From Candidatus Gottesmanbacteria bacterium (GTDB taxonomy: Bacteria > Patescibacteriota > Microgenomatia > UBA10105 > UBA927), in NCBI GenBank assembly GCA_963701185.1, contig OY969569.1, positions 34,865-98,864 on the forward strand: a stretch of DNA of 64,000 nt. The letters run 5' to 3'. Positions 1-64,000 of this stretch are shown piece after piece; position 1 is the first letter of the stretch; the number at the start of each line of letters is the position of its first letter. The position numbers and the translations under genes were made by a program. Under the pieces are notes generated by a model that had not been told where the DNA came from, ran no database searches, and was given only the letters and a program-made list of their open reading frames with translations.

Positions 1-13
1 GCTTAGTAATAAG

Positions 14-700
14 ATGACTGCACAAGCGGCACCGTCTGCGGAATCAGAAGCAGCCCGCCCTCCGGTCACACAGGTCGTGGAGGTTGTGGTCGAAGAAGAA
101 CAACCGCCCCCAGAAGAACCGCCGGTACGCGAGCCTGCAGATGAAGTACCCCAGGAAGATTCCGTCAGGAAATCTATGGTTGAGGAGTTGTATACTCCGG
201 AGAAAAAACAAACCGTTATGCCGGAAATTTCGGTCCATAAGAAGCCTATTACGTCATTATTCGTGTGGGCAATTGTGACGATTCTTGTTGCAATCGCGAC
301 CGGCGGGATTTTATTTGCCGCAGCAAAGAAAACGTCTCCGCTGAAGTTATTTGCACGTCCGACTCCCACCCCGACCGCCACACCCACTCCAACTCCCACC
401 CCGACACCGGTTGCGATTGACAAAACGGCGTTTGAAATAAAAGTATTAAACGGCGGCGGTACGCCCGGAGCCGCGGGAAAAATGAAAACCTTTTTGGAAG
501 AGAAGGGGTATACAGTAGCGAGTACCGGGAATACGGAAGAATATACGTTTACGACAACGGAAATTCACGGGAAAGACACGATGAAAGATGCCATTGCAAA
601 TCTTGAAACGGACCTGAAAGATACGTATACATTAGGCACCGTTGCCGCTGATCTCACTGCAAGCTCCTCCGTTGACGTTGAAGTGATCGTCGGGAAATAA
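14..700 (+). CDS. Membrane-anchored protein with a Pro/Thr linker and a C-terminal LytR_C-like domain
   Basis: One TM helix (LFVWAIVTILVAIATGGILFAAA), a PTPTPT linker, then the FEIKVLNGGGTPGAAGKMKTFLEEKGY motif typical of the LytR/CpsA/Psr C-terminal domain. Confidence 0.5.
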   Translation: MTAQAAPSAESEAARPPVTQVVEVVVEEEQPPPEEPPVREPADEVPQEDSVRKSMVEELYTPEKKQTVMPEISVHKKPITSLFVWAIVTILVAIATGGILFAAAKKTSPLKLFARPTPTPTATPTPTPTPTPVAIDKTAFEIKVLNGGGTPGAAGKMKTFLEEKGYTVASTGNTEEYTFTTTEIHGKDTMKDAIANLETDLKDTYTLGTVAADLTASSSVDVEVIVGK

Positions 701-707
701 TTTCTTC

Positions 708-1451
708 ATGAAGTATAAAGCCCTCTTTCTCGATCTTGACGGTACGACGGTCGTTCATGGTATCGAAAATCTTCCGTCTGCACACGTTACACAGGCCATT
801 AAAGCGGCGCATAGCAAAATTCATATATGTTTGGCTACCGGACGCCCCCTGTATGTCGCTCAATCAATTTTAGACCACTTGAATCTGTCCGGCCCGTGCG
901 TTTTGTCAGGCGGGACGCAAATCTACGATCCAGTGAAAAAGACGATGATCATGGAATTTGCGTTGAAAAAACGGGCTATCAACAGTATTTATGCATATTG
1001 CAGGAAGAATAAAATAGAAGTAAACATTTTTGACGGGAAAGAAGATATATCCTTTCACGGAGAGTTTAAAAAAAAGAATATATTAAGTTTTTATATTCCT
1101 AAAATCAATCCGCAGGTAGTAGATGAAATTATCAAAGATCTACAGCAGATTCCGGATGTAAATATTTTTAAAATACCTTCCTGGACCCCGGGGTTTATGA
1201 GTATTGATATCATGGCAAGTGGGGCCTCGAAACTCCACGGAATCGTTGAAGTGGCAAAAAGACTTAATATTCAAACACATGAAATGATCGGTGTGGGGGA
1301 CGGGTATAATGATTTTCCGCTCCTGATGGCCTGCGGGCTCAAAATTGCCATGGGAAATGCCGTGCCGGAGCTCAAAGCCATTGCCGATTTTGTTGCGCCG
1401 TCCGTTGAAGAAGACGGCGTAGCAACGATAATAGAAAAATTTATAGTATGA
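708..1451 (+). CDS. HAD-superfamily hydrolase, Cof-like (HAD-IIB)
   Basis: N-terminal FLDLDGTTV HAD motif I; C-terminal GDGYNDFPLL...MGNA motif typical of Cof-type phosphatases. Confidence 0.75.
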   Translation: MKYKALFLDLDGTTVVHGIENLPSAHVTQAIKAAHSKIHICLATGRPLYVAQSILDHLNLSGPCVLSGGTQIYDPVKKTMIMEFALKKRAINSIYAYCRKNKIEVNIFDGKEDISFHGEFKKKNILSFYIPKINPQVVDEIIKDLQQIPDVNIFKIPSWTPGFMSIDIMASGASKLHGIVEVAKRLNIQTHEMIGVGDGYNDFPLLMACGLKIAMGNAVPELKAIADFVAPSVEEDGVATIIEKFIV

Positions 1452-2539
1452 AATACTACATTGTTACATTTGGCTGTGCCGCCAATGAGGCGGATAGCGA
1501 AAGAATCGCTTCGTATTATCAGTCGCGGGGTTTTATACAAGCAAAATCAATTGAGGATGCCGACGATGTGGTTATTAACACGTGCATGATCAGGGAAAAA
1601 GCATCGCACCGGGTATATGGTCTTATTCATAATTTGGAAAAAACAAAACAAAAAATCATACTGACCGGTTGCATGGTCGGGATGGCGGTTCGGGAAAAAT
1701 CCGGGAAGATGATGGAACAATTGAAGAAAAAACTACCGGACGTTGACGAATTTTTACCGATTGAAGAAGTAGGATTTGAGTATGCGCCGATTCGGACGGA
1801 TTCAAAACATGCGCTGGTTCCCATCACAAACGGGTGTAATAATTTTTGTACCTACTGTGTTGTTCCCTTTACGAGAGGGAGAGAAGTAAGCCGTCCGTTT
1901 GAGGATATCGTACGGGAATGTCAAGGATTTACACGCGTGACGCTCATCGGTCAAAACGTTAATTCCTACGGATCGGACTTAAAAATAAAAAATATAAAAC
2001 CCGTATACGTCAAACACCTCGGGAGACTCCGGATTCCGACATTGTTCCCGGCACTCCTTGAAGAAGTCAGCAAAATCAAAGGATTAAAGAACATAGACTT
2101 CATTTCCAGCAATCCCTGGGATTTTTCCGATGAGCTTATTGACGTAATTGCACAGAACAATAATATTTCCCGGCACATCCATTTGCCGCTGCAGTCCGGA
2201 GATAACACGATGCTCAAACGCATGAACCGGTGGTATACGAGGGAAGAATATTTAACATTGGTTGCGAAATTACGAAAGCATATTCCCGGGGTTACGATTT
2301 CTACGGATATCATCGTAGGATTTTGTGGTGAGACAAAAACACAATTTAACAATACCGTGAGTTTAGTCCGCGATGTCGGGTTTTCAAAGGCCTATGTTGC
2401 CATGTATTCCGACAGACCAATGACCGCGGCACACAAAGCATACAAAGACAATGTTCCCTACGCGGAAAAAAAGAGGCGGTGGGCAATTCTTGAGGAGCTT
2501 ATCAATAAAACAAATTTACGAAACGGGACCTATGCATAA
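1448..2539 (+). CDS. miaB: Radical-SAM methylthiotransferase (MiaB/RimO family), TRAM-less
   Basis: UPF0004 N-domain (IVTFGCAANEADSE); radical SAM CNNFCTYCVVP motif; ATGA start overlap with the upstream gene; ends without a TRAM domain. Confidence 0.8.
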   Translation: MKYYIVTFGCAANEADSERIASYYQSRGFIQAKSIEDADDVVINTCMIREKASHRVYGLIHNLEKTKQKIILTGCMVGMAVREKSGKMMEQLKKKLPDVDEFLPIEEVGFEYAPIRTDSKHALVPITNGCNNFCTYCVVPFTRGREVSRPFEDIVRECQGFTRVTLIGQNVNSYGSDLKIKNIKPVYVKHLGRLRIPTLFPALLEEVSKIKGLKNIDFISSNPWDFSDELIDVIAQNNNISRHIHLPLQSGDNTMLKRMNRWYTREEYLTLVAKLRKHIPGVTISTDIIVGFCGETKTQFNNTVSLVRDVGFSKAYVAMYSDRPMTAAHKAYKDNVPYAEKKRRWAILEELINKTNLRNGTYA

Positions 2540-3284
2540 ACTTCTGGTAATCTGCGGACCGACGGCAACAGGGAAAACAGCGTTAGCCGCGGCACTTGCC
2601 AAAAAATTCAACGGCGAACTGATTTCCGCCGATTCCCGGCAGGTGTATCGGGGTAATGATCTGGAAACTAATAAAGAGAGGCCGGATGTTCCCATCTGGT
2701 TATATGACGTCGTAGACCCGGGAGAAGAATTCAGCGTAGCACATTGGTTGAAGTTAGCCCGGGTTGCTATTGGTGATATCCTCAGACGCGGAGAGTTACC
2801 GATAGTTGTGGGTGGCAGCGGGTTGTATATTCATGCATTAATACATCCGTTTGAAACCGTGGATATACCTCCGGATGAAAATTTCCGTAAACGGAACTTA
2901 ACACTTCAGGAATTACAGCATATGACACTGCGGGGAAGTATGAATGATTCTGATTGGAATAATCCTCGCCGGCTGATTCGAAAAATAGAAATAGCAAAAT
3001 CAACAGTAAAAAAGAATATTCCTCAGCCGTATGATGTTCTGATTATCGGATTAATGGCTCCGCTTCCGGTTTTGTACAAGCGAATTGACGATCATGTACA
3101 GGAGCGCATTCGTGCAGGCATGAACAAAGAGAACGTTATAAACGAACATGCGATAGCCAGGAAGCAACTAACATGGTTTAAGAAACAGAAAGAGATTCAC
3201 TGGTTTGATGTGACGGATACGGCATTTCCGGATAACGTGACTGCGCTCGTGGGAGCATGGTATACTACTGGTAGTTATGTTTAG
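2532..3284 (+). CDS. miaA: tRNA dimethylallyltransferase
   Basis: P-loop GPTATGKTALAAALA, ISADSRQVYRG and the following MiaA-like body; internal ATG at 2532 chosen over ORF start 2451, which would overlap miaB. Confidence 0.85.
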   Translation: MHKLLVICGPTATGKTALAAALAKKFNGELISADSRQVYRGNDLETNKERPDVPIWLYDVVDPGEEFSVAHWLKLARVAIGDILRRGELPIVVGGSGLYIHALIHPFETVDIPPDENFRKRNLTLQELQHMTLRGSMNDSDWNNPRRLIRKIEIAKSTVKKNIPQPYDVLIIGLMAPLPVLYKRIDDHVQERIRAGMNKENVINEHAIARKQLTWFKKQKEIHWFDVTDTAFPDNVTALVGAWYTTGSYV

Positions 3285-4251
3285 GAAGCTTGAGATTTCC
3301 CTCCAAACCGTGCTTCTCACACTCGCGATTCTGGCCGGCACGTGGCTGGTTATAGAGATTCGGGATATCATCTACCTTGTATTTATTTCGTTTCTCCTGA
3401 TGACCGCGATTCATCCGATTGTTCTTAGTCTTGAAAAACTTCGGCTGCCTCGGGCGGTAAGCATTATTCTTGTGTATGTCGTGATATTAGGATTCTTAGG
3501 TGTCTCTATAGCAGGTTCGATTCCGGCGATTGTCGTTCAATCGACGAAGCTTGCGCAATTATTACCGGATCTTATCGTTCGGCTATTGCCGTATTGGAAT
3601 ATCGATTTAACGACCATATCAAAACAAATTGCACCGCTGGGTGAAAACGTGGTCAAAGTCACCGTCGGGATATTTACAAATATTGTCACGACATTAACGG
3701 TACTTATCTTTACGTTTTACTTTTTGCTCGAACGGCGGCACGCAGAAGTAATCCTTACTGATCTTTTCGGCAACTCAATAGGCAAACAAATAACAGACAT
3801 ACTTCGTCGTATAGAATATCGGCTTGGGGCATGGGTACGCGGCGAATTACTCCTTATGTCATTCGTCGGTATTATGACCTATATTGGCCTCGTGCTTCTT
3901 AAAGTAGAATTTGCATTACCGCTTGCGATTCTTGCTGCGCTTCTCGAGATTATCCCGATGATCGGGCCGATTATATCAGGAATTCCGGCAGTACTCGTGG
4001 GCTTGGGGACGTCCCCGATTTTAGCGTTGAGCGTCGCGGCGCTCTATTTTGTGACCCAGCAGTTTGAAAATAATGTTTTTGTTCCGTTGGTCATGAAAAA
4101 AAGCGTAGGTCTTTCTCCGTTAGTTTCCATACTTGCCCTTATGATCGGAGGTAAACTTGCGGGTATTATCGGGGCGGCGTTGGCTGTGCCGGTACTGTTG
4201 GTCTGTCAGGTGTTGATACGATATTTTACAAAAAATCCCTCTTCTACATAA
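3277..4251 (+). CDS. AI-2E family transporter (UPF0118/PerM-like membrane protein)
   Basis: Multi-TM protein with the conserved LLEIIPMIGPIISGIPAVLVGL motif of the AI-2E family. Confidence 0.75.
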   Translation: MFRKLEISLQTVLLTLAILAGTWLVIEIRDIIYLVFISFLLMTAIHPIVLSLEKLRLPRAVSIILVYVVILGFLGVSIAGSIPAIVVQSTKLAQLLPDLIVRLLPYWNIDLTTISKQIAPLGENVVKVTVGIFTNIVTTLTVLIFTFYFLLERRHAEVILTDLFGNSIGKQITDILRRIEYRLGAWVRGELLLMSFVGIMTYIGLVLLKVEFALPLAILAALLEIIPMIGPIISGIPAVLVGLGTSPILALSVAALYFVTQQFENNVFVPLVMKKSVGLSPLVSILALMIGGKLAGIIGAALAVPVLLVCQVLIRYFTKNPSST

Positions 4252-4257
4252 GAGGGA
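4236..4257. terminator. Bidirectional Rho-independent terminator (ends rnpB on the minus strand, overlaps the stop of the AI-2E gene)
   Basis: Stem TCCCTCTT / AAGAGGGA with a 6-nt loop; six T on the minus strand (A run 4230-4235 on plus) and a T-rich tail on plus. Confidence 0.6.
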
Positions 4258-4261
4258 TCCT

Positions 4262-4603
4262 TTGTGTACCCGGGAATCTCATAAGCCAGGTTCTGTTTCA
4301 AAATCCTCATTTCTCTAATGCCCGCACACTTCGGTCCTTTGGAATGTGTCATCAAGCGGACCTGTCGTCGGTTACAGCGGGTGGGATTGTCACGTTTCAC
4401 CCATCTCCCATAGCCGTCAGGCTACAGGGAAATGATCGTCTCTGCGACTCTCTCATCCTGTCAGTTCAGGAATCGTTCCCAGCATCTTTCGATGTCAGGA
4501 CACCAGCGGTTGCCCGTCTCCGTTTACGCGGAGTCCCCTCACATTCTGCTGTCTGGACTTTCCTCTCCGATTGGATCGGAGCGAGAATTCGGATTCCAAG
4601 GTA
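4262..4603 (-). ncRNA. rnpB: RNase P RNA, bacterial type A (ends approximate)
   Basis: Minus-strand reading contains GAGGAAAGUCCAGAC (P4 5' strand), GGGUGAAACGUGAC...CCCACC and ACAGAACCUGGCUUAUGAG, matching the universal RNase P RNA conserved regions; no credible ORF in the region; flanked by a promoter and a terminator. Confidence 0.85.
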
Positions 4604-4610
4604 CATATAT

Positions 4611-4619
4611 ATTATACCA
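4611..4619 (-). promoter_or_regulatory. Extended -10 promoter (TGgTATAAT) for rnpB
   Basis: Minus strand reads tttttgTGgTATAATatatatgtacc a few nt upstream of the predicted rnpB 5' end. Confidence 0.5.
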
Positions 4620-4621
4620 CA

Positions 4622-4647
4622 AAAACCCCGCCATGCGACGGGGTTTT
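4622..4647 (-). terminator. Rho-independent terminator after the small zinc-ribbon gene
   Basis: AAAACCCCG-ccatgcga-CGGGGTTTT hairpin; T run follows on the minus strand. Confidence 0.65.
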
Positions 4648-4676
4648 GTTTAGACAGAAATTTCTTTCCAAAAAAT

Positions 4677-4820
4677 TTACGCTGCACCGATTTTATACAT
4701 TCCGGTACCGCAGACTGGACATTTCCCTTTCATTGCGGGTTTGCCATTTTTCATGGTCACTTTAACAGCCTTAGGATCGTCGCGCTTTGCGCGGCATTTT
4801 ACACAGTACATGCTTGCCAT
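4677..4820 (-). CDS. Small zinc-ribbon protein (47 aa, DUF5679-like), absent from the ORF track
   Basis: Translation MASMYCVKCRAKRDDPKAVKVTMKNGKPAMKGKCPVCGTGMYKIGAA has two CxxC pairs; GGAGG Shine-Dalgarno 12 nt upstream; terminator downstream. Confidence 0.65.
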   Translation of the reverse strand: MASMYCVKCRAKRDDPKAVKVTMKNGKPAMKGKCPVCGTGMYKIGAA

Positions 4821-4871
4821 ATTCTTGTTTCACCTCCTTTCACCCCACGAAGCTTTACGCGAAGTGGGGCT

Positions 4872-5117
4872 TCATCGTTTTAACAAATAGATAATTATCT
4901 CGGTCATTATTGCCAAGCCTGAGAGAATAAATGTTTTGGATAAATCCCGTTTGATTGCGGTGATTTCTGATGATTGCTGCGGAATGGAGGTTTGAACAGG
5001 AGATACGGATTCTTTTTTCAGTTGGAAACGGAATGTAGGGGAGGTGACAGACTGCTCTGTGTGCACTCTTCTGCGGAGGTCTGCGAGGATTTTTTCTTTT
5101 TTTGATTTTTTAGGCAT
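4872..5117 (-). CDS. Hypothetical small basic protein
   Basis: 81-aa ORF (MPKKSKKEKILADLRRR...) in tandem with the zinc-ribbon gene; no recognisable domain. Confidence 0.3.
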   Translation of the reverse strand: MPKKSKKEKILADLRRRVHTEQSVTSPTFRFQLKKESVSPVQTSIPQQSSEITAIKRDLSKTFILSGLAIMTEIIIYLLKR

Positions 5118-5221
5118 ACCTAGCCTCGTGCGGAGAGCGTAGCACGATCACTGTAGCCTTGTCAACCCGCGGCAAGCTTATTGACATAAAAGCAATAAGA
5201 ATCGTAGTATAATGAATACCG

Positions 5222-5710
5222 ATGGTGTTCACTCCGGATACAGTTTCGTGGATTATTTTTTTTGTCGCCATAGCGTGGGGGGTAGGACTGTCGGTTGTGG
5301 TACTGCGTATGGTGCGGCATTACAATACGCTCACCGGGGCAACCGGTAAAACAGGGTTAAAGGATGTTCTTGAGGAGATATTGCAGACGCAGAAAGGTTT
5401 GCAAAGTCAAACAAAAGATTTATATAAAGCACTGGACGATGTCCGAAAAGACGGACGGCTCCACATCCAGCGCGTCGGAATGGTCCGATTTAATCCGTTT
5501 TCCGACACGGGCGGAAGCCAGAGTTTTACTCTCTGTCTTTTGGACGGACACGATAACGGGTTAGTGATGACTTCACTCTATGCCAGGACGGGTCATCGGT
5601 GGTATATTAAAGAGGTGAGATCAGGAAAAGGCAAAGAGCTCGTTCTGTCGAAAGAAGAACAGACAGCAGTACAAAAAGCAAAACCGTTTGAAGGAATGAT
5701 ACATGAATAA
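5222..5710 (+). CDS. Membrane-anchored protein, DUF4446-like
   Basis: N-terminal TM, then RFNPFSDTGGSQSF..LLDGHDNGLVMTSLYAR; resembles the DUF4446 family; TATAAT at about 5204-5209 upstream. Confidence 0.4.
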   Translation: MVFTPDTVSWIIFFVAIAWGVGLSVVVLRMVRHYNTLTGATGKTGLKDVLEEILQTQKGLQSQTKDLYKALDDVRKDGRLHIQRVGMVRFNPFSDTGGSQSFTLCLLDGHDNGLVMTSLYARTGHRWYIKEVRSGKGKELVLSKEEQTAVQKAKPFEGMIHE

Positions 5711-6878
5711 ACAGCAATTTTTGGTTACCGGCCTTATCGGGCTCGCAATCTATTTGATAGCGAGCGGGCTATCGTATGGCGCGTTTACATATATCGGGAA
5801 AACGTCAGGCGGCACTTCGGTTTCTCCGACGGCGACGACAGGAAGCTCCCAACAACATTTTATTATAGACCCTTCCATCCCGCGGACCCAAGCATGTCCA
5901 TTAAACGGTAAGCTCTATACGAAACAGGAAGAGGCTGTTTGGCAAAAGAGACGACCGCTGGCTGTCATGATTGAAAACCATGCAGAATCGCGGCCGCAAT
6001 CGGGATTGTCACTTGCCGATGTCGTGTATGAGGCAGTAGCGGAGGGTGGCATTACGCGGTTTATGGGCGTATTTTATTGCGGTATTGCAGCCGGGTCGGT
6101 TAATGTAGCGCCGGTGCGAAGCGCCCGAACATACTTTTTACCCTGGGTTTTGGAATATGACGCATTATATAATCACGTCGGCGGAGCCGGGGTGTGCAGT
6201 GACCCGACCGTGGATGAGCGCGCCAAAGCTCTGTGTCAGATCGACCAGTACAATATTAAGGATATGGATCAGTTCGGCATTTCGTTCCCGACATGCTACC
6301 GGAACCCCGACCGGCTTGATCATCCGGTAGCGACAGAACACACCATGGTGTGTGTGACGGATAAACTGGAAGCACTTGCCGCTACCCGCGGCTGGACCAA
6401 TGTTGACGCAAGCGGCGTTGCCTGGGATAAGAATTTCGTTTCATGGAAGTTTAAAGACGATGCACCGGCAGGAGACCGTGGCGCGTCATTCAGCGCAACG
6501 TTCACCGCCTGGAAGGGATATGCGGATTATACCGTGAAGTGGGTCTATGATCCGGCAGGGAACAGTTACAAACGGTTTACCGGCGGCGCACCGCACATGG
6601 ATTTGGAAACAAAAGAGCAGTTGACGGCAAAAGATATTGTTGTTTTATTTGCAGTAGAAACCGGGCCGGTTGACGATCATTTGCATCTGTTATACGGCAA
6701 TACCGGAAGCGGGACAGGCATGCTCTATCAGGACGGGAAAACGATTAAAATTACCTGGCAGAAGAACACCCGCACATCCCGGACGAAATTTTTTGACACA
6801 AACGGAAAGGAAATAAGCTTTAATCGCGGCCAAATCTGGATAGAAATGCTGCCGACTGGCACGCCGATAACATATTGA
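5703..6878 (+). CDS. DUF3048 (YerB-like) lipoprotein/secreted protein
   Basis: N-terminal TM or signal, then RPLAVMIENHAESRPQSGLSLADVVYEAVAEGGITRFMGVF typical of the DUF3048 N-domain plus a C-domain. Confidence 0.55.
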   Translation: MNKQQFLVTGLIGLAIYLIASGLSYGAFTYIGKTSGGTSVSPTATTGSSQQHFIIDPSIPRTQACPLNGKLYTKQEEAVWQKRRPLAVMIENHAESRPQSGLSLADVVYEAVAEGGITRFMGVFYCGIAAGSVNVAPVRSARTYFLPWVLEYDALYNHVGGAGVCSDPTVDERAKALCQIDQYNIKDMDQFGISFPTCYRNPDRLDHPVATEHTMVCVTDKLEALAATRGWTNVDASGVAWDKNFVSWKFKDDAPAGDRGASFSATFTAWKGYADYTVKWVYDPAGNSYKRFTGGAPHMDLETKEQLTAKDIVVLFAVETGPVDDHLHLLYGNTGSGTGMLYQDGKTIKITWQKNTRTSRTKFFDTNGKEISFNRGQIWIEMLPTGTPITY

Positions 6879-6910
6879 AGTTCTGCCTTTCTGCCCCATG
6901 AAGGAGTGGT

Positions 6911-7492
6911 ATGATTTTAGAAGATATTATTATTTCCAGAGTTAGGGTAAAAATTCTCACGTTATTTTTTACCCACCCCGGTACAATTTTTCATGTCCGT
7001 GATATGGTCCGGAAAGTCGGCGAGGAGATCAATGCGGTACGCCGCGAACTTTCTCACATGGAGAAAGCCGGCATGGTTACGAAGGAACAGCGGGCAAACC
7101 GGTTGTTTTATTCCTTCCGCAAGGATTATCCGTTGTATTATGATCTCCTGGAACTCGTCGCAAAGACGTCGGGGCTCGGCTGGGATCTTATCAAACAGCG
7201 CGCCAAACTGGGGCGTATCAAGTTTGCCATGCTTTCGGGACGGTATCTGCGGGGTTTGCCTAAAAAATCATCAACGGATGTGGATCTCTTAGTTGTGGGC
7301 AGCGTGGTATTGCCGGAACTTTCCCAGATGGTAAAAGCGGAAGAGGTCCGTCGGGAGCGGGAAATCAATTACACCGTGATGACGGAAGAAGAATTCGTAT
7401 TCCGTAAGCGCCGCCGCGATCCGTTTGCCCTGTCAATTTTAGAAGGATCACGTAGTATGATCATAGGAGACGAAGAAGAATTAGTAAGCTAA
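6911..7492 (+). CDS. Putative transcriptional regulator (winged HTH plus nucleotidyltransferase-like C-domain)
   Basis: N-terminal wHTH-like segment (HVRDMVRKVGEEINAVRRELSHMEKAGMV); C-terminal VDLLVVGS motif suggests a nucleotidyltransferase fold. Confidence 0.35.
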   Translation: MILEDIIISRVRVKILTLFFTHPGTIFHVRDMVRKVGEEINAVRRELSHMEKAGMVTKEQRANRLFYSFRKDYPLYYDLLELVAKTSGLGWDLIKQRAKLGRIKFAMLSGRYLRGLPKKSSTDVDLLVVGSVVLPELSQMVKAEEVRREREINYTVMTEEEFVFRKRRRDPFALSILEGSRSMIIGDEEELVS

Positions 7493-7497
7493 CTTCT

Positions 7498-8775
7498 ATG
7501 TTGAAAGATCCCCGCCGCGTATTCATAATTATTCTTTTCCTAACCCTTCTTGCGGGCTATATCGATCTGCCGGATGCATATCGCCCGGGTTTTCAGATCG
7601 GTTCCTTTAAAAAACAATTTACGACGAAGTTCGGATTGGATCTCTCGGGGGGCACGCAGCTGGTTTTGGATGCAAATATGAAAGATATCGGAGGCGCAGA
7701 CAGGGCTTCAGCACTCGAGTCCGCAAAACAAGTGATCGAGCGCAGGGTCAACTTTTTCGGCGTCACGGAGCCGGTTGTTCAGACCGCCACGAGCCAGAAT
7801 AGTTATCGTATTATTGTGGAGCTTCCCGGGATCTCGGATGTTAATCAGGCGATCTCACTTATCGGGGCTACGGCGCAATTGGAATTCCGGGAGATCGTTG
7901 ATCCGACTGCCACCCAAAGTGCAACATTGGCAACAGGTATTACCGGCAAAGACCTGAAACGTGCACAGGTTACCTTTGATACGACGAGCGGATCGCCGCA
8001 GGTTGCGATAGAATTCAACTCGGAAGGCGCGAAGAAGTTTGCAGAAGTCACGAAACGACTGGTGGGCAAACCTCTTGCCATATTTTTAGATAACGTACCG
8101 ATTACATCTCCGGTCGTCAAACAGGAAATCACGGACGGACAAGCTGTCATAAACGGCCAATTTACCCAGGATCAGGCAAAAGCGCTTGCCTTGCAGCTCA
8201 ATGCCGGAGCCCTGCCGGTTCCCGTAACGGTCGTGCAGAAAGAAACCGTGGGAGCGACACTGGGGGCGTCATCGGTTACCAAAAGCATTACCGCCGGCGT
8301 CGTGGGACTCACGATCGTTGCCCTGTTTATGGTTGCCCAATACGGCTGGTTGGGACTGTTTGCCGATATGGCTTTGGTGGTATACGGCATTCTGACGTTT
8401 GCGGTTTTCCGTTGGATCCCCATCACCCTCACGCTTCCCGGTATTGCGGGTTTCATATTGTCCATGGGCATGGCCGTTGACAGCAACATCCTTATTTTTG
8501 AACGGTTTAAGGAAGAAAAACGTGCGGGGCGTCCGTGGAAAGTTGCCATGGAGATGGGATTCGGGAAAGCATGGGACAGTATCCGCGATGCAAACTTTAC
8601 CACGCTCATCACGTGTGCGATTCTCTATAATCCCGGAAACTGGCAGTTTTTACCAAGCTCCGGCATGGTCCGGGGATTTGCCGTCACGTTATTCATCGGG
8701 GTGTTAGCAAGCCTATTTACCGGTATTGTCGTCACACGGACATTTATTCGGGTGCTCTATAAAGAACATGATTAA
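7498..8775 (+). CDS. secD: Protein translocase subunit SecD
   Basis: GLDLSGGTQLVL motif, periplasmic domain, then 6 TM with the conserved SecD C-terminus. Confidence 0.9.
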   Translation: MLKDPRRVFIIILFLTLLAGYIDLPDAYRPGFQIGSFKKQFTTKFGLDLSGGTQLVLDANMKDIGGADRASALESAKQVIERRVNFFGVTEPVVQTATSQNSYRIIVELPGISDVNQAISLIGATAQLEFREIVDPTATQSATLATGITGKDLKRAQVTFDTTSGSPQVAIEFNSEGAKKFAEVTKRLVGKPLAIFLDNVPITSPVVKQEITDGQAVINGQFTQDQAKALALQLNAGALPVPVTVVQKETVGATLGASSVTKSITAGVVGLTIVALFMVAQYGWLGLFADMALVVYGILTFAVFRWIPITLTLPGIAGFILSMGMAVDSNILIFERFKEEKRAGRPWKVAMEMGFGKAWDSIRDANFTTLITCAILYNPGNWQFLPSSGMVRGFAVTLFIGVLASLFTGIVVTRTFIRVLYKEHD

Positions 8776-9568
8776 ATTTTCTAAATACATCTGGCTCTAT
8801 ATACTTATTTCCGGACTTGTCCTTGTACCGGGTGCGTATTCGCTTATCCGCTATGGCCTGCGGCCATCTATCGATTTTACCGGCGGAACACTTATCGAAG
8901 TCAAAAGTAACGTTATTCCATCCGGTGCCAGTGTTCAGAAAACAGGGAGCGATACGTACCTTGTCCGGTTGCAGGACGAAACGGCTTCAATTTCGGGTCA
9001 AATTCTGCGGAAAGAAACCGTGGGGCCTGTGTTGGGGGCAGAGCTTTTGAATAAAACAATTACCGCCGCGCTTATTGCGATGTTTGCCATCCTTGCCTAC
9101 GTTGCCTACGCATTTAAAAATATTAAATTCGGGATATCAGCAGTTATTGCCCTTATCCATGATCTTTTAGTCGTTATCGGATTATTTTCTTTATTCGGCC
9201 ATTGGTGGGGGGTTGAGGTGGATACGCTTTTTGTCACGGCGTTTTTGACAACCATGAGTTTCTCCGTGCACGATACGATTGTGGTGTTTGACAGGATCCG
9301 GGAAATGCTTAAGCGCGGAGAACGGCTGCCGTTTAACGAGTTGTGCGATAAAGCGATGACGGAAACCATCGGCCGGTCCACCGCAAATTCATTTACGATT
9401 ATTTTTATGTTACTGGCGCTTGCGCTCTTAGGCGGGGATACCATCAGGTGGTTCGTCATCGCGCTTCTCATCGGCACCGTCTCCGGCACCTATTCCTCTC
9501 CCTTCGTGGCAACCCCCGTTTTAATTTTGTGGGACAGATGGGAGAAGAGAAGAAAGTCTGGTAAGTAA
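8768..9568 (+). CDS. secF: Protein translocase subunit SecF
   Basis: IDFTGGTLIEV motif and SecF TM core; ATG at 8768 overlaps the secD stop by 8 nt. Confidence 0.9.
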   Translation: MIKFSKYIWLYILISGLVLVPGAYSLIRYGLRPSIDFTGGTLIEVKSNVIPSGASVQKTGSDTYLVRLQDETASISGQILRKETVGPVLGAELLNKTITAALIAMFAILAYVAYAFKNIKFGISAVIALIHDLLVVIGLFSLFGHWWGVEVDTLFVTAFLTTMSFSVHDTIVVFDRIREMLKRGERLPFNELCDKAMTETIGRSTANSFTIIFMLLALALLGGDTIRWFVIALLIGTVSGTYSSPFVATPVLILWDRWEKRRKSGK

Positions 9569-10852
9569 AGCTTCCCGCTCGTTTTTAAGTTTTCCGGATT
9601 CGACTTCGGCGAATAGGTCATTCAGCGTTTTTCCGATAACCGGACCGGGTTTGACGTTGAGGGATTTCATAACGTCATGACCGTCGATTTTGAGGTCGGC
9701 AACGGTGAAGGGTTGTTTTTGGACTTCCTCGAGCCGTTTCTTAAAGAGTTCCATGCGCCACGATGTTTCCGCCGCCCCGCCGCCTAAACGGTCGCCGGTC
9801 CGCAGCGCCAGCATGTCGGCAAGATTTTCTTTTCCTACATGCCGGATAAAGCGCCGGAGGGCGGAATCCGTTTGCCGCTCATCAACCGTAAACTGGTGCC
9901 ACCGGATAAGCGTAAGAATACGCTCCGTATCTTTATTGGAAAATCGCAAACGCATAAGAATATTTTTTGCAAGTTTTGTGCCAACCATTTCGTGATTATA
10001 AAACGTAATAATAGTATTAATATTTTTTACGGTTTTCACCTTGCCAATGTCGTGGAGTAAGGTAGCCAGGCGAACGATGGGATCTTTGGATGGGCAGAGC
10101 TTCATTGCCATGACGCTGTGGGTGCCCACGTCGTAGATATGATGCCGCGCCGGACTTTTTTGCCCGATTGCGAATGCCGCGTCAAGTTCCGGAATAATGA
10201 TTTTTAATAACCCCGTTTGTTTGAGAAGCAGGATTCCGTCGGCGGCAAACGGGGAGGCAAGGATCCGCAACAGCTCATCGTGCACGCGTTCGGCGGAAAT
10301 ATCCGTGATAAGTTTCGCGTTGGTTTTAATGGCCGCAAGCGTTGCCGGCTCGATCATGAAGCCCAACTCCGACGCAATACGGACGGCCCGCATCTCACGG
10401 AGCGCATCTTCCTCAATTCTTTTGTTCGGCTCTCCCACGGCGCGGATAATTTTATTTTTCAAATCCTCCTGCCCGTGATACGGATCCACGAATTTTTTTC
10501 CGTCGTAGGCGATTGCATTGATCGTAAAATCCCGGCGCGAAAGATCCTCTTCAAGCGTTTTGCCCCAGTGAATGACGTCCGGGTGCCGGTGGTCCTTGTA
10601 TCCTTTTTCACTCCGGTACGTCGTTACTTCATACACATCCTCCGGTTGTTTTATCCCGACGGTCCCGAACTGGTTATCATAGAAACTATCAGGAAACAGT
10701 TTGAGGATCTCTTCCGGTGTCGCATTGGTCGTAAAATCCCACCCGTGTGTCGGACGGTTCATAAGAATATCCCGTACACTCCCTCCGACCGCATACGCTT
10801 CAAACCCGGCTTTTTTCAAGGTGTCAATAATTGATTGTGGGAATCCAGTCAT
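9521..10852 (-). CDS. cca: CCA tRNA nucleotidyltransferase with an HD domain
   Basis: GGSVRDILMNRPTHGWDFTT polymerase-beta head; HD motif LHDIGKVKT; internal start MTGFPQS (10852) preferred over 10888. Confidence 0.85.
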   Translation of the reverse strand: MTGFPQSIIDTLKKAGFEAYAVGGSVRDILMNRPTHGWDFTTNATPEEILKLFPDSFYDNQFGTVGIKQPEDVYEVTTYRSEKGYKDHRHPDVIHWGKTLEEDLSRRDFTINAIAYDGKKFVDPYHGQEDLKNKIIRAVGEPNKRIEEDALREMRAVRIASELGFMIEPATLAAIKTNAKLITDISAERVHDELLRILASPFAADGILLLKQTGLLKIIIPELDAAFAIGQKSPARHHIYDVGTHSVMAMKLCPSKDPIVRLATLLHDIGKVKTVKNINTIITFYNHEMVGTKLAKNILMRLRFSNKDTERILTLIRWHQFTVDERQTDSALRRFIRHVGKENLADMLALRTGDRLGGGAAETSWRMELFKKRLEEVQKQPFTVADLKIDGHDVMKSLNVKPGPVIGKTLNDLFAEVESGKLKNEREALLTRLSSLLPSVPQN

Positions 10853-10870
10853 ACTGCTATTATATCCTTT

Positions 10871-12460
10871 ATGAAGAAGAAGTGGCACATTTTGAGTACA
10901 TACAATGACGATATTACCGGAATTTTATTAAAAAATCGCAGTGTTGATGATACATTTCTTCATCCGAAAGATCCGGGCGAGTTTACTGCAAAAGACGTCG
11001 GCATTGACCCCGCGTCACTAAAAAAAGCCATCACAAGAATCCATAAAGCCGTCAAAGATAAAGAATCCATTGTCGTGTATGCGGATTACGACGCGGACGG
11101 CATTACGGCAGGCGCCATCATGTGGGAGACGATTCATGCGATGGGAGGGGTAGTCATGCCATACATTCCCCACAGAGTAGAGGAGGGATACGGATTATCT
11201 GTCAAAGGAATTGATGCAGTGCGGCAGCAGTTTGACCCAACGCTTATTATCACCGTCGATCACGGGATAACCGCGCATGAGAAAGTTGCCTATGCAAAAT
11301 CATTAGGAATTGATGTCATCGTGACAGATCATCATGTAAAGCCGGATAAATTGCCTGATTGCATCATCGTTCATACGACAAGCCTTTGTGGCGCCGGGGT
11401 GTCATGGTTTGTGGCTTCGGCATTGTCAGGCGGGAATGACAAATTAGAATTAGCTGCCATCGGAACAATCGCTGATCTGGTGCCCTTAGTCGGCCCGAAT
11501 CGATCCATCGTAAAGTATGGTATTGATCAATTACGGAAAACAAAGCGTGTGGGTCTTACAGCATTAATAAAAGACGCAGGTGTCGTACCGGAAGATATCT
11601 CTACGTATACGGTTTCCCATATGATTGCACCCAGACTAAACGCCATGGGCCGGCTGGTACATGCCATGGATGCACTACGGCTTTTGTGTACACACAGCAA
11701 AGATAAAGCAGGATTGTTGGCGCAAAAACTCGGGTTAACCAATCGGGAACGCCAGCAGCTTACTATTAATACGACCTCCCATGCCCTACGAGGACTCTCC
11801 TTGAAGACCCATAATAAACTTATTTTTATTTCTCACGAAACATATAATCCCGGCGTTATCGGACTTGTGGCCGGGAAATTGGTTGAGGAATATTATCGGC
11901 CGGCGATTGTGATTTCGCAGGGACCGGAAATATCCAAAGGATCGGCGCGCTCCATCGCGGGATTTAATATTATTGAAACAATCAAACGGTTCAGTGATTT
12001 ATTGGTGGACGCCGGCGGCCACCCGATGGCGGCAGGCTTTACGATAAAGACGAAAAACGTTGATGTGTTGAAATCAAAAATGGAAGCATACGTGGAAAAA
12101 AACCTTAAAGATGAACTCCTGACGCGGGAACTGCGCATTGACATGGAACTTCCGCTGACCGCGGTACGTAAAGAGCTTTGGCAGGACCTCCGTGATTTCG
12201 AACCGTTCGGGTTCGGCAGTCCCGAGCCGGTGTTTGCCGCACGCGGCGTGATTGTTGAGGACGTACGGTTGGTCGGTGCTGACGGTAAACATCTCAAACT
12301 GCGCGTATCGTCGTTTGATGCCATAGCATTCAATATGGGACATATGTCCGCCAAATTGAAAAAAGGAACTAGTATCGACATTGCCTACACCGTCGATATG
12401 AACGTCTGGAACGGAAGAAAAAGTCTCCAATTGAAGCTGCGGGATATCATGGTACAATAA
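10871..12460 (+). CDS. recJ: Single-stranded-DNA-specific exonuclease RecJ (DHH/DHHA1)
   Basis: DHH motifs VVYADYDADGIT, ITVDHG and VTDHH; DHHA1 GGHPMAAG. Confidence 0.85.
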   Translation: MKKKWHILSTYNDDITGILLKNRSVDDTFLHPKDPGEFTAKDVGIDPASLKKAITRIHKAVKDKESIVVYADYDADGITAGAIMWETIHAMGGVVMPYIPHRVEEGYGLSVKGIDAVRQQFDPTLIITVDHGITAHEKVAYAKSLGIDVIVTDHHVKPDKLPDCIIVHTTSLCGAGVSWFVASALSGGNDKLELAAIGTIADLVPLVGPNRSIVKYGIDQLRKTKRVGLTALIKDAGVVPEDISTYTVSHMIAPRLNAMGRLVHAMDALRLLCTHSKDKAGLLAQKLGLTNRERQQLTINTTSHALRGLSLKTHNKLIFISHETYNPGVIGLVAGKLVEEYYRPAIVISQGPEISKGSARSIAGFNIIETIKRFSDLLVDAGGHPMAAGFTIKTKNVDVLKSKMEAYVEKNLKDELLTRELRIDMELPLTAVRKELWQDLRDFEPFGFGSPEPVFAARGVIVEDVRLVGADGKHLKLRVSSFDAIAFNMGHMSAKLKKGTSIDIAYTVDMNVWNGRKSLQLKLRDIMVQ

Positions 12461-12469
12461 GCTATAGAT

Positions 12470-13846
12470 ATGAGAACGTTATCCTCTGATACTGTTGGCA
12501 AAATCGGTAAAGAAGTAAAACTTCAGGGGTGGGTGAATGCCAGGCGCGATCACGGGAAGATCATGTTTTTGGATCTGCGGGACCGCGGCGGGTTGGTACA
12601 GTTAGTAGGCACTCCCGTTGATGCCGGACCCGAGGATGTTATTGAAGTGACCGGCATGGTAAAAAATCGGCCGGAGGCGATGATTAATCCGAAAATAAGC
12701 TCCGGAACCGTTGAGGTAGAAATTATAAAACTGGTTATTTTAGCGAAAGCAAAAGAGCTTCCGTTTCCCATCGATACTGATGGCTACGAGATTAATGAAG
12801 AGATCCGTTCAAAATACCGCTACCTTGATCTTCGCCGCCCGCGTATGGCAAAAAACATGCGTATGCGCTCGATCGTTGTCGCGTATATCCGGAATTTTTT
12901 GCTCGGGCAGGATTTTGTCGAAATAGAGACGCCGATATTAACCAAAACCACGCCCGAAGGCGCCAGGGATTTCCTCGTGCCCTCCCGCCTCCAGCCGGGG
13001 AAATTTTATGCACTGCCGCAGTCCCCGCAACAGTATAAGCAGCTTCTCATGGTCGCGGGATTTGAACGGTATTTTCAGATAGCGCGGTGTTTCCGCGATG
13101 AGGATCCGCGCCGCGACCGTGCATACGGGGAATTTACGCAATTGGATCTTGAGATGTCCTTTGTAACACAGGAAGATATTCTCCGGCTTACGGAAGAATT
13201 GTTTTCCTCTCTTGTTGCAAAAATATTTCCTCAAAAACATATCACCCAGTCGCCGTGGCCGAGACTCGCGCACGCAGACGTTATGAAAAAATACGGCACG
13301 GACAAGCCGGATTTACGCAAAGATAAGAATGATCCGGATGAACTGGCCTTCAGCTGGACTCTCGATTTTCCGTTGTTTACCCAGCAATCGGACAAAGATT
13401 TCTTTTTCGGATCGGGCAAAGCGAAATTTGCCCCATCGCATCACATGTTTACCGCTCCGCACCCTGATGATGTGGCGCTTTTGGATACAAATCCCATGAA
13501 AGTCAGGGGGCTGCAGCATGATTTAGTTCTCAACGGCTTTGAAGTCGGGGGAGGAAGTATCCGTATTCACGAGGCAAAGATTCAGGAAAAAGTATTTGAC
13601 CTCATCGGATTTACCGATGCTCAAAAAAAGGATTTTTCCCACATGCTCACCGCGTTTACCTACGGCGTGCCGCCGCACGGGGGGATTGCGCCCGGTATTG
13701 ACCGGTTTATGATGACCGTATTGGGAGAGCCCAGTGTCCGGGAGGTTATGGCGTACCCCACATCCGCTTCCGGCCAAATCAGTGTCATGGATGCCCCCAG
13801 TGCGGCATCGAAAGAGCAATTGAAAGAATTAGGCATTAAGGTGTAA
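12470..13846 (+). CDS. aspS: Aspartate--tRNA ligase, compact type lacking the GAD domain
   Basis: N-terminal OB fold, class II motif 2 FRDED..R..EFTQLD, motif 3 GGGSIRIHE; 458 aa. Confidence 0.85.
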   Translation: MRTLSSDTVGKIGKEVKLQGWVNARRDHGKIMFLDLRDRGGLVQLVGTPVDAGPEDVIEVTGMVKNRPEAMINPKISSGTVEVEIIKLVILAKAKELPFPIDTDGYEINEEIRSKYRYLDLRRPRMAKNMRMRSIVVAYIRNFLLGQDFVEIETPILTKTTPEGARDFLVPSRLQPGKFYALPQSPQQYKQLLMVAGFERYFQIARCFRDEDPRRDRAYGEFTQLDLEMSFVTQEDILRLTEELFSSLVAKIFPQKHITQSPWPRLAHADVMKKYGTDKPDLRKDKNDPDELAFSWTLDFPLFTQQSDKDFFFGSGKAKFAPSHHMFTAPHPDDVALLDTNPMKVRGLQHDLVLNGFEVGGGSIRIHEAKIQEKVFDLIGFTDAQKKDFSHMLTAFTYGVPPHGGIAPGIDRFMMTVLGEPSVREVMAYPTSASGQISVMDAPSAASKEQLKELGIKV

Positions 13847-13850
13847 TCAC

Positions 13851-14810
13851 ATGGCGAAGAAAAAAACTGATAAACACCCGTGGTGGCGAGTCTCATGGGG
13901 GAATATTTTATTTTTGATTATTTTGGGCGTGTTTGTGGTGTTATCGCCGGGACAAAATATATATCTCATGTCCAGAAGATCGGAAGAACGCCTCCTGCCG
14001 CCCTGGCCGATCCCGGTTCCTACTCCCGCCCCTTACCCGGTGAATAGTACAGGCGTATATCCCGGACCGGAAATTACTGCAACCGGTGTGGTTGTACTGG
14101 ATATGGATTCGGGTGTATTCCTGTATAAACGGAATGAAAATACAGAGCTATCTCCCGCATCTACGACAAAACTGCTCACCGCTCTTATAGTTCTTGATAA
14201 CTTCAATCTGGACGATGTGGTGACGGTAAAAGAAATGAATATAGACGGACAGTCGATGGGATTGGTTCCAGGGGAAAGAATGACAGTAGAAAATCTCCTG
14301 TATGGCACTCTTATTTATTCAGGCAATGATGCTGCCTGGACGCTCGCTGAGTATTATCCGGGTGGGGAGCCGAAATTCGTGGAAGCCATGAATGCTAAAG
14401 CGAGGGAGCTGCATCTGACGCACAGTACATTTACCAATCCCGTGGGGTATGACGACCCGAATCATAAAATGACACCGGTAGATCTGGCCTTCTTAGGGGA
14501 AGCGGCGCTCAATAACAAAACAATTGCTAAAATGGTCGCCATACCGGAGATTACCATTTCCGACGTTTCCCACACGTATTTCCACCAGTTAAAAAACGTG
14601 AATGAACTGTTAGGGAAAATTCCGGGCGTCGGCGGCATCAAGACCGGCTGGACGGAAGGAGCGGGGGAAAATCTCATTACCATGGTGGAGCGGAGCGGTC
14701 ACAAACTTATCATCGTCACCCTTCATAGTCAGGACCGTTTCGGCGACACATCCAAGCTTATCGATTGGATCTTCGGGAACTATCAGTGGAACCTACTGAA
14801 CCCAGGATGA
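13851..14810 (+). CDS. D-alanyl-D-alanine carboxypeptidase (S11, PBP5-like)
   Basis: SxxK (ASTTKLLT), SGN (YSGNDAA) and KTG (IKTGWT) motifs; N-terminal TM. Confidence 0.8.
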   Translation: MAKKKTDKHPWWRVSWGNILFLIILGVFVVLSPGQNIYLMSRRSEERLLPPWPIPVPTPAPYPVNSTGVYPGPEITATGVVVLDMDSGVFLYKRNENTELSPASTTKLLTALIVLDNFNLDDVVTVKEMNIDGQSMGLVPGERMTVENLLYGTLIYSGNDAAWTLAEYYPGGEPKFVEAMNAKARELHLTHSTFTNPVGYDDPNHKMTPVDLAFLGEAALNNKTIAKMVAIPEITISDVSHTYFHQLKNVNELLGKIPGVGGIKTGWTEGAGENLITMVERSGHKLIIVTLHSQDRFGDTSKLIDWIFGNYQWNLLNPG

Positions 14811-15845
14811 AGAAACCGCAGGGACGTAGGCACGGAATCCGTTATCCCCGTCAAAGACAAAAATAGGTTGCAGGTATGTTTGTGGGTCGAATGAATCGTA
14901 GTATGCGAGATAGATATTCCGGACAACCGCAACTGTCCCGTTTGTCGGGTACCGTACAATATATCCTTTGCCGCTTTGCAGTTCTTCCCAGGCCTGTTCA
15001 CTGGTTTTTAACGCATATGTTGCTGTCGTCTGGTAGTCAATCGGCCAGAATGTATAGGCAAACTGAATAATCCTTTTTTTTGCATCGGGTGAGCCGCTGA
15101 AGATGATGGATACGGGAGCCTGATCCGCAAAGGGCGTCAGTACAGGCGTATTTCCGATCGGCTTCCGGAAAAAATCTATCCGTTCGGCATCTGCCTGGGA
15201 AAGGCTGGTGGTGCCGACCAGTTGCGTCCCGTTAAGCTTCAGGAAGAGTATTTCATTGGTTCCCCCTGCGAGATCTTCGGGATACAGGGTATGTGACGCG
15301 AGTAAATTAAGTGCCTCCGTGGTGCCGGTTTCCGGCAAGGGGAGGTTTTTCCCGGCAAACACCGATGGATCCTGGTCGAATGCATACCGGATGATAAAAT
15401 TATTGGATACGATATCGTATCGTAATCTTCGGAGCGGCAGTTCGGCATCATTAAAGCGGTAGATATTTTTGTTTTCCTGCACCGGAGTAGGATCAAAATT
15501 GAATCCTTTTGCAAAATCCTGTGCCTTGTTGAGTCCAAGAAGGTTTGGGGCGGTTTTGGGCATAAAATAGACGGTCGCAGAGGGAGATGCCTTGGGGACC
15601 GTGCCTTCGATGGTTTGCAACTGAAATGTCAGCTTGGCCGACGGGGTTGCCTGCAGGGGAAATACCAGGACCGGCAGTTTATCGAATACGTGATTGGGCG
15701 GCGGAGCTTTCGGGGGAAAAATAAGTAAGAAAACGGAAATGAAAATACTCCAGAAAATACGTATGAGGATGTAAGCGACGACAGCGATAATTGTCCAATT
15801 AATCGTGCGGCGTGCAAAATATGCAGTTTGAGTGAGTGATGCCAT
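14793..15845 (-). CDS. Hypothetical membrane-anchored extracellular protein
   Basis: Start placed at the internal Met (MASLTQTAYFARRTINWTIIAVVAYIL, TM) because the longer ORF would overlap divergent gltX; no recognised domain. Confidence 0.4.
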   Translation of the reverse strand: MASLTQTAYFARRTINWTIIAVVAYILIRIFWSIFISVFLLIFPPKAPPPNHVFDKLPVLVFPLQATPSAKLTFQLQTIEGTVPKASPSATVYFMPKTAPNLLGLNKAQDFAKGFNFDPTPVQENKNIYRFNDAELPLRRLRYDIVSNNFIIRYAFDQDPSVFAGKNLPLPETGTTEALNLLASHTLYPEDLAGGTNEILFLKLNGTQLVGTTSLSQADAERIDFFRKPIGNTPVLTPFADQAPVSIIFSGSPDAKKRIIQFAYTFWPIDYQTTATYALKTSEQAWEELQSGKGYIVRYPTNGTVAVVRNIYLAYYDSFDPQTYLQPIFVFDGDNGFRAYVPAVSSSWVQ

Positions 15846-15887
15846 GGCTAGTTCAGTATACGGTTCAATCGTGGTAGAATCAACAGT

Positions 15888-17204
15888 ATGAGTGCAGTGA
15901 GAACCCGTATTGCTCCGTCTCCCACCGGCCAGAATCTTCACATCGGCAATGCGTACACGGCTCTCATAAACTACGTATTTGCCAAACAAAATGGCGGGGA
16001 TTTTATTATCCGTATAGAAGATACAGACAGGACACGGCTTGTGCAAGGATCCGAGGCCCGGATACTCGCGTCACTCCGCTGGCTTGGTATTCCTCACGAT
16101 GAGGGTCCGGACATCGGCGGTCCGTATGCTCCGTACCGCCAGTCCGAACGGCTTGATATCTATACAAAATATGCAGAAGAGCTGGTAGTCGCAGGCCATG
16201 CGTATTACTGCTATTGCACACCCGAGAGACTTGAAGAAATGCGTAAAAATCAGGAATCAAAACATTTGCCCCCGATGTACGACGGATTGTGTAAACATAT
16301 AAAAGGGAAACGCGCAGGGAAGCACGTAATCCGTATGAACGTACCGGATGAGGGGACGACAATATTTCATGACGTCATACGCGGCGATATTTCATTTGAG
16401 AACAAACTGATTGACGACCAGGTGATCCTCAAATCCGATGGCTACCCGACGTATCATCTGGGTGTGGTTGTTGATGACCATATCATGAAGATTACGCACA
16501 TTATCCGCGGTGAAGAGTGGATTTCTTCAACACCGAAACATATACTTCTCTATAAATTTTTCGGGTGGGATGTGCCGCAGATTGCGCACGTATCGGTCCT
16601 GCGCAACCCCGACCGCAGTAAACTGTCCAAACGGAAAAATCCCGTCTGGGTGTCCGATTACAAAGCAAAAGGATTTGTGCCCGATGCGATCAAAAATTAC
16701 CTGGCGACCATGGCATGGAGTTATCCCGGCGGGCAGGACATCTTTTCCGTTGACGACATGATCAGGAAATTCCGGCTTGAGGATATTCAGACAACTGCCC
16801 CGATTTTTGATGTGGAGAAACTGAAATGGATGAACGGAAAGTATTTAAAAGAATCCCAGATTAACGAATTTTATAACAATACATATCCGGAAGAAAAAGT
16901 GAAGCAAATTTGGCCTTTGGTCAAAGAACGGATGAAAGTATTAACGGAATTTGAGACGCTTGCCGGATTCTTTTTCGAGAGACCTCAAAGGCACGACGTC
17001 CGACCCGAACTTCGTACTGCGTTGGAATCCTGTGAGTGGACTCATGATGCAATGGAAAAGGCAATAAGAAAAATTGCCGGAAAAAATGTCAAAGAGGTAT
17101 TTATGGAACTGCGCGTCGCAGTTACCGGTAAAACCGTGGGCCCGCCGCTTTTGGAATCGATGGAAATCCTCGGAAAAGAAGAAACGCTCGCGCGGATTAC
17201 ATAA
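15888..17204 (+). CDS. gltX: Glutamate--tRNA ligase (short form)
   Basis: HIGH motif PSPTGQNLHIGNA, IRIEDTDRTR, KMSKS variant KLSKR; 438 aa. Confidence 0.85.
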   Translation: MSAVRTRIAPSPTGQNLHIGNAYTALINYVFAKQNGGDFIIRIEDTDRTRLVQGSEARILASLRWLGIPHDEGPDIGGPYAPYRQSERLDIYTKYAEELVVAGHAYYCYCTPERLEEMRKNQESKHLPPMYDGLCKHIKGKRAGKHVIRMNVPDEGTTIFHDVIRGDISFENKLIDDQVILKSDGYPTYHLGVVVDDHIMKITHIIRGEEWISSTPKHILLYKFFGWDVPQIAHVSVLRNPDRSKLSKRKNPVWVSDYKAKGFVPDAIKNYLATMAWSYPGGQDIFSVDDMIRKFRLEDIQTTAPIFDVEKLKWMNGKYLKESQINEFYNNTYPEEKVKQIWPLVKERMKVLTEFETLAGFFFERPQRHDVRPELRTALESCEWTHDAMEKAIRKIAGKNVKEVFMELRVAVTGKTVGPPLLESMEILGKEETLARIT

Positions 17205-17517
17205 TTTCTTCTACTTTCATAAATTCAATCGCAGGTTCTTCATAGGGATGGACTTTCTTTATCGCCGTTTTTACTTCTTTTACTTTATTTTCCGGGCAAA
17301 TTATTTCAATTTTTACTTCTTGAACCTGCGAAAGGGTTCCAACTTTACCGATCGTGGGATGTGCGCCTTCTTCGCTTTTCCACTGGCTTACGCATTTTAT
17401 GATTGATGCGCAATGAGAATAATTGCCCAGGATTCCCGCGCCTGCGCCAGATGCAGCGTTAATGATTTTGTCGATTATTTTTGGATTATCCGGACAAAAT
17501 ATATAGAGTTTATACAT
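17197..17517 (-). CDS. Small CutA/PII-like fold protein (Nif3-related, COG3323-like)
   Basis: AASGAGAGILGNYSHCAS and HPYEEP motifs; translationally coupled downstream of era. Confidence 0.35.
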   Translation of the reverse strand: MYKLYIFCPDNPKIIDKIINAASGAGAGILGNYSHCASIIKCVSQWKSEEGAHPTIGKVGTLSQVQEVKIEIICPENKVKEVKTAIKKVHPYEEPAIEFMKVEEIM

Positions 17518-18370
17518 ATTCCATCCAGTGGGGGTCGGTGACGACCGTCAGCTCCAGGAAGATTTTCTTTTCCGTTGCGGTTTCCAATTCTTTTCGTGCC
17601 GCCTGGCTTATTTCCTTGATCATCGCCCCTGCATGCCCGATGATCATGGCTTTATACCGGTCGGCAGATGTCACGATTTTTGCTTTGATGTAAACCGTTC
17701 CGTTATCCCGCTCGATGACTTCATCAACTGTTGACGCCAGCGTGTAGGGCACTTCATCGCGCAAAAACAAAAATGCTTTTTCCCGGATGATTTCGGCAAT
17801 AAATAATTTACTGTCCATGTTCAGGGCCGGCTGGGCAAGCGTCGTCCTGTCAACAAGTTCTTTTCCTTCAGGAAGAAGGTCAAACAGAGTTGTCAGAAGA
17901 ATATTCGTATTCTTGTGGGCAAGAGCGGAGAGCATGATGACTGTCGTAAACTCATCTTCCAGAAATTTATACTGCACGATATGCGTGGGCGTATGGATAT
18001 CTGTCTTGTTGATGACGAGAATTTTCGGCCCGTTGAATTTACGGACAATACCCAGCGCCTTGTTTTCTTCGGTATCCCGTTCCCTGGTATGGTCCACCAT
18101 GTATACGACGACATCCACTCCGCGGTCCAATGCCCCTTCCGTCCGCTGGTTGATGCGTTTGGATAGCGTATCGGGTGTCCTGCCGAATATTCCGGGAGTA
18201 TCGACGAAAATAATCTGGCCGCGGTCATCCTCGTAGACCGCCTGGATGTTAAACCGCGTGGTTTGCGGTTTGGGGCTGGTAATAGATACCTTGTGTCCCA
18301 AAAGGGTATTCAGGAGAGTGGATTTGCCGACATTCGGCCGGCCGATTAAAGCGACAACACCGGATTTCAT
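17510..18370 (-). CDS. era: GTPase Era
   Basis: G1 GRPNVGKST, G3 DTPG, G4 NKTD; C-terminal KH domain. Confidence 0.9.
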   Translation of the reverse strand: MKSGVVALIGRPNVGKSTLLNTLLGHKVSITSPKPQTTRFNIQAVYEDDRGQIIFVDTPGIFGRTPDTLSKRINQRTEGALDRGVDVVVYMVDHTRERDTEENKALGIVRKFNGPKILVINKTDIHTPTHIVQYKFLEDEFTTVIMLSALAHKNTNILLTTLFDLLPEGKELVDRTTLAQPALNMDSKLFIAEIIREKAFLFLRDEVPYTLASTVDEVIERDNGTVYIKAKIVTSADRYKAMIIGHAGAMIKEISQAARKELETATEKKIFLELTVVTDPHWMEYV

Positions 18371-18399
18371 GCTTGTATTGTACTATAATCAGCCGATGT

Positions 18400-19149
18400 A
18401 TGGATGGTAAGAAGATCCGGAAGTTCCGCGCCATGATATTTCGCTGGTGGAAAACACACAGCCGCGATCTCCCGTGGCGCCGTACGCACGACCCCTATAA
18501 GATCCTTATTTCGGAGGTTATGCTGCAGCAAACTCAAGTGTCGCGGGTATTACCAAAATACAAGGAGTTTTTAAAAAAATTTCCTTCTTTGTCAGAGCTA
18601 CAGAAATCGTCAACGGCAGATGTTCTCAAAGCGTGGCGGGGCATGGGATATAATCGTAGGGCACTATATCTTAAAAAAATACGTACTATACCATCAACAG
18701 AAAAAGAACTTATGACACTGCCAGGAATAGGGAAATATACGGCACGCGCAATTCTCGTGTTTGCGTTTAAAAAAGATATTGCGGCGGTTGATACAAATAT
18801 CCGGCAGATTATTACACATTTCTTTTTTGATGATAAAGAGCAAAAAGAAAAAGTTATTCAGGAGGTCGCGGATAAACTTTTACCAAAGGGAAAATCCTGG
18901 GAATGGCACCAGGCGCTGATGGACTTTGGCGCGCTTGAATTGCCGAAATTAAACATAAAAAAAATTATCAAAAAACCCAGTATTCCGTTTAAACAATCCA
19001 ACCGGTACATCAGGGGGAAAATTATGAACATGCTGCGGGAAGGGAAAATAACGGAACCGCAGGGATTTACAAAGGTGATTGACGGTTTAGTAAAAGACGG
19101 ATTAGTTGAAAGGAAAAACGGGAAGATTCAATTACCCGACGGATACTAG
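18400..19149 (+). CDS. HhH-GPD DNA glycosylase (MutY/Nth family, lacks the Fe-S Cys cluster)
   Basis: WWKTHSRDLPWRRTHDPYKILISEVMLQQTQVSRV matches the MutY/EndoIII N-terminus; HhH LPGIGKYTA; no C-x6-C-x2-C-x5-C; TATAAT at 18384-18389 a few nt upstream. Confidence 0.7.
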   Translation: MDGKKIRKFRAMIFRWWKTHSRDLPWRRTHDPYKILISEVMLQQTQVSRVLPKYKEFLKKFPSLSELQKSSTADVLKAWRGMGYNRRALYLKKIRTIPSTEKELMTLPGIGKYTARAILVFAFKKDIAAVDTNIRQIITHFFFDDKEQKEKVIQEVADKLLPKGKSWEWHQALMDFGALELPKLNIKKIIKKPSIPFKQSNRYIRGKIMNMLREGKITEPQGFTKVIDGLVKDGLVERKNGKIQLPDGY

Positions 19150-19581
19150 GGTATATTTTTTTATTCCTTTTGGCGTTATGACTTCCACCGTATCACCTGC
19201 TTTTTTCCCGACAACCGCACGGCCCAAGGGAGATTGCGGTGAGATGGTCTTTTTTGTTGGATCCGATTCAAATCCTCCGACAACAGTATATTCAAATTCT
19301 TGTGTTCCGTCCGTAAGTTTTACCCGCGTGGGTGTAATTATTTTAGCGAGCTTAATGAGCCGCTCCACGCGGTGGATACGGGAATCCAAAAATGAAAGTT
19401 GCTGCCGGGATGCCTTGTAATATCCGTTTTCCGACAAATCGCCCATAGCACGGGATTCCGAGAGATTCTTAACAGCTTCCGGACGTGCCGCCAGAAATTT
19501 CTTCCTGTCGTCCAGCAATTTTTGGTAGCCTTCGGCAGTTACAGGAATTTGAGGTTCCCGTTTACGCAGCAATTTTTTCAT
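19132..19581 (-). CDS. greA: Transcription elongation factor GreA (copy 1)
   Basis: N-terminal coiled coil with acidic tip (GDLSENGYYKA) and FKBP-like C-domain. Confidence 0.85.
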   Translation of the reverse strand: MKKLLRKREPQIPVTAEGYQKLLDDRKKFLAARPEAVKNLSESRAMGDLSENGYYKASRQQLSFLDSRIHRVERLIKLAKIITPTRVKLTDGTQEFEYTVVGGFESDPTKKTISPQSPLGRAVVGKKAGDTVEVITPKGIKKYTLVSVG

Positions 19582-20531
19582 ACAAGACTGACGATTGTTT
19601 TTTTTAGTGTTTCTATACTTTTCTCATCGTAGACAGAACAGGTGAACACGTGTTTCGTACTAAACATTCTTTTTACTTCGTTAATTCGTTCAGGATCCGC
19701 AAGATCGGTTTTGGTTAATACGATATATTCCGGCTTTGCGAGCAGCAGAGGATTAAATTGCTTAAATTCTTCTCTGATAGTTGTATATGCTCCCATCGGA
19801 TCTTCATGGTTGACGTCGATGCAGTGCAGGAGTATTTTCGTTTTCTCTATATGTTTGAGGAAATCAATTCCCAGGCCTTTACCGCGGGACGCCCCTTCGA
19901 TCAGCCCGGGGATATCGGCAATAGGGTGCGTGCCCAACATGCCGACTGTCGGGTCCAGCGTGGTAAAGGGGTAGGCGGCAACTGCGGGACGGGCATTGGT
20001 TAATACGGTTAATAAGCTGCTTTTTCCGGCGTTAGGAAGCCCGATGAGCCCTATTTCCGCAATCAAACGCAGTTCCAGTAAAAGTTCCCGTTCCTGTCCG
20101 GGTTCACCTTTCTCGGCATGTTTCGGGGTTTGGTTGACGGAACTTTTGAAATTGACGTTTCCGCGTCCTCCGCGTCCGCCCTGGGCCGCAAGCACTGGTT
20201 TGCCAATCTCGGTAATTTCTATGGATGCTTTTGTCGCCATATCGGTCACTTTGGTGCCGATGGGGATAAGGACAGATACGTCCTCGGCTTTCCGTCCGTT
20301 CTTTTTTTGTTTGGCACCGTCCCCCCCCCGTTTGGCAATAATGGTTTTGGTATACCGGAATTGCCGCAGGTCGTTGACGTCCGTGGATCCGACAAAGAAG
20401 ATGTTTCCGCCCGCGCCGCCGTTGCCGCCGTCCGGGCCGCCTTTCCGTGTCTGGCCGTTCTGTAGCAGCGACGCCGATCCTGCGCCTCCGCTTCCGGCCT
20501 TAATCTTGAGAGTGATGTTATCAACCAACAT
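19578..20531 (-). CDS. obg: GTPase Obg (no C-terminal TGS domain)
   Basis: Gly-rich Obg fold (GGAGSASLLQNG...GGNGGAGGNIFF) followed by a GTPase domain. Confidence 0.9.
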   Translation of the reverse strand: MLVDNITLKIKAGSGGAGSASLLQNGQTRKGGPDGGNGGAGGNIFFVGSTDVNDLRQFRYTKTIIAKRGGDGAKQKKNGRKAEDVSVLIPIGTKVTDMATKASIEITEIGKPVLAAQGGRGGRGNVNFKSSVNQTPKHAEKGEPGQERELLLELRLIAEIGLIGLPNAGKSSLLTVLTNARPAVAAYPFTTLDPTVGMLGTHPIADIPGLIEGASRGKGLGIDFLKHIEKTKILLHCIDVNHEDPMGAYTTIREEFKQFNPLLLAKPEYIVLTKTDLADPERINEVKRMFSTKHVFTCSVYDEKSIETLKKTIVSLV

Positions 20532-20588
20532 GCCTGTATTGTAGCACGGTTAGAGTTTGAGGCTGTATTTGGAGTATAATATGGCTAT

Positions 20589-20659
20589 TGCGGGATCGTA
20601 TAATGGTAGTACGCATCCCTCTGGAGGATGTTATCTTGGTTCGAATCCAAGTCCCGCAG
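20589..20659 (+). tRNA. tRNA-Gln (anticodon CUG), CCA not encoded
   Basis: Hand-folded cloverleaf: acceptor UGCGGGA/UCCCGCA, 3-bp D-stem with GG in the loop, anticodon stem CAUCC/GGAUG with loop CUCUGGA (U33, CUG), T-arm CUUGG-UUCGAAU-CCAAG, discriminator G and U1:A72 as in bacterial tRNA-Gln; TATAAT at 20575-20580. Confidence 0.8.
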
Positions 20660-20661
20660 CA
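20645..20661 (+). repeat. 17-bp direct repeat, copy 1 (3' end of tRNA-Gln), putative att core
   Basis: ATCCAAGTCCCGCAGCA; identical second copy at 20809-20825. Confidence 0.7.
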
Positions 20662-20808
20662 TGTTCCGGAAAACTCACCTTGTGGGTTTGCCGAAACATA
20701 GTGGATTATGGGTGAGAACCAACTTTTGGTTCGGGAATGAGAAGTCATTATCGCAACAACGATTGCGATAATAGACGGATCATTCATGGAGCCTGAAGGG
20801 CGAACATC

Positions 20809-20825
20809 ATCCAAGTCCCGCAGCA
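20809..20825 (+). repeat. 17-bp direct repeat, copy 2 (partial tRNA 3'-end duplicate, attR-like)
   Basis: Perfect ATCCAAGTCCCGCAGCA without an upstream tRNA body; immediately precedes the AT-rich gene block. Confidence 0.7.
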
Positions 20826-20852
20826 AAGTCGGAAGAAGAATCAATAATTCGT

Positions 20853-21704
20853 ATGAAAAAATATATAGTCTTAGATTCAAATAATATAGTTTGTTTTTTT
20901 GAGGGTGGATTTTCACTTGCTCAACAAAAGGGGGTGTTTTCTGCTCCAGAAGAAATAATTGTTTTAGAGCATTTATTAACAGTATTAGATAAAAATAAAG
21001 TTAGTTTAATTCTTCCAGAAGTAGTTATTTTGGAATGCGAGCGAATTAAGGAAGAAAAAAAGGAAGATTTAAGCAAACTTTATGCTATTGCCTTAAAAGG
21101 CGTCGATGATGCAAGTATTCCAAATAAAACGATTGCTGCTCACTCAAGAGGAGAAATTAAAAAAACAATGGAGGATCTTTGTGAAGAAGAAAAAGATAAA
21201 ATAGAAATTGCTTGGTCACTATTTAAAAAAATTATCAACAATAAAAATACACACGTAATTGAATTGAATGGAAGTATTTTATTAAGTGCTTATAAAAGAG
21301 GTTTGATGGGTAAAAAACCTTTTGTAATGAGACATTCAAATAGTAAAGATCCAGATTTTAATAATAAGCCCTTACATGATATTCAACCGGATTGTATTCT
21401 TGTAGAGAGCGTGAAGTTTTTTTTGGCGGATAAAAAAGATTATGAGCTTTATTTAGGTACAAATGATAATAACTTTTTTACTTCTAATGAAAAGAAAATT
21501 ATTGATCCAAATATACAAAGAGAACTTATGGTGAAAAAAGCTTATTTAACACTTTCAGATCTACTAAATAAAGTTTTAGGAATAAAAATACCAATAAGGC
21601 AAAAAATTGATAAAGAACAAAACTTAAATGCGTTTCCGTTAATTTCAAAAAGTGCGACAGTTGAAAGTAAAGGCGAAGACGACCCTTTAATTGTTAAAGG
21701 TTAA
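20853..21704 (+). CDS. PIN-like domain protein (AT-rich island)
   Basis: N-terminus MKKYIVLDSNNIV resembles the PIN VLDTNVLI signature with its catalytic Asp; about 30% GC versus about 50% in flanks. Confidence 0.45.
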   Translation: MKKYIVLDSNNIVCFFEGGFSLAQQKGVFSAPEEIIVLEHLLTVLDKNKVSLILPEVVILECERIKEEKKEDLSKLYAIALKGVDDASIPNKTIAAHSRGEIKKTMEDLCEEEKDKIEIAWSLFKKIINNKNTHVIELNGSILLSAYKRGLMGKKPFVMRHSNSKDPDFNNKPLHDIQPDCILVESVKFFLADKKDYELYLGTNDNNFFTSNEKKIIDPNIQRELMVKKAYLTLSDLLNKVLGIKIPIRQKIDKEQNLNAFPLISKSATVESKGEDDPLIVKG

Positions 21705-21730
21705 GTGATTATCTAAAATTAATATCATAT

Positions 21731-22006
21731 ATGAACACTTTTTTAATATCATTTGAAATATTTGCCCCATCTCTCCCAGTGCAAGAGGGAATACTTATTA
21801 ATGCAATAAAATCTTTCGGTTCTTGGGCCAGGCCAACATCAAAAATATGGTTAATTAAAACCTATTTGACAAGGGAACAGGTTATGGGCAATTTGAGGTC
21901 CCAAGCAGGACCGAACGACAGTATACTTGTGATGTTAGTAAGTAATGATTGGATTGCAATTAATTTGCCAAATGACGTTATCAATTGGATGAAATCAGGA
22001 CTATAA
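21731..22006 (+). CDS. Hypothetical protein (AT-rich island)
   Basis: 91-aa ORF, no recognised domain; same strand and composition as the PIN-like gene. Confidence 0.3.
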   Translation: MNTFLISFEIFAPSLPVQEGILINAIKSFGSWARPTSKIWLIKTYLTREQVMGNLRSQAGPNDSILVMLVSNDWIAINLPNDVINWMKSGL

Positions 22007-22041
22007 CGATCATAAGGTCCGCAATCGGCCCACTCAGCAGA

Positions 22042-22260
22042 ATGAAACTCGGGAAATATCAGCATTCGAAAACGGGAAGATATTATCAAGTCCTTGGTGT
22101 AGCAAAACACTCCGAAACACTTGAAGAATTTGTGGTGTATAAAGCGTTATACGATAACCCCAAAGGGAAGCTGTGGATACGGCCGTTGAGCATGTTTTTG
22201 GAAAAGGTCTTAATAAAAGGGAAGAAAGTACCGCGTTTCAAGTTTGTGAAAATGGTATAG
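22042..22260 (+). CDS. DUF1653 family protein
   Basis: MKLGKYQHSKTGRYYQVLGVAKHSETLEEFVVYKALYDNPKGKLWIRPLSMF matches the DUF1653 pattern; start may instead be 21985. Confidence 0.55.
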   Translation: MKLGKYQHSKTGRYYQVLGVAKHSETLEEFVVYKALYDNPKGKLWIRPLSMFLEKVLIKGKKVPRFKFVKMV

Positions 22261-22290
22261 TATATGTATATGGCGAAAGGAGAAAAAAAT

Positions 22291-22497
22291 ATGAAAGATA
22301 TGAAAGATTGTTGCGGTGGGAAGAAAATGACGCCGGCCGTCGGCGGGGGAGCGGTGTATGGATTGGGATGTATCGGGGCGGCGGTGTATTTTATCCAGCA
22401 CGCGGCGAATTTTGGTGACGGAATATTCGGAGTCCTCAAAGCAGTCGTTTGGCCGGCACTGCTTATCTACAAAGTGCTTGGACTGCTAAACATATAA
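22291..22497 (+). CDS. Small hydrophobic membrane protein
   Basis: AGGAG 8 nt upstream; MKDMKDCCGGKKMTPAVGGGAVYGLGCIGAAVYFI... Gly-rich TM. Confidence 0.4.
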   Translation: MKDMKDCCGGKKMTPAVGGGAVYGLGCIGAAVYFIQHAANFGDGIFGVLKAVVWPALLIYKVLGLLNI

Positions 22498-22516
22498 CGT
22501 TCCCTCTATTTGCGTG

Positions 22517-22546
22517 TTGCAAGGCGGACGTATGTTTAGGTAGAAT
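22517..22546 (+). promoter_or_regulatory. Sigma70-like promoter (TTGCAA, 18 nt, TAGAAT) giving a near-leaderless ldh/mdh transcript
   Basis: The -10 ends 9 nt before the ATG at 22556; no Shine-Dalgarno. Confidence 0.4.
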
Positions 22547-22555
22547 GCTGTAAAG

Positions 22556-23488
22556 ATGCATGTAGCAATTATCGGAACAGGAAGAGTGGGACAAACCCTC
22601 GCATACACTCTTATTCATGAACCATATATACGTGAGCTGTCGCTGTCCGACATTATTCCGAATGTGACCTGCGCGCTTGCAGAAGAACTCAGACATGCTT
22701 GTGTCGGCACCGGAATACCTATAAAAATCAACGCGTACGAAGACAACCGAAAGATACGGAATGCGGACATTATTATCATTAGTGCCGGTATGCCGCGCTC
22801 TCCGCACATGCAAAGCAGAAATGACTTGACTCACGCAAACGCGCGGATTATTAAATCCATAGCATTAGAGATCGCAGGACAGAACAGGAATGCTACATAT
22901 GTCATGATTACGAACCCCGTTGACGCCATGGCCACGCTATTTACTACGTATTCACGTGCGAAATTTGTCATAAGCACCGGCACGAGCCTGGATACGCTCC
23001 GGTTTAAATCGGAAATAGCAAAATATCTCAACGTTCCCGTTCATAACGTTGAAGGATTTGTTGCCGGAGAACACGGGGAAAGGGCAGTATTTTTATGGTC
23101 GACCGTAAAAGTTTGTCATCTGCCGCTCCCGACGTATTTAAGACAAAAAAAGAAACGGATTCAAAAAGAGAAAATCGAGGATTCCGTTCGCGAGATATCG
23201 AAAATGATTATCCGCGACCTCGGCGGGACCAAATTCGGTCCTGCATCGGCGTTTCGGCAAATTGTTTCCGCGTTGGCGCTACACAACAACGACATAATAA
23301 GTATAGCTACACTGCAGTTACATCGGGATATACCCAAAGCCATTCACACGAGTATCCCGATGCGGATGGGCAAGAAGCTTCGCCATTTTCCGGATCATAC
23401 ATTTACCGAGCAGGAACGGCAGGGCTTAACAGCGGCCGCACGGTCTATTTGGGAAACGTATCAGGAGGCGTTACGCGCTGTGGAATAA
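22556..23488 (+). CDS. L-lactate/malate dehydrogenase family protein
   Basis: Rossmann IIGTGRVG, ITNPVDAM, GEHGE; substrate not assignable by eye (Arg near the Q/R specificity position hints at malate dehydrogenase). Confidence 0.8.
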   Translation: MHVAIIGTGRVGQTLAYTLIHEPYIRELSLSDIIPNVTCALAEELRHACVGTGIPIKINAYEDNRKIRNADIIIISAGMPRSPHMQSRNDLTHANARIIKSIALEIAGQNRNATYVMITNPVDAMATLFTTYSRAKFVISTGTSLDTLRFKSEIAKYLNVPVHNVEGFVAGEHGERAVFLWSTVKVCHLPLPTYLRQKKKRIQKEKIEDSVREISKMIIRDLGGTKFGPASAFRQIVSALALHNNDIISIATLQLHRDIPKAIHTSIPMRMGKKLRHFPDHTFTEQERQGLTAAARSIWETYQEALRAVE

Positions 23489-23521
23489 CGCAAATTGGGT
23501 TGTATACTATTGTCTAATATC

Positions 23522-24196
23522 ATGAAAAAGAACTGGGTGATGGGTCGTGCGAGTATTTTGTTCCTCACGCTTTTTGTCTTTCGCGTTCCTGTATTTGCCC
23601 AAACGGCAACGCCGACACTGACTCCGACGGGATGCTGGGATCCTGCGCCCGGCGGGTCAGTAGAATTGAAAACTGCGTCGCCCTCCGGCGAACACGACAT
23701 CGCGCTTACCTGGACTTCGGCGCTGGACCCTGTTTCCTACTATCTTCTTTCCTACGGCATGGAATCGGGAAAATATATATACGGCAATCCGAATATGGGC
23801 GGGCAGGGGACCACGTCGTATACCGTCGGCGGATTAACAAAAGGAAAAACCTATTATTTCGCCGTCCGGGCGGGGAACGGCTGTACCCCGGGTACGTTTT
23901 CCAACGAACTTTCAGCGGTTGCGGGAGAAACTCCTACCCCTACGCCTCAGCCAGAGGCTGATCGTCCTCTGGACGACACGCCTACCCCCACCCCGGAGCC
24001 TCCGGCTCCGACTGCGACTCCCACGCCTGTGCCGCAGGTGCTTGCGGCGGAAACATCTTCGACCCCCGGATCGAACTCAGTCATCGGCTACATCATGCTC
24101 GGGGCAACTGCATTCGGGATTCTTCTTGTACTTGTTAGTGGTTTCCTCTTGCTGCGGATGAAGAAGGCTTCCTCCAGCGCTTCCAATTTGCATTGA
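23522..24196 (+). CDS. Secreted fibronectin-III-like domain protein with a PT-rich linker and C-terminal TM anchor
   Basis: Signal peptide, FN3-like segment (YYLLSYGMESGKYIYG...TYYFAVRAGNG), TPTPTPQPE..TPTPTPEPPAPTATPTP, C-terminal TM. Confidence 0.55.
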   Translation: MKKNWVMGRASILFLTLFVFRVPVFAQTATPTLTPTGCWDPAPGGSVELKTASPSGEHDIALTWTSALDPVSYYLLSYGMESGKYIYGNPNMGGQGTTSYTVGGLTKGKTYYFAVRAGNGCTPGTFSNELSAVAGETPTPTPQPEADRPLDDTPTPTPEPPAPTATPTPVPQVLAAETSSTPGSNSVIGYIMLGATAFGILLVLVSGFLLLRMKKASSSASNLH

Positions 24197-24659
24197 CATA
24201 TCCCAGGGTTACGATATCGTCGAATATGTCAAACAAATAATGTGTGAGCATTGCGCCGAATAGGATCACACCCGTTTTCCAGTCATAGAAGAAAGACGCA
24301 AGGGATAGAATGATGAGAAATGTCACGAAATAAAAATTGTGAGTAGCAAGATCCGTCTGATATTTGTGTCCGGTTTCCAGAAATTTTGTCAGTATCCGCC
24401 ACTCACGGCCCTTGAAGAAATCTTTAACCTGTTGGGAGTATGTATCTTTTCTGCCGTAGAAAAAAAAGTAGAAAAAATGATCGAGGTCCGGCAGAAGCGA
24501 TCCGACAACGGCAACCGTGATCCAGCGCATGTTAAACTGCTGCCAGATTTCCCTCAGATACCACGCCCACATGAGGCCCAGAAGCACGTGGTAAAATTCG
24601 TGCCTGGCATGCCACATAATAAATCCGAGTCCTTTGAGACGGGCTACCGATCGCCGCAT
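24135..24659 (-). CDS. Membrane-bound metal-dependent hydrolase-like protein (DUF457-like)
   Basis: Multi-TM, HxxxxG and LPDLDH motifs; converges on and overlaps the FN3-like gene by 62 bp. Confidence 0.35.
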   Translation of the reverse strand: MRRSVARLKGLGFIMWHARHEFYHVLLGLMWAWYLREIWQQFNMRWITVAVVGSLLPDLDHFFYFFFYGRKDTYSQQVKDFFKGREWRILTKFLETGHKYQTDLATHNFYFVTFLIILSLASFFYDWKTGVILFGAMLTHYLFDIFDDIVTLGYVNANWKRWRKPSSSAARGNH

Positions 24660-24668
24660 AGCATTATC

Positions 24669-25535
24669 CTACTCCAGCGATGGGTTGGAGGCAAGAGAAA
24701 CTCCTAAATATGCAATGCTTGCATAGACAAAACCCAGGAATACGTCAACGACATAATGTTCCCCGAGATACACCACGGCAAACCACACGCCGGCAACATA
24801 GGGGAGCGCGAGGATGGAAAAACCGCGGATTTTTTTCAGCAGAAATATAAAGATAAGCCACGGGTATGCGGCGTGAAGGGACGGGACTGCCGCCACAAGA
24901 TTCGCTCCGAAAAACCGGTAGACGGACGGGACATCAATTGGGTGGGCAAACGATATCATGACCATGTCCATAATTTTCTTCAGCGGCGGGATATACCCGT
25001 CATTACTTGCCATCCACGGCGGCATGGCGGGGAAGATGATGAACGTAAAAAATGCCATGTAGGAAAGGATGAGAAACGCTGCGGTAAATTCCTTAAAAAT
25101 TTTTCTGTCGGATATCCAGAAAACAAACGCAACAACCATCGGGATGATGAAATGAGATATGTAGAGTATCACGGCCATGTAGTCGTACCAATGGAGCGTG
25201 ATGCCGTCAAAGAGCGCGCCCTGGAGTTTGATAGTCGGCAGGAATCCGAACAAAAGCTCATCCGCCCGTATCATCGGCCAGATATGTACGTATTTTGTGA
25301 GAAACGGTACGATACCGCGCAAATATTCGTACCCGAATAAAAGTAAGAGGACCGGTATCCAGTCCCGCAGAAATTGTTTCGTCCGGCCGATGAATATCGT
25401 GGCAAGTATCGCAAATGCGAAAAACTGGTCCGGAGACAGCCACGCGCGGTGCCAGATCATATAGCTACTGACCGCAAGAATATAGACAATCGGGATACTA
25501 TACATCAGTTTGTTGTAAAACTGCGATTTGTTCAT
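24669..25535 (-). CDS. PAP2-superfamily membrane protein
   Basis: Multi-TM with VPSLHAAYP (PSGH-like) and GEHYVVDV (HxxxD) acid-phosphatase motifs. Confidence 0.55.
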   Translation of the reverse strand: MNKSQFYNKLMYSIPIVYILAVSSYMIWHRAWLSPDQFFAFAILATIFIGRTKQFLRDWIPVLLLLFGYEYLRGIVPFLTKYVHIWPMIRADELLFGFLPTIKLQGALFDGITLHWYDYMAVILYISHFIIPMVVAFVFWISDRKIFKEFTAAFLILSYMAFFTFIIFPAMPPWMASNDGYIPPLKKIMDMVMISFAHPIDVPSVYRFFGANLVAAVPSLHAAYPWLIFIFLLKKIRGFSILALPYVAGVWFAVVYLGEHYVVDVFLGFVYASIAYLGVSLASNPSLE

Positions 25536-25605
25536 AAACGATTGGGTTATTATATAGAGTTTATCCGATATTTCAAAGTGGACCGGTGTAGTATAATTAC
25601 ACCAT

Positions 25606-26022
25606 ATGAAAGCAGAAAATTTTTCACTTCACGATCAAAATAATACCACTCATACATTAAAACAGTATCAGGGAAGTTGGGTGGTCCTGTATTTTTATCC
25701 TAAAGACGATACGCCGGGCTGTACGATCGAGGCATGCACGTTCCGCGACTCGCTTGCAGAGCTTCAAAAACGCGGCGTAGTCATCTTGGGTGTGTCCAAG
25801 GATTCCGTGGCGTCCCACAAAAAGTTTGCCGAAAAATATCATCTGAATTTTCCGATATTAAGCGACGAATCAAAGGAAGTAATTAAGGCGTATGATGCAC
25901 AGGGGCCGCTCGGCACGCGGCGCATGACCTATCTTATTGATCCGAAAGGTGAAATAACAAAGGTCTATAAGAATGTCAATCCCACCATCCACGCGGGAGA
26001 GATACTCCGGGATCTGCAATAA
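25606..26022 (+). CDS. bcp: Peroxiredoxin Bcp (AhpC/TSA family)
   Basis: PKDDTPGCTIEACTFRD peroxidatic/resolving Cys motif; thioredoxin fold. Confidence 0.85.
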   Translation: MKAENFSLHDQNNTTHTLKQYQGSWVVLYFYPKDDTPGCTIEACTFRDSLAELQKRGVVILGVSKDSVASHKKFAEKYHLNFPILSDESKEVIKAYDAQGPLGTRRMTYLIDPKGEITKVYKNVNPTIHAGEILRDLQ

Positions 26023-26048
26023 CTGATGTATAATAAATATTCTTCAGT

Positions 26049-26850
26049 ATGAATGACACGATTATATCCGTTTCGCATCTAACGAAAAACTATAATGATT
26101 TTACGGCGGTTAACGATATTTCATTTTCCGTTGCAAAAGGGGAAATTGTCGCGTTTTTAGGGCCAAACGGAGCCGGAAAGACAACGACGATTAAAATGCT
26201 TACCACCTTGCTTGCCCCCACCACAGGATCGGTGCATCTGAGCGGCAGAGATGTCATTACGCATCAGGAAGACGCGCGGCGGACGTTCGGGATCGTATTC
26301 CAGGATCCGAGTCTGGATGACGAGCTTACCGCATGGGAGAATCTGGAATTCCACGGCGTCCTGTACAACGTCGCCAAACAACTGCGGCGGACAAGGATTG
26401 AGGAGCTCATGAAGTTTGTGGAATTGTGGGACCGGAAAAACGCATTGGTCAAGACGTTTTCCGGCGGCATGAAAAGGAGACTCGAAATTGCACGCGGGCT
26501 TCTGCATCATCCCGAGAATATTTTTTCTTGATGAGCCGACCATCGGCCTGGACCCGCAAACGAGAAATCACATGTGGAACTACGTCATTAATTTAAATAA
26601 AAAAGAACAGATTACCATATTTTTTACCACCCACTATATCGAAGAGGCGGAAAAAGTTGCGGCGCGCATTATCGTCATCGACCACGGAAAGATCGTGGCA
26701 AGCGGGACGCCCGACGAGCTCAAAAAGAAAACAAAAACAACAACGCTGGAAGAAGCGTTCCTTAAATATACAGGTCATGCCATCCGGGACGAGTCCGCCT
26801 CATCGGCGGATATGCTGCGGGCTCATCGAAGAATGTGGAGGAGAGGATGA
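26049..26850 (+). pseudogene. ABC transporter ATP-binding protein interrupted by a +1 frameshift in a T6 run
   Basis: ORFs 26049-26531 and 26488-26850 encode Walker A (GPNGAGKTT) plus signature (FSGGMKRRLE) and then Walker B (IFFLDEPTIGLD) plus H-loop; removing one T at 26521-26526 restores HHPENIFLDEPT. Confidence 0.8.
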
Positions 26851-27593
26851 ATACAATATATATACTTTGGTTACGACAGTTAAAACGGTATTTCCGCAGC
26901 CGTTCCCGGATCATCGGGTCTTTGGGTCAGCCGATTCTATTTCTTGTTGCCTTGGGGTTCGGACTCGGGCCGGTTTTTCAGAAAGCCGGACAGGGCAACT
27001 ATATCCAGTTCCTCGTGCCGGGGATTGTCGCCATGAGCGTCCTTTTCACTGCCGTATTTTCCGGTATAGAAATTATCTGGGATCGACAGTTTGGTTTTCT
27101 TAAGGAAACGTTGGTTGCTCCCGTATCCCGGTTTGAAATTATGATCGGCAGGACGCTGGGAGGGGCGACCGTTGCCATGATTCAGGGGGTCATCGTGTTT
27201 GCACTTTCATTTTTTGTCGGATTCCGCCCGACGGGCTGGGGGGAAATAGGGCTCGCATTCGTTTTTATGGCGCTTACCGCGATGCTGTTTACGGCACTGG
27301 GGACGGCGATTGCGTCGGTATTGGAGGATATGCAGGGGTTTCAGCTCATTATGAACTTTCTTATCATGCCGCTTTTTTTCCTCTCCGGCGCTCTGTTTCC
27401 TCTGGATAATTTGCCCGGGGTACTCAGGATTGTTGTTGCCGTAGATCCGTTATCCTACGGGGTAGACGGCATGCGCGGGGCGCTGGAAGGCGTGTCCCAT
27501 TTCGGGCTCGGCACGGATTTCGGGGTACTTGCCGTTATGACGCTCGTCATTCTTGCCATCGGGAGCTATCTGTTTTCGAAAATTCAATTGTAA
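26835..27593 (+). CDS. ABC-2 type transporter permease
   Basis: Six TM with the ABC-2 pattern; downstream of the ATPase. Confidence 0.75.
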   Translation: MEERMNTIYILWLRQLKRYFRSRSRIIGSLGQPILFLVALGFGLGPVFQKAGQGNYIQFLVPGIVAMSVLFTAVFSGIEIIWDRQFGFLKETLVAPVSRFEIMIGRTLGGATVAMIQGVIVFALSFFVGFRPTGWGEIGLAFVFMALTAMLFTALGTAIASVLEDMQGFQLIMNFLIMPLFFLSGALFPLDNLPGVLRIVVAVDPLSYGVDGMRGALEGVSHFGLGTDFGVLAVMTLVILAIGSYLFSKIQL

Positions 27594-28134
27594 CGTGAAA
27601 CAATATTTGTTAGTTGTTGCTATACTTATCGTAGGACTTCTCTATGTCGTCCGGCCGTATTTTTTTCAAAAAAAATCTGTGCCCGTTGCCGAGAGTATGA
27701 AACTCACAAGTCCTGCATTTGAAAATTATCAAAAGATCCCCGCTCTTTTTACCTGTGACGGCACGAAGAGACACCCGCCGCTTTCGGTATCCGGCGTTCC
27801 CGCAGGGGCAAAATCACTGGCGATCATTGTGGATGACCCCGACGCTCCATCGGGGATATTTACTCACTGGGTTATTTGGAATATCGATCCGTTAACAAAA
27901 GAAATTGCGGAAGGGTCTGTGCCGGAGAAATCGCAGGAGGGGACTAATTCATCAGGTGAAACAGGCTATACGCCGCCGTGTCCTCCCTCCGGTCAGCACA
28001 GGTATTTTTTTACGCTGTATGCCCTGGACGCGAAGCTGGGATTGGACGGGAAAGCGATGAAGGCGGATGTGGAGAAATCCATAGCCGGCCACGTGATGGC
28101 GCAGTCCCTTCTGGTAGGCGTGTATGGTCGGTAG
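27553..28134 (+). CDS. YbhB/YbcL-family PEBP protein with an N-terminal signal anchor
   Basis: DDPDAPSG..THWVIWNI and GYTPPCPPSGQHRYFFTLYALD motifs; alternative starts GTG 27596 or ATG 27697. Confidence 0.75.
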   Translation: MPSGAICFRKFNCNVKQYLLVVAILIVGLLYVVRPYFFQKKSVPVAESMKLTSPAFENYQKIPALFTCDGTKRHPPLSVSGVPAGAKSLAIIVDDPDAPSGIFTHWVIWNIDPLTKEIAEGSVPEKSQEGTNSSGETGYTPPCPPSGQHRYFFTLYALDAKLGLDGKAMKADVEKSIAGHVMAQSLLVGVYGR

Positions 28135-28155
28135 GATTGTGGTACTATTGCACTC

Positions 28156-28866
28156 ATGAAACGCTTACTTCTGGTTTTTGCCCATCCGGGTGATGAATGT
28201 GTAAGCTGCGGCGGAACCGTTGCAAAATATACGGCCGCAGGGTGGAAAGCAGATCTTCTCTGCGCAACGAACGGAACGGAAGCTGTGAGAAGTGAACTGC
28301 AGAAAGCCGGCATTGCCCTCGGTATCAACTCGATTACGTTTTTGGGATACCAGGAGGGAACACTATCGGCCATTCCGCCGGGAGAACTGGAAGATACCGT
28401 GTACAAAAAAATGGAAGAATTGGTGCCGGACGCCGTTGTTACCATGGATACGACGGGGATCAATAACGATCCCGATCATGTGAGAATGTGTTTTGTGGCG
28501 ACCTACGCATTCCAGAAATATGCGGCGTGGATTGAAGAACGTCTGAAGGATCAGGAACAGTCCGCTCAAATGTTTCCCAAACTGTATTATGCGTGTCTGC
28601 CCGAGTCCGTCGCGGACTATTTAAAGAAAAAGAAAACTCTGCTGGCAGAATCGTTCGGCAAGCCCTGGCAGGGGACAGCAGATAAAAATATTACCACGGT
28701 GATAAATATTATGAAGTCCGCTGCTGATAAAAAGAAAGCGCTGACATGGATCTCATCGGACATGCAATTCCAGCCGCTTTTACACCAGGAATATTTTTAC
28801 CTGCGGATGCAGGGCACCACGGAAGTTTTTATGGGGAAAAATGACCATGTCGCTAACCATCTCTAA
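28156..28866 (+). CDS. PIG-L family deacetylase (LmbE-like)
   Basis: VFAHPGDEC (AHPDDE) metal-binding motif and the LmbE fold pattern. Confidence 0.75.
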   Translation: MKRLLLVFAHPGDECVSCGGTVAKYTAAGWKADLLCATNGTEAVRSELQKAGIALGINSITFLGYQEGTLSAIPPGELEDTVYKKMEELVPDAVVTMDTTGINNDPDHVRMCFVATYAFQKYAAWIEERLKDQEQSAQMFPKLYYACLPESVADYLKKKKTLLAESFGKPWQGTADKNITTVINIMKSAADKKKALTWISSDMQFQPLLHQEYFYLRMQGTTEVFMGKNDHVANHL

Positions 28867-29614
28867 TCTTCACGTATCGATAGAAAAGAAAGAAATCCTA
28901 CGAGGACTCTCCTTGAAGGTACGCGCCGGGGAAGTTCATGCGGTGATGGGACCAAACGGAAGCGGAAAATCAACACTCGCGTATGCGCTGCTCGGCTACC
29001 CGGCGTACAAAGTACTACGTTCTAAGTCCAAAATACTAATTGATAAAAAAAATATTATTGGTTTGTCAACGGAGGAGAGAGCGAAAGCGGGTTTATTTCT
29101 TGCACTGCAGTCGCCTGTTTCAGTATCCGGAGTGACGGTAGTGAATTTGCTGCGGACCGCATACGGAGACAGACAAGACAGCACCCACAATCCGCTGTTA
29201 TCACGCCGGTATGTTGGTTCGATGCCGATCGCGGAGTTTATGGCTCTGATAAAAAAGTATGCGGCGGCGCTCCATATCGATGAATCATTTCTGTCTCGCG
29301 GCGTTAATGAAGGGTTTTCCGGAGGTGAGAAGAAAAAGATGGAAATGCTTCAGGCGCTTGTCCTTGCTCCGAAATTTACGGTTTTTGATGAAATAGATAC
29401 GGGCCTGGATGTCGATGCGCTGAAGCTTGTGGCGCGGGGGATACGTATGCTTGTGAAAAAGGGGGTAGGAGTAATGATCATCACCCATTACCGGCGGATT
29501 TTGAAATATATAAAACCGGATGTTGTTCATGTTTTAGTTGACGGAAAGATAGTGAAAACCGGGAAAGCGCGTCTTGCTACGTACATAGAGGAAAAGGGAT
29601 ATGGTGGTTTTTAA
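28841..29614 (+). CDS. sufC: Fe-S cluster assembly ATPase SufC
   Basis: Walker [10 protein letters not shown], signature FSGGEKKK, Walker [11 protein letters not shown]-loop ITHY; about 35-aa insertion after Walker A. Confidence 0.85.
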
Positions 29615-30941
29615 ATCCAAACGGGGCCTCGACGAAAACATTGTCCGGTCCATCAGCCGGCACAAACGCGAACCGAAATGGATGCTCGAATATCGTCTGC
29701 GCGCGCTGAAGATTTTCCAACATGCGCCGCTTCCGGCATGGGGCGGGGATCTGACGACTATCAATTTTGATAATATTTTTTATTACCTTAAGCCGACGGA
29801 AAAAATAGTAAACTCCTGGAATGATCTCCCAAGAGAAATACGCAACGCCTACGATAAAATCGGTATCCCCGAAGCGGAGAAAAATTTTCTTGCCGGTGTT
29901 TCGGCACAGTATGAATCGGAAGTCGTCTATAAAAGCATCAATCAGATGCTTGAAAAAAAGGGCGTGGTGTTTCTGGATATGGACTCGGGTTTGCGTGAAT
30001 ATCCGGATCTTGTGAAGGAATATTTCGGGTCAGTGGTGCCGGCAAGAGATAATAAATTTTCAGCACTCAACAGTGCCGTATGGAGCGGCGGATCATTTTT
30101 GTATATCCCCAAAGGAGTACGGGTTGAACTTCCGCTTCAGGCGTACTTCCGCATCAACGCCGCAAATATGGGTCAGTTTGAACGGACGCTCATTATTGCC
30201 GATGAAGGAAGTTTCGTGCATTACGTGGAAGGCTGTACAGCCCCGATTTATACGACGGATTCCTTGCACGCAGCCGTTGTGGAAATATTCGTAAAAAAAG
30301 GCGCACGGGTCCGGTATAGTACGATTCAAAACTGGAGTACGAATGTGTATAACCTTGTGACCAAGCGGGCACGGGCGGAAGAAGAAGCTGTCATGGAATG
30401 GGTAGACGGAAATCTCGGCAGTAAGCTGACGATGAAATATCCGAGCGTCGTTCTTGCAGGCAGGAAGGCGCGCGGAGATCTTCTTTCCATTGCTTATGCC
30501 GGTCCCGGCCAGCATCAGGATGCCGGGGGAAAAATGATTCATATTGCTTCCGAAACATCCTCGCGGATTATTTCCAAATCCGTCAGCCGCGGCGGGGGAC
30601 GGACATCATACCGCGGACTGGTTGCGGTCGCCCGCGGTGTAACAGGAGTCAAAAGTAAGTCAGTGTGCGACGCTTTGATTTTGGATGCAGACTCCAGAAG
30701 CGACACGTATCCGGACATGAAAATACAGGGGATTAACGCGCAGGTAGAACATGAAGCCACGGTATCCAAAATCGGAGACGAGCAGCTGTTTTATTTACAA
30801 AGCCGCGGGATCAGCAGGGAGGCAGCGGAGTCTATGATTGTGAACGGGTTTATCGAGCCCATCGTGAAGGAACTGCCGCTTGAGTATGCCGTGGAGATGA
30901 ACAGGCTTATTGCATTACAGCTCGAAGGCTCTGTAGGGTAA
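29601..30941 (+). CDS. sufB: Fe-S cluster assembly protein SufB
   Basis: SufB-type beta-helix with conserved [12 protein letters not shown] and CDALILD segments; 446 aa. Confidence 0.85.
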
Positions 30942-30943
30942 AT

Positions 30944-31540
30944 ATGTACCAGTTTATACAAGTTCATGAAGGTGAAAATATACTCGAATTCCGTGTTCCG
31001 GCGGGTAAAACGCTTCATCTCTTCATCTATGGTTTGGTGAGCTGTAACGCCCGGTTGACCGTGAAACTTACGGGTATCGGATCACGTGCAATAATTACCG
31101 GAATACTGATAGGAAAAGATGATACTAAGCAGACCCTTCACACGATGCAAATCCACGAAGCGCCGGAGACGACGAGTGACTTGTTGGTGAAAACTGTTTT
31201 ATCCGGGAAAGCCGCGTGTGTCTATGATGGTGGCATCAGGATTGAAAAATCCGCGCAAAAGTCAGATGCATATCAGCGGAATGAAAACCTGCTGCTTTCG
31301 CCTGACGCGCATGTTGAAACAAAGCCATCGCTCGAAATTTTTGCCAACGACGTACGCTGTACGCATGGGGCGGCTTCCGGGTCCGTTGACGAAGAACAGC
31401 TCTGGTACCTTCTGTCCCGCGGCATTGCACGCGCGGATGGGGAGGCGCTTCTCGTGCGCGGGTTTATCCAAAGTGCCCTGGATCGCATTCCTGTTGGCAA
31501 ACGCGGTATAATATCCCTATGGGAACATTTATTAAAGTGA
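30944..31540 (+). CDS. sufD: Fe-S cluster assembly protein SufD (short)
   Basis: SufB/SufD C-terminal beta-helix (FANDVRCTHGAASGSVDEEQLWYLLSRGI); 198 aa. Confidence 0.7.
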   Translation: MYQFIQVHEGENILEFRVPAGKTLHLFIYGLVSCNARLTVKLTGIGSRAIITGILIGKDDTKQTLHTMQIHEAPETTSDLLVKTVLSGKAACVYDGGIRIEKSAQKSDAYQRNENLLLSPDAHVETKPSLEIFANDVRCTHGAASGSVDEEQLWYLLSRGIARADGEALLVRGFIQSALDRIPVGKRGIISLWEHLLK

Positions 31541-31830
31541 TGAGCACATCGGAATTGTCCGACGGGGAAATGAAAACCATTGTTGCAGGGGGTGTGCGTC
31601 TGATGATTGCCCATGTGGGCGGAGAATTTTTTGCGATTGATGATGCCTGTACGCATGCAGGGTGTTCCCTGGGTTCCCAGGGGAAATTAACAGGATCTAC
31701 CGTAACCTGCGGATGCCACGGCGGACAATTCGACGTGATGACAGGCGCTGTTGTTTCGCCGCCTCCTTCCAAAAGCGCGGCATCATACCGCGTTAAAGTA
31801 GAAGGGAATGATGTCCTGGTATCGGTATGA
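31540..31830 (+). CDS. Rieske [2Fe-2S] ferredoxin-like protein
   Basis: CTHAGCSLG...CGCHGGQF (CxH...CxxH); ATGA overlaps with sufD and sufS. Confidence 0.8.
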   Translation: MSTSELSDGEMKTIVAGGVRLMIAHVGGEFFAIDDACTHAGCSLGSQGKLTGSTVTCGCHGGQFDVMTGAVVSPPPSKSAASYRVKVEGNDVLVSV

Positions 31831-33005
31831 TAGACGCGGCTTCTCTTCGGAGGGATTTTCCGGTTTTGGCGCGGCGCATTCACGGTAAGCCTCTCGTGTA
31901 TCTTGATTCTACTGCGACATCTTTGAAACCCCGGTCAGTCATCGATAAAGAGAATGAATATTACACCCGCTATACCGCAAATATTTTCCGTGGTATCTAT
32001 ACCACAAGTGAGGAAGCGACGAAAGAATATGAAGATGTCCGGATAAAGGCAGCGCAGTTTATCGGTGCATCAAATTCTGATGAAATTATTTTTACGCGCA
32101 ATACCACGGAATCGATTAATCTTGTTGCGTACAGTCTCATCTGCGGGGATGAAGTTGTCGCGTCGGTCATGGAACATCACTCAAATTTTGTCCCCTGGCA
32201 GCAGCTGGGGCATCTGACTGTTTGGGATTACGAGACGGATTTGGAGAAAATTATTACGGGAAAAACAAAATTATTTGCCATCACCGCCTTGTCAAATGTC
32301 CTCGGAACCATTGTTCCGATCAAGAAAATTGTTCGAACAGTTAAAAGCCTCAATCCAAAGTGTTTGGTGCTTGTTGACGCGGCGCAGGCTGTTCCACATA
32401 TGAAGGTAGATGTTGTAGATTGGGGAGCGGATTTCGTTGCGTTTTCTTCCCATAAAATGCTGGGTCCTACCGGCGTCGGCGTCCTGTGGGGAAAATATGA
32501 ACTGCTCTCGGCCATGAAGCCGTTTGAATACGGCGGAGAGATGATTGAGGAGGTGCACATCGATAAAACCATCTTTAAAGCCCCGCCGCATAGGTTTGAG
32601 GCGGGTACGCCGCATATTGCCGGCGTCATCGGACTGGGGGCGGCGATTGATTATTTAAGAAAACTCGGTATGTCTTCGGTGCGCGCCCATGAAAAAGATA
32701 TGACGGCATATGCCTTTGATAGATTATCTTCAATCAAAGAGGTCACCATTGTAGGGCCGAAAAATCCGGCAGCGCGGGCGGGTGTTATTGCATTTACCGT
32801 CCGCGGGGTTCACCCTCATGATGTGGCACAGGTTCTGGACGAAGACAACATCTGTATCCGCGTCGGGTTTCACTGCGCCCAGCCGCTTCACGAGTATTTG
32901 GGGACAGGTCCAACCTGCCGCGCGTCATTTTACGTGTACACGACGAAAAACGACATTGATATGTTAGGAGAGGGTTTGGAAAAAGTTATTAAAATGTTTT
33001 CGTAA
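31827..33005 (+). CDS. sufS: Cysteine desulfurase SufS (class V aminotransferase)
   Basis: PLP lysine motif SSHKMLGPTGVGVLWG; C-terminal catalytic Cys loop. Confidence 0.85.
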   Translation: MIDAASLRRDFPVLARRIHGKPLVYLDSTATSLKPRSVIDKENEYYTRYTANIFRGIYTTSEEATKEYEDVRIKAAQFIGASNSDEIIFTRNTTESINLVAYSLICGDEVVASVMEHHSNFVPWQQLGHLTVWDYETDLEKIITGKTKLFAITALSNVLGTIVPIKKIVRTVKSLNPKCLVLVDAAQAVPHMKVDVVDWGADFVAFSSHKMLGPTGVGVLWGKYELLSAMKPFEYGGEMIEEVHIDKTIFKAPPHRFEAGTPHIAGVIGLGAAIDYLRKLGMSSVRAHEKDMTAYAFDRLSSIKEVTIVGPKNPAARAGVIAFTVRGVHPHDVAQVLDEDNICIRVGFHCAQPLHEYLGTGPTCRASFYVYTTKNDIDMLGEGLEKVIKMFS

Positions 33006-33006
33006 T

Positions 33007-33378
33007 ATGGACATGTACCGCGAGATTATCCTCGACCACTACAAGCATCCGCGCAATTTCGGACACTTACCCCATGCAACTGCCTCGGCTCACGCATATA
33101 ACGCCACATGTGGAGATAAAATCATTATGGAAATAAAGATTGATAATTCGAAGATCAGTGATATCCGTTTTTCGGGTACAGGGTGTGCCATCAGTCAGGC
33201 CGCCGCGTCGATGTTGACGGAAAAGGTGAAAGGGATGAAGAAAACCGAGGTGATGAAACTGGGCGCGAAAAATATTATTGATATGCTCGGTACAACCCTG
33301 ACGCCGTCGCGCATAAAATGTGCGACATTGCCCCTGGAAGTCCTTCAGAAAGTAGTTATAAAAAAAGCTATAGCATAG
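33007..33378 (+). CDS. sufU: SufU/IscU-type scaffold or sulfur-transfer protein
   Basis: HYKHPRNFG, NATCGDKI and FSGTGCAISQAAAS conserved Cys motifs. Confidence 0.85.
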   Translation: MDMYREIILDHYKHPRNFGHLPHATASAHAYNATCGDKIIMEIKIDNSKISDIRFSGTGCAISQAAASMLTEKVKGMKKTEVMKLGAKNIIDMLGTTLTPSRIKCATLPLEVLQKVVIKKAIA

Positions 33379-33442
33379 TTTATAACTACTTCAATGATTG
33401 ATACGATTGAAAGTTGAAGTTTTCTTTAGTATAGTATTCATT

Positions 33443-33697
33443 ATGGATAGCAATGATCCTAAGGTAATAAGAAAAATTCGTAAACTCACAATGCGCATTG
33501 ATCGGAATCTCTGCATCGGTGCGGCTACCTGTGTGGCAATTGCCCCCAAAGCATGGACATTGGATAACGAGGCAAAGGCAATTATTTTAGATACGGCGGA
33601 ACAGGAATCGGACGCGACTCTTATCGAAGCTGCCAAGGGATGCCCGGTGTTGGCGATTTTCATCACCGACGACACCGGTAAACAAATTTTCCCGTAA
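33443..33697 (+). CDS. Small ferredoxin ([4Fe-4S]-type)
   Basis: IDRNLCIGAATCVAIAP....GCP Cys pattern; follows the suf block. Confidence 0.6.
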   Translation: MDSNDPKVIRKIRKLTMRIDRNLCIGAATCVAIAPKAWTLDNEAKAIILDTAEQESDATLIEAAKGCPVLAIFITDDTGKQIFP

Positions 33698-33727
33698 ATC
33701 TTTCAGTAAATGTGATACCATGATTTT

Positions 33728-35407
33728 ATGGATTCAGTGACATGGAAAATCGGGGGAGAGGCGGGGTTCGGGATCATGGCTTCAGGCACCATGCTTGCCA
33801 AGACGTTTTCCCGTGCCGGATATCACGTCTTAGCAACCAACGAATATCCCTCCCGGATACGGGGCGGGCACAATCTCGTCACCGTCCGCATCGCAATAAA
33901 AAAGTTTGAGGCAATGAGCCGCGACCTTCATATATTGGTTGCATTAAACCGTGAAACCATTGATCTTCATAAACAGGAATTGAGTGAACAGACAATCGTC
34001 CTGTTTGATCCGAAAGACGGAGAATATAGTTCAGGCATTCCCGTGCCGTTCTCGGAGATCGTGACAAAACTCGGCGGGGAACCCGTGATGCGCAACACCG
34101 TTGCCATCGGGGCGAGCGTTGCTCTTTTGGGCAGTCCGTTTGCCAATCTGGAAGCGGTTATTACCGACCAGTTTAAGAAAAAAGGCGCTGATGTTGTGAA
34201 ACACAACGTGGAAATCGCACGGGCGGGATACGACGCGGTGCAGGAAAAATCCATGGTGCTGGCGCCGGCAGAAAAAAAAGAAGACCAGTTGGTCATTAAT
34301 GCGAGTGAAGCAATCGGCATCGGAGCAGTGCGGGCGGGTCTGAAATTTGCGGCAATATACCCCATGACGCCCATCAATGCGCTTATTACCTTTTTGGCGG
34401 ACCACGCCAAAAGCGCGAATATCGTCTATAAGCAGCCGGAAGATGAAATAGCAGGCATCAATATGGCAATCGGCGCGTCCTTATGCGGCGTTCGCAGTAT
34501 GGTGGCCACCAGCGGCGGCGGGTTTGCCCTCATGGTGGAAGGATTATCCTGGGCGGGTATGATAGAAGCGCCGTTGGTTATCGATCTTGGTATGCGTCCC
34601 GGTCCCTCTACAGGAATGCCGACATGGAGCGAGCAGGGGGAATTGCAGTTTGCCATTCATGCAGGGCACGGAGAATTTCCGCGGATTATACTCGCGCCGG
34701 CGGATGCGGCGGATGCATATACACTCACGATCGATGCGTTTAATTTGGCGGACCGCTATCAGGTGCCGGTATTTTTATTAACCGACAAATATATCAATGA
34801 AAGCCAGTGGTGTGTGCCCAAATCCGTCATGTCCGGCGATGTTGTTGTCGACCGCGGAAAACTACTGAAAGAAGCGGTAAGTGATTCTTTTAAGCGATAC
34901 GATCTTGCCGTTCCCGACGGTGTATCGCCCCGAAGCGTTCCCGGCCAGAAAGGCGGCTTTTATATTGCCAATTCCTATGAGCATGATGAAACCGGTCACG
35001 TGACGGACCAACTCCAAATGCGCATCGCGATGGCCGCCAAGCGCATGAAAAAATTTGAGGCAATGAAAAAAGATATGAAAGCGCCGTCAGTATACGGCGA
35101 CCCAGAAGCGGAAATCACGTTTGTGACGTGGGGCAGCACCCGCGGCCCGGTACTGGAGGCAATGAAATTACTTAATAAAAAATCGCGGCTTGTTCATTTT
35201 TCATGGATATACCCGTTCCCTGTTGAGGAAACGATGAAAGTCTTATCGCCGGCGACACGTATTATTGACGTTGAGCAGAATGCCACAGGACAGCTGGCAT
35301 CGCTTATCCGGGAGCATACCGGCATCCTTATGAAAGAAAAATTACTGAAAAATGACGGGAGAATCTGGTATCCGGAGGAGATTGCGGAATATGTCAATAA
35401 CGGCTGA
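33728..35407 (+). CDS. korA: 2-oxoacid:ferredoxin oxidoreductase, alpha subunit (fused gamma-alpha)
   Basis: N-terminal gamma domain (GGEAGFGIMASGTMLAKT..GYHV), alpha domain with GIGAVRAGLKFAAIYPMTP. Confidence 0.8.
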   Translation: MDSVTWKIGGEAGFGIMASGTMLAKTFSRAGYHVLATNEYPSRIRGGHNLVTVRIAIKKFEAMSRDLHILVALNRETIDLHKQELSEQTIVLFDPKDGEYSSGIPVPFSEIVTKLGGEPVMRNTVAIGASVALLGSPFANLEAVITDQFKKKGADVVKHNVEIARAGYDAVQEKSMVLAPAEKKEDQLVINASEAIGIGAVRAGLKFAAIYPMTPINALITFLADHAKSANIVYKQPEDEIAGINMAIGASLCGVRSMVATSGGGFALMVEGLSWAGMIEAPLVIDLGMRPGPSTGMPTWSEQGELQFAIHAGHGEFPRIILAPADAADAYTLTIDAFNLADRYQVPVFLLTDKYINESQWCVPKSVMSGDVVVDRGKLLKEAVSDSFKRYDLAVPDGVSPRSVPGQKGGFYIANSYEHDETGHVTDQLQMRIAMAAKRMKKFEAMKKDMKAPSVYGDPEAEITFVTWGSTRGPVLEAMKLLNKKSRLVHFSWIYPFPVEETMKVLSPATRIIDVEQNATGQLASLIREHTGILMKEKLLKNDGRIWYPEEIAEYVNNG

Positions 35408-36215
35408 TTCATTCAAAACAAATTTTCTGCCGACGTGGTGCCCCGGATGCGGAGACTTCGGCATCTGGATGTCTCTTAAAAACGCACTCGTTACCCTTGG
35501 GATCGGCACGGATGACGGCGTGGTGGTATACGGCGTGGGGTGCCACGGCAATATGTATGACTGGATGAAAATGTATGGAGTGGCCGCGCTCCATGGGAGG
35601 ACCCTGCCGGTGGCGCAGGGGTTGAAACTTGCCAACCATAAACTTCCGGTTATTGTCGTTTCCGGGGACGGAGACGGGTTGGGGGAGGGAGGCAACCATT
35701 TTCTGCACGCGGCCAAGAGGAATCCCGATATCACGGTTCTCATTCACGACAATCAAGTCTACGGTCTCACGACCGGCCAGGCATCGCCGACGGCAAAGCC
35801 GGGATTCAAAACAAAATCCACGCCCGAGGGAGTTGTCGATGAGCCGGTTAATCCGCTGGCTCTGGCCATAACTGCAGGCGCGACGTTTGTGGCTCGCGGA
35901 TTTGCCGGGGACACGCCGGGATTAACCTCTCTGATTGTTGCCGCGGTACAACACAAAGGGTTCGCCGTTATTGATATTCTTCAGCCCTGCGTGACGTTTG
36001 ACAAAATTCATACGTACCAATGGTATCGGCCGCGGTTATATAAAATTGAGACACCTGACAATAAAATAAAAGCGTTGGAATTGGCAATGGAATGGGGAGA
36101 TAAAATCCCCGTCGGTATTTTGTATAAAGAAGATAAACCAACCAGCGAAGACCACGAACCCGTCATTGGCGACCAAACAATAGACCTTCAGGCTCTTCTC
36201 GGCGAATTTATATAA
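35391..36215 (+). CDS. korB: 2-oxoacid:ferredoxin oxidoreductase, beta subunit (TPP-binding)
   Basis: WCPGCGDFG N-terminus and TPP motif GDGDGLGEGGNHFLHAAKRN. Confidence 0.8.
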   Translation: MSITADSFKTNFLPTWCPGCGDFGIWMSLKNALVTLGIGTDDGVVVYGVGCHGNMYDWMKMYGVAALHGRTLPVAQGLKLANHKLPVIVVSGDGDGLGEGGNHFLHAAKRNPDITVLIHDNQVYGLTTGQASPTAKPGFKTKSTPEGVVDEPVNPLALAITAGATFVARGFAGDTPGLTSLIVAAVQHKGFAVIDILQPCVTFDKIHTYQWYRPRLYKIETPDNKIKALELAMEWGDKIPVGILYKEDKPTSEDHEPVIGDQTIDLQALLGEFI

Positions 36216-36230
36216 TGTGATCTTGTCCTC

Positions 36231-36259
36231 TTGACGTGGGTGTTAGCAGTTGTTATACT
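36231..36259 (+). promoter_or_regulatory. Sigma70-like promoter for lon (TTGACG, 17 nt, TATACT)
   Basis: Near-consensus hexamers with 17-bp spacing; AAGGA RBS before the ATG at 36282. Confidence 0.55.
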
Positions 36260-36281
36260 CGAGTGCTAGAGAAGGATAAAA

Positions 36282-38657
36282 ATGGAAGAACTACTCAATC
36301 CATCAGAAATGGTATTACCCGTTGTTCCGATCCGCGACGGCATCGTGTTTCCGGGTACGGAAATGATATTAACCTTCGGTAGACAGCGGAGTGTTTCGGC
36401 GATAGAAGCCGGCCAAACGTCGGCCAAGCGCGTCATTCTCGTCATGCAGCGGAATCCCAACATCAATGACCCCACGCCATCGGATCTGTACAACATCGCC
36501 ACGGTCGGAGAGATTGTCCAGATGATGAAAAATGAGGGGGAAATCAATGCGCTGGTACGCGGAATATCCAAAGTTGAAATTCTCTCGTACGAAGCGGTGG
36601 AGCCGTTCTTTGTTGCACGCGCGCTCACCCTGACGGACACCATAGAAGAGGACGAAGAGACGAAAGCACTTTTTAACCATCTTACCAACGAACTCCGTCA
36701 GGCCGTGAAGCTCGGGAAGACCATGGATTTTCTCACGTTCATGAATATCATGTCGGGCGTTTCGCCGCAGGTACTTTCCCATCAGGTCGCCGGGGTTCTC
36801 GATATCAAACCGGATGAGCGCGAGGAACTCCTCGAGATGGTGTCCGTTAAAAACCGTCTGGAAAAAGAAATCACCTATCTGTCCCGCGAAGTGAAGATTC
36901 TCGAGTTGGAAAAGAAAATAGCCAATAAAACGCAGGAAAAATTCGATAAAAACGTCCGCGAACAGGTGTTGCGCGAGCGCATGAAGACGATAGAAAAAGA
37001 ACTCGGCGAAGACGACGGAAACAAGGAATATAAAGAACTTGCCGAAAAAATCAAAAAATCAGGGATGCCCGCCGACGTTCGTGCGAAAGCGGAGAAGGAA
37101 CTAGCCCGTCTTATCCAGATGTCTCAGTATAATCCGGAATCTTCATATGTCCGGGCATATCTTGACTGGCTGGTTGAACTTCCCTGGAATGTCGCGAGCC
37201 CCAATAACGTGGTTATTGCCGATGCGGAAGCAATTCTTAATAAAGATCACTACGGGCTCAAGAAAATAAAAGAAAGAATTCTTGAATATTTAGCTGTTAT
37301 GAAACTTCGGAGTGAAAAAATTGTCAAAGAAACTGCCGTACATACATCTAAATCCGCCCCGACGATTCTCTGTTTTGTGGGTCCGCCCGGAGTGGGGAAA
37401 ACCTCAATCGGCAAGTCCATTGCACGCAGTCTGGGCCGGAAATTCGTAAAAATGTCCCTCGGAGGCATCCGGGATGAAGCGGAAATCCGCGGACACCGGA
37501 GAACCTATGTGGGGGCTTTGCCTGGCCGCATTATTCAGGGCATCAAGCAGGCCGGAACGAAGAATCCCGTATTTATGTTGGACGAAATAGATAAAGTGGG
37601 GACAGATTTCCGCGGCGATCCGTCGGCGGCACTCCTTGAGGCGTTGGATCCGGAACAGAATTACTCATTCTCCGATCATTACCTTGAGGTACCGTTTGAT
37701 TTGTCCGATGTCTTTTTCATCACAACGTGCAATGTGTTGGACACCATTCCGCCGGCACTGCGCGACCGCCTGGAGGTCATCCATTTCCCGGGATATACGG
37801 AGGATGAGAAATTCCATATCGGCCGTGATTTCCTTTTTGAGAAAGAGCGGGAAATCCATGGCGTGCCCGATGGGAGCGTCATGCTTACAGACGAAGCAAT
37901 AGTTGAGATTATCCGCCGGTATACGCGCGAGGCGGGAGTCCGCAATCTTGAGCGCGAAGTGGCGACCATTTTCAGAAAAGTCGCCAAAAAGATTGCAGAC
38001 GTCGCGGGCAAGCGGCCGGCGTTTACGATCACGCCTCATGTCCTTCATGAATATTTGGGACCGACAAAGTTTACGTCTATGCTGGCCGAGAAAAAAGATG
38101 AGGTGGGGATGGCAACGGGGCTCGCCTGGACCGAGGCCGGCGGCGACATTTTGTTTATCGAAGTTGCCCTCATGCCCGGCCGCGGAACGCTTACCTTAAC
38201 CGGACAGCTGGGAGATGTCATGAAAGAGTCCGGGCAGGCCGCCATGTCATATGTGCGCAGCCGCTGGAAACTATTGGGTCTGCCGGAAAAGTTTTTCCAG
38301 AAAATAGATGTCCATGTGCATGTGCCGGAAGGGGCAGTGCCCAAAGATGGGCCATCGGCGGGAGCCGCGATTGCCACGGCGATTGTGTCAGCACTCATCA
38401 AAATTCCTACGCACAGGACAGTCGCCATGACCGGGGAAATTACCCTGCGGGGACGCGTCCTTGAAATCGGCGGCGTGAAAGAAAAAGTGATTGCGGCACA
38501 TCGGGCGGGAATCTCAACCGTCATTTTGCCGAAAAATAATAAAAAAGATCTCGAGGATATTCCCAAAAGCGTTTCGACTGACCTCAAGTTTTACTTTGTG
38601 GAACACATGGATGAGGTCCTTACCCTCGCACTCACCCGTCACTTCATAAAATCGTAG
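36282..38657 (+). CDS. lon: ATP-dependent Lon protease
   Basis: LON N-domain, AAA+ GPPGVGKTS, catalytic PKDGPSAG Ser-Lys dyad region. Confidence 0.95.
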
Positions 38658-39547
38658 ACAATTTTTGAGATATGTGCTTCCAACTTTGACGCAGTCATTG
38701 CGTCTCCCGCGTCACTCGTGAGTATACCGATGTAATAGGCCGTATTGCCGTGATTGACGATGCCGACGTCGTGAACCTCGCCTGTCTCCCCGTCGCCGGT
38801 TTTATGATAGACCGTTGCGTCTTTTGGCAGATCTGCAGGTATCCGGTTTTCAAAATCGCTGTCGCGCATAAACCCGAGCATTTCAGCGGTAGCGGCGGGA
38901 TTGGCGACATTGTTGCCGTACATTTTCCGAAGCAGCAGCTCCATATCTTTATTTGACGTCTTGTTGTTGGCCATGTCCGTTTGCGTCAGGCCCCAGTTGT
39001 TGATGATAGATTGCACTTTCGGTAATCCGACCACGTAGTTGCCCAGCAAAAACGCCGCCGTATTGTCGCTTTTCTGCATCATGAGCCGTACCAGGGTTTT
39101 TACCGTGTAGGTCGTACCCGGCGGGTCATAGCGGATACTGCCGGTTCCGTAATCCTGAATATCTTCCTGCTGCAGGGTAATGACCCGATCAAAGTTTACG
39201 TTTCCGTTTTGCGCCTCATTATAAAGGACGGCCATGATCGGCAGTTTATTGAGGGAGGCGGCGGTGAACATTTCCGATTCATTGATGCCCATGGAAAAGT
39301 TACTTCGGTAATCGACAATATACACGGAATAATTTTTGAACGTGTTGCCGATTGCGGACCGGATCTGTTTCTTAAGATCCTCCGGGCTTTTGCGTACCGA
39401 GAAAATGCCCAGCACTGTGGTGTATGCATCGTTCGGCAGGGGTGATACGGACGGGCGGGATTTTTCTTTCGTCAATACGTACAGTCCCGTGGCAACAAGA
39501 AGACACAGCGATAATAAAAGAATATATGGACGCCGCATAAAATGCAT
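38639..39547 (-). CDS. Class A beta-lactamase-like serine hydrolase
   Basis: Signal peptide; SxxK (AASLNK), SDN and KTG (YHKTGDG) motifs. Confidence 0.7.
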
Positions 39548-39576
39548 TATAATACATACAGTGAGGGGGTGATGCT

Positions 39577-39846
39577 ATGAAAAAAATACATCCGCATGAT
39601 GTTGGTTTTATACTCGGAGCGACTGTGTCCATTATGCATATCGTATGGTCACTCGCCGTCTTTGTCGGTCTGGCAAACTGGTATCTGGATTTTATCTTTT
39701 CCCTGCATTTTTTAAGTAATCCTTTTGTGGTCCAGTCGTTTGACTGGGGAAAAGCGATTATGCTCTGGGTCATCACATTTGTCGTAGGGTATCTCGTGGG
39801 ATGGATATTCGGTGTGATGTGGAACGTGATGCTTAAGAAGAAATGA
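39577..39846 (+). CDS. Small membrane protein, hypothetical
   Basis: GAGGGGG RBS; two or three predicted TM helices. Confidence 0.4.
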   Translation: MKKIHPHDVGFILGATVSIMHIVWSLAVFVGLANWYLDFIFSLHFLSNPFVVQSFDWGKAIMLWVITFVVGYLVGWIFGVMWNVMLKKK

Positions 39847-40301
39847 AGAAACGGAATATTCGGCAGTTGTTGCTTTCGATTATTGCATGTCAGGCGGCAG
39901 GATTAATCGGGTTGCTGTTTACGGCCGGTGCCCTTCCGGTGTGGTATGCGGGCCTTATCAAACCTGCGTATAATCCGCCGGGCTGGGTGTTCGGACCCGT
40001 ATGGACCGCCCTTTATATTCTGATGGGGATCTCCCTGTATCTGGTCCGCAGTAACAGGGCGGCCGTGAAGCTCTTTCTTATTCATCTCGCTGTCAATGCG
40101 GGCTGGTCCGTTGTCTTTTTCGGACTCCATTCGATTTTAGGAGGCATGGTGACGCTTATGATTCTCTGGGGGTTTATTATTTTTCTTATCCGCGAATTTT
40201 ATCCGATACACCGCACAGCCGCGTATCTTTTGATCCCGTATTTTGTTTGGGTGTCATGTGCCGGCATCCTCAATTTCTCGATCCTTCTTCTTAATCAATG
40301 A
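39843..40301 (+). CDS. tspO: TspO/MBR family tryptophan-rich sensory protein
   Basis: Five TM with Trp-rich conserved segments (LIKPAYNPPGWVFGPVWTALYILMG). Confidence 0.8.
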   Translation: MKKRNIRQLLLSIIACQAAGLIGLLFTAGALPVWYAGLIKPAYNPPGWVFGPVWTALYILMGISLYLVRSNRAAVKLFLIHLAVNAGWSVVFFGLHSILGGMVTLMILWGFIIFLIREFYPIHRTAAYLLIPYFVWVSCAGILNFSILLLNQ

Positions 40302-40884
40302 CTTTGACAGTGAGGTTGGTGCCGTTGATTGCAAATGCAAATTGTACCGGCTTGTCAAAGGTGTTGGTGATATAGAGATTTTGCTGCGCGTTTGCGTCAT
40401 GGGTAGCGGGGTTATAAAAAATAGACACTCCGTATTCTTTCGGCACTTCCGGAATATTGGCAAAGTCATGATTGGTCGGTGCGAGTGTCCCAAGACCTGC
40501 GTCTTTGGCTGCCCAATAGATGAGGGATGCCAGATGGCATACGCCGTCGCCCGTCAAGTATCCGTCGGATTTGAACCCATCCGTATAGTTAAAGTGGGCA
40601 CGCATGGTCGCCGCAACTTTCCCTTCAAACTGCGGCAGTACGTCCTCGTGGAAGGCAAACACCTCTCCGGGGTTTAACGTAAAGCTATAGGATTTTTGGT
40701 TCATGAGGTCCAGCGTATGCAGGATGTTATACCGGAATATATCATTGACCCACGGGTCGGGATAGCGGTCGCGCAGAGAGAATGTACGCTCACTACGCAC
40801 GCTTTGGGTAGCCAGCAAATAGTCGCCGGCAACTGTTTTGGTGGTCGTGATAGCATAGATCGCGAGAGCCAATAGTGTGTTCAT
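40291..40884 (-). CDS. VanW-like domain protein
   Basis: Signal or TM, then GYLTGDGVCHLASLIYWAAKDAGL resembling the VanW GGGVCQ core. Confidence 0.5.
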   Translation of the reverse strand: MNTLLALAIYAITTTKTVAGDYLLATQSVRSERTFSLRDRYPDPWVNDIFRYNILHTLDLMNQKSYSFTLNPGEVFAFHEDVLPQFEGKVAATMRAHFNYTDGFKSDGYLTGDGVCHLASLIYWAAKDAGLGTLAPTNHDFANIPEVPKEYGVSIFYNPATHDANAQQNLYITNTFDKPVQFAFAINGTNLTVKVID

Positions 40885-40919
40885 AGAAGCATCTAGTATA
40901 GCACACTATAAGCTACTTT

Positions 40920-41123
40920 TCAACTCCGGAGGTGCTTAAAATATTCAACCTGCCGCAGGCGGATGAGGGCTTCGGCACGGGTTTTGTATGGGCCGCCGAG
41001 AGAGTGGCGGGTTGTCTCCGATAGGACGTAGTACCCTGCTTTACGTTTGACGATCATACGTATGCTTTTTGACAGTGGCCAGAAGTTTTCTCTTGGTTTT
41101 ATTGGCGCGGTCAAGGATGGCAA
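40920..41123 (-). CDS. Hypothetical small basic protein (start may be the internal Met at 41057)
   Basis: KRKAGYYVLSETTRHSLGGPYKTRAEALIRLRQVEYFK; no confident family assignment. Confidence 0.3.
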   Translation of the reverse strand: MPSLTAPIKPRENFWPLSKSIRMIVKRKAGYYVLSETTRHSLGGPYKTRAEALIRLRQVEYFKHLRS

Positions 41124-41364
41124 GTTCGATATTGACCGCTGAATTATCCTTGAGGTACTGCATGAGTTTCATGTCATGGGGTGCCGCATGGAATTTCTTT
41201 AAAAAATCTTCGTGCTTTTCGCGGGGTAAGTACGTTAATATCACGTCCAATATTTCGTTCTGCAGGGTTTGATCCACAAGGTCAAGTAATTTTGGGTCAC
41301 TGCCGGCAACCGCAATAATTTCTTCAATGATGATCAGATGGTCGTAAAAAAGTTTTCCTTTCAT
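41041..41364 (-). CDS. Hypothetical protein
   Basis: 107-aa ORF in tandem with neighbours; no recognised domain. Confidence 0.3.
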   Translation of the reverse strand: MKGKLFYDHLIIIEEIIAVAGSDPKLLDLVDQTLQNEILDVILTYLPREKHEDFLKKFHAAPHDMKLMQYLKDNSAVNIELAILDRANKTKRKLLATVKKHTYDRQT

Positions 41365-42239
41365 GGCGTTCCTACCTTTACATTATATTCCACCGGACCC
41401 AGCGGTATCTCGTTATTCGGATCATTGACAAAAAACAGCAGAACCGGCCCTTTCTGCATATGGACATTGAGGCCTAAATACGCCATGACTTCAGGGCTTC
41501 CACCGAAGTGTTTTCCGGTAAAGTCCGCTGGCCCCGAATCGGCCACATCCGCGACAACCGTTTTGCCGTTTACGGGATTAATCACTAATACTTTCCGGTA
41601 TTTATACCAGTCCCGCAGGTAATTCAGGCGCGTTTGCCAGTCCGGCAGGTACAGCGTTTGGACCGCAACATACCATTTTTCTTTCTCGATAATATCCTGG
41701 GTGAGCTCATCCGCTGAATTGGCAAAATATCCCCACGCGCCTTTTCCGGGGGCCATATTTTCAACGACGTCGCCCGGATACCGCATAAGATGCTGTTCCG
41801 CTCCGATGAGGCCGTAACTGCGGTTCAGGCGTTCGCCCGCGAGTGTTGCAGACGCATCAATACCCCAGATGGTTTTTATTTCATTTGCAACAGCCTCTTC
41901 CTGGGCCGCAGTGAGAGATATGACGTCTTTGGGCAGAAGTGCTGCAAGTTGGTTTTTTAATTCGCTGCGCAGTTGATCGGCGGTGAGTGCCGCGATTTGG
42001 TGGAAAGGGGTGGACAACACCTGCTGGGTAAGCGGCTGGGCAAATAACATCGCCCCGGTCAACCCTACGGACGCGGCGACCTTGGCCGCATGCTGGCGTA
42101 TTTGGCCCGGCGTCATCCCGTGCTTTTGGAAAAACGTGACGGCATGAGGGTGCCGCAGGCGCAGTTTCTTTTCGCTGATTTCAGCCTGTTTCTGTAGTCC
42201 GAGGTAGAGCTTGCTGGTGTTGAGGGTTCCTTTGTACAT
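41361..42239 (-). CDS. RlpA-like double-psi beta-barrel (DPBB) domain protein, membrane-anchored
   Basis: C-terminal KVLVINPVNGKTVVADVADSGPADFTGKHFGGSPEVMAYLGL fits the RlpA/3D-type DPBB; N-terminal TM. Confidence 0.5.
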   Translation of the reverse strand: MYKGTLNTSKLYLGLQKQAEISEKKLRLRHPHAVTFFQKHGMTPGQIRQHAAKVAASVGLTGAMLFAQPLTQQVLSTPFHQIAALTADQLRSELKNQLAALLPKDVISLTAAQEEAVANEIKTIWGIDASATLAGERLNRSYGLIGAEQHLMRYPGDVVENMAPGKGAWGYFANSADELTQDIIEKEKWYVAVQTLYLPDWQTRLNYLRDWYKYRKVLVINPVNGKTVVADVADSGPADFTGKHFGGSPEVMAYLGLNVHMQKGPVLLFFVNDPNNEIPLGPVEYNVKVGTP

Positions 42240-42279
42240 CTTGTATCAGTATAGTATAGTACGTGAGAAGGGGGAATCT

Positions 42280-42738
42280 ATGAACGGAAAAACAACACTT
42301 CTTGTTATTATTCTCATCCTTTTGGGAATCGGCGGCGGGTATTATCTGGGAGCAAATTATAAATTGACGCTGCAGCCGCAAAACGCCGCAACGACAACGG
42401 CTCCCACACCTACAGATACACCGGTAGTCGCGGCAGATGAAACAGCCGTTCTTATTGCTGCTGTCAAAACAGGGTTGGTTGCCGAGCATGGTCAAACTGC
42501 GGCAAATATGACGGTAACCGTGTCTAAAATTGCCGGTAACTTCGCCCAGGGAGGCGCCATAGATCCGGGATCCGTCGGCGGAGGAATGTGGTTTGCCGCA
42601 AAAGTCGGGAGCGTCTGGAAGCTTGCCTGGGACGGCAACGGGACAATTTCGTGTACGAGTATTAATCCCTATAATTTCCCGGTCTCGATGATCCCTGAAT
42701 GTTGGAACGACGCGACGCAGAAAATAGTGACGCGGTAA
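42280..42738 (+). CDS. Hypothetical membrane-anchored protein with a PT linker
   Basis: GGGGGAATCT RBS; TM, then TTTAPTPTDTPVV. Confidence 0.4.
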   Translation: MNGKTTLLVIILILLGIGGGYYLGANYKLTLQPQNAATTTAPTPTDTPVVAADETAVLIAAVKTGLVAEHGQTAANMTVTVSKIAGNFAQGGAIDPGSVGGGMWFAAKVGSVWKLAWDGNGTISCTSINPYNFPVSMIPECWNDATQKIVTR

Positions 42739-42747
42739 AAATATTGT

Positions 42748-43080
42748 ATGGAACCCACATGTCCGCAGTGTCATGCAGTAGTCCGGTCCACGGATTTTTT
42801 CTGCTACAACTGCGGAAAGAGCCTGAAAGCCAAACCGTTATCCACAAGTCTTACGACGGAAATCATGTATTACGCCGGCAGTCTGCTGTTACCGCCGCTG
42901 GGATTCTGGTGGGGCTGGAAGTATCTCAAACAACCGGACGCAGCAAGCAAGCGTATCGGAATCATTTCGATCGTACTCACGGCAATATCGTTTATCGTTA
43001 CTTCAATCTGGATAGTGCAGTACATCAATGCACTTAATGCCGCCCTCGGCGGCCAACTCAACGGCATGCAGGGATTTTAG
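42748..43080 (+). CDS. Zinc-ribbon-containing membrane protein, hypothetical
   Basis: N-terminal CPQC...CYNC zinc ribbon followed by two TM helices. Confidence 0.45.
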   Translation: MEPTCPQCHAVVRSTDFFCYNCGKSLKAKPLSTSLTTEIMYYAGSLLLPPLGFWWGWKYLKQPDAASKRIGIISIVLTAISFIVTSIWIVQYINALNAALGGQLNGMQGF

Positions 43081-43329
43081 ATCGGGAGGGTTTCCTGACC
43101 GGAAGAAAGAATAACTTTTTTTGCCTCTTTTTTCGTTTTCCGCTCGGCCCGCACCATTTTTTCAATCGAAAATTCCAGAAGATCGGTTTTGAGGATGACA
43201 AATACGCCCGTCCCGCCTGCCGGGATTTTTTTTGGCTTTGAGTTTTTTGGCTAATATCCAACGGCGGATGGTTCCGGGGTGCTTTTTGAGAAACTGGGCA
43301 GCTTCCGAAACAGTCAGTATTTCATTCAC
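43077..43329 (-). pseudogene. HTH_17 (excisionase/AlpA-like) DNA-binding protein, frameshifted in an A8/T8 run
   Basis: Minus-strand frames give MNEILTVSEAAQFLKKHPGTIRRWILAKKLKAKK and, in another frame, GGTGVFVILKTDLLEFSIEKMV...; removing one base from the T8 run at 43226-43233 joins them into an 84-aa HTH protein. GTG start. Confidence 0.6.
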
Positions 43330-43357
43330 TGCCCGGCTAGTATACCATAGGAGTGCA

Positions 43358-45013
43358 ATGAAAAAAGTTTTTATTTTCCTCCTTTCCCTTTTTGTTTTCG
43401 TGTTCCCGCGCGCTGCGTACGCCTCTGGCGTAGAGCATATTCAAAGTTACGACACGAATGTTGTCATCCAAAAAGACGGGATAATACAGGTTAAAGAGCG
43501 CATCGAATATTTTTTTGATTCCCCGCGGCACGGCATATTCAGAAATATCCCCCTCATAAAAACAAATGACAGCGGCAAAAAATATGAAATGATTCTTTCT
43601 GATATATCGGTGACCGACGACAAAGGGGCGGGCTATTCGTTTACCCAAGTCAGGGAAGGGGATACGGAAGTACTTAAGATAGGCGATGCGGACAAAACCA
43701 TTTCAGGAACGCATTGGTACGTGATTTCATATACGGTTTCCGGCGCGCTCACGTATTTTCCCGGTCATGATGAGCTGTATTGGAATGCGGTCGGTAATCA
43801 GTGGCAGGTGCCAATTGGGAACGCAACAACCACGGTGACACTCCCGCAGGCGGTTGCCCGTGCTGATCTGAATGCCAAATGCGATGTGTGCAGTATGTTT
43901 TTTACGGATACGTCGGTTACGTTTACCGCAACGAGACCGCTTCAGCCGTATGAAGGCATGACCATTGCTGTCGGGTTTCCCAAAGGCATGGTCGCGGTTT
44001 TGGAGCCCAAAGAAGTTGTCCCGTTTTTTTCTACGATAGCAGGAAAAATGACGCTTGTTCTGTTGGCTCTTGCAGCCCTTTTCTGGTATCTGGTTGCTCC
44101 CTTTTTGGTTATCCGAAAATGGTGGAAGTATGGCCGCGATCCGAAACCCGCAATGGGCGAGGTTTCGGCGTGGTTTTCGCCCCCGAAAACGAAAAAATTG
44201 CGCGACCTCACACCCGCGGAAACGGGGACGCTCGTTGACGAAATCGCAAACCTGCGGGATATCTATTCGACCATCGTTGATCTTGCCCGCCGCGGCTTTA
44301 TGAAAATAATTGAAAATAAAAAAGGAGACTATTCGTTTGAGAAGCAAAAGGATTGGGATAAAGATAAAACGCTTCAGCCGTTTGAGCTTGTGTTGTTACG
44401 TGCGATTTTTGAGGGAAAGGACCGCGTCAAGCTCAAAGACCTGGATCTGCACGAAATGTTTGAAACCGTCAAAAAGAAAATCTATGAGTCAATGGTTACC
44501 GGCGGATTTTTCCCGGAGGATCCGCAGAAAATCCGTACGAAATATTACATCCTGGCAGGGTTCGCGTTTATCACCGGAAACATGATCCTGTGCATCGTCG
44601 CGGCGGTTTTCGGCACGCTCATGCCCAGAAAAACGCTGTTTGGTGCCGAACAGGCGGCCGTGGGTAGATCACTCAAGAATTTTTTGGTAAGCCAGGACAA
44701 ACAGCTCGCGTTCCAGGCGAAAAACCAGATGATGTTTGAAAAACTCCTGCCGTATGCCATTGCATTCGGCGTTGAGAAAATCTGGGCCGCGCGGTTTGCC
44801 GATTTAGGTCTTAAACAGCCCACGTGGTACGTATCTGGGTCCGGCACCGCGTTTAATACCGTTATTTTTGCCAACAATCTCGGTCGTGCGGCTGCAGTCT
44901 CGTTTGCCTCGTCTATCACCTCGAAATCCTCGTCCGGCTTTTCCTCCGGTTTCTCCGGCGGGGGCGGTTTCTCCGGCGGCGGAGGAGGGGGAGGCGGCGG
45001 CGGAAGCTGGTAA
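43358..45013 (+). CDS. DUF2207 family membrane protein
   Basis: Signal peptide, conserved DUF2207 N-domain, two TM, Gly-rich C-terminus (SSGFSGGGGFSGGGGGGGGGGSW); AGGAG RBS. Confidence 0.6.
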   Translation: MKKVFIFLLSLFVFVFPRAAYASGVEHIQSYDTNVVIQKDGIIQVKERIEYFFDSPRHGIFRNIPLIKTNDSGKKYEMILSDISVTDDKGAGYSFTQVREGDTEVLKIGDADKTISGTHWYVISYTVSGALTYFPGHDELYWNAVGNQWQVPIGNATTTVTLPQAVARADLNAKCDVCSMFFTDTSVTFTATRPLQPYEGMTIAVGFPKGMVAVLEPKEVVPFFSTIAGKMTLVLLALAALFWYLVAPFLVIRKWWKYGRDPKPAMGEVSAWFSPPKTKKLRDLTPAETGTLVDEIANLRDIYSTIVDLARRGFMKIIENKKGDYSFEKQKDWDKDKTLQPFELVLLRAIFEGKDRVKLKDLDLHEMFETVKKKIYESMVTGGFFPEDPQKIRTKYYILAGFAFITGNMILCIVAAVFGTLMPRKTLFGAEQAAVGRSLKNFLVSQDKQLAFQAKNQMMFEKLLPYAIAFGVEKIWAARFADLGLKQPTWYVSGSGTAFNTVIFANNLGRAAAVSFASSITSKSSSGFSSGFSGGGGFSGGGGGGGGGGSW

Positions 45014-45020
45014 ATCTGGA

Positions 45021-45072
45021 TTTTGCAACATCTTGCAACATTTTGCAACATCTTGCAACATTGTGCAATATG
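45021..45072 (+). repeat. Tandem 10-bp repeats (TTGCAACATY x4 plus a degenerate fifth) upstream of fic
   Basis: ttTTGCAACATCTTGCAACATTTTGCAACATCTTGCAACATTGTGCAATATG; the last TTGCAA lies 17 nt before TAGATT, which ends 7 nt before the fic ATG. Confidence 0.8.
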
Positions 45073-45087
45073 CGGTAGATTGAAGAC

Positions 45088-46083
45088 ATGAAGTTTCCTC
45101 CGGTATACACGTACACTCCCGAAATAAAGCAATTACTCTATGATCTGGACGTTTTGAGAGCAGGTTATGAACTTCATCCTGTACCGGCTCTCTCGGTCGT
45201 CAATCTCCGACGCGCCTCGCTTCTTAAGAGCTCGCTTTATAGCGCGCGCATAGAAGGAAACCCTCTGGATGTTGGAGATGTAGATGATGTCCGTCCGAGT
45301 GATACTGATATTCATAAAATTGAAGTTGGGAATTTGGTTTCTGCATATGAGCAATTATCAGATATCATCGGGCAGAATGTGACACTTGATACACTCAAAA
45401 AGCTGCATGCCGTTGTGCTTCGGAATATTTCGGCAGACGCCGGTTATTTGCGTACGGAAGAATCTGCAATATATAACCAGGCAGGTACTGTTGTTTATCT
45501 CACACCTGCACCGCAAAACATTCGGACACTTTTAGACGCGCTGTGTGTTTATGTGAATGCTGCAAAAGATGCTGTTCCTGTCGCTTCGGGATTGACGCAT
45601 ATCTGGTTTGAGAAGATCCATCCGTTTTTGGACGGCAACGGCAGAGTCGGAAGATTACTGTCTGCCTATATCCTCAAAAAAGGCGGATACGACTTTAGCG
45701 GACTGGTCCCGTTTGAACAGTATCTGGATGAGCACCGCGATGACTATTATCATTTTTTGGGGCAGGATAGACAGGATGTGACTAGTTTTATAGAATTTTA
45801 TCTTACTGCACTTCTTTCGCAGGCAAAAATATCGCTTAAAATCGCATACGAGTTCGACGAGTCCGGTAAACCTGACACATATGCACAGTTAATGCCCCGC
45901 AGGGCAGAAATTATGAGACTCATCGAAGATCACAAGATTGTGACGTTTGATTTTCTTGCCCGAAGATTCCGGGCAGTAGCAGTCCGCACGCTTCACAATG
46001 ATCTCTCTCAACTTACCAAAGCCGGGTTGGTACAAAAAATGGGTTCCACACGGGGAGTGTGCTACACGGTAAAAGAAAAATGA
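45088..46083 (+). CDS. fic: Fic family protein (class II, with N-terminal inhibitory motif)
   Basis: Fic motif HPFLDGNGRVGR; [ST]xxxE[GN] inhibitory motif SARIEGN upstream; C-terminal wHTH-like tail. Confidence 0.85.
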   Translation: MKFPPVYTYTPEIKQLLYDLDVLRAGYELHPVPALSVVNLRRASLLKSSLYSARIEGNPLDVGDVDDVRPSDTDIHKIEVGNLVSAYEQLSDIIGQNVTLDTLKKLHAVVLRNISADAGYLRTEESAIYNQAGTVVYLTPAPQNIRTLLDALCVYVNAAKDAVPVASGLTHIWFEKIHPFLDGNGRVGRLLSAYILKKGGYDFSGLVPFEQYLDEHRDDYYHFLGQDRQDVTSFIEFYLTALLSQAKISLKIAYEFDESGKPDTYAQLMPRRAEIMRLIEDHKIVTFDFLARRFRAVAVRTLHNDLSQLTKAGLVQKMGSTRGVCYTVKEK

Positions 46084-46296
46084 GAAAATTCCCGTCTATA
46101 CTATTTATATATGGCCTACGAAGAGGGCAAAATAAGCATTGCGTTGTTTTGGATAGAGAAGTACCGGAGGTACAGGATCCGGTTCCTACGCTACAAGGGA
46201 GGTTTTATTTACAGCAAGTATTATTACCTGCCCTGGTGGATGGGAATTTTCTATAACCCCAAACCATCCCAAAAAGACTGAAATTCCGGCCGGGAT

Positions 46297-46968
46297 TTAT
46301 TTGCACGTCTCCGATTTTGTAAATCCCGCGGCCCGCGCCTCCGCTTCCGTACAAAACCACTCGTCGCCCTGAAATTTGAGAATTAAAACTCTGCCATAGC
46401 CCCAGCATTGAGGCAGGAAATAAATCTTTTCTCTTTGATTTGTATCATTATTGCCCTTAATTGTGCATGAAGGATTGGGAGGATCAGCTTGGGAACATTC
46501 AGAGCTGTAAATCCCGACATGGTTTTCCCGTGCGTACGTATTGGCCGCATCCATCCGTGTTTTTTGGCTTCCTCCTTCATTTCCGTATTCCCCAAATCCC
46601 GCGCGTACCATAACTTCATTAATGAGCACTCCGTTTTCATATACCAGGCTCATCACGCGGCGCCCGTACCGGTCAACCTCCGGCTCCCGCAGTTGTACCC
46701 GCTTGCCGAGGATAAGGGTGGATAGCGCCTGTTTTGCCTCTTTTCCATAGCAGTACGTGATGTCCGGCGCGTTGATGCCGTAAAGCCGGATCGGCTGGTG
46801 GTTTTCGATGATGAACGTATCCCCGTCAACAACCTCGATAACCTTTTCCCCTTTAAAGTACGGCAGGTTTCCTGCCGCCAGCGCCCCTCCGCCTATAGTT
46901 GCCGCCCCCAATGCCGCCACCAGCAACTTTTTCCATCTTGGAATTGTCCGTTTCTTTTTCCTCCTCAT
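46297..46968 (-). CDS. Thermonuclease (SNase-like) family protein
   Basis: Signal or TM, then VVDGDTF..RLYGINAP staphylococcal-nuclease motifs; Cys-rich C-terminal tail. Confidence 0.7.
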   Translation of the reverse strand: MRRKKKRTIPRWKKLLVAALGAATIGGGALAAGNLPYFKGEKVIEVVDGDTFIIENHQPIRLYGINAPDITYCYGKEAKQALSTLILGKRVQLREPEVDRYGRRVMSLVYENGVLINEVMVRAGFGEYGNEGGSQKTRMDAANTYARENHVGIYSSECSQADPPNPSCTIKGNNDTNQREKIYFLPQCWGYGRVLILKFQGDEWFCTEAEARAAGFTKSETCK

Positions 46969-47128
46969 ATCTCAAGTATATATATCCATCTTACGCCGAT
47001 TTGCAACTTTTTTCGATAGAATTTGTTGTCAAAACGGCTTAGATGGGTAGATACCCGGAACAATTCCGATTGTGAAGGGTATATCCTCAGGTTTGAAAAG
47101 TGTTTTTCGCAATTGAGGGATTCTAAGC

Positions 47129-48091
47129 CTAAGAGGTTTTAGAGCTATACAATTTAAAAAACGCTTCATTCATTTCCTCTTCTTTCCAACCCACTTGTCG
47201 TAATTTAACTTTTAAATCTGCCCATTTTTCTCCTACCGAAATATGGGCGGATATATATTTCATTAATTCTGGATTTGGTTGATAGTGAGATTGTTCCTGT
47301 TGAATAGGGTTGATACTTTGAGGAGAAGTTTGTATTACAGAGTCTTTTGATAATGGGATTTGTTTTCTGAGCCATGACGAAGCCACATCGACCCAATTAG
47401 GATTATTTTGACTATTAGAATTTAATGATCGGCCCAAATTTTCTTGTTCGACTTCCAGTAGTTTAATTAAATAATTTCTTCCGCATAATTGAACATTTGT
47501 ATCGTAGGCGACCTTCCGTGCAAAGCTCGTAAAATTACTATTAGTAAAAATTAGCGCATGGTCACAATGATGTACCGTTTTTCCTGTAAAGACTTCTTGT
47601 ACGGCACGCTCGTTAACATTGCCTTGCCAGCATTTTGCTTGGATCGCTGTACGTCTTCCATCTTTTATTATGATTAGATCTACACCTAGATCACCAGATT
47701 TACCAGTATGTTCAACTTGATAGCCTAAATTTTTATATAAAACCACTAACCGATTCTCAAACTCCGGTCCACTCATCTTATCGATATCAAATATTCCTGT
47801 TTTCGATAACTTATCACGCTGGTACTCTCTATAAATTAGGCGTAATACATATATTACGACGATGAGGATAATCAGAGGTAGGAGAGATGTAATGAGAGAT
47901 ACGACGCTAGCCGATCCACCAAATGCTGCAAGCAGAACAAAACCTACAAGAAGCATGGCAAGACCATTCTCGAGTGAATACTTTGAATTACGCTTATATC
48001 TACCTTGTCTAAACCAATTTTTACCGGAACCAAAGCCAAAATTGCCTAAACTATAGCCTCCAAATCCATAATTATTCCGTCTATAACTCAT
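47129..48091 (-). CDS. Membrane-anchored restriction endonuclease, Mrr_cat-like PD-(D/E)xK
   Basis: Gly-rich N-terminus, two TM, then GPEFENRLVVLYKNLGY..GDLGVDLII..AIQAKCW typical of the Mrr catalytic domain; AT-rich. Confidence 0.65.
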   Translation of the reverse strand: MSYRRNNYGFGGYSLGNFGFGSGKNWFRQGRYKRNSKYSLENGLAMLLVGFVLLAAFGGSASVVSLITSLLPLIILIVVIYVLRLIYREYQRDKLSKTGIFDIDKMSGPEFENRLVVLYKNLGYQVEHTGKSGDLGVDLIIIKDGRRTAIQAKCWQGNVNERAVQEVFTGKTVHHCDHALIFTNSNFTSFARKVAYDTNVQLCGRNYLIKLLEVEQENLGRSLNSNSQNNPNWVDVASSWLRKQIPLSKDSVIQTSPQSINPIQQEQSHYQPNPELMKYISAHISVGEKWADLKVKLRQVGWKEEEMNEAFFKLYSSKTS

Positions 48092-48132
48092 ATCTTAGGT
48101 ATAACACTTCAAGCGAATATATCAAAACATCG

Positions 48133-48159
48133 ACTCGCGAGTGTGAGGGGAGTATAATT
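48133..48159 (+). promoter_or_regulatory. Perfect 10-bp palindrome (ACTCGCGAGT) next to a TATAAT -10, putative operator/promoter of the RM gene
   Basis: Palindrome at 48133-48142; TATAAT at 48154-48159; ATG at 48172, so a very short leader. Confidence 0.45.
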
Positions 48160-48171
48160 TGAGTTGCTTCT

Positions 48172-51100
48172 ATGCAAAATATTTTTGACGACTATATTCA
48201 ATCAATTTCCTCTAAATTTTCCCATGAAGAAACTAGTGAAATGGGATACCGCACCGATTTTGAGATCTTAATCAAGGGGATTTTTGAATCAATTAACGTT
48301 AAGCGGATAGATCACGATGCGAAAGCTCAACAAGGGAATAAGCCGGATTTTGTTGTGCTCAATCACGACGTACCAATTCTTTATATCGAAGCAAAAGATA
48401 TTGGCGTATCTTTAGATAAAGTTGAGAAGTCTGAACAGATGAGCAGGTATTACGGATACGCAAATTTAATTCTTACGGATTACGTAGAGTTTCGTTTCTA
48501 TAGAAACGGTCAACGTTATGAAGATCCCATAAAGGTAGCAAATTATAAATTAAAAAATCGAACAATTACTCCTATTCCGGAAAATTATGAACATGCTTCA
48601 AAAACACTACTCGACTTCACGCAATCACATAAAGAGCCTATACGATCTGGTAAACATCTTTCAAAAATTATGGGTGGTAAAGCTCAAAGGATACGGGATA
48701 ATGTTCGATATTTTCTTTCTAGCGAGTCAGAAAAAAATGCTGAATTAGTGCGTGTTTATGAAACTATTAAAAAACTTCTGGTTCATGATCTTACACCAGA
48801 CACCTTTGCCGATATGTACGCGCAGACTCTCGTCTATGGTCTTTTTATCGCACGTTATTATGATGACTCACCAGATAATTTTACTCGTCAGGAAGCACGC
48901 GATCTTATACCGACGTCCAACCCACTTCTTAGACATTTTTTTGACCATATAGTGGGGCCAGATTTTGATAAACGGCTTGAGTATATCGTAAATGAGTTGT
49001 GTGAAGTTTTTTCTCACGCCAATATTCCAGAGCTAATGAGGGAATATTTCAAGGTTGATCTGTGGGGTAAGACGCATACGGGTCCGGATCCAGTCATTCA
49101 TTTTTATGAAGATTTTTTGAAAGAGTATGATGATGACCTGCGTAAAAAGATGGGTGCTTACTATACGCCATTACCAGTTGTGCAGTTTATTGTGCGCTCC
49201 GTTGATTATTTGCTAGAAAAAGAGTTCGGTCTTGCGGCTGGTTTAGCCGACACGTCTAAGACGGCATCTGGTGTTCACCGTGTTCAAATTCTTGATCCAG
49301 CCGTTGGGACAGGGACGTTTATAAGCGACGTTATAGGGAAAATCTATGCGCGGATATTGAAAGGTAGACAAGAAGGGCGTTGGCCAACATATGTGCACCA
49401 TGATTTACTTCCGCGTTTGCATGGTTTTGAACTGATGATGGCGCCGTATACGATAGCACATTTAAAACTGGGTATAGCTTTTAAACAAACCGGTTTTAAA
49501 TATTTCAATCGTCGTCTCGGTATTTACCTTACAAATTCTCTAGAAGGAGGACCTATACAGGGGGAAATGTTTACAGGCTTCGGTTTTGCAGAAAGCATTG
49601 CTGAAGAGGCAAAAGAAGCTTCAAAGATAAAAAATGAAAAGCCAATAATGGTTGTTGTTGGTAATCCGCCCTACAGCATTAGTTCCTCTAATAAAGGAGA
49701 GTGGATTTTAAATCTTATTAAGGACTATAAGAAAAATTTGCACGAACGGAAAATTAACCTTGACGACGATTATATAAAATTTATTCGTTTTGCCGAGCAT
49801 TTCGTAGAGAAGAACGGAAGCGGTGTCGTGGCGATGATTACCAATAATTCATTCGTTGATGGTATTACTCACCGTCAGATGAGAAAGCATCTACTCGAAA
49901 CATTTGACGATATTTATATACTTAACCTTCATGGCAGTTCTAAGAAAAAAGAAATAGCCCCCGATGGTGGTAAAGACGAGAATGTTTTTGACATTCAGCA
50001 AGGTGTTGCTATATCGATGTTTGTGCGTAAAGAAAAAGAGAAGAAAGGTCTTGGAATAGTTCACTACTCTGAAATTTATGGAAAGAGAGATGATAAATTC
50101 AAGGCCCTTGATGAAAGTAATTTACAAAAGATTAATTGGAAAAGTCTTGATTATTCAGAGCCGTATTATTTCTTTGCGCCAAAGGATTTCAGCGCAAATG
50201 AAGAATATAAGAAAGGATTTAAATTGGCCGATCTTTTTATGAACTACAATACTGGCATACAAACCAAAAGAGATAATTTGACTATCCAATTCGATGAAAG
50301 AAGTATTGAACAGGCAAAAGACGATCTAATTAATTTAGATGACAAAGCTCTTAGATTAAAGTATCGGCTTCCTGCTGATGGGAGGGATTGGACAATAGAA
50401 TCAGCTCGTAAAGATCTTATTAAAAATGACCCAGTAGTAGAGCGCATTCTTTATAGGCCCTTCGATACAAGATATACTTTATATACAGGTAAAACTAAAG
50501 GTTTTCTTGCTTATCCAAGGTCTGAAACATCAAGACACTTAATTGGTAAAGAAAATATCTCCCTCATTACTCTTCGATTAAATGGAGAAAATGAAAAATT
50601 TGTAATTCTGCAGACAAAATATTTAATAGAAAAAGGGTCTCTTGCCTCAGGAAATTATTCCTTTTTTCCTTTATATTTATACGAAGATGGTGGATTAAAA
50701 ATAACAAATCTCAAAAAAGAAATTATCGACGAGATAGAAAAAATCGTTGGAAAAGTTTCTCCGGAAGACATTTTTGATTACATTTACGCCGTTCTTCATT
50801 CGCCAAGATATCGAGAAAAATACAAGGAATTTCTAAAAATAGATTTTCCGCGTGTGCAGTATCCGAAAAACGTCGAAAGTTTCAAAAAACTCGTTTCCTT
50901 CGGAGCAGAGTTGCGCTCACTTCACCTTCTCGAATCACCGAAAGTAAACCAATTAATCACGACTTATCCTGTGGCCGGATCAGACATGATTGAAAAGTTA
51001 ACTTATAAAGACGGCAAGGTGTTTATCAATAAAGACCAGTATTTTGGCGATGTTCCAGGATTAGCATGGAATTTCTACATCGGCGGCTATCAGCCTGCAC

Positions 51101-51231
51101 AAAAGTGGCTTAAAGATCGCAAGAATAGAGTTCTAACTAACGCAGACATTGAACACTATCAGAAAATGATTGTTGCGTTGGCGGAGACGGGAAGAATTAT
51201 GAAGAAAATAGATCTAATTGCACAATTTTGA
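48172..51231 (+). CDS. Type IIG (MmeI-like) restriction-modification enzyme, fused endonuclease and N6-adenine methyltransferase
   Basis: N-terminal PD-(D/E)xK-like D..KPDFVV..IEAKDIG resembling MmeI; methyltransferase motif I (LDPAVGTGTF) and motif IV VGNPPYS; long C-terminal target-recognition region; 1019 aa. Confidence 0.8.
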   Translation: MQNIFDDYIQSISSKFSHEETSEMGYRTDFEILIKGIFESINVKRIDHDAKAQQGNKPDFVVLNHDVPILYIEAKDIGVSLDKVEKSEQMSRYYGYANLILTDYVEFRFYRNGQRYEDPIKVANYKLKNRTITPIPENYEHASKTLLDFTQSHKEPIRSGKHLSKIMGGKAQRIRDNVRYFLSSESEKNAELVRVYETIKKLLVHDLTPDTFADMYAQTLVYGLFIARYYDDSPDNFTRQEARDLIPTSNPLLRHFFDHIVGPDFDKRLEYIVNELCEVFSHANIPELMREYFKVDLWGKTHTGPDPVIHFYEDFLKEYDDDLRKKMGAYYTPLPVVQFIVRSVDYLLEKEFGLAAGLADTSKTASGVHRVQILDPAVGTGTFISDVIGKIYARILKGRQEGRWPTYVHHDLLPRLHGFELMMAPYTIAHLKLGIAFKQTGFKYFNRRLGIYLTNSLEGGPIQGEMFTGFGFAESIAEEAKEASKIKNEKPIMVVVGNPPYSISSSNKGEWILNLIKDYKKNLHERKINLDDDYIKFIRFAEHFVEKNGSGVVAMITNNSFVDGITHRQMRKHLLETFDDIYILNLHGSSKKKEIAPDGGKDENVFDIQQGVAISMFVRKEKEKKGLGIVHYSEIYGKRDDKFKALDESNLQKINWKSLDYSEPYYFFAPKDFSANEEYKKGFKLADLFMNYNTGIQTKRDNLTIQFDERSIEQAKDDLINLDDKALRLKYRLPADGRDWTIESARKDLIKNDPVVERILYRPFDTRYTLYTGKTKGFLAYPRSETSRHLIGKENISLITLRLNGENEKFVILQTKYLIEKGSLASGNYSFFPLYLYEDGGLKITNLKKEIIDEIEKIVGKVSPEDIFDYIYAVLHSPRYREKYKEFLKIDFPRVQYPKNVESFKKLVSFGAELRSLHLLESPKVNQLITTYPVAGSDMIEKLTYKDGKVFINKDQYFGDVPGLAWNFYIGGYQPAQKWLKDRKNRVLTNADIEHYQKMIVALAETGRIMKKIDLIAQF

Positions 51232-51252
51232 GTATTAAAAATAGGAAGTAAA

Positions 51253-51462
51253 ATGATTAGACAACCGGTTACATCATCAGATTTAGCAAGTGTTGGATAC
51301 GATAATGAAGGAAAGATTCTTGAGATAGAATTTAATTCTGGTCAGGTCTATCAATATTTTGCTGTTCCAGAATATATTTATGAGGGCTTGATGAACGCGA
51401 CTTCTCATGGAAAGTATTTTAATCAGGAGATAAAAGATAACTATCAATTTCAAAAACTTTAA
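51253..51462 (+). CDS. KTSC domain protein
   Basis: [49 protein letters not shown] matches the KTSC domain pattern. Confidence 0.6.
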
Positions 51463-51463
51463 A

Positions 51464-53086
51464 ATGAGGATAAGAACAGTTGTAATAAAGAATTATAAAT
51501 GCATAGGTCCTGATCAAATCACAATTGATTTTTCTGAAAATATTGTTGTTTTAATTGGTGAAAACAACGTGGGAAAATCGGCAATTTTAGGCGCGTTAGA
51601 TTATTTTTTCTCCGGAATTAAAACATTGCCACCTGAGCATTTTTATAACAAGCAGAACGATTTTGAGCATGCGATTACAATCACGATTACCTTTTGCGAT
51701 TTGACTCCTGGAGACAAAGCGCATCAAGCTGTTAGTCCCTATATAACGACCCAAGGAAGCGAAAAGCTATGGATATTAAGGAAAGTCTATTACTACGATG
51801 CCGATGGTAAATCTAATTGCGATCACATAGCTATTGTTAACGGTGAAGAGAAAAGAAATCCGGCAGGATTAACTCAAAATCCAAACGATTTATTTACGGA
51901 GGAGAAGATGCAAAAAATATTTATTGAAGCCGTAAAGGACGTTAAAGAAGTGGTCGACGGCGGGCCAAAAACCCCGTTTAATCAAATATTTAATTTAATT
52001 TTAAGAGAAGATTTAGAACAAACCCCACAATACGCAACACTTTTGTCAGCATTAACAGCCTATGGGCAATTATTCCAAGGAGCTACGCAATTAACTAAAA
52101 TAAAGGATTTGGAAACGTCTATAACACAAAAGTTATCACGAACAATAATTGCGACAAGTAAGATTAAGGCAGAGTCTCCAAAAGCTGATAAATTACTTCC
52201 GATACCAAAGTTGACAACGAATGACGGTAGAATAATTGATGTTGATCCGTCCGAACAAGGACATGGTTTACAAAGATCAATAATATTTGCGTTGCTTGAA
52301 ATGTTAGCAGAAACAAATAGCCCGATAGACAAAGATGTTGGGCCTAATAACTTATTACTTATTGAAGAACCAGAAATATATATGCATCCCCAAATGGAAC
52401 GAAAAATCGCAGATACTCTATATGAGATTGCATCATCCGGAAAGGCTCAGGTAATATGTACGACACATTCTCCGATTTTTATTAGAATTGCGGATAAACA
52501 CAAAGCTATGGTTAGATTAGTAAGAAATGATGATGTTTTGAAGGCCATTCAAAGAAGTGATGTTTTTTCTGGGGATGACAGAGAGGAAAAAAGAAAGCAA
52601 TTAAGGATGATTACTAATTTTGACCCCACCGTTAACGAAATATTTTTTGCTAAAAGAATTGTTTTAGTAGAGGGTGATACAGAAGTAGCGGTATTTAGGG
52701 AGGCTGCAGAATTATTGAATTATTTTGAATCAGAAGTGAATAAACATAAAAAAAGAGATACAACATTTGTAAATTGCAGAGGCAAATGGACGATTAATTT
52801 ATTCCAAGAAGTGTTGAATCATTTTGATATTGATTATGTTGTTATTCATGATAAGGATGGTGAGGCTCTTGATGAGGGCGCAAATGGGAAGATTTTAACT
52901 TTGTTGAGCAATATTGAGGATAGACGTAGGTATTTTGATGATAAAATTGAAACAGTAATTGGGATAAGAGATGTTGGAAGCGAGAAACCAATTAGGGCTC
53001 TTGAACGAATTAATCAACTTCATGATGAGGGTGGTTTAGAACATGCGTTTGGAAGTTTTATAAAATTCGCATATGATATAGTTTAG
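51464..53086 (+). CDS. OLD-family ATP-dependent endonuclease (AAA_15/21 ATPase plus TOPRIM)
   Basis: Walker A GENNVGKS, ICTTHSP H-loop-like segment, C-terminal TOPRIM (RIVLVEGDTE ... HDKDGE, DxD). Confidence 0.75.
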   Translation: MRIRTVVIKNYKCIGPDQITIDFSENIVVLIGENNVGKSAILGALDYFFSGIKTLPPEHFYNKQNDFEHAITITITFCDLTPGDKAHQAVSPYITTQGSEKLWILRKVYYYDADGKSNCDHIAIVNGEEKRNPAGLTQNPNDLFTEEKMQKIFIEAVKDVKEVVDGGPKTPFNQIFNLILREDLEQTPQYATLLSALTAYGQLFQGATQLTKIKDLETSITQKLSRTIIATSKIKAESPKADKLLPIPKLTTNDGRIIDVDPSEQGHGLQRSIIFALLEMLAETNSPIDKDVGPNNLLLIEEPEIYMHPQMERKIADTLYEIASSGKAQVICTTHSPIFIRIADKHKAMVRLVRNDDVLKAIQRSDVFSGDDREEKRKQLRMITNFDPTVNEIFFAKRIVLVEGDTEVAVFREAAELLNYFESEVNKHKKRDTTFVNCRGKWTINLFQEVLNHFDIDYVVIHDKDGEALDEGANGKILTLLSNIEDRRRYFDDKIETVIGIRDVGSEKPIRALERINQLHDEGGLEHAFGSFIKFAYDIV

Positions 53087-53090
53087 TCGC

Positions 53091-53849
53091 ATGTCTCAAT
53101 ACTACAATCCCCATCGCGTAAAGAATAAGTATGAGGAGGGTGCAACTGAGTTGTTCAGGCTCAGCCGGTCGAAGGTGGATCTGTTTATCAACTGCCCGAG
53201 GTGCTTTTATCTGGACCGCAAGCTTGGGGTGGGGCAGCCGCCGGGGTATCCGTTTTCGCTTAATTCAGCCGTTGATAAGCTCTTGAAGAAAGAATTTGAT
53301 ATCCACCGGGCGAAGGGGACGCGGCATCCCTTGATGGAGCATTACGGCATTGATGCGATACCGCTTGCGCATGAAAAGATGAATGAGTGGCGCGATGCGC
53401 TGCGCGGGGGGATTACGTTTCAGATTGAAGGATCGAACGTAGTCGTGACCGGAGGAGTTGATGACGTGTGGTTGGCGCCTAACGGAGAGTATTATATCGT
53501 CGATTACAAAGCGACGTCCAAGGATGCGGAGGTCACGCTGGATGCTGACTGGCAAATAGGCTACAAGCGGCAGATGGAAATATACCAGTGGCTGTTCCGG
53601 AAGAACGGATTTCGGGTGTCCGATACCGGATATTTTGTGTATTGCAACGGGAATACCGACAAGAAGGCGTTTGACGGGAAATTGGAGTTTGATATCAAAA
53701 TTATTCCCTACGTTGGCGACGATTCGTGGGTTGCGGGAACGATCCATGATGCGATTAAATGCTTGCAAAGCGAGCACTTACCTGCGTCGGGGGCGGATTG
53801 TGATTATTGCAAATACAGGAAAGCGGTACGGCCGTTTGAAACTGCCTAA
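53091..53849 (+). CDS. Cas4/RecB-like PD-(D/E)xK nuclease with Fe-S cysteines
   Basis: N-terminal CPRC, core VDDVW...IVDYKAT (D..D/E-x-K), C-terminal C-x12-C-x2-C (CLQSEH..ADCDYC); GC about 52%, unlike its AT-rich neighbours. Confidence 0.6.
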   Translation: MSQYYNPHRVKNKYEEGATELFRLSRSKVDLFINCPRCFYLDRKLGVGQPPGYPFSLNSAVDKLLKKEFDIHRAKGTRHPLMEHYGIDAIPLAHEKMNEWRDALRGGITFQIEGSNVVVTGGVDDVWLAPNGEYYIVDYKATSKDAEVTLDADWQIGYKRQMEIYQWLFRKNGFRVSDTGYFVYCNGNTDKKAFDGKLEFDIKIIPYVGDDSWVAGTIHDAIKCLQSEHLPASGADCDYCKYRKAVRPFETA

Positions 53850-53883
53850 CCTATCTCTATATTTTTATCCGCATTTTGGTATC

Positions 53884-54516
53884 ATGTTGGTAATGCTCGT
53901 ATTTATTGATGATTCAGGAGATCCCGGATTTAAACTCGATAGAGGTTCCAGCCCCGTCTTTGTTATTTCCCTCACCATTATTGATGATAATTTGGAAGCA
54001 GAAAAAACATCGGTTGCGATAAAAGAGTTGCGCCGGAAATTGAAAGTACATGATGCATATGAGTTTAAGTTTAATAATTGCCATAAACGTTTCAAGAATG
54101 CATTTTTTTCTGCAGTATTACCGTTTATCTTTCGTGTCCGGGCGATAGTGGTAAAAAAATCCGTCATACGAAGTACGCATCTGCAAACTCATAAAGAAAA
54201 TTTTTATAACTATATTGTGATGCAGGTATTGAAACATAGTGTTGGTTCCGTCAAATCAGCGAGGTTAAAGTTTGATAAACGCGGTGAAAAAGCGCTTCGT
54301 AACGAGTTGCGGGTGTATTTGAGTTCAGAACTTGATAATAAACATAAGAATGTATTTACCGACTTCAAATTTGTTGATTCAAAACAAAACACACTTATTC
54401 AACTTGCGGATATGATAGCAGGTGCAATATTTGCGGCGTATTCGCGAAAAGACTCATCCTATGTTAATAAATTGCGGAAAGCGAAAAAGATTGAGGATAT
54501 TTGGGAGTTTCGATAA
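53884..54516 (+). CDS. DUF3800 family protein
   Basis: MLVMLVFIDDSGDPG N-terminus and QLADMIAGA motif characteristic of DUF3800. Confidence 0.6.
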   Translation: MLVMLVFIDDSGDPGFKLDRGSSPVFVISLTIIDDNLEAEKTSVAIKELRRKLKVHDAYEFKFNNCHKRFKNAFFSAVLPFIFRVRAIVVKKSVIRSTHLQTHKENFYNYIVMQVLKHSVGSVKSARLKFDKRGEKALRNELRVYLSSELDNKHKNVFTDFKFVDSKQNTLIQLADMIAGAIFAAYSRKDSSYVNKLRKAKKIEDIWEFR

Positions 54517-54681
54517 AAAAATCGACCCTCATTCCTATCCAAACGTTAGTTTGGAACGCGCACCATACGGTGACAATTCGGAATAAGGGTCTTTGTATAT
54601 GTAGTATAGCACGATTGTTACGACGTATCCACTTTGGGTTATTGTAACAATATATCTGTATACTTGACACAAGTTTGGGGA

Positions 54682-55119
54682 TTAATAGATAAATGGAATA
54701 AGGCGGCGGGTGCGGGATTTGTACTCCGAATAGCCTTTGAATTTAACAGGAAGGAGTTGTTCTTCGACTGATATTTTCTTCAGCAGTACCACGGTTTCAA
54801 GAAGAAATATTGTGAACCGCACCCACGTAAAGGAATCCAACACCAGCGCCCCAAAACCGAAAATGAGTGCCGTGTACATGGGATTGCGGATGAAGCGGTA
54901 GGGGCCGGTTGAGAGAAGATGAGCATTGCGGGCCGGTTCGGGGTCAACGCGGAACGTGCTTTTCCTCAGCATCGTCGTCACCGCCCATGCGCCCAGGGCG
55001 ATGGCCAGAAGTTCGATACCCAGAAGATAAATGTTTTTTGCCACAAGCGGGCCGGAGATAAGGAAAAGGAGAATGAATAATTTTTGTAAAAATACAAGTA
55101 ACGATGACTTATATTTCAT
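54682..55119 (-). CDS. Isoprenylcysteine carboxyl methyltransferase (ICMT/PEMT) family membrane protein
   Basis: Multi-TM; GPYRFIRNPMYTALIF (RHPxY-like) motif. Confidence 0.7.
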   Translation of the reverse strand: MKYKSSLLVFLQKLFILLFLISGPLVAKNIYLLGIELLAIALGAWAVTTMLRKSTFRVDPEPARNAHLLSTGPYRFIRNPMYTALIFGFGALVLDSFTWVRFTIFLLETVVLLKKISVEEQLLPVKFKGYSEYKSRTRRLIPFIY

Positions 55120-55154
55120 CCTACACTAAGGATACCACGTTCGTGTACACTGAT

Positions 55155-55385
55155 AGTATGGAAAATCAGATAACGATTGCGGTGTGGGTGATCGCAATCC
55201 TCGTAAGTTTCGTTCCCATGCCCCTGATGTATAAAATCATCGGGATTATCGCTTGTATCATCCTGATCGCGTGGATGACGTATATGGCGCACCGGAATAA
55301 CCGTTTGTCCGCGTTGTCGCTCGTTATTAACCTCCTTATCATCGGCTGGGATCTGGCCGTCGTCTACATGGCGCTGACCCGGTAA
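55155..55385 (+). CDS. Small membrane protein, hypothetical
   Basis: Two TM helices; start uncertain (ORF begins 55104). Confidence 0.35.
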   Translation, partial: SMENQITIAVWVIAILVSFVPMPLMYKIIGIIACIILIAWMTYMAHRNNRLSALSLVINLLIIGWDLAVVYMALTR

Positions 55386-55439
55386 GCCGGACGCCGATAT
55401 CCGATTATTTACACGGAATAGACCGGCGGATATAATGAA

Positions 55440-55856
55440 ATGACAATGGCCATGCAACCTGCGCCTGTAAAAAAGATACTTATCGTCGAGGATGACAAGT
55501 ATCTGCGTGATTTGTACATCGAAATTCTTGAAGATGAAGGATTTTTTGTAGAAAACGCCGCAGACGGCGAAGAAGGGTATAAAAAAATCTTTCATGGCGG
55601 ATACGACCTGGTGCTTCTGGACCTCATGCTCCCCAAGATGGACGGATTGACGATACTGCAGAAGATTCAGAAGGAAACGCTGCCGATACAACCGAACAAA
55701 ATGATTGTTGTCCTTTCCAATCTCGGACAGGAGACAACAGTTGCCAAAGCCATCGCTCTCGGTGCGCGGGCATACATGATTAAAAGCGACTATTCACCAA
55801 ATCAGGTTATTTACAAGATCAAGAAATACCTTGCATCAGTCCCAGCGGCAGAGTAA
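55440..55856 (+). CDS. Single-domain response regulator (CheY-like receiver)
   Basis: KKILIVEDD, phospho-acceptor LLDLMLP, conserved Lys region; no output domain. Confidence 0.8.
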   Translation: MTMAMQPAPVKKILIVEDDKYLRDLYIEILEDEGFFVENAADGEEGYKKIFHGGYDLVLLDLMLPKMDGLTILQKIQKETLPIQPNKMIVVLSNLGQETTVAKAIALGARAYMIKSDYSPNQVIYKIKKYLASVPAAE

Positions 55857-57084
55857 ACGCAAATGTGGTGCCAAACCCAGGTTCACTTTTAACGAGTGCA
55901 ACATCTCCCCGCATAAGTTGAGCCAATTTTTTGGATATATAAAGGCCCAAACCGGTGCTCTTCGTCGGAACCAGCGGGTGAGTTTCCTTGATTTGCCCGA
56001 AGCGTTTGAACAGTAAGCCCTGCGATTCCCGTGATATGCCGCTGCCGGTATCCGTTATTGTCGTCGCGAAGGTTGAGCCCGTGATTGCATGCGTTATGGT
56101 CACTCCGCCACGAATCGTATACTTCAGGCCATTCCCAATCAGATTCGATAACACTTCTGCCGCCTTTGTACGATCCGCAACCACCATACGCTCGGAAATA
56201 TTTATTTCGTGATGAACATACAGATTACGTTCGCGGGCCAAGAGCGCAAGATTGTCAATGACCTCGTCGGTAAGGGTGACAATATCAAACTTCTCGGCTT
56301 TTATTTCTAGCCTGCCCTGATCAATCCGTGAAATGTCTAGGAACTCATTGACGAGTCGTACCAGATGCTCCGATGTTTCATCGGTCCTTCGCAAGTGTTC
56401 TATAATTTTTTCCCGCGGCAAGATCTCAAATTTCTCCAAAAGAAGCGATACAGTCATCCGGATAATGGTAAGCGGTGTACGCAGTTCGTGGGCCGCGGCA
56501 GAAAAGAATGCCTGTTCTTCTCTCACCCGGGCCGCCTGTTTACTGTTGTCCTCGAACATAAATATAACAGCTGCGACCATCTGACCCGTCATGAGGGGTA
56601 GTATTGTACCGCTCACGGGGAATGCCCCGCGCTGGCTGACCAACTCACTATTGTCAGGCAAATGCTGTGTTTTTCCGGCAAAGGCTGCTTCAAACAATGC
56701 ATAATTATCCGCCTCACCCGCTGCGCGAATATGAAACACCTCTTTGTACGACATCCCCACCTCGGTAGCAAAATCCAGGAATTTTTTTGCCTGTTCATTC
56801 ATGAGTCTCACAACACGGTTCTGATCTATAATGATCACGGCACGGTCCATCTGGGTAATAACGAGACCGGCGTATTTTTCGTACTCGCTGGCGCCCTGCA
56901 CGGTTTTGAATTTTTCAGCCTCTAACCCTGCCTGTGTTTTAGCTGCGGCAAGATCGCGTTTCAAGCTTTTGATTTGGTTTTCATACTGTTTCTTTTTACG
57001 GTGCTGCAAGAACAGTATTATTCCCACTGAGGCAAGCGCAAAAAATAGAAAAATACCCAGAATATAGAGAAGGATGAAGGACAT
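55819..57084 (-). CDS. Sensor histidine kinase
   Basis: N-terminal TM, H-box AAHELRTPLT, HATPase_c with GTGLGLYISKKL G2 box; converges on and overlaps the response regulator by 38 bp. Confidence 0.85.
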   Translation of the reverse strand: MSFILLYILGIFLFFALASVGIILFLQHRKKKQYENQIKSLKRDLAAAKTQAGLEAEKFKTVQGASEYEKYAGLVITQMDRAVIIIDQNRVVRLMNEQAKKFLDFATEVGMSYKEVFHIRAAGEADNYALFEAAFAGKTQHLPDNSELVSQRGAFPVSGTILPLMTGQMVAAVIFMFEDNSKQAARVREEQAFFSAAAHELRTPLTIIRMTVSLLLEKFEILPREKIIEHLRRTDETSEHLVRLVNEFLDISRIDQGRLEIKAEKFDIVTLTDEVIDNLALLARERNLYVHHEINISERMVVADRTKAAEVLSNLIGNGLKYTIRGGVTITHAITGSTFATTITDTGSGISRESQGLLFKRFGQIKETHPLVPTKSTGLGLYISKKLAQLMRGDVALVKSEPGFGTTFAFTLPLGLMQGIS

Positions 57085-57186
57085 AGTACCGCGTAAGGGA
57101 GTCGGACCCTTGTTGATAGATTGAGAATCTACCGTACTAACCGTTATACGAACGCGGCGACTGAAGCTAATTTTACCAGCTTAGTC

Positions 57187-57215
57187 TTGACATAGCAACA
57201 CAAATAGGGTACAAT
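57187..57215 (+). promoter_or_regulatory. Sigma70-like promoter (TTGACA, 17 nt, TACAAT) upstream of greA copy 2
   Basis: Consensus -35 with exact 17-bp spacer. Confidence 0.55.
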
Positions 57216-57235
57216 TTTTTAGTATTTATTAACCG

Positions 57236-57273
57236 CTCCCTAGATCCTATCCGACCGTAGGGAGGTTTTTTTT
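57236..57273 (+). promoter_or_regulatory. Leader hairpin plus T8 (terminator-like) between the promoter and the greA-2 ATG
   Basis: CTCCCTA-15 nt-TAGGGAG stem followed by TTTTTTTT; the 3' arm overlaps a strong SD-like AGGGAGG that sits 20 nt from the ATG. Confidence 0.4.
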
Positions 57274-57285
57274 GATTAGAGATTT

Positions 57286-57753
57286 ATGGAACCAAACGGT
57301 AAAGTTCTCCTGACAAAAGAAGGTTTGCAGGAGCTTAAAAAAGAATATTCCGAACTGACCACGGTAAAGCGGCCCGTTGCGGTGCAGCGCCTTTCCGATG
57401 CCCGCGAGCTCGGAGATCTGTCCGAAAACAGCGAATATGCGGCAGCCAAACAGGATTTATCATTCATTGACGGACGGATTCTGGAACTTGAGGAAATTAT
57501 CCACGGCGCCAAACTTATTTCCGGAAACCACACGAAAAGCATGGTGGACGTGGGATGTAAAGTCATCCTGCATGTTGACGGTAAAAAAGAAGAGTTTATG
57601 CTGGTCGGCGAATGGGAAGCAGATCCTAAAGAGAAGAAAATCTCCCACGAGTCACCGCTCGGGAAGGCTCTCATGGGTAAAAAAGTCGGAGACCGCGTGG
57701 AAGTAGAGGCCCCGGCAGGTAAAATTCTCTACAAAATCCTCGGTATTGAGTAA
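57286..57753 (+). CDS. greA: Transcription elongation factor GreA (copy 2)
   Basis: GreA N-terminal coiled coil (GDLSENSEYAAAKQ) and C-terminal FKBP-like domain; 155 aa. Confidence 0.85.
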   Translation: MEPNGKVLLTKEGLQELKKEYSELTTVKRPVAVQRLSDARELGDLSENSEYAAAKQDLSFIDGRILELEEIIHGAKLISGNHTKSMVDVGCKVILHVDGKKEEFMLVGEWEADPKEKKISHESPLGKALMGKKVGDRVEVEAPAGKILYKILGIE

Positions 57754-57770
57754 CATGGTAGAATAAAACC

Positions 57771-59861
57771 ATGGCTACGATTGATGACCTCAGGAAGATG
57801 CGGCTCACCAAACTTGCGAAGCTGAAAAAGCTCGGCGCGGATCCGTACCCCGGGACGATCACACGAAAACAGACGATTGCAAAGGCACGGTCTCTCCAGG
57901 GACGCGATGTTGCGGTGGCAGGACGTGTGATGGGGATGCGCGGCCACGGGAAAATTGGATTTTGGGATATTACCGACGGGACGGGAAAAATCCAGATCTT
58001 CTATAAATCCGATAAAATTTCTGATTTAATCGATCTCGGAGATTTTGTAGCCGTTCAGGGGGCTGTTGATAAAACCAAAGTCGGTGAAGTCACGGTATTT
58101 GCAAAAAATTTCCAGATTATTTCAAAAGCCGTCCGGCCGCTTCCGGGCGAATGGAGCGGCCTCAAGGATATTGAAGAGCGCTACCGCCAGCGGTACGTGG
58201 ATCTGATCGTCAACCCCGAGGTCCGCGATATATTTCTCACGCGCAGCCGCGTCGTGACGTTTTTGCGTGCGTTTTTGGACAGCGACGGATTTATTGAAGT
58301 GGATACGCCCGTGTTGCAGCCGATTTACGGAGGGGCGCAGGCCAAACCGTTTGTCACCCATCACAACGCACTGGATGTGGACCTGTATCTTCGGATTTCC
58401 GATGAGTTGTATCTCAAACGGCTTATTGTCGGCGGGTTTGACCGCGTGTATGAGATCGGCCGTGATTTCCGCAACGAAGGAATCGACCGGGCACACAACC
58501 CGGAGTTTACGATGCTCGAGTTCTACTGGGCCTATGCCGATTACGAAGACCTCATGAAATATACGGAGACGATGATTTCAAGCCTGGTGAAGGAACTGAA
58601 GGGATCGTATAAGGTGATGTTTCAGGGAACGGAACTGAATTTTGCAGCGCCCTGGCCGCGCACGTCCTACCGCGATGTCGTCCTCCAGTATTCCGGCATC
58701 GATATCAACGAATCTGATGATGAGAAAAAATTACTGGCGGCGGTGAAAGCGAAAAAAATTAAACTGGATTTGACCGGCGTTGTCGGGTACGGGGCACTCT
58801 TAGATACATTATATAAGGCAACGGCGCGGCCGCATTTAACCGGCCCCATGTATTTAACCGACCGGCCGACCGCATTTGTCGCTCTTGCCAAACGGCTTCC
58901 CAAAGATCCTACCAAAACCGCATCGTTCCAGCTGTTGGTCGCCGGCAAGGAAATGCTCAACGCATATAACGAACTCAACGATCCGGAAGATCAGGCGGCC
59001 CGTTGGCATGAGTCGGAAAAACTCGGGGCGAAAGGACAAACCGAACATGAAGCGTTTGACGAGGATTACATCCGTGCACTTGAATACGGCATGCCGCCGA
59101 CTGCCGGCTGGGGATTGGGTATCGACCGCCTCGTTTCCATCCTCACTGACCAGCCGAATATCAAGGACGTCATTTTATTCCCGACACTCCGGCCGGAAGC
59201 GGATACGCATTCCGGACAACCTGAAAAACTCGTAAAAAATGAACCTGATGGAAAAAAACAGAGTATTGGCATGACATACAAAAACGCAGTTGTATTAATG
59301 AATGAATATATAAAAGAGCCAACAAATAAACTGCATTTGTATGAATCTGAGGCAATCATGCGGGCGCTTGCCCGTCACTTTCATGAAGATGAGGAGCAGT
59401 GGGGAATTATCGGATTATTGCATGATATAGACTGGGAACTTACAAAAGCAAACACAAAGCAACACTGTATTACATGTGTCGACATATTAAAAAACCACGG
59501 AGCGACAAATTATCTAATTGAAACAATACAGTCCCATGGATATGGACAAGGTTTTGGTGACGAATATTATGGTCCATCGGAATTTAAAGGGAAAATACGT
59601 ACGAGCCGGGTGCAGCATGCCTTGGCTGCGGCGGAAACATTGACGGGGTTAATCATTGCATCAACACTAGTCCAGCCGGATAGAAAATTATTAAGCCTGA
59701 AGCCGGAGTCATTAAAAAAGAAATTCAACAATAAAAAATTTGCCGCAAATTGCCGGAGGGAAATAATTCTTGAGTGTGAGCAAATTGGATTACCCATCGA
59801 TGAGTTTCTGTCACTGGGACTCAAAGCTCTTCAAGGAATCCACCAAAAACTCGGTTTATAA
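57771..59861 (+). CDS. lysS: Lysine--tRNA ligase (class II) fused to a C-terminal HD-domain phosphohydrolase
   Basis: Residues about 1-490 are canonical LysRS (OB fold, motif 2 FRNEG, motif 3 GLGIDRL); residues about 500-696 contain H..HD (ARHFHED...GLLHDIDWE), resembling YqeK/HD-type hydrolases. Confidence 0.85.
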   Translation: MATIDDLRKMRLTKLAKLKKLGADPYPGTITRKQTIAKARSLQGRDVAVAGRVMGMRGHGKIGFWDITDGTGKIQIFYKSDKISDLIDLGDFVAVQGAVDKTKVGEVTVFAKNFQIISKAVRPLPGEWSGLKDIEERYRQRYVDLIVNPEVRDIFLTRSRVVTFLRAFLDSDGFIEVDTPVLQPIYGGAQAKPFVTHHNALDVDLYLRISDELYLKRLIVGGFDRVYEIGRDFRNEGIDRAHNPEFTMLEFYWAYADYEDLMKYTETMISSLVKELKGSYKVMFQGTELNFAAPWPRTSYRDVVLQYSGIDINESDDEKKLLAAVKAKKIKLDLTGVVGYGALLDTLYKATARPHLTGPMYLTDRPTAFVALAKRLPKDPTKTASFQLLVAGKEMLNAYNELNDPEDQAARWHESEKLGAKGQTEHEAFDEDYIRALEYGMPPTAGWGLGIDRLVSILTDQPNIKDVILFPTLRPEADTHSGQPEKLVKNEPDGKKQSIGMTYKNAVVLMNEYIKEPTNKLHLYESEAIMRALARHFHEDEEQWGIIGLLHDIDWELTKANTKQHCITCVDILKNHGATNYLIETIQSHGYGQGFGDEYYGPSEFKGKIRTSRVQHALAAAETLTGLIIASTLVQPDRKLLSLKPESLKKKFNNKKFAANCRREIILECEQIGLPIDEFLSLGLKALQGIHQKLGL

Positions 59862-59870
59862 TTTACTAAC

Positions 59871-59886
59871 AATGAATCGATTCATT
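59871..59886 (+). promoter_or_regulatory. 16-bp perfect palindrome (AATGAATCGATTCATT) between lysS and rdgB
   Basis: Embedded in a roughly 30-bp imperfect palindrome; no T tract, so more operator-like than terminator. Confidence 0.3.
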
Positions 59887-59903
59887 AGTAGTAAATATTC
59901 CAT

Positions 59904-60527
59904 ATGAATACATTGTTAATTGCCACGACCAATCCCGGAAAGCTCGGGGAAATAAAAGAATTTTTATCGGATTTATCCGTGACGCTCGTCGGACTTTCTG
60001 ATGTGGGTATTACCGACTCGCCGGAGGAGACGGGAATCAGTTTTGAAGAGAACGCCATTTTGAAAGCAAAATTTTATGCGGAAAAATCCAACCTGCCCAC
60101 GCTGGCTGACGACGGGGGCTTGGAAATTGACGCGTTAAACGGCGAGCCAGGGGTCAAATCGCACCGCTGGATCCATGATGACCGCGAGGACACGGACGAA
60201 GAGCTTATCCGATACACGCTGGACCGCATGAAGGATATTATTGATGTCAACCGCGGGGCGCAGCTGCGGCTGGTATTAGCTCTGGTTATTCCCGGAGGGG
60301 AAGTCTTTACATCGGAGGAGAAAATCCGCGGCATTATTCCGCAGGAGGCATCCAAAAACCGCTGGAAGGGGTTTCCGTACCGGTCTCTCCTGTATTTGCC
60401 GGAAATCAAAAAATATTACAATCATGACGAATTGACCGTAACCGAGACGGAAACGTATAATCATAGGAAGAAGGCGCTGGAGATATTAAAGCCTATTTTG
60501 AAGCTGAAATTGACGGAGCAGGCATAA
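59904..60527 (+). CDS. rdgB: dITP/XTP pyrophosphatase (Ham1/RdgB family)
   Basis: IATTNPGKLGE N-terminus and the Ham1 fold pattern. Confidence 0.8.
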   Translation: MNTLLIATTNPGKLGEIKEFLSDLSVTLVGLSDVGITDSPEETGISFEENAILKAKFYAEKSNLPTLADDGGLEIDALNGEPGVKSHRWIHDDREDTDEELIRYTLDRMKDIIDVNRGAQLRLVLALVIPGGEVFTSEEKIRGIIPQEASKNRWKGFPYRSLLYLPEIKKYYNHDELTVTETETYNHRKKALEILKPILKLKLTEQA

Positions 60528-60739
60528 TTTAGTAGAATAAACATATTAACAAGTAAATAAAGGCGTTCTATGCCGAACTTTCCCTCGGCAGAGCTGCTTC
60601 TCGAAAACGGGCTAACGACTCGGTGAAGAGGAGACGGGTATTCCCGTTACAGATGGAGCATGAGTCCCGCGCTGCGGGAGAAGAAAAGTGGCACCACGAG
60701 ACACCTCGTCTTTTCATTAAGAAAAGGAGGTGTTTTTTT

Positions 60740-61378
60740 ATGGCAAAAATATATTTAATCAGGCACGGAGAATCCCTGGCAAATACCATGGGGATCTACC
60801 AGGGCCAGACATATGACACTAAGTTATCGCCGCTCGGAGTCCGGCAGGCTGATGCTGTTGGCCATAGACTTAAGCACGAAACTGTAAAACGTGTCATTAC
60901 GAGCCCTCTGACGCGTACACGGCAAACCGCGCGCGCGGTTGTCCAATTTCATCCTGTTGCCGCACATATTCACCGGCAGATTATGGAAACGAACCATGGA
61001 GATTGGGAAGGTAAACGTATTTCGGACATAAAACGCCGTTGGCCGGCTATATACAGGACATGGACAACAACACCGTCACAGGTACGGTTTCCGAACGGTG
61101 AAACATTTGACGATTTACAGAGGCGGGTTTGGGGCTGGTGGCTGGCAACAACTCCGGATTTCACCGTGCCGACCGTTATTGTTACACACGACAATATTAT
61201 CCGTATTATTCTTGCCGGCGTTTTGGGTATGCACGCTGACAGAATATGGAGTATTGAACTTCAGCCTGCAGGGATAACGATCGTTGATGTTACAAAAAGA
61301 AAAACGACGGTATTGGCTATAAACGATACCGGCCATTTGCGTGGTTTGGAGGCCAACCTTGCAAAGCACGCGCTTTAG
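60740..61378 (+). CDS. Histidine phosphatase (phosphoglycerate-mutase-like) family protein
   Basis: LIRHGES catalytic His motif; strong AAGGAGG RBS before the ATG at 60740; the longer ORF from 60623 lacks an RBS. Confidence 0.75.
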   Translation: MAKIYLIRHGESLANTMGIYQGQTYDTKLSPLGVRQADAVGHRLKHETVKRVITSPLTRTRQTARAVVQFHPVAAHIHRQIMETNHGDWEGKRISDIKRRWPAIYRTWTTTPSQVRFPNGETFDDLQRRVWGWWLATTPDFTVPTVIVTHDNIIRIILAGVLGMHADRIWSIELQPAGITIVDVTKRKTTVLAINDTGHLRGLEANLAKHAL

Positions 61379-61393
61379 CCGTATCCTAAACAT

Positions 61394-62626
61394 ATGTTAG
61401 ACATAAAATTTATCAGGGACAATCTGGAAATCTGTAAAACCGCGGCGAAGAATAAAAACCGCGATGTGGACTGGGATGGGCTTTTGACCCTTGATGATAA
61501 GCGGCGCGAGCTTATCGGCACGTCGGAAAAACTGCGTGCCCAAAGGAATACATTAACCCGCGAGGATGCTGCGCGCGGAAAATCCATCAAGCAGGAGCTG
61601 AAAACGATAGAAGAAGAATTACGAGGCGTTGAAGAAAAGTTCGGGCTCCTCATGCTCACCGTTCCCAATATTCCGGACAAAAGCGTACCGGTCGGTAAGG
61701 ACGCATCGGGCAACGTTGAAGTGAAAAAATGGGGCAAGGTGCAGAAGTTTACGTTCGAGGCAAAAGATCACATTGAACTTGCAAAATCTTTGGATCTTAT
61801 TGATTTTGAGCGGGGAGCAAAAGTCGGTGGGTCGCGCGCGTATTTCCTCAAGAATGAAGCGGCACAGCTGGAGTTTGCCGTCCTTTTTTATACCTTCAAT
61901 AAACTCGTTAAAAAAGGATATACGCCCATGATCGCACCCAGCCTGGTCCGTGATTTTACCCTTTTTGGCAACGGGCAGTTCCCGTGGGGCAGGGAAGAGG
62001 TCTATCATTTGGAAAAAGATGATCTGTATCTTGCCGGCACCGCGGAAGTACCTATGACCGCGTATTTTGCCAATGAAGTGCTGGATGAGAAAGATTTACC
62101 GAAGAAATTTGTGGCATTTTCGCCGTGTTTCCGCAAGGAAGCGGGAAGCTACGGGAAAGATACGAGAGGGGTCTATCGGCTACATCAATTTAACAAAGTT
62201 GAACAAGTAATTATTTCAACGAACGATATGAACAATTCCTTTACTCTTCATGAGGAGTTGTTGGCGAACGCAGAGGAAATTTTGCAGGATCTCAAGCTGC
62301 CGTACCGGGTACTTTTGATGTGCACCGGCGACATGGGTGAGCCGCAAGTGAAGAAGTATGATATTGAGACATGGATGCCGGGGCGAAAATCGTATGGGGA
62401 AACAATGTCCAATTCGGTGATGGGAGATTTTCAGGCCAGAAGGCTCAAAATCCGGTATAAGGCTAAAGACGGGACAATGCTGTTTGCCCATACGCTCAAC
62501 AATACCGCCATCGCCTCGCCGAGAATTCTCATCGCAATACTGGAGAATTATCAGCAAAAGGATGGATCGATTTTGATACCGGAAGTACTTCAATCATATA
62601 TCGGGAAAACGGTAATTGAAAAATGA
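61394..62626 (+). CDS. serS: Serine--tRNA ligase
   Basis: N-terminal coiled-coil arm, class II motifs (FRKEAGS, GETMSNS..). Confidence 0.9.
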   Translation: MLDIKFIRDNLEICKTAAKNKNRDVDWDGLLTLDDKRRELIGTSEKLRAQRNTLTREDAARGKSIKQELKTIEEELRGVEEKFGLLMLTVPNIPDKSVPVGKDASGNVEVKKWGKVQKFTFEAKDHIELAKSLDLIDFERGAKVGGSRAYFLKNEAAQLEFAVLFYTFNKLVKKGYTPMIAPSLVRDFTLFGNGQFPWGREEVYHLEKDDLYLAGTAEVPMTAYFANEVLDEKDLPKKFVAFSPCFRKEAGSYGKDTRGVYRLHQFNKVEQVIISTNDMNNSFTLHEELLANAEEILQDLKLPYRVLLMCTGDMGEPQVKKYDIETWMPGRKSYGETMSNSVMGDFQARRLKIRYKAKDGTMLFAHTLNNTAIASPRILIAILENYQQKDGSILIPEVLQSYIGKTVIEK

Positions 62627-63270
62627 GCCTTATTTCCTACATAGTTCCCCGGGCCGTTGCGCGGTATTCAAGCCCCTTTAACCGGGATATCCGTGTGTTG
62701 GAAGAAAAAGGGAAATACAAGATTCTGGTGAACGGGTCGCGTCAGTCCGGAGAATATGTGCAGAAGCTCTGGCAGCATGCGTTTTGCGAATTCGGCATCA
62801 TTCCGTCGCCGGACATACGGAAAATCCTTGTTCTCGGGGTGGCAGGCGGCACGGTTATCCACCTGACCAGCGAAATCTATCCTGACGCGGTGATCGACGG
62901 TGTCGACATTGACGAAAAGATGATAGGTATAGGGAAAAAATATTTCGGACTTGACCGTATTCGGGGATTACGATTGATAGTTTCGGACGCGAAAGCGTTT
63001 CTGGCAAAGGCAGTGCGCAAGCGTGAGCATTGGGACATGATTCTCGTTGATACACATGTCGGGTCCGAAGTGCCGGAATTCGTCAACAATGATCGGTTTC
63101 TGACAGACCTGCGCCGGACGCTCTCTCCCAGGGGGATAGCGATTGTGAATTATCTTCGCGAACTCAAATATCAGGAACTGTCGGAACAACTCAGGAAAAA
63201 ACTTAAAAAAATATTCAGGAACATAAGCGAAACGGATATCTACTTCAATAGGTTTTTTATGGTAAAATAA
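62623..63270 (+). CDS. Spermidine-synthase-like class I SAM-dependent methyltransferase-fold protein
   Basis: [34 protein letters not shown] Rossmann-like segment typical of spermidine/spermine synthase-like proteins. Confidence 0.55.
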
Positions 63271-63274
63271 GCCG

Positions 63275-64000
63275 ATGTTAAAGTTCCTGGGAAAATTTCT
63301 TGACAGCAACGAAAAAGAAATTACACGCCTCAGAAAAACGGTCGACGCCATTACTTCATTGGAACCTACGATCAAAAAACTGAAGGATACGGATTTTGCA
63401 AAAAAAACCGCGGAGTTTAGGCAGCGGTTGGAGCATGGGGTCCCGCTGGACGAGATGCTTCCCGAAGCGTTTGCCCTGGTACGGGAAGCGGCCCTCCGCA
63501 CGATAGGCCAGCGGCATTTTGACGTTCAGCTGATGGCCGCCGCTACCCTTCACAACGGGAAAGTCGCAGAGCAAAAGACGGGAGAGGGGAAAACGCTTTC
63601 CGCCATCCCTGCACTGTATCTTAATGCGCTTGCCGGACAGGGAACGCACCTTGTGACGGTTAACGATTACCTCGCGCGCCGTGACGCCGGCTGGATGGGC
63701 CCGATTTTTCACCTCCTTGGTATGAGGACGGCGGCAATGATCAGTGAACAGTCATTTCTCTATGATCCGGAGCATGAAGATACAACTGCGACAGACGGAC
63801 GATTGAAACATTTAAAACCGATTACGAGGAAACAGGCATACGAAGCGGATATAACGTATGGCATCAACAGCGAATTCGGATTCGATTATCTGCGGGACAA
63901 TATGGTGTCGGACATTTCCCAGGTCGTTCAGCGGGGCAATTACCACTATGCGGTCGTGGACGAGGTGGACTCGGTCCTGATTGATGAGGCTCGGACGCCT
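63275..64000 (+). CDS. secA: Protein translocase ATPase SecA (N-terminal part; runs off the window)
   Basis: [16 protein letters not shown]...[24 protein letters not shown] (Walker A) ...[10 protein letters not shown] canonical SecA N-terminus; not in the ORF track because no stop lies within the window. Confidence 0.9.

Follow-up and report, generated by a model that had tools for sequence, protein, structure and literature searches.

A probable integrase-less array of small insertions behind tRNA-Gln in a Gottesmanbacteria genome

In a 64-kb stretch of a Candidatus Gottesmanbacteria genome (contig OY969569.1; hereafter the window), we found a tRNA-Gln gene followed by two short units that probably constitute an integrase-less insertion array at a tRNA-Gln hotspot. 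The first unit is a folded element belonging to a family that recurs behind tRNA-Gln in related CPR bacteria, and the second is an AT-rich cassette of two genes. Each unit would terminate in a copied 3′ portion of the tRNA, with the newer of the two adjoining the tRNA (Table 1).

Results

A sequence-only reading of the locus had described a tRNA-Gln gene with an exact 17-bp copy of its end 164 bp downstream and no second tRNA body, and this was confirmed by ARAGORN, Rfam and a repeat scan. The 17-mer, ATCCAAGTCCCGCAGCA, is present exactly twice in the window even when two mismatches are tolerated (20645-20661 and 20809-20825); the number expected by chance is 0.01, and none of 100 shuffles gave two. 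Read from the sequence, it spans the end of the T-loop, the 3′ strand of the T-stem, the 3′ acceptor strand, the discriminator G and two more bases; the gene ends in ...G-CA, so that CCA is not encoded. Neither ARAGORN nor Rfam places the second 17-mer inside a tRNA. The tRNA-Gln is identical at 72/73 positions to that of L078, a locus syntenic with the window on the upstream side, and is 99% identical to that of L022; Pfam identifies the gene upstream of it as obg. A TATAAT hexamer lies 8 nt 5′ of the tRNA start with no good -35; a consensus scan omitted this hexamer and found no other + strand promoter between it and the PIN gene.

Table 1. Features of the tRNA-Gln locus (positions in the window)
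Feature	Position	Strand	Remarks
TATAAT hexamer, candidate -10 of the tRNA-Gln promoter	20575..20580	+	read from sequence
tRNA-Gln(CTG) gene	20589..20661	+	ARAGORN 20589-20660; Rfam tRNA 60.2 bits at 20589-20659
Copy 0 of the repeat	20645-20661	+	final 17 bases of the tRNA-Gln gene
Unit 1	20662-20825	+	164 nt, non-coding; ends in copy 1 of the tRNA end
Unit 1, leading hairpin (A)	20662..20698	+	minimum-free-energy fold, positions 1-37
Unit 1, closed multi-arm structured module (B)	20699..20825	+	RNA fold; ends in copy 1 (20809-20825)
Unit 2	20826-22039	+	1214 bp; both units together 1378 bp
Unit 2 leader, copy 1 to PIN_12 start codon	20826..20852	+	27 nt; GC drop begins
PIN_12-domain protein, unit 2 cargo	20853..21704	+	283 aa; GC 28%, GC3 18%; Pfam PF16289
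91-aa partner protein, unit 2 cargo	21731..22006	+	phrog_1090, 1.3e-9
End motif m, TATAACGATCATAAGGTCCGCAATCGGCCCACTCAGCA, right border of unit 2	22002..22039	+	alignment to L022/L078/L087 motifs and tRNA
DUF1653 gene	22042..22260	+	Pfam 1.2e-23; begins 3 nt past m

Unit 1 is an intact, full-length member of a family of structured elements and not debris. Module B folds at -65.2 kcal/mol (z -5.9), which none of 200 shuffles equalled, into an arm GAACCAA/TTGGTTC, a long arm with TTATCGCAA/TTGCGATAA, a short third hairpin and a closing stem that pairs GUGG-AUU-UGGGUGA with UCAUCCA-AGU-CCGC; the second 17-mer is part of this closing stem, 13 of its 17 bases being paired. Hairpin A lies where a terminator-like hairpin opens most family members (L022, L055, L037, L046, L057). 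The subtype of the window's module has three members, the other two being in L022, and over these three sequences 53 consensus pairs include 11 with compensatory changes; model R2 gives the window module 131 bits. In type B, the window included, the ratio of G.U to A.C is 17:1 on the tRNA-sense strand. Neither ARAGORN nor Rfam covariance models (E up to 10) matched a tRNA or tmRNA in 20662-20825. A decayed or partly deleted element had been suggested for the interval, which is not what we found: it is a conserved miniature element of full length, with the 17-mer built into its fold.

Elements of about 130-200 nt stand behind tRNA-Gln in 23 of 102 related CPR species. The downstream copy of the tRNA end, or echo, was detected at 23/102 of the relatives' loci on the tRNA strand and at 0/102 on the opposite strand; its spacing clusters at 164-206 nt, it follows both CTG and TTG genes, and ARAGORN found no second tRNA-Gln gene at any echo in these loci. 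Modules of the family share 80-99% identity, but the sequence on either side of them is no more alike than background, and those of L018 and L087 are 99% identical in unrelated contexts. Three sets of loci give occupied and empty junctions (L018 vs L115 and L123; L046 vs L091; L107 vs L075), and L025 has a bare tRNA-Gln. As aligned, the occupied/empty pairs show what appear to be precise insertions at the tRNA 3′ end, although precise deletion between direct repeats could be their origin instead. The earlier proposal of serial insertion, with the repeat as a genuine signature of it, is supported, and relatives offer unoccupied tRNA-Gln sites; these belong to other lineages and none was seen among close relatives of the window, so that insertion at the window's own site is inferred from elsewhere in the family. 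The exact Obg, Mdh and DUF1653 proteins were looked up for strain variants of the junction, with nothing on record.

The structure is conserved across the family. In type A, helix H1 is paired in 96%, with compensatory changes in 5/9 pairs, and the covariation score of 0.215 (0.123 in shuffles) was matched by 0/500; the closing-stem pairs of this type are paired in 63-76% only. Between subtypes, the two strands of the closing stem change in concert (GGATTCGAA/TTCGAATCC vs GGATGA/TCATCC). The type-A model gives the window module no score, and the two subtypes appear weakly linked, by a shared architecture and one weak cross-match (L055, E about 3e-4). In ~850 kb searched, models R1 and R2 matched solely directly behind tRNA-Gln. 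Arrays occur in other genomes as well: L022 and L087 have the order module-cargo-m-module, L037 has three modules, L029 and L033 also hold arrays, and in L033 three 341-bp units reflect tandem multiplication. Rfam, at gathering thresholds and in permissive mode, found nothing but the tRNAs in the window and ten relatives, and our literature search found nothing relevant on a CPR RNA or element associated with tRNA-Gln. A metagenome scan with the window-type module end gave seven chance matches in coding DNA and one true relative (L128). A small peptide in type A (MGKPW...) was considered and rejected, its conservation not exceeding that of the shared nucleotides.

The AT-rich genes lie beyond the second copy of the repeat, as had been noted. 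Foreign composition is limited to 20826-22001, where GC is 30% vs 47%; GC runs at 26-35% over ~20830-22000, and this is the 1200-bp minimum of the whole window (30.6% vs a mean of 46.6%, sd 4.4). An arrangement like this one at host-like GC in relatives had been named as evidence against an island, and this is true of the part comprising the tRNA, the 164 bp and the repeat (GC 47%) and untrue of the PIN block. Short leaders similar to that of unit 2 precede the cargo in relatives (AAGTCGAG in L087, AAATTGAG in L022). The PIN_12 assignment (PF16289) scores 35.8 bits against a gathering cut-off of 32, and residues D8, E56, E61, D180 and D205 are invariant in a family of 17 proteins (16 homologues). 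A 91-92-aa ORF follows PIN_12 in 7/7 other contexts examined; the pair is kept together across unrelated neighbourhoods, is AT-rich wherever found, and in one genome lies beside restriction-modification genes. The block is a portable gene pair, probably acquired horizontally. The 91-aa protein has no Pfam match, neither protein has sequence relatives in the PDB, PADLOC does not match the pair, and no relatives were found in viral contigs. A tRNA-like fragment suspected behind the PIN pair in L134-136 was not supported.

Unit 2 closes with motif m, which ends in CAGCA as copies 0 and 1 do. Ungapped, it matches cargo-closing motifs at 30/38 positions (L022) and 27/38 (L078); when gaps and a further base are admitted, p is below 0.0003 for L022, L078 and L087 alike. 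Between the L087 motif and the 3′ region of the tRNA, 24/37 positions agree (p < 0.0003). Compared directly with the tRNA, the window's m shows a weak similarity (p = 0.015), and the Rfam tRNA model (E up to 10) detects nothing at 21960-22060. On these alignments, we read m as a third copy, now diverged, of the 3′ region of tRNA-Gln. Its homologues close an asparaginase-domain gene (L022), a serine hydrolase gene (L078) and a 205-aa ORF (L087), and a passive displaced fragment leaves this conservation between genomes unexplained. No match to m was found in viral contigs, and m as a self-folding RNA was rejected, there being no common structure and no hairpin. A third copy beyond about 22260 had been named as something that would delimit a larger island; a diverged copy does bound the AT-rich genes, but it lies upstream of DUF1653. 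That gene, earlier counted within the AT-rich block, is a host gene outside the array: its GC3 is 48%, as compared to 51 +/- 9% for the host and 18% for PIN_12.

The absence of an integrase gene, also noted earlier, held up: there was none among the Pfam-scanned ORFs of 19578-23488, and neither the window nor 119 related loci (8-kb blocks) gave a match to a simple regular expression for a recombinase signature. Nor did the tRNA-Gln loci of the 119 relatives or the viral contigs contain an integrase-bearing parent element. A phage attachment site was rejected: five viral contigs with the 17-mer are all consistent with chance, the most promising (L003) having it within a uracil-DNA-glycosylase-like ORF. 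The type-A core pattern in seven viral contigs is in every case one unrelated high-GC phage sequence, a hairpin with a ribosome-binding site. A Logan contig with its ends at window 20657-22049 was considered as evidence for a circular form; its left end agrees with such a form, its right end does not.

Discussion

We consider it probable that the two units entered by recombination at the ...C(G/T)CAGCA end shared by tRNA and tRNA-like sequences, through either a site-specific enzyme encoded elsewhere and acting in trans or homologous recombination, for which the tRNA and its echoes would provide the arms. The family of unit 1 would insert precisely behind tRNA-Gln of either isoacceptor in many CPR lineages, and transcription of the cargo, for which the consensus scan located no separate promoter, would start at the promoter of the tRNA. 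The empty site would then read ...AAGTCCCGCAGCA joined to GAATGAAACTCGG, loss of unit 1 alone would leave ...CCCGCAGCA joined to AAGTCGGAAG directly behind the tRNA body, and a circle or tandem would carry ...GGCCCACTCAGCA joined to TGTTCCGGAAAA. One could go further and envision a structured RNA mimicking tRNA-Gln that specifies or templates insertion and, together with m-closed cargo, builds integron-like swappable arrays expressed from the tRNA promoter, which would be an undescribed integrase-less class of CPR elements; this extension is speculative and we regard it as rather unlikely. In such a scheme, the closing helix of the RNA would reproduce the T-arm/acceptor duplex of the target.

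Alternatively, the module could be mainly a functional tRNA-like RNA gene, in which a minihelix of tRNA-Gln acceptor/T type closes a three-armed body and which was spread or homogenised by recombination or gene conversion through tRNA sequences; we find this possible but doubtful. The 17-mer would then be kept because it supplies a tRNA-Gln-like 3′ end (for processing by RNase Z/RNase P, CCA addition or protein binding) and would not be an att scar. The compensatory changes in several helices, the G.U excess on the tRNA-sense strand and the pairing of the 17-mer within the fold all suit an RNA, many members have a 5′ TGCGGGA-like strand able to pair with TCCCGCA, and in the circular permutation B-c-A the unit would be an RNA gene with a terminator-like hairpin of its own behind it. 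The near-identical A segments flanking the cargo in L022 and L087 likewise resemble the outcome of a single homologous crossover. However, neither Rfam, permissive searches included, nor ARAGORN recognizes a known RNA in the module, most members start just past a terminator-like hairpin, no promoter was identified, and the type A closing stem is incompletely paired. The sporadic distribution (about 22%), the great diversity of subtypes and the tandem arrays would also be unusual for a housekeeping RNA.

The earlier interpretation of a decayed tyrosine-integrase island, with the integrase and most of the content deleted from tRNA-Gln and the 164 bp and the AT-rich genes left as random remnants, is not the best reading and strikes us as improbable. 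It accounts for the missing integrase, the standard mark of an island is a direct repeat of the tRNA 3′ end that begins in the T loop (PMC4383910), and tycheposons are known to integrate serially and decay, with partial tRNAs (10.1101/2020.12.28.424599). Random remnants are unlikely, however, because many species conserve the length (164-206 nt), the sequence blocks and the covarying structure; they would not have the repeat built into a stable fold, and no integrase-bearing version turned up at the relatives' loci or in viral contigs. Least probable is an immobile local duplication by replication slippage or unequal crossing-over at the palindromic T-arm, beside an unrelated, horizontally acquired gene pair: the module's 5′ part does bear the complement of the T arm and L033 does show tandem multiplication, but slippage does not make 147 nt of new structured sequence, nor would it yield near-identical modules in unrelated contexts (L018/L087), precise junctions at the tRNA end in several lineages, or cargo that is also bounded by tRNA-derived ends.

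If the locus is an insertion array as we propose, it can be set beside several known systems. It resembles the tDNA-integrated islands found by Islander (PMC4383910) in using the 3′ end of a tRNA gene as a target, regenerating the gene, leaving a direct-orientation 3′ fragment at the far end (here the 17-mer copies and the diverged copy at 22002-39, downstream of an intact tRNA), having an identity block that begins in the T loop, and forming tandem arrays at one tRNA. Unlike those islands, neither unit carries an integrase and no tyrosine integrase lies at the locus, the copy of the tRNA end sits in a conserved folded module, and genomes that differ in cargo have conserved the outer fragment m; Islander moreover rejects candidates under 2 kb (PMC4383910), and at 164 and 1214 bp the units fall short of its minimum of >=2 kb. 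Prochlorococcus tycheposons (10.1101/2020.12.28.424599) are alike in their streamlined genomes, in serial integration at a tRNA with newer elements displacing older ones outward, and in having small cargo modules, with partial tRNAs separating the units. They are kilobases long and encode a tyrosine recombinase and replication genes (10.1101/2020.12.28.424599), whereas this locus has the tandem order and the partial tRNA ends but no tyrosine recombinase, replication or packaging genes, and units can be wholly non-coding.

Miniature inverted-repeat transposable elements (MITEs) are defined by terminal inverted repeats and a short target-site duplication, and we found neither: a hairpin forms the left end, the tRNA end has its complement in the interior of the unit, and the direct repeat on the flanks consists of 16-24 nt derived from the tRNA. 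Integrase-less arrays of attC sites, or CALINs, have core sequences R''/R' of RYYYAAC / GTTRRRY. Integron cassettes and CALINs share with this locus arrays of short promoterless cargo at a fixed entry, the occurrence of empty units, sites set more by folded structure than by sequence, and inverted arms that rebuild a target-like duplex. The modules here are imperfect palindromes without an R''/R' core or GTTRRRY ends; their ends are tRNA-derived (..CAGCA), entry is at a tRNA gene instead of attI, the G.U pattern favours the sense strand or RNA, and m has no hairpin. IntI is not beside the entry site, where obg lies upstream, and the window has no recombinase motif.

In tRNA-like domains (tmRNA, plant mitochondrial t-elements, mascRNA), an acceptor/T-type helix closes a non-tRNA body, and by analogy the module might possibly serve as a processing signal. 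Its motif GGAUUCGAAC behind the 5′ acceptor strand recalls the GGAUUCGAC of tmRNA. Unlike tmRNA, the module escapes detectors, its acceptor is of Gln type and not Ala type, it has no tag reading frame, and its distribution is sporadic, like that of insertions. The cargo, for its part, is reminiscent of VapBC-like PIN pairs of toxin-antitoxin or defence type: it is a portable, AT-rich two-gene unit with a PIN nuclease bearing acidic catalytic residues. It differs from a type II toxin-antitoxin system of this kind in that the small partner is downstream and not upstream and has no recognisable DNA-binding or Pfam domain, the PIN protein is long (283 aa) with extra regions, and PADLOC gives no match.

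The genomes of CPR bacteria (Patescibacteria) are tiny and poor in classical mobile elements. This locus, taken with about 20 analogous CPR loci, points to tRNA-Gln as a common landing pad that gathers short structured units without coding sequence, along with cassettes of one or two genes (the nuclease pair, a hydrolase, an asparaginase domain, GIY-YIG) with no resident integrase. If trans-acting or homologous recombination via tRNA-derived flanks is indeed responsible, it would be a low-cost means of gene exchange suited to streamlined genomes, and such arrays would escape island finders that demand a minimum length as well as an integrase. Should the module instead be a functional tRNA-like RNA, it would represent a new RNA family. 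Were neither true, the locus would still hold a well-delimited small cassette of defence or toxin type acquired at a tRNA.

Results

At the tRNA-Gln gene we found, as the sequence-only reading had described, an exact repeat of the tRNA 3' end (chance expectation for a repeated 17-mer, 0.01), and its view of this repeat as an insertion signature was right. The 64-kb window holds no further copy of the 17-mer, even with two mismatches tolerated, and the window's other tRNA, tRNA-Glu, has no such downstream copy (echo). By inspection, the 17-mer takes in the last part of the T loop, the 3' strands of the T and acceptor stems, and the discriminator; it begins where the identity blocks of tRNA-targeting integrases begin (PMC4383910).

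Features of the tRNA-Gln locus and its neighbourhood
Feature	Position	Strand	Description
Upstream neighbours			gltX, era, mutY-like gene, greA, obg (housekeeping)
tRNA-Gln(CTG)	20589-20660	+	ARAGORN, Rfam
ATCCAAGTCCCGCAGCA, first copy	20645-20661		terminal 17 bases of tRNA-Gln
Unit 1	20662-20825		non-coding; hairpin, folded module, second copy
ATCCAAGTCCCGCAGCA, second copy (echo)	20809-20825		exact
Unit 2	20826-22039		PIN_12 and 91-aa gene pair closed by motif m
ORFs past second copy			PIN_12 protein, 283 aa; 91-aa ORF matching phage family phrog_1090; DUF1653
Motif m, TATAACGATCATAAGGTCCGCAATCGGCCCACTCAGCA	22002-22039		38 nt; overlaps stop codon of 91-aa gene
Downstream neighbours			small membrane protein, Ldh/Mdh-family dehydrogenase (housekeeping)

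A scan of species-representative genomes with the 3' 24-mer of the tRNA yielded 119 tRNA-Gln loci, and every genome with this 24-mer belongs to the Patescibacteria (CPR), as does the window's organism (L-numbers below denote these and other sequences compared with the window). An echo, defined as a second copy of the tRNA end with at most two mismatches in 14 bases, at most 700 nt downstream on the same strand, was present at 23 of the 102 loci whose downstream sequence was long enough, behind CTG as well as TTG isoacceptor genes and at spacings clustering at 164-206 nt; the opposite strand of the same DNA, examined as a control, gave none in these 102 loci, and no tRNA gene was found at any echo. 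The 164-nt interval of the window, previously suggested to be the remnant of a decayed element, is a member of this structured family, an intact element rather than debris.

The segments between tRNA and echo are non-random and form subtypes with a common architecture: a terminator-like hairpin, a 5' strand that can pair with the tRNA end (GGATTCGAAC or GGATGAGAAC, in many cases with a TGCGGGA-like strand ahead), two to three hairpins, and the tRNA-end copy. Type A is the best-populated subtype (ten sequences). Its hairpin H1 shows 96% pairing, and 5 of the 9 pairs carry compensatory changes; hairpin H2 covaries too. The covariation score was 0.215 as compared to 0.123 in shuffles, none of 500 shuffles reached it, and the signal was lost when partners were slid by 1-3 columns. 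Unit 1 of the window clusters with two modules of locus L022 (type B, three sequences), for which RNAalifold gave 53 pairs, 11 with pairing kept through two-sided changes. Taken by itself, the window copy has a fold of -65.2 kcal/mol (z = -5.9), equalled by none of 200 shuffles, with a leading hairpin and a closed multi-arm domain, in which the second 17-mer copy is paired at 13 of 17 bases. The closing stem covaries across subtypes (GGATTCGAA/TTCGAATCC in type A versus GGATGA/TCATCC in type B); because cross-recognition is weak and one-way (the type-B model picks up one type-A member at E about 3e-4, and the type-A model gives no score on the window copy), homology between the two types is suggestive at most. 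Covariance models were run for both subtypes on about 850 kb of CPR sequence; all members they found lie immediately 3' of tRNA-Gln, a single one of them inside the window, and the modules matched no Rfam family, permissive searches included.

In three lineages, the sequence following the echo in occupied relatives is the sequence right behind the bare tRNA in module-free ones (L018, with the junction ...CAGCA/attgatctgtaccccataaagtaga, versus L115 and L123; L046 versus L091; L107 versus L075). Modules are 80-99% identical, with flanks at only background similarity, and a 171-nt module that is 99% identical in L018 and L087 stands behind a CTG and a TTG gene, respectively. We infer that each unit is a discrete insertion; a precise deletion from one repeat to the other could yield the same pairs, and we favor insertion as the direction of change because the distribution is sporadic and near-identical copies occur in unrelated contexts.

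The lowest GC of the window, 26-35%, lies beyond the second copy. Because composition is aberrant in the PIN_12 gene (GC 28%, GC3 18%) and the 91-aa gene (GC 36%, GC3 34%) and host-like in the module (GC 47%) and DUF1653 (GC3 48%; window mean 51 ± 9%), we place the foreign DNA at 20826-22001. DUF1653, which had been counted as part of the island, lies outside the array, since motif m sits 3 nt ahead of its start codon. PIN_12 proteins form a small family of 17, and the window's PIN protein is also on record on a 995-kb NCBI contig; acidic residues D8, E56/E61, D180, and D205 are kept, as would be expected for an active PIN nuclease. A 91-92-aa ORF follows PIN_12 in all seven other contexts fetched, whose neighbourhoods are unrelated and have no tRNA or boundary motifs near the pair, and the pair is AT-rich also within hosts of 42-48% GC. 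The pair is portable cargo. Its nearest homologues (71% identity; L134 and L136, from a genome of about 30% GC) have genes for an MwoI-like restriction enzyme and two N6/N4 methyltransferases upstream, a defence-island-like setting that would fit a defence or addiction role.

In other genomes, homologues of m close differing cargo set right behind a ...CCCGCAGCA copy. The cargo is an asparaginase-domain gene in L022, a 205-aa ORF in L087, and a serine hydrolase gene in L078, a locus whose upstream part is syntenic with the window (protein identity 65% for gltX and 75% for era). The L087 motif is intermediate: 24 of 37 positions agree with the 3' region of tRNA-Gln (p < 0.0003), and it resembles the window's m as well (p < 0.0003), which compared directly with the tRNA gives p = 0.015. 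Because the L087 version links the two, we regard m as a third, diverged copy of the 3' region of tRNA-Gln; it ends in CAGCA, as the other two copies do. The m motifs have no common fold, and the Rfam tRNA model does not detect m. Conserved across genomes with different cargo, m would be either an element-borne att arm or a sequence under selection.

The earlier suspicion of serial events also proved correct. L022 and L087 read tRNA, hairpin-module-copy, cargo-m, hairpin-module-copy, flank, with two nearly identical hairpin segments and a decayed distal copy; L037 has three tandem modules; L029 has a module, a tRNA-Gln 3' half, and another module; and L033 has three tandem 341-bp units behind tRNA-Gln(TTG), each with a GIY-YIG gene, a mini-module, and a tRNA 3'-end copy. 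These arrays match the behavior of tRNA-integrating elements, which are known to form tandems in which newcomers displace older ones outward (10.1101/2020.12.28.424599). L035 and L094 likewise have a small GIY-YIG nuclease gene right behind tRNA-Gln, followed by a mini-module and a tRNA 3'-end copy; the GIY-YIG genes of these three loci (Pfam, 5.7e-17) could mark homing-type units using the same site.

Several loci are organized differently. In L082 (JAHFKN010000006.1, Gottesmanbacteria), between about 130 nt before and 40 nt after tRNA-Gln, an older tRNA-Gln is apparently split in the T loop (...ATCTTGGTTCG / insert / ATCCAAATCCCGCAGCA). The insert contains a complete new tRNA-Gln with an 8-10-bp inverted repeat on either side, so that the tRNA itself would have undergone nested replacement. 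L078 (JBBTTP010000058.1) has, in the 1.3 kb upstream of the tRNA-Gln gene matching that of the window, two different tRNA-Gln(CTG) genes (acceptor TGCGGGG with 3' end ...GCA versus TGGGAGG with encoded ...GCCA), inverted around a Fic-domain gene that occupies the position of the window's obg; the window's Fic homologue is at about 45088-46080. Within 230 nt past tRNA-Gln, L072 has a different module type, in which CCCCTAGG-hairpin-CCGGGGTCCCG is repeated three times and the end is a variant tRNA-like one (CCAAGCCTGGCAG), and then a type-A module whose end copies that variant rather than the tRNA-Gln end. L062 and L085 have, 10-14 nt after tRNA-Gln, just the T-arm complement CCTTGGATTCGAACC with neither module nor echo, which could pair with the tRNA's own T arm. 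In L007, tRNA-Gln and a type-A module are separated by part of an amino-acid permease gene, an N-terminal fragment of 109 aa at 139-468 nt after tRNA-Gln; the site may thus capture or truncate gene fragments.

Discussion

The anatomy of the locus and the comparative pattern are direct observations, and we hold the descriptive account with good confidence; any specific mechanism is tentative, and we would put each at somewhat below even chances. Recombination at the end shared by the tRNA and tRNA-like sequences would bring the units in. A motif search for tyrosine and serine recombinase signatures was negative for the window and for all 119 loci, and we found no viral or plasmid-like parent element. 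One route would employ a site-specific enzyme whose gene lies elsewhere; the low identity of m to the tRNA would favor this route. Alternatively, homologous recombination could use the tRNA as left arm and the echo or m as right arm, and the L022/L087 layout resembles a single crossover of a circle bearing cargo and a copy of the tRNA-fragment-hairpin-module segment. A Logan contig (L001, from ERR10755943; 1393 bp, 100% identical to window 20657-22049) covers both units, the CAGCA core at left, and 10 nt past m at right; its left end, exactly at the core, is as expected for an m-to-hairpin junction in a k=31 assembly graph, but its right end is not, and we base no conclusion on the contig. Its ends suggest that the assembly graph branches at the borders of the two-unit array, a hint of heterogeneity in that sample.

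One could also envision the module as primarily a functional RNA, a reading we keep open: circularly permuted to module-copy-hairpin, the unit reads as a gene for a tRNA-like RNA, followed by a terminator of its own. The ratio of G.U to A.C pairs in type B is 17:1, which argues for selection of the structure on the tRNA-sense strand; this fits an RNA, and top-strand DNA is also possible. Because the + strand has no predicted promoter or terminator from the tRNA to the PIN gene, the cargo may be transcribed from the tRNA promoter.

The window locus behaves like a tandem tDNA island array; however, it is shorter than 2 kb and contains no integrase, unlike tDNA islands. It lacks the attC cores and IntI of integrons and the terminal inverted repeats or short target duplication of MITEs, and it does not qualify as a tRNA or tmRNA gene or as a tycheposon. 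We file it as a new form of tRNA-targeted insertion, composed of integrase-less miniature structured units and small cargo cassettes with tRNA-derived ends, that is recurrent at tRNA-Gln across the CPR.

Follow-up and report, generated by a model that had tools for sequence, protein, structure and literature searches.

A phased direct-repeat array fused to a fic promoter co-varies with the predicted recognition helix of Fic and is a candidate autoregulatory operator in Microgenomates

What is the function of a tightly phased array of short repeats that runs directly into the start of a gene for a Fic protein in a Candidatus Gottesmanbacteria genome? The array lies in a window of 64,000 nucleotides (the whole stretch of DNA analysed, in which positions are counted from the first letter), where it occupies positions 45023-45082 of the forward strand, just upstream of the fic start codon (ATG, 45088-45090). 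An initial annotation had described copies of TTGCAACATY at 10-bp phasing that overlap a leaderless promoter, had called them iteron-like, and had proposed that they are either multiple operator sites or stacked alternative promoters. The phased array is borne out both by the letters of the window and by TRF, and its register extends to six units. Reading from 45023, these are TTGCAACATC, TTGCAACATT, TTGCAACATC and TTGCAACATT, which are the four TTGCAACATY units, then GTGCAATATG and CGGTAGATTG, followed by AAGAC and the ATG. We refer to the units as U1 to U6, of which U1-U5 (45023-45072) are operator-type direct repeats, as judged from the sequence, TRF and the arrays of orthologous loci, and U6 (45073-45082) is the last unit, set in the same register. 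TRF reports the array at 45020-45068 with a period of 10 (4.9 copies, 87% matches, score 77) and with a period of 20 (2.5 copies, 96% matches, score 91), and it is the top-scoring tandem repeat of the window. The exact sequence TTGCAACAT occurs four times in the window, each time inside the array, and four exact 9-mers at a fixed 10-bp spacing in 64 kb are not the product of chance (~1e-11, a simple-arithmetic estimate).

The array and the fic promoter occupy the same DNA. Positions 1-6 of U4, which is unit N-2 when the last unit is counted as N, form a -35-like TTGCAA (45053-45058) that is separated by a spacer of 17 nt (45059-45075) from the -10 hexamer TAGATT in U6 (45076-45081), just as the initial annotation had placed them. 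TAGATT ends 6 nt before the fic ATG, and the A at 45088 is the seventh nucleotide past the hexamer, in agreement with the distance originally given; this A is the predicted transcription start. The 10-bp register runs on through GTGCAATATG and CGGTAGATTG, a point that the initial annotation had missed, and the array therefore ends in a modified unit that is itself the -10 hexamer. The fic promoter is missing from the output of a sigma-70 scan with the E. coli consensus because its score of 8/12 falls below the threshold of 9, a modest match that counts against the model proposed below.

Leaderless expression had been singled out as a feature of fic, and here the initial description held in part. 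The fic mRNA is predicted to be leaderless and to start at the A of the ATG on the basis of a conserved geometry, with the -10 ending 6 nt before the ATG in 82/131 loci. However, fic does not stand out in this respect, since leaderless expression appears to be the usual arrangement in this genome: among the other genes of the window the -10 spacing peaks at 6 nt (10/57 at exactly 6 nt), and Shine-Dalgarno-like sequences are found in 5/57 window genes.

Pfam (Fic match, 3.6e-17), PADLOC, AF2 and Foldseek assign the product of the gene (45088-46083, forward strand, 331 aa) to the SoFic-like class II Fic proteins, with a winged helix at the C-terminus. Its match to the PADLOC SoFic model (1.9e-46) covers residues 40-326 and profile positions 52-349 of 361, and the protein has the SoFic-like Fic-wHTH architecture (IPR048770; PADLOC SoFic). 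The AF2 model (pLDDT 87) finds full-length Foldseek matches in 4rgl, 7cb8, 7xux, 8cil and 3eqx, with alignments of 340-367 columns for 4rgl, 7xux, 8cil and 3eqx. [quoted passage not shown] Both are present in the window protein, as the initial annotation had recognised when it noted an active HPFx(D/E)GNGR motif and an auto-inhibitory SxxxEGN helix, and its class II assignment is correct. The active-site motif H178-PFLDGNGRVG-R189 (45619-45654) is invariant in an alignment of 20 orthologues, as are S52, A53, I55, E56, G57 and N58 of the inhibitory motif S52-A-R-I-E56-G-N58 (45241-45261), which in the AF2 model sits in helix 34-55. The N-terminus, M-K/L-F/I-P-P, is also conserved among orthologues. 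At the other end of the protein, DSSP analysis of the AF2 model yields helices at 270-282, 287-293 and 299-311 and strands at 284-286, 315-318 and 325-328. This helix-strand-helix-helix-strand-strand order is the canonical winged-helix topology and defines a predicted winged helix-turn-helix at residues 270-328 (45895-46071), in which residues 299-311 (45982-46020) form the recognition helix.

Do homologous fic loci carry the same array? Among ~130 non-identical orthologous loci from Microgenomates, whose proteins share 35-85% identity, nearly all have an array abutting the start codon, with mostly 3-6 units (range 1-7) and in unrelated neighbourhoods. It stands upstream of orthologues at 84%, 78% and 77% identity, one of them in a different context behind ftsZ. 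Of 76 loci from at least 10 Microgenomates lineages, nearly all show the array, with TRF confirming it in 59 and in three more as an array overlapping the start, and 80 metagenome loci have it as well. A count of strict arrays (at least 3 units) in 812 kb returned 126, of which 107 precede a fic start that was recognised automatically; the remaining 19 are mostly opposite-strand reads of fic arrays or lie upstream of a fic gene that was automatically missed, the exceptions being an orphan array in locus L078 and a weak reverse-strand match in locus L165. The fic array is a family trait and not a local oddity. The initial annotation had named variable copy number in otherwise identical loci, with no effect on expression, as an observation that would speak against its reading. 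Species do differ in copy number, but genes that are identical have the same arrays even when they come from different samples (L001-L003 and L004-L006). Beyond the orthologues, at least 4670 homologues reached E <= 0.001 among 8000 candidates scored. Of the distant Fic-wHTH homologues on plasmids, the best full-length match is from Azotobacter (28% identity), where the gene lies inside a type I restriction-modification operon and lacks a promoter of its own; a distant Fic-wHTH match in Sinorhizobium is unannotated. Candidate phage decoys of the array were sought in IMG/VR, where TTGCAAYAT x3 occurs in one contig and GGCAANAT x3 in six, none of them beside fic; these matches are heterogeneous, unrelated repeats and give no evidence of decoys.

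The geometry of the units relative to the start codon is fixed. Exactly 5 nt separate the last unit from the ATG in 82/131 loci. Upstream units follow the family consensus nnGCAAnATn, whereas the last unit reads TGGTAAnAT across loci, which is an extended -10. In these 82 loci the last unit has T1 in 91%, G3 in 87%, T4 in 98%, A5 in 99% and T9 in 98%. Upstream units have G3, A5, A6, A8 and T9 in at least 91% each, with C4 in 87% and T1 in 47%, and are thus de-optimised as -10 elements; C at this -12-equivalent position drops to 2% in the last unit.

The evidence that points most directly to Fic as the reader of these units comes from co-variation, in that the sequence of the unit changes in step with the helix through which Fic is predicted to read DNA. 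Residue 303 (H303 in the window, 45994-45996) goes with unit position 2, Arg pairing with G in 91/95, His with T in 18/22 and Ser with A in 4/6, and residue 300 (R300, 45985-45987) goes with position 3, Arg pairing with G in 114/115 and Lys with C in 5/5. Exceptions to the pairing of residue 303 with position 2 are locus L052, which has Arg with A/T, and loci L067 and L070, which have Leu or Ala with T. On a tree of 252 branches, built from Fic residues 1-258 only, 8/11 changes at residue 303 coincide with 8/16 changes at position 2 (hypergeometric p = 5.4e-9), making this pair the best of 2304 residue-by-position tests (next best, 8.6e-5); the statistics come from ~8 changes that coincide, and several of these fall on single terminal branches that are long, while the main split between Arg and His and between G and T is one deep event. 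When only the first data set was considered, the strongest pairs were H303 with position 2 (6.5e-8), S307 with position 2 and R300 with position 3, and all three residues fall within helix 299-311. Of the functions initially proposed for the array, conservation, fixed geometry and co-variation together favour multiple operators for the C-terminal winged helix of Fic.

We therefore consider it likely that this SoFic-like class II Fic protein regulates its own gene, probably as a repressor, through a multi-site operator fused to a leaderless-type promoter, the six repeats most likely being binding sites for its own DNA-binding tail. Several Fic molecules would assemble head to tail along one face of the helix on the 10-bp direct repeats, with one winged helix per unit, Arg300 reading G at position 3, and position 2 being read by residue 303, which is His in the window protein and Arg in most other clades. 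The TTGCAA of unit N-2 would serve as the -35 and the TAGATT of the modified last unit as the -10 of a transcript that begins with the start codon. Occupied units would cover the -35, the spacer and the -10 and exclude RNA polymerase, and fic would therefore be subject to negative autoregulation, with multi-site binding setting a steep threshold for the expression of a potentially toxic SoFic-type AMP-transferase.

Autoregulation by the winged helix of a Fic protein is already known from CccR and has been suggested for SoFic, and what is new here is the direct-repeat array. CccR of Yersinia pseudotuberculosis (class II Fic, PDB 7XUX), a T6SS effector in a proteobacterium, binds and represses its own promoter through its HTH, using 10-bp boxes near the -35 and the -10 in an operator of two inverted repeats that lie 26 bp apart and take up one dimer (PMC9755527). 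The window protein shares with CccR an identical N-terminal SARIEG inhibitory motif, the Fic core, the C-terminal HTH and a full-length Foldseek match, and the CccR box AGATAATCAT resembles, when judged by eye, the unit AGGTAATATT found in some clades. Sequence identity to CccR is low, and no sequence alignment with CccR or SoFic reached the winged helix. In contrast to the inverted repeats of CccR, the fic loci typically have 3-6 direct repeats, phased at 10 bp, which continue into the -10 and end next to the start codon. The family thus lacks an operator of inverted repeats for a symmetric dimer: units such as TGGCAA and TTCTAA are non-palindromic direct repeats, self-complementary units are confined to the TTGCAA clade, and it is incidental that the TTGCAA of the window clade is palindromic. 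The Fic-wHTH proteins known so far form symmetric dimers, and this symmetry, like the inverted repeats of CccR, counts against a model built on direct repeats.

SoFic of Shewanella oneidensis (PDB 3EQX) also binds DNA in front of its own gene, within the first 100 bp, and does so in a dimer-dependent way (bioRxiv 10.64898/2026.07.09.737422). Besides the PADLOC and full-length structural matches, the window gene resembles it in standing beside restriction and nuclease genes, but SoFic has no defined operator sequence, whereas window fic comes with explicit repeat units. In E. coli, Sofic is followed downstream by a small antitoxin, AS1 (SoFic family: PMC12249575). The CPR fic loci differ in that they have no conserved small downstream ORF of the AS1 type, and the ORFs downstream of fic fall into unrelated small clusters. 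The proposed logic also recalls type II and type IV toxin-antitoxin systems such as AbiEi, in which, according to a passage of the CccR report, a DNA-binding module cooperatively represses its own promoter and the toxin is kept low (PMC9755527). Here, however, toxin, inhibitory helix and DNA-binding domain would be combined in one polypeptide, and the operator would be a long direct-repeat array.

Reading of the units by the winged helix, to which the co-variation points, does not fix the outcome of binding. Fic might bind the array not, or not only, to repress: the units could be activator sites, like those of PhoB and OmpR, or a scaffold that sets the oligomeric or catalytic state of the protein, for example through DNA-induced dimerisation that switches AMPylation against deAMPylation. 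We regard this possibility as unlikely but credible. At the pho box, winged helices of the PhoB/OmpR type sit head to tail on direct repeats about one helical turn apart that overlap or replace the -35, and activators like PhoB typically have direct repeats in place of the -35. PhoB and OmpR differ from the window Fic in belonging to another winged-helix family, that of usually activating response regulators, and their sites are paired, as against 3-7 units running into the -10 here. A scaffold finds its precedent in CbFic2 of Coxiella burnetii (PDB 8CIL), likewise a class II Fic protein with a winged helix, in which DNA binding by the winged helix controls dimerisation and activity: binding induced dimerisation and stimulated activity, 20 bp being optimal, and DNA of ~20 bp spans both winged helices; binding was reported to be largely independent of sequence (PMC10628234). 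CbFic2, a secreted effector acting on histones (PMC10628234), has no known cognate repeat array, unlike window fic. The better fit of the window array to the 20-bp than to the 10-bp period could be read in favour of such a scaffold, as could the similarity at position 1 across loci, which is 0.54 at lag 20 versus 0.36 at lag 10. The 20-bp super-period is real but weak, and the lag-20 signal arises mostly because T1 is present in unit N, as part of the extended -10, and in unit N-2, as part of the -35 (T at position 1 in 68% at N-2, versus 30% at N-1 and 41% at N-3). Moreover, occlusion is a better fit than activation to units that continue across the spacer as far as the -10 and to a last unit that retains a G3 for which the promoter has no need. 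Most clades have an extended -10 (TGnTAAnAT), which normally requires no activator, and CccR, the only tested relative, is a repressor.

It is also conceivable, though rather doubtful, that the array acts as a stoichiometric DNA dock, with most of the few Fic molecules in a cell held as a DNA-bound oligomer that is inactive or deAMPylating and with promoter DNA serving as a co-antitoxin. A rough estimate suggests that, in an ultra-small CPR cell, much of the Fic could be taken up by 5-7 sites. If this were true, loss of the DNA-bound state through phage nucleases, competition or a change in supercoiling would free active toxin and derepress the gene together, and one repeat array would couple sensing, enzyme activation and expression.

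The initial suggestion of stacked alternative promoters, in which each unit provides a -35-like TTGCAA and a -10-like CAACAT and transcripts start 10 bp apart without any dedicated binder, is improbable. The arrangement itself places positions 1-6 of unit i at a distance of 17 nt from positions 4-9 of unit i+2, and CAAYAT preserves both of the critical bases, A at -11 and T at -7. Yet upstream units systematically have C, and not T, at the -12-equivalent position, which fits the suggestion poorly and, together with the difference at T1, indicates that only the last unit is promoter-optimised. In addition, upstream starts would produce leaders of 10-50 nt that lack a Shine-Dalgarno sequence, whereas this genome uses leaderless starts, and the co-variation with the recognition helix of Fic would go unexplained.

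Still less probable is that the array is bound by a protein other than Fic, be it a host global regulator or the neighbouring HTH_17 (excisionase-like) protein named as a candidate at the outset. In its favour, an 83-aa HTH_17 gene diverges from the same intergenic region in the closest relatives (loci L004 and L008). Among 169 loci, however, which include 121 fic loci with at least 600 nt of upstream sequence, HTH_17 homologues are limited to the window and the three closest distinct loci (7/169 loci), and locus L007 keeps the array without an HTH_17 gene. In the window itself the HTH_17 gene is cut to 55 aa, with a DUF2207 gene between it and the array, and the co-variation points at residues of Fic; HTH_17 is not supported as the binder.

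Plasmid iterons, typically 17-22 bp, lie in an origin and are bound by a Rep initiator; the fic array resembles them in having several direct, helically phased and putatively protein-binding units, and it lies in a neighbourhood of defence and mobile genes (a type IIG restriction-modification gene and Mrr-like and SNase nucleases within 5 kb of fic). We find it barely credible that the array serves a replicon or mobile element as iterons, or that it is a contingency repeat prone to hypermutation that switches expression through the copy number that differs between species, as its neighbours (DUF2207, SNase, Mrr-like and restriction-modification genes) include no rep gene and no origin context, it travels with fic at a fixed distance from the start through unrelated chromosomal contexts such as that downstream of ftsZ, identical genes keep identical arrays, gain or loss of a whole 10-bp unit leaves the promoter geometry unchanged, and the array DNA folds no better than shuffled sequence (z = -0.61). 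In the absence of a replicon context, the iteron-like label reflects visual resemblance only.

Repression by Fic at its own array, as we propose it, would extend Fic-wHTH autoregulation to a large environmental clade with a different operator logic, that of phased direct repeats fused to the -10. CPR bacteria (Patescibacteria) are almost all uncultivated, and we know of no experimentally defined pair of transcription factor and operator in this group. At the fic locus, sequence alone reveals the putative operator, the promoter and a two-position recognition code that pairs residue 303 with base 2 and residue 300 with base 3, and the code predicts specificity swaps. The arrangement of TGnTAnnnT, 6 nt and ATG, which appears to be the leaderless default in this genome, matters for gene-start calling in CPR assemblies. 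Finally, SoFic is a recognised single-gene anti-phage system, and tight multi-site control of dose, if it operates as proposed, would therefore bear on how toxic defence enzymes stay harmless.

From 45023 the window reads TTGCAACATC TTGCAACATT TTGCAACATC TTGCAACATT GTGCAATATG CGGTAGATTG AAGAC ATG, ending at the start codon of fic. Tandem Repeats Finder (TRF) returned 45020-45068 as the top-scoring tandem repeat of the whole window, with 4.9 copies at period 10 (score 77) and 2.5 copies at period 20 (96% matches, score 91), and all four exact occurrences of TTGCAACAT in the window lie inside this array. The promoter geometry proposed in the initial annotation was borne out, with TTGCAA (45053-45058) separated by a 17-nt spacer from TAGATT (45076-45081); counting from this hexamer, the A of the ATG (45088) is the 7th nucleotide. 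What that annotation missed is that the 10-bp register extends across GTGCAATATG and CGGTAGATTG, which makes the -10 the final, modified unit of the array. The DUF2207 gene 5' of the array stops at 45013, leaving 8-10 nt between its stop codon and the array start with no predicted terminator, and no significant fold was found for the secondary structure of the array. Both 45020-45068 and the family have a weak 20-bp super-period (TRF matches of 87% at period 10 vs the 96% at period 20; identity at unit position 1 of 0.54 at lag 20 vs 0.36 at lag 10), which is mostly, perhaps not wholly, due to T at position 1 of the last unit (N) and of unit N-2.

Sequence comparison identifies the array as a family trait. 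When homologous fic loci were checked, it lay directly 5' of the start codon in three of three orthologues, at 84%, 78% and 77% identity. The L001 orthologue is positioned behind a second fic gene, that of L004 is transcribed divergently from an HTH_17 gene, and that of L007 lies behind ftsZ, with an array of just three units. Scanning GTDB species genomes turned up 80 loci (35-81% identity) from Gottesman-, Levy-, Curtiss-, Roizman-, Collier-, Ames-, Shapiro-, Davies-, Woese- and Pacebacteria, with a 10-bp array within 130 nt 5' of nearly all start codons; 80 additional metagenome loci followed the same pattern. In 59 of 76 loci TRF (period 10, 20 or 30, score at least 40) detected an array in the 160 nt ahead of the start, and in 3 more an array overlapping it, while period-10 repeats elsewhere in the 555 kb were few and unrelated. 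Strict arrays (at least three units) numbered 126 in 812 kb, 107 of them ahead of a fic start that was recognised automatically. All but two of the other 19 were opposite-strand reads of fic arrays or lay upstream of a fic gene missed by the script, the two being an orphan array in locus L078 and a weak reverse-strand match in locus L165. Loci usually have 4-5 units (range 1-7), and, on the initial question of copy number in otherwise identical loci, the same genes from different samples have the same arrays.

Upstream units (n = 280) have the consensus nnGCAAnATn (G3 91%, C4 87%, A5 100%, A6 97%, A8 95%, T9 98%; T1 47%), and last units (n = 82) the consensus TGGTAAnAT (T1 91%, G2 83%, G3 87%, T4 98%, A5 99%, T9 98%), an extended -10. 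A single C-to-T difference at position 4 thus separates the operator-type from the promoter-optimised unit. T at position 1 occurs in 68% of N-2 units, at the -35 position, vs 30% of N-1 and 41% of N-3 units. In 82 of 131 non-identical loci exactly 5 nt lie between the last unit and the start codon, which leaves 6 nt between the -10 hexamer and the ATG. This leaderless geometry is not peculiar to fic: just 5 of the 57 long ORFs of the window have a Shine-Dalgarno-like sequence, and the commonest arrangement (10/57) is a TAnnnT hexamer ending 6 nt before the ATG, often as TGnTAnnnT. In many window genes TGnTAnnnT ends 6-7 nt before the ATG (e.g. starts 15888, 17510-, 19578-, 28156 and 57771). 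Because Shine-Dalgarno-like sequences are few and TGnTAnnnT is frequent at this distance, it seems that genes of this genome are by default transcribed leaderless, from extended -10 promoters. Four loci (L036, L045, L159 and L090) have a 60-165 nt insertion between array and start codon, containing GC-rich inverted repeats (e.g. tcatcctgagcgaag...cgaaggatc) and, in L036 and L159, GGAG immediately 5' of a GTG start. The insertion resembles a small mobile or structured element and would make fic leadered. Similar 'cctgagcg/cgaagg' repeats lie 5' of the array in L007.

The fic ORF (45088-46083, + strand; Pfam Fic 3.6e-17) encodes the Fic motifs initially ascribed to it, and its nearest homologues carry the name Candidatus Gottesmanbacteria (CPR, Microgenomates). 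The PADLOC SoFic defence model matches nearly the full length of the protein (1.9e-46). In an AlphaFold2 model (pLDDT 87) the Fic core leads into a canonical winged helix, comprising helices 270-282 and 287-293, strand 284-286, recognition helix 299-311 and wing strands 315-318 and 325-328, and in Foldseek it matched over its full length the Fic-wHTH structures 4RGL, 7CB8, 7XUX (CccR), 8CIL (CbFic2) and 3EQX (SoFic). Invariant across 20 orthologues are S52-E56-G57 of the inhibitory motif, H178-R189 of the active site and a large part of the winged helix (R271, R272, R292, R293, R295, T301, L302, H303, D305, T321, R322 and G323). On the strength of these matches, fold and motifs, the protein is a class II, SoFic-like Fic.

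Clades differ in the 5' part of the unit (TTGCAA, nGGCAA or TGGTAA, TTCYAA, TAGCAA), which shifts along with the recognition helix motif R300-T-L-X303-x-D. Over 127 distinct proteins, residue 303 is associated with unit position 2 (Arg with G in 91/95, His with T in 18/22, Ser with A in 4/6) and residue 300 with position 3 (Arg with G in 114/115, Lys with C in 5/5). To control for ancestry, changes were placed by parsimony on a neighbour-joining tree of residues 1-258, which leaves out the winged helix. On its 252 branches there are 11 changes of residue 303 and 16 of position 2, and the two coincide on 8 branches (hypergeometric p = 5.4e-9), the best of 2304 residue-by-position tests; second was Q308, also in the recognition helix, with position 6 (8.6e-5). 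The first data set alone ranked H303-position 2 (6.5e-8), S307-position 2 (1.4e-5) and R300-position 3 (7e-5) highest, and residues 300, 303 and 307, being spaced three to four residues apart, lie roughly on one face of the helix. The direction of change is chemically sensible: G2 is lost at every loss of Arg303, and of two gains of Arg303 on single terminal branches, L081 gains G2 too and L052 does not. Loci L052, L067 and L070 are exceptions to the co-variation.

The best-supported reading of these patterns is that Fic uses its winged helix to bind several direct repeats, in helical phase, in its own promoter; the co-variation of residues 303 and 300 with the units favours the multiple operator sites for this domain suggested initially. 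A less likely rival is that DNA controls the enzyme state of Fic, by analogy with CbFic2, in which ~20 bp DNA induces dimerisation and activity (PMC10628234). The neighbouring HTH_17 protein, initially offered as another binder, is disfavoured: apart from the window, only the three nearest distinct loci have its gene, and the window copy is shortened to 55 aa, with the DUF2207 gene between it and the array.

That HTH_17 gene (43162-43329, - strand) encodes 83 aa in L001, L004 and L008, and the intervening DUF2207 membrane-protein gene (43232-45013, +) has a poly-Gly tail. In L004 and L008, unlike the window, HTH_17 and fic are directly divergent, and the truncation and intervening gene point to a local rearrangement. 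On the other side of fic lie genes for two nucleases, an SNase (46297-46968, -) and an Mrr-like one (47129-48091, -) whose N-terminus has a membrane-like segment, and for a type IIG restriction-modification enzyme (48172-51231). GC content falls from ~0.48 to 0.35-0.43 across 46000-54000. This stretch, which holds the three genes, adjoins fic and was probably acquired as a defence island. A match to DUF3800-IX RNA (RF02968; 54520-54591, -; 66.5 bits vs a gathering score of 36.8 in Rfam) sits in the low-GC stretch beside the restriction-modification genes. No conserved small ORF was found downstream of fic.

In L059, TRF found a degenerate second array (5598-5638; ATTCGGCAGG ATTAGGCAAT ATTCGGCAAG ATTAGGCAAT) 2.6 kb downstream of fic, ahead of an ORF whose N-terminus by eye resembles a 2-hydroxyacid dehydrogenase; this could mark a second member of the regulon, or a duplicate of the promoter. 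The L078 orphan array (564-593; TGGCAAGATT AGGTAATATT AGGCAATATC) lies right behind the fic end with no ORF following, and may be the remnant of a lost tandem fic copy. In L001 (2750-3010), the second fic paralogue (301 aa), ahead of the orthologue, has array remnants upstream (TTTGCAATCC ... CTGTAACATCTTGCAATATC) and two copies of another inverted repeat (ttcacgtc...gacgtgaa, ttcacgcc...ggcgtgaa), which suggests a different operator. Among IMG/VR phage contigs there were no fic-type arrays of note; seven unrelated viral contigs (L170-L176) have short intergenic GGCAAnAT-type tandem repeats, in many copies in L171 and L173, none adjoining fic.

Autoregulation by Fic-wHTH proteins is itself already known, and SoFic binds the 100 bp immediately 5' of its own gene (bioRxiv 10.64898/2026.07.09.737422). 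CccR has an operator of two inverted 10-bp boxes with 26 bp between them (PMC9755527), whereas here a direct-repeat array is fused to a leaderless promoter; literature searches returned no earlier conserved array of this kind with a readable protein-DNA code in a clade of the CPR superphylum. Binding by Fic, its stoichiometry and regulatory sign, and the position of the transcription start are what we infer from the sequences. The likeliest outcome of binding is occlusion of RNA polymerase, because the units continue into the -10, because the last unit retains G3, which the promoter does not need, and because CccR, the only tested relative, is a repressor (PMC9755527). The units span the -35, the spacer and the -10, and Fic bound there would exert negative autoregulation.

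Follow-up and report, generated by a model that had tools for sequence, protein, structure and literature searches.

A composite low-GC island of putative defence modules beside a tRNA-Glu gene in a Gottesmanbacteria-like CPR bacterium

The six genes at positions 47129 to 54516 of the window (the whole stretch of 64,000 nucleotides that was analysed) very probably constitute a horizontally acquired composite defence island, which lies inside a replaceable segment of 12 kb next to a tRNA-Glu gene and is built from four juxtaposed modules, not from the parts of one machine. The modules would be a membrane-tethered Mrr_cat nuclease, a type IIG/IIL restriction-modification (RM) enzyme, a KTSC–OLD–Cas4-like set and a DUF3800 protein with an adjacent RNA, most of which appear to have promoter-like sites of their own. 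A defence island made of separate modules is an ordinary kind of feature, and CPR genomes have been described as dense in defence systems when these are counted per Mb (PMC12259885). Re-calling of the open reading frames verified the six genes at the positions and spacings given by a sequence-only reading of this DNA, with the families and GC pattern it had described. PADLOC models match five of the six proteins. The KTSC gene, which that reading had counted among six immunity-type genes, accompanies OLD as an accessory and is not itself an immunity gene.

A low-GC block within a replaceable segment

The host is a Gottesmanbacteria-like CPR bacterium with a genome of roughly 1 Mb, and all six proteins were found on one contig of 995,214 bp. 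In the order Mrr_cat, IIG, KTSC, OLD, Cas4-like and DUF3800, gene GC equals 0.367, 0.372, 0.319, 0.350, 0.507 and 0.365 versus 0.480 ± 0.039 for 48 background genes, such that z-scores range from −2.8 to −4.2 for the five low-GC genes and reach +0.7 for the Cas4-like gene. The overall GC of the ~7.5 kb block is 0.378 (the lowest other non-overlapping 7.4 kb interval has 0.438), and its tetranucleotide correlation to background is 0.60–0.65 versus 0.883 ± 0.034 outside. GC and tetranucleotide analyses agree on the atypical composition expected of a genomic island. The low GC relative to the flanks had already been noticed from the letters, as had the mosaic character of the block, and both observations stand: five genes have 32–37% GC versus 48.0 ± 3.9% in the background, and the Cas4-like gene has host-like GC (50.7%) and comes from another subfamily, one that is highly conserved. 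Among ~15 billion sequences, five of the six proteins form singleton clusters at 90% identity.

Synteny was compared with one reasonably close relative, a Gottesmanbacteria MAG (L001) whose LysRS shares 76% identity with the host enzyme. L001 retains the left flank (a bla-like gene, TspO, an unknown gene and DUF2207) as well as the right flank (the tRNA-Glu promoter, a homologue of 57276–57674 and LysRS). Between these flanks lie only a 184-aa ORF and the tRNA-Glu of L001 itself; tblastn returned no match in L001 to any of the 11 genes that separate DUF2207 from tRNA-Glu in the window. The variable, non-syntenic segment runs from the DUF2207 gene to the 5′ end of tRNA-Glu (45014–57158, ~12 kb) and is larger than the low-GC block, an extent that the earlier reading had missed. 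It contains Fic, SNase, the low-GC block, an ICMT-like gene, an unknown gene, a histidine kinase and tRNA-Glu; the SNase gene, which encodes a secreted SNase-type nuclease, adjoins the block at 46297–46968. Horizontal acquisition, which had been argued from GC, is upheld by foreign composition together with absence of the block at the syntenic site. This absence was seen in one relative (LysRS identity 76%), which shows that the region is variable without providing a clean empty site.

On its right, the replaced segment ends with a tRNA-Glu(CTC) gene (57086–57158, minus strand; identified by ARAGORN and Rfam) that represents an atypical copy. The 40 nt upstream of this gene are ~95% identical to L001, the tRNA body is only ~55% identical, and its T-loop reads TCCGACT versus TTCGAAT or TTCAATT in L001–L004. 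Might the block be the cargo remnant of a mobile element (an ICE, plasmid or satellite) whose entry point was tRNA-Glu and whose genes for integration and transfer have since disappeared, and not a piecemeal island? This is possible, though we consider it doubtful. The position on the 3′ side of the tRNA gene, the break of homology exactly at the tRNA 5′ end and the atypical tRNA copy would all fit such an origin. Moreover, an 81%-identical homologue of the Cas4-like protein resides within a T4SS/relaxase/FtsK mobile element, and at one related locus (L166) a KTSC–OLD pair adjoins genes for a serine recombinase and for Rep. However, integration-type signals in the window are limited to tRNA adjacency and the loss of homology at the tRNA. 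The segment 45014–57158 contains no integrase, transposase, relaxase or att repeat; likewise, no recombinase ORF, no flanking repeat of at least 14 nt and no duplicated tRNA fragment were found. The composition of the segment is also mixed, with SNase, ICMT-like, kinase and Cas4-like genes being host-like and five genes being low in GC, and more than one acquisition event is therefore argued, as in a composite island.

Gene organization and the first two modules

The Mrr_cat gene (47129–48091, minus strand, 320 aa) is divergent from the type IIG/IIL gene (48172–51231, plus strand, 1019 aa). The 80 bp between them (48092–48171) hold back-to-back promoter-like sites whose −10 boxes overlap, namely TCGACT-17-TATAAT at 48130–48158 on the plus strand (10/12 matches) and TTTGCA-16-TATACT at 48178–48151 on the minus strand, each identified as a consensus match only. 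The KTSC (51253–51462, 69 aa), OLD (51464–53086, 540 aa), Cas4-like (53091–53849, 252 aa) and DUF3800 (53884–54516, 210 aa) genes follow on the plus strand with gaps of 21, 1, 4 and 34 bp. An alternative in-frame ATG of DUF3800 at 53893 fits the 207-aa homologues, and with this start the protein would have 207 aa and the last gap 43 bp.

One question is whether these five plus-strand genes form one operon that encodes a single multi-component defence system with interdependent parts. The gaps are tight and no intrinsic terminator was found between the plus-strand genes, for which reason all five may be co-transcribed. A single system is nevertheless improbable. Homologues of the OLD protein (55–71% identity) were found in eight neighbourhoods with no IIG or DUF3800 gene, DUF3800 and its RNA are found elsewhere without OLD or Cas4-like genes, and IIG homologues are solitary on plasmids. 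In addition, the GC of the Cas4-like gene lies 15 points away from that of its neighbours, and promoter-like sites (consensus matches only) precede both the IIG gene and DUF3800. We therefore treat the cluster as juxtaposed modules in what follows.

The Mrr_cat protein matches its Pfam family over the full profile (E 1.5e-24). Its basic Gly/aromatic N-tail leads into two TM helices at ~41–87 (hydropathy peak 2.8), which are followed by a nuclease domain at 103–212 and a C-tail without a family match. The N-tail and the nuclease domain are both predicted to be cytoplasmic, and the enzyme may cut DNA at the inner membrane face. Like EcoKMrr and other type IV enzymes, it contains an Mrr_cat PD-(D/E)XK domain with intact D...QxK active-site motifs (GDLGVDLI at 133, IQAKCW at 150); unlike those enzymes, it has a TM hairpin in place of the N-terminal winged-helix Mrr_N reader, and a Pfam search identified neither Mrr_N nor any other modification-reading domain. 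Among PADLOC models, the ZorD nuclease domain matches best (64 bits); PDC-S02 also matches, and mREase_IV does so weakly at 19.7 bits. Modification dependence therefore cannot be inferred from a catalytic domain with this profile of matches. The suggestion that an Mrr nuclease beside an m6A-forming enzyme raises a compatibility question is left unsupported, because the protein lacks a domain that would read the modification.

The IIG enzyme combines an N-terminal PD...ExK nuclease (58–76, with PDFVV at 58 and IEAKD at 72; HSDR_N-like match), a gamma-class N6-adenine methyltransferase (N6_Mtase and Eco57I matches; DPAVGTG at 375, NPPY at 498) and a Type_ISP_C specificity domain (687–1011, E 4.4e-80) in one polypeptide. 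Carriage of all three functions on a single chain defines type IIG/IIL enzymes, and the PADLOC REase_MTase_IIG model matches at E 4.7e-278 (923.6 bits). The type IIG part of its previous description as an MmeI-like type IIG enzyme is thus sound, and the MmeI-like part is too loose. Members of the MmeI family are composed of MmeI_N, MmeI_hel, MmeI_Mtase, MmeI_TRD and MmeI_C domains; here MmeI_Mtase alone matches (31.3 bits), the N, TRD and C domains are missing, the specificity domain is Type_ISP_C, and the closest solved relative is DrdV. A type ISP assignment was likewise rejected. Type ISP enzymes have an SF2 helicase-like ATPase motor between nuclease and methyltransferase and span ~1,400–1,600 aa; the present protein has 1019 aa and no ATPase or helicase match, and only its methyltransferase–TRD part aligns to LlaBIII and LlaGI. 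These two enzymes and DrdV (7lo5, E 1.2e-44 over residues 311–922) are its nearest PDB relatives.

The likeness to the type IIL enzyme DrdV and to BBQ67 and BBE02 of B. burgdorferi extends to the overall design, that is, single chains of ~1,000–1,090 aa with PD-ExK, NPPY and a C-terminal specificity domain. Plasmid enzymes are 36–42% identical over 99% of the length, among them a B. burgdorferi lp56 enzyme at 35.6%. Genetic evidence has established bbe02 and bbq67 as restriction barriers (PMC4466376). What sets the window enzyme apart is that its identity to any annotated relative is only 36–42%. Homology with DrdV, BBQ67 and BBE02 predicts that it methylates adenine within an asymmetric site and cleaves unmodified DNA a fixed distance away.

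The OLD nuclease and its companions

The OLD protein has the layout that defines its family, an N-terminal ABC-type ATPase (AAA_15 at 1–340, E 3.8e-38) followed by a C-terminal TOPRIM domain with acidic residues (OLD-like_TOPRIM at 394–465, E 1e-15), and PADLOC assigns it to Old (E 2.7e-74). The motifs GENNVGKS (Walker A, at 32), LLLIEEPE (at 297), VEGDTE (at 402) and HDKDG (at 462) are present, and Walker A, Walker B, E403/E407 and D463/D465 are invariant across 33 homologues. Among PDB structures, it is matched best by the Class 1 OLD of Thermus scotoductus (6p74). As in the Class 1 OLDs P2 Old, TsOLD and Vc OLD (Vibrio cholerae), an ABC-ATPase is joined to a TOPRIM domain in a chain of similar size (540 aa vs 528 aa) without a UvrD, RT or AriB partner. 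Since Class 1 OLD has been characterized as an antiphage nickase (PMC12392090), the window protein may nick or degrade invading or replicating phage DNA.

Assignment to the other OLD classes was considered and rejected. Gabija (GajA–GajB, Class 2) also pairs an OLD nuclease with a second DNA-processing enzyme, and many GajA models match (E down to 1e-36). However, the top PADLOC model is Old and not GajA, the TOPRIM domain lacks the Class 2 insert length, and the downstream partner is a 252-aa PD-(D/E)XK (PDDEXK_1) nuclease instead of the UvrD-like helicase GajB. Retron-associated OLD (Class 3, with an RT and ncRNA next to it) and PARIS (Class 4, with AriA and AriB as separate genes) do not fit either, there being no RT or retron RNA and a retron_eff_Eco8 score of 82.9 bits vs a cut-off of 250.

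Class 1 OLD is defined as a solitary gene (PMC10568477), and it is here that the window clade may depart from the definition. Its homologues occur in eight different defence or mobile-element contexts, which include type I RM operons, AbiEii, an SLFN helicase, Mrr–nSTAND3 and a resolvase/Rep element, and they recurrently have a coupled KTSC gene upstream, a Cas4-like gene downstream or DUF2130 nearby. KTSC lies directly upstream in 3/8 contexts and a Cas4-like gene downstream in 3/9, a small sample. The KTSC and Cas4-like genes are thus facultative companions of this OLD clade.

The 69-aa KTSC protein matches its Pfam family at E 9.9e-27, and in the PDB it matches 7x8c as well as the C-terminal arm of HerA from SIR2–HerA (8wiv, residues 628–695, E 2.1e-19). 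The junction with OLD in the window is TAA-A-ATG, which indicates tight coupling, and the KTSC–OLD junctions observed were TAA-A-ATG, TAAATG and TAATG. KTSC stands immediately 5′ of OLD at L165 and L166, and a WYL gene intervenes between the two at L143 and L156. Among viral contigs, where KTSC is common, OLD was near KTSC at 0 of 80 loci retrieved from 214 tblastn-confirmed matches. KTSC accompanies a defence NTPase here as it does in SIR2–HerA, but as a free-standing protein beside an ABC-type OLD ATPase and not fused to a HerA hexamer. By analogy with that fusion, the translationally coupled KTSC protein could serve as a nucleic-acid-binding or regulatory subunit.

The Cas4-like protein is best described by PDDEXK_1 (E 1.8e-14) and contains VDD at 123, VDYK at 137 and cysteines at 35, 38, 237 and 240. 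It resembles Cas4/AddB-type RecB-family nucleases in its PD-(D/E)XK core and in the four cysteines that flank the domain, and differs from them in the CxxC...CxxC arrangement of these cysteines. Cas4 models match weakly, TIGR00372 scoring 34 bits vs the NCBIfam cas4 cut-off of 65. The window contains no CRISPR array or CRISPR-like repeats, and no cas1 or cas2 lies near the gene. The name Cas4-like is for this reason acceptable as a fold or superfamily label, and true Cas4 identity was rejected. Homologues 77–85% identical fall into >100 clusters and are very highly conserved among CPR genomes; more distant family members (22–25% identity) follow OLD at L085 and L165. The window copy is a divergent, host-GC allele in a recurrent slot 3′ of OLD, and its product might process the DNA ends that OLD leaves.

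DUF3800, its RNA and wider meaning

The final protein of the cluster contains a DUF3800 domain (PF12686, E 3.2e-18, 67.3 bits vs a cut-off of 21) and is predicted by modelling to adopt an RNase HII-like fold. Convergent with this gene, and missed by the sequence-only reading, is a 72-nt DUF3800-IX RNA (54520–54591, minus strand; Rfam RF02968, 66.5 bits vs a gathering score of 36.8) that begins 4 nt past the stop codon. Its structure consists of a 12-bp closing stem enclosing two hairpins, followed by a U-run, and its promoter-like site (54603–54631, minus strand) reads TGGATA-17-TATACT with a TGn extended −10. The RNA occupies the same position and strand at L188, L189, L190 and L191 (64–68 bits), that is, at 5/5 loci including the window. 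Compensatory changes affect 7/26 pairs across four sequences, and the strand is settled by a pair of U-G base pairs that are conserved. In an alignment of the window, L188, L189 and L190 (L191 was left out), the −10 hexamers TATACT, TACAAT, TATAAT and TATAAT all lie in register, 11 nt upstream of the first base of the stem. The gene and RNA together form a unit of 0.76 kb that is found again in unrelated surroundings, with conservation ending at the ATG on one side and at the RNA promoter on the other.

DUF3800 genes are known to be associated with ncRNAs (PMC5737381), and an RNase H-like fold has been reported for the protein (PMC10910872). The window pair, with both gene and RNA present and the fold reproduced in our model, does not differ in kind from the DUF3800 proteins described with RNA motifs DUF3800-I to -XI (Weinberg et al. 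2017). What is added for motif IX is the fixed convergent, stop-abutting geometry at 5/5 loci, the −10 box in 4/4 of the sequences aligned and the location within defence islands. The pair may represent an RNase HII-like nuclease with a convergent, independently promoted structured RNA, and this RNA could bind the protein and either hold it in check or steer it, much as an antitoxin or a guide would.

That the genes are instead housekeeping functions for nucleic-acid scavenging or repair (DNA uptake and degradation) in a nucleotide-auxotrophic CPR cell is highly improbable: the secreted nuclease next door, the membrane tether of the Mrr_cat nuclease and the conservation of the Cas4-like protein in CPR genomes would suit this role, but five genes are foreign in composition and singletons at 90% identity, all are missing from the syntenic relative, their families match curated defence models, and their homologues lie among RM, Abi and toxin–antitoxin genes.

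Within the composite defence island, two modules invite a bolder proposal that we put forward tentatively. KTSC–OLD–Cas4-like would be an OLD system of several genes in its own right, amounting to a new OLD class, and DUF3800/DUF3800-IX would be an RNase HII-like module for abortive infection or interference that is under the control of its RNA. In the former, KTSC would act as a nucleic-acid-binding subunit that gates or targets a Class-1-like OLD, the Cas4-like Cys-cluster nuclease would be a co-effector, and the partner slot would tolerate the swap-in of distant alleles. If both proposals were true, the island would provide defined candidates for what regulates 'solitary' OLD nucleases and for what DUF3800 RNAs do.

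The block, its host and the replaceable segment

All six block proteins are recorded on a single contig of 995,214 bp, a size typical of CPR genomes, and Candidatus Gottesmanbacteria RIFOXYB1_FULL_47_11 (L001) gives the best match to the LysRS encoded in the window (76% identity), ahead of other Patescibacteria. The block at 47129-54516 is real and was read accurately: its six ORFs lie exactly where the sequence-only reading had placed them, the gaps of 21, 1, 4 and 34 bp between the plus-strand genes are confirmed, and every family assignment was upheld by profile searches. The genes are an Mrr-like nuclease on the minus strand (47129-48091; Mrr_cat profile, E 1.5e-24) and, on the plus strand, a type IIG restriction-modification enzyme (48172-51231; PADLOC REase_MTase_IIG, E 4.7e-278, with further matches to Type_ISP_C, N6_Mtase and Eco57I), a KTSC protein (51253-51462; KTSC profile, E 9.9e-27), an OLD protein (51464-53086; AAA_15 and OLD-like TOPRIM, PADLOC Old E 2.7e-74), a Cas4-like nuclease (53091-53849; PDDEXK_1, with weak Cas4 matches) and a DUF3800 protein (53884-54516; DUF3800 profile). 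PADLOC models run on the block proteins matched, among others, REase_MTase_IIG, Old, the candidate PDC-M04A (the DUF3800 protein) and the ZorD nuclease domain. Catalytic motifs are intact in the Mrr-like protein (GDLGVDLI, IQAKCW), the IIG enzyme (PD...IEAKD, DPAVGTG, NPPY), OLD (GENNVGKS, LLLIEEPE, VEGDTE, HDKDG) and the Cas4-like protein (VDD and VDYK, with C35/C38 and C237/C240 on either side).

The block had also been described as foreign-looking and mosaic in composition, and both descriptions hold. Gene GC values are, in order, 0.367, 0.372, 0.319, 0.350, 0.507 and 0.365; measured against the mean of 0.480 ± 0.039 for the 48 other window genes, five genes therefore lie 2.8-4.2 sd low (2.5-4.0 sd by GC3), and the host-like Cas4-like gene in their midst stands at +0.7 sd. 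The 7.4 kb block has a GC of 0.378, with all other non-overlapping 7.4 kb windows at 0.438 or more, and its tetranucleotide usage correlates with that of the remaining window at 0.60-0.65, versus 0.883 ± 0.034 outside. The foreign composition and the mosaic pattern both lie well beyond chance. The flanking Fic, SNase, ICMT-like, uncharacterised and kinase genes are host-like in GC or close to it. A second low-GC patch (20501-22300, GC down to 0.27) adjoins tRNA-Gln(CTG) at 20589-20660 and holds a 283-aa PIN_12-domain protein (20853-21704), flanked by Obg GTPase and lactate/malate dehydrogenase genes.

How far does the exchanged DNA extend? Synteny with L001 runs on the left through a bla-like gene, TspO, an uncharacterised gene and DUF2207, and on the right through the tRNA-Glu(CTC) promoter, a homologue of 57276-57674, LysRS, RdgB and further genes. 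In the interval from DUF2207 to the tRNA, L001 has just one 184-aa ORF, and tblastn of the eleven window genes (45088 to 57084) against that interval gave no matches; in this one relative, then, the block is absent and both flanks are kept. Homology restarts exactly at the tRNA-Glu 5' end, where the 40 nt upstream are ~95% identical and the tRNA body only ~55%. Together with the synteny up to DUF2207, this delimits a replaceable segment of ~12 kb (45014-57158), of which, on this comparison, the low-GC block is the core. The tRNA-Glu(CTC) itself (57086-57158, minus strand) is atypical, with a T-loop TCCGACT (C at position 55), a G1-U72 pair and an AT-richer D-arm; the tRNA-Glu of L001 (7033-7107) and of three further relatives (L002-L004) is canonical, and all four share the arrangement tRNA-uncharacterised gene-LysRS. 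Judged by its sequence, the window tRNA-Glu looks as if it had been exchanged together with the 12 kb beside it. The segment yielded neither an integrase nor a transposase nor an att-type repeat; within 44900-57300, a search for direct or inverted repeats at the flanks and for duplicated pieces of the tRNA gave short chance-level matches only, and the tRNA-Glu T-arm had no match among viral sequences.

Left of the block, and missing from L001, lie two conflict-type genes of near-host GC, a Fic/DOC gene (45088-46083; Fic domain and HVO_A0114-like winged-helix tail) and a homologue of staphylococcal nuclease that ends in a 'sunset' domain (46297-46968). Between the DUF2207 stop codon and the Fic gene start, five head-to-tail copies of the 10-nt unit AT(T/C)TTGCAAC (45020-45069), spaced by one helical turn, may form an operator array. 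Right of the segment, LysRS (57771-59861) carries a C-terminal extension of ~220 aa (residues 477-696) that is common to its closest relatives, aligned full length, and scores just under the HDIG threshold (26.6 versus 27.6 bits). The KTSC domain takes its name from LysRS C-termini, and a relation between the KTSC gene and its LysRS neighbour was considered and rejected: this extension is HDIG-like (sub-threshold) and has no KTSC. Several contigs with the LysRS and synteny of the CPR lineage (L001-L004, L008, L011) are titled 'uncultured Gammaproteobacteria' or 'Pseudomonadales', probably through binning or labelling errors.

The Mrr-like protein and the type IIG enzyme

The sequence-only reading had raised a compatibility question, in that a modification-dependent Mrr would sit beside an m6A-forming enzyme. 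The premise does not stand. The Mrr-like protein has the catalytic domain only; the winged-helix reader of EcoKMrr is replaced here by a basic Gly/aromatic tail with a transmembrane hairpin, and its strongest PADLOC match is the ZorD nuclease domain (64 bits), the type IV model reaching just 19.7 bits. For these reasons there is no sign that cleavage depends on m6A, and no basis for inferring a conflict. Two strongly hydrophobic segments (~residues 41-87) precede the nuclease domain, and the positive-inside rule predicts both the N-tail and the nuclease domain to be cytoplasmic. Relatives of the protein are found on many Firmicutes plasmids, each as a lone 'restriction endonuclease' gene. The 80-bp divergent spacer between the Mrr-like and IIG genes contains back-to-back promoter-like sites with overlapping -10 boxes, and the IIG enzyme carries its own PD-ExK nuclease, related to that of the Mrr-like protein.

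Among solved structures, the IIG enzyme is closest to DrdV, a type IIL enzyme (7lo5, E 1.2e-44), and to LlaBIII and LlaGI in their MTase-TRD halves. Unlike true type ISP enzymes it has no ATPase, and unlike MmeI it has no MmeI-specific domains; membership of BREX/PglX was rejected at 26.5 bits against a cut-off of 400. Full-length homologues (36-42% identity, 99% coverage) are solitary on plasmids and include the B. burgdorferi lp56 enzyme, and bbq67 and bbe02 are both known to act as restriction barriers (PMC4466376). In both plasmid contexts examined, a small sample, the homologue is not paired with an Mrr-like gene. From the gene content and neighbourhoods, the block is best described as modular, comprising several modules rather than one system.

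OLD and its partners

The best solved match of OLD is the Class 1 OLD of Thermus scotoductus. Class 1 OLDs are defined as solitary genes (PMC10568477), and a solitary Vibrio member is an antiphage DNA nickase (PMC12392090). Does the window OLD also stand alone? Close homologues (55-71% identical) were found in eight other contexts, nine with the window, and upstream sequence was available for eight. The eight other neighbourhoods all differ: one adjoins DUF2130, two lie within type I RM operons, one lies beside AbiEii, RadC and an SLFN helicase, one precedes an Mrr_cat-nSTAND3 gene, and one adjoins a serine recombinase and a Rep protein. A sequence search recovered more than 60 clade proteins at ≥42% identity. 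When metagenomes were scanned with the OLD alignment, most matches were distant OLDs (20-35% identity) and just two belonged to the close clade; viral scans gave distant or partial matches only. DUF2130 proteins lie adjacent to, or one gene off, OLD in three of the eight other contexts (L081 6831-7943, L165 7689-8828, L187 3490-5004), and may join KTSC and the Cas4-like nuclease as a third recurrent partner.

A KTSC gene stands directly upstream of OLD in three of the eight contexts that have upstream sequence, and it abuts the OLD start in each: TAA-A-ATG in the window, TAAATG in L165 (OLD 68% identical) and TAATG in L166 (59%). Two distant 620-aa OLDs (L143, L156) also have KTSC upstream, separated from OLD by a small WYL protein; the operon in these loci (L143 522-3465, L156 4634-8006) reads KTSC, WYL, OLD and a conserved protein of ~343 aa without a family match, 72% identical between the loci. 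Free-standing KTSC genes of ~69 aa, 45-64% identical to that of the window, are frequent in viral contigs (IMG/VR; 214 tblastn-confirmed matches). None of the 80 loci retrieved from these matches (L200-L279) has an OLD-profile ORF within 4 kb of KTSC, which rejects KTSC-OLD as a general phage feature and argues that the pairing is specific rather than a by-product of KTSC abundance. KTSC matches the C-terminal arm of the HerA ATPase in Paenibacillus SIR2-HerA (8wiv, E 2.1e-19), a role already described for it in that system (PMC11472057), and HerA and endoDNase genes have been noted as its neighbours (PMC9503650); these cases are a precedent for reading KTSC as an accessory to NTPases of defence systems. 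A literature search found no published KTSC-OLD link.

On the downstream side, the genes directly after OLD encode 213 aa in L165 and 229 aa in L085; their products are mutually 44% identical (E 2e-60) and align over their full length with the window Cas4-like protein at 22-25% identity, keeping both CxxC pairs, so that the family follows OLD in three of nine contexts; a fourth, L185, has a PDDEXK_3 protein in the same slot. Comparison across these few contexts thus points to KTSC and the Cas4-like nuclease as recurrent but facultative partners of the OLD clade. The three genes of L165 and those of L085 are uniformly low in GC (0.29-0.40), and the window Cas4-like copy is at 0.507. The subfamily of this copy is highly conserved, at 77-85% identity over more than 100 clusters, many of which carry a Gottesmanbacteria label; fusions to FtsK_gamma occur in some members. 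The 81%-identical homologue P0304 stands at the end of an N6_N4_Mtase-ResIII operon within a T4SS/relaxase/FtsK element, and DNA similarity to it is limited to the gene itself (53143-53849). That locus (L194 1-20677, JGI Ga0334813_000003) has the operon order N6_N4_Mtase-ResIII helicase-176 aa-702 aa before the Cas4-like homologue; with Replic_Relax, FtsK/SpoIIIE, T4SS pilins and TraC/TraG-like ATPases, it resembles a conjugative element carried on a CPR-type contig. We hypothesize that an ancestral low-GC KTSC-OLD-Cas4-like cassette would have had its third gene swapped for a locally circulating allele from a mobile element. Alternatively, chance may have brought OLD and the window Cas4-like copy together, the slot being one where such nucleases are frequent.

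The DUF3800 module and the standing of the block

A permissive Rfam scan of 44900-57300 matched only two RNA families, the tRNA and DUF3800-IX RNA (RF02968; 54520-54591, minus strand; 66.5 bits against a gathering score of 36.8), the latter beginning 4 nt past the DUF3800 stop codon and convergent with the gene. The ~207-aa DUF3800 family is abundant in Microgenomates (62-74% identity), and since its 207-aa homologues align from the second in-frame ATG (53893), the gene may start 9 nt downstream of the start first assigned. At four other loci, comprising three independent contexts and one variant of the third, the RNA scores 64-68 bits and always lies on the opposite strand, abutting or overlapping the stop codon. 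In an alignment of the window with three of these loci, conservation starts at the ATG and stops just beyond a -10 box (TATACT, TACAAT, TATAAT, TATAAT; TGn extension in three) that is fixed 11 nt upstream of the first stem base in all four sequences; because the box is held in register and conservation ends just past it, the RNA is predicted to have its own promoter. Compensatory changes occur at 7 of 26 pairs across the four sequences, and two invariant U-G pairs would become A-C mismatches on the opposite strand.

DUF3800 genes are associated with eleven unrelated RNA motifs whose function was published as unknown (PMC5737381), and an RNase H-like fold has been published for DUF3800 (PMC10910872); the window protein is predicted by modelling to have an RNase HII-like fold. 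A literature search on the PADLOC candidate PDC-M04 (DUF3800) found nothing. Elsewhere, the module neighbours toxin-antitoxin genes, NYN, RE_BsaWI with a methyltransferase, DndB and HTH/ImmA-type genes, contexts that fit a defence or mobile-element role. One hypothesis is that the DUF3800 protein, as an RNase HII-like nuclease, would be bound by its cognate RNA, which would restrain or direct it; the convergent overlap would also permit antisense control of the DUF3800 mRNA 3' end.

As an island the block is ordinary, since defence islands are well known and CPR genomes have already been reported to carry a high density of defence systems per Mb (PMC12259885); all its proteins belong to known families, and the RNA is a curated Rfam family. 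To the sequence-only reading, the analysis adds the host's identity, a replaceable segment of 12 kb with the atypical tRNA-Glu at its boundary, the RNA gene missed by the sequence-only reading with its predicted promoter, the predicted RNase HII-like fold, KTSC and the Cas4-like nuclease as apparent recurrent, facultative OLD partners, and the putative allele replacement in the window. The block is of value because it exemplifies such an island in compact, well-delimited form within an ultra-small genome, and because it offers three testable leads. A Class-1-like OLD, supposedly solitary, has recurrent translationally coupled partners in KTSC and the Cas4-like nuclease. Beside an RNase HII-like protein, within defence islands, DUF3800-IX RNA has a fixed convergent geometry and its own predicted promoter; this geometry and placement support a role in immunity and suggest antitoxin-like or guide-like control of the protein. 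Finally, the OLD partner slot, in which the window has an allele of the same nuclease family with a different composition, would represent cassette-level exchange between CPR mobile elements.
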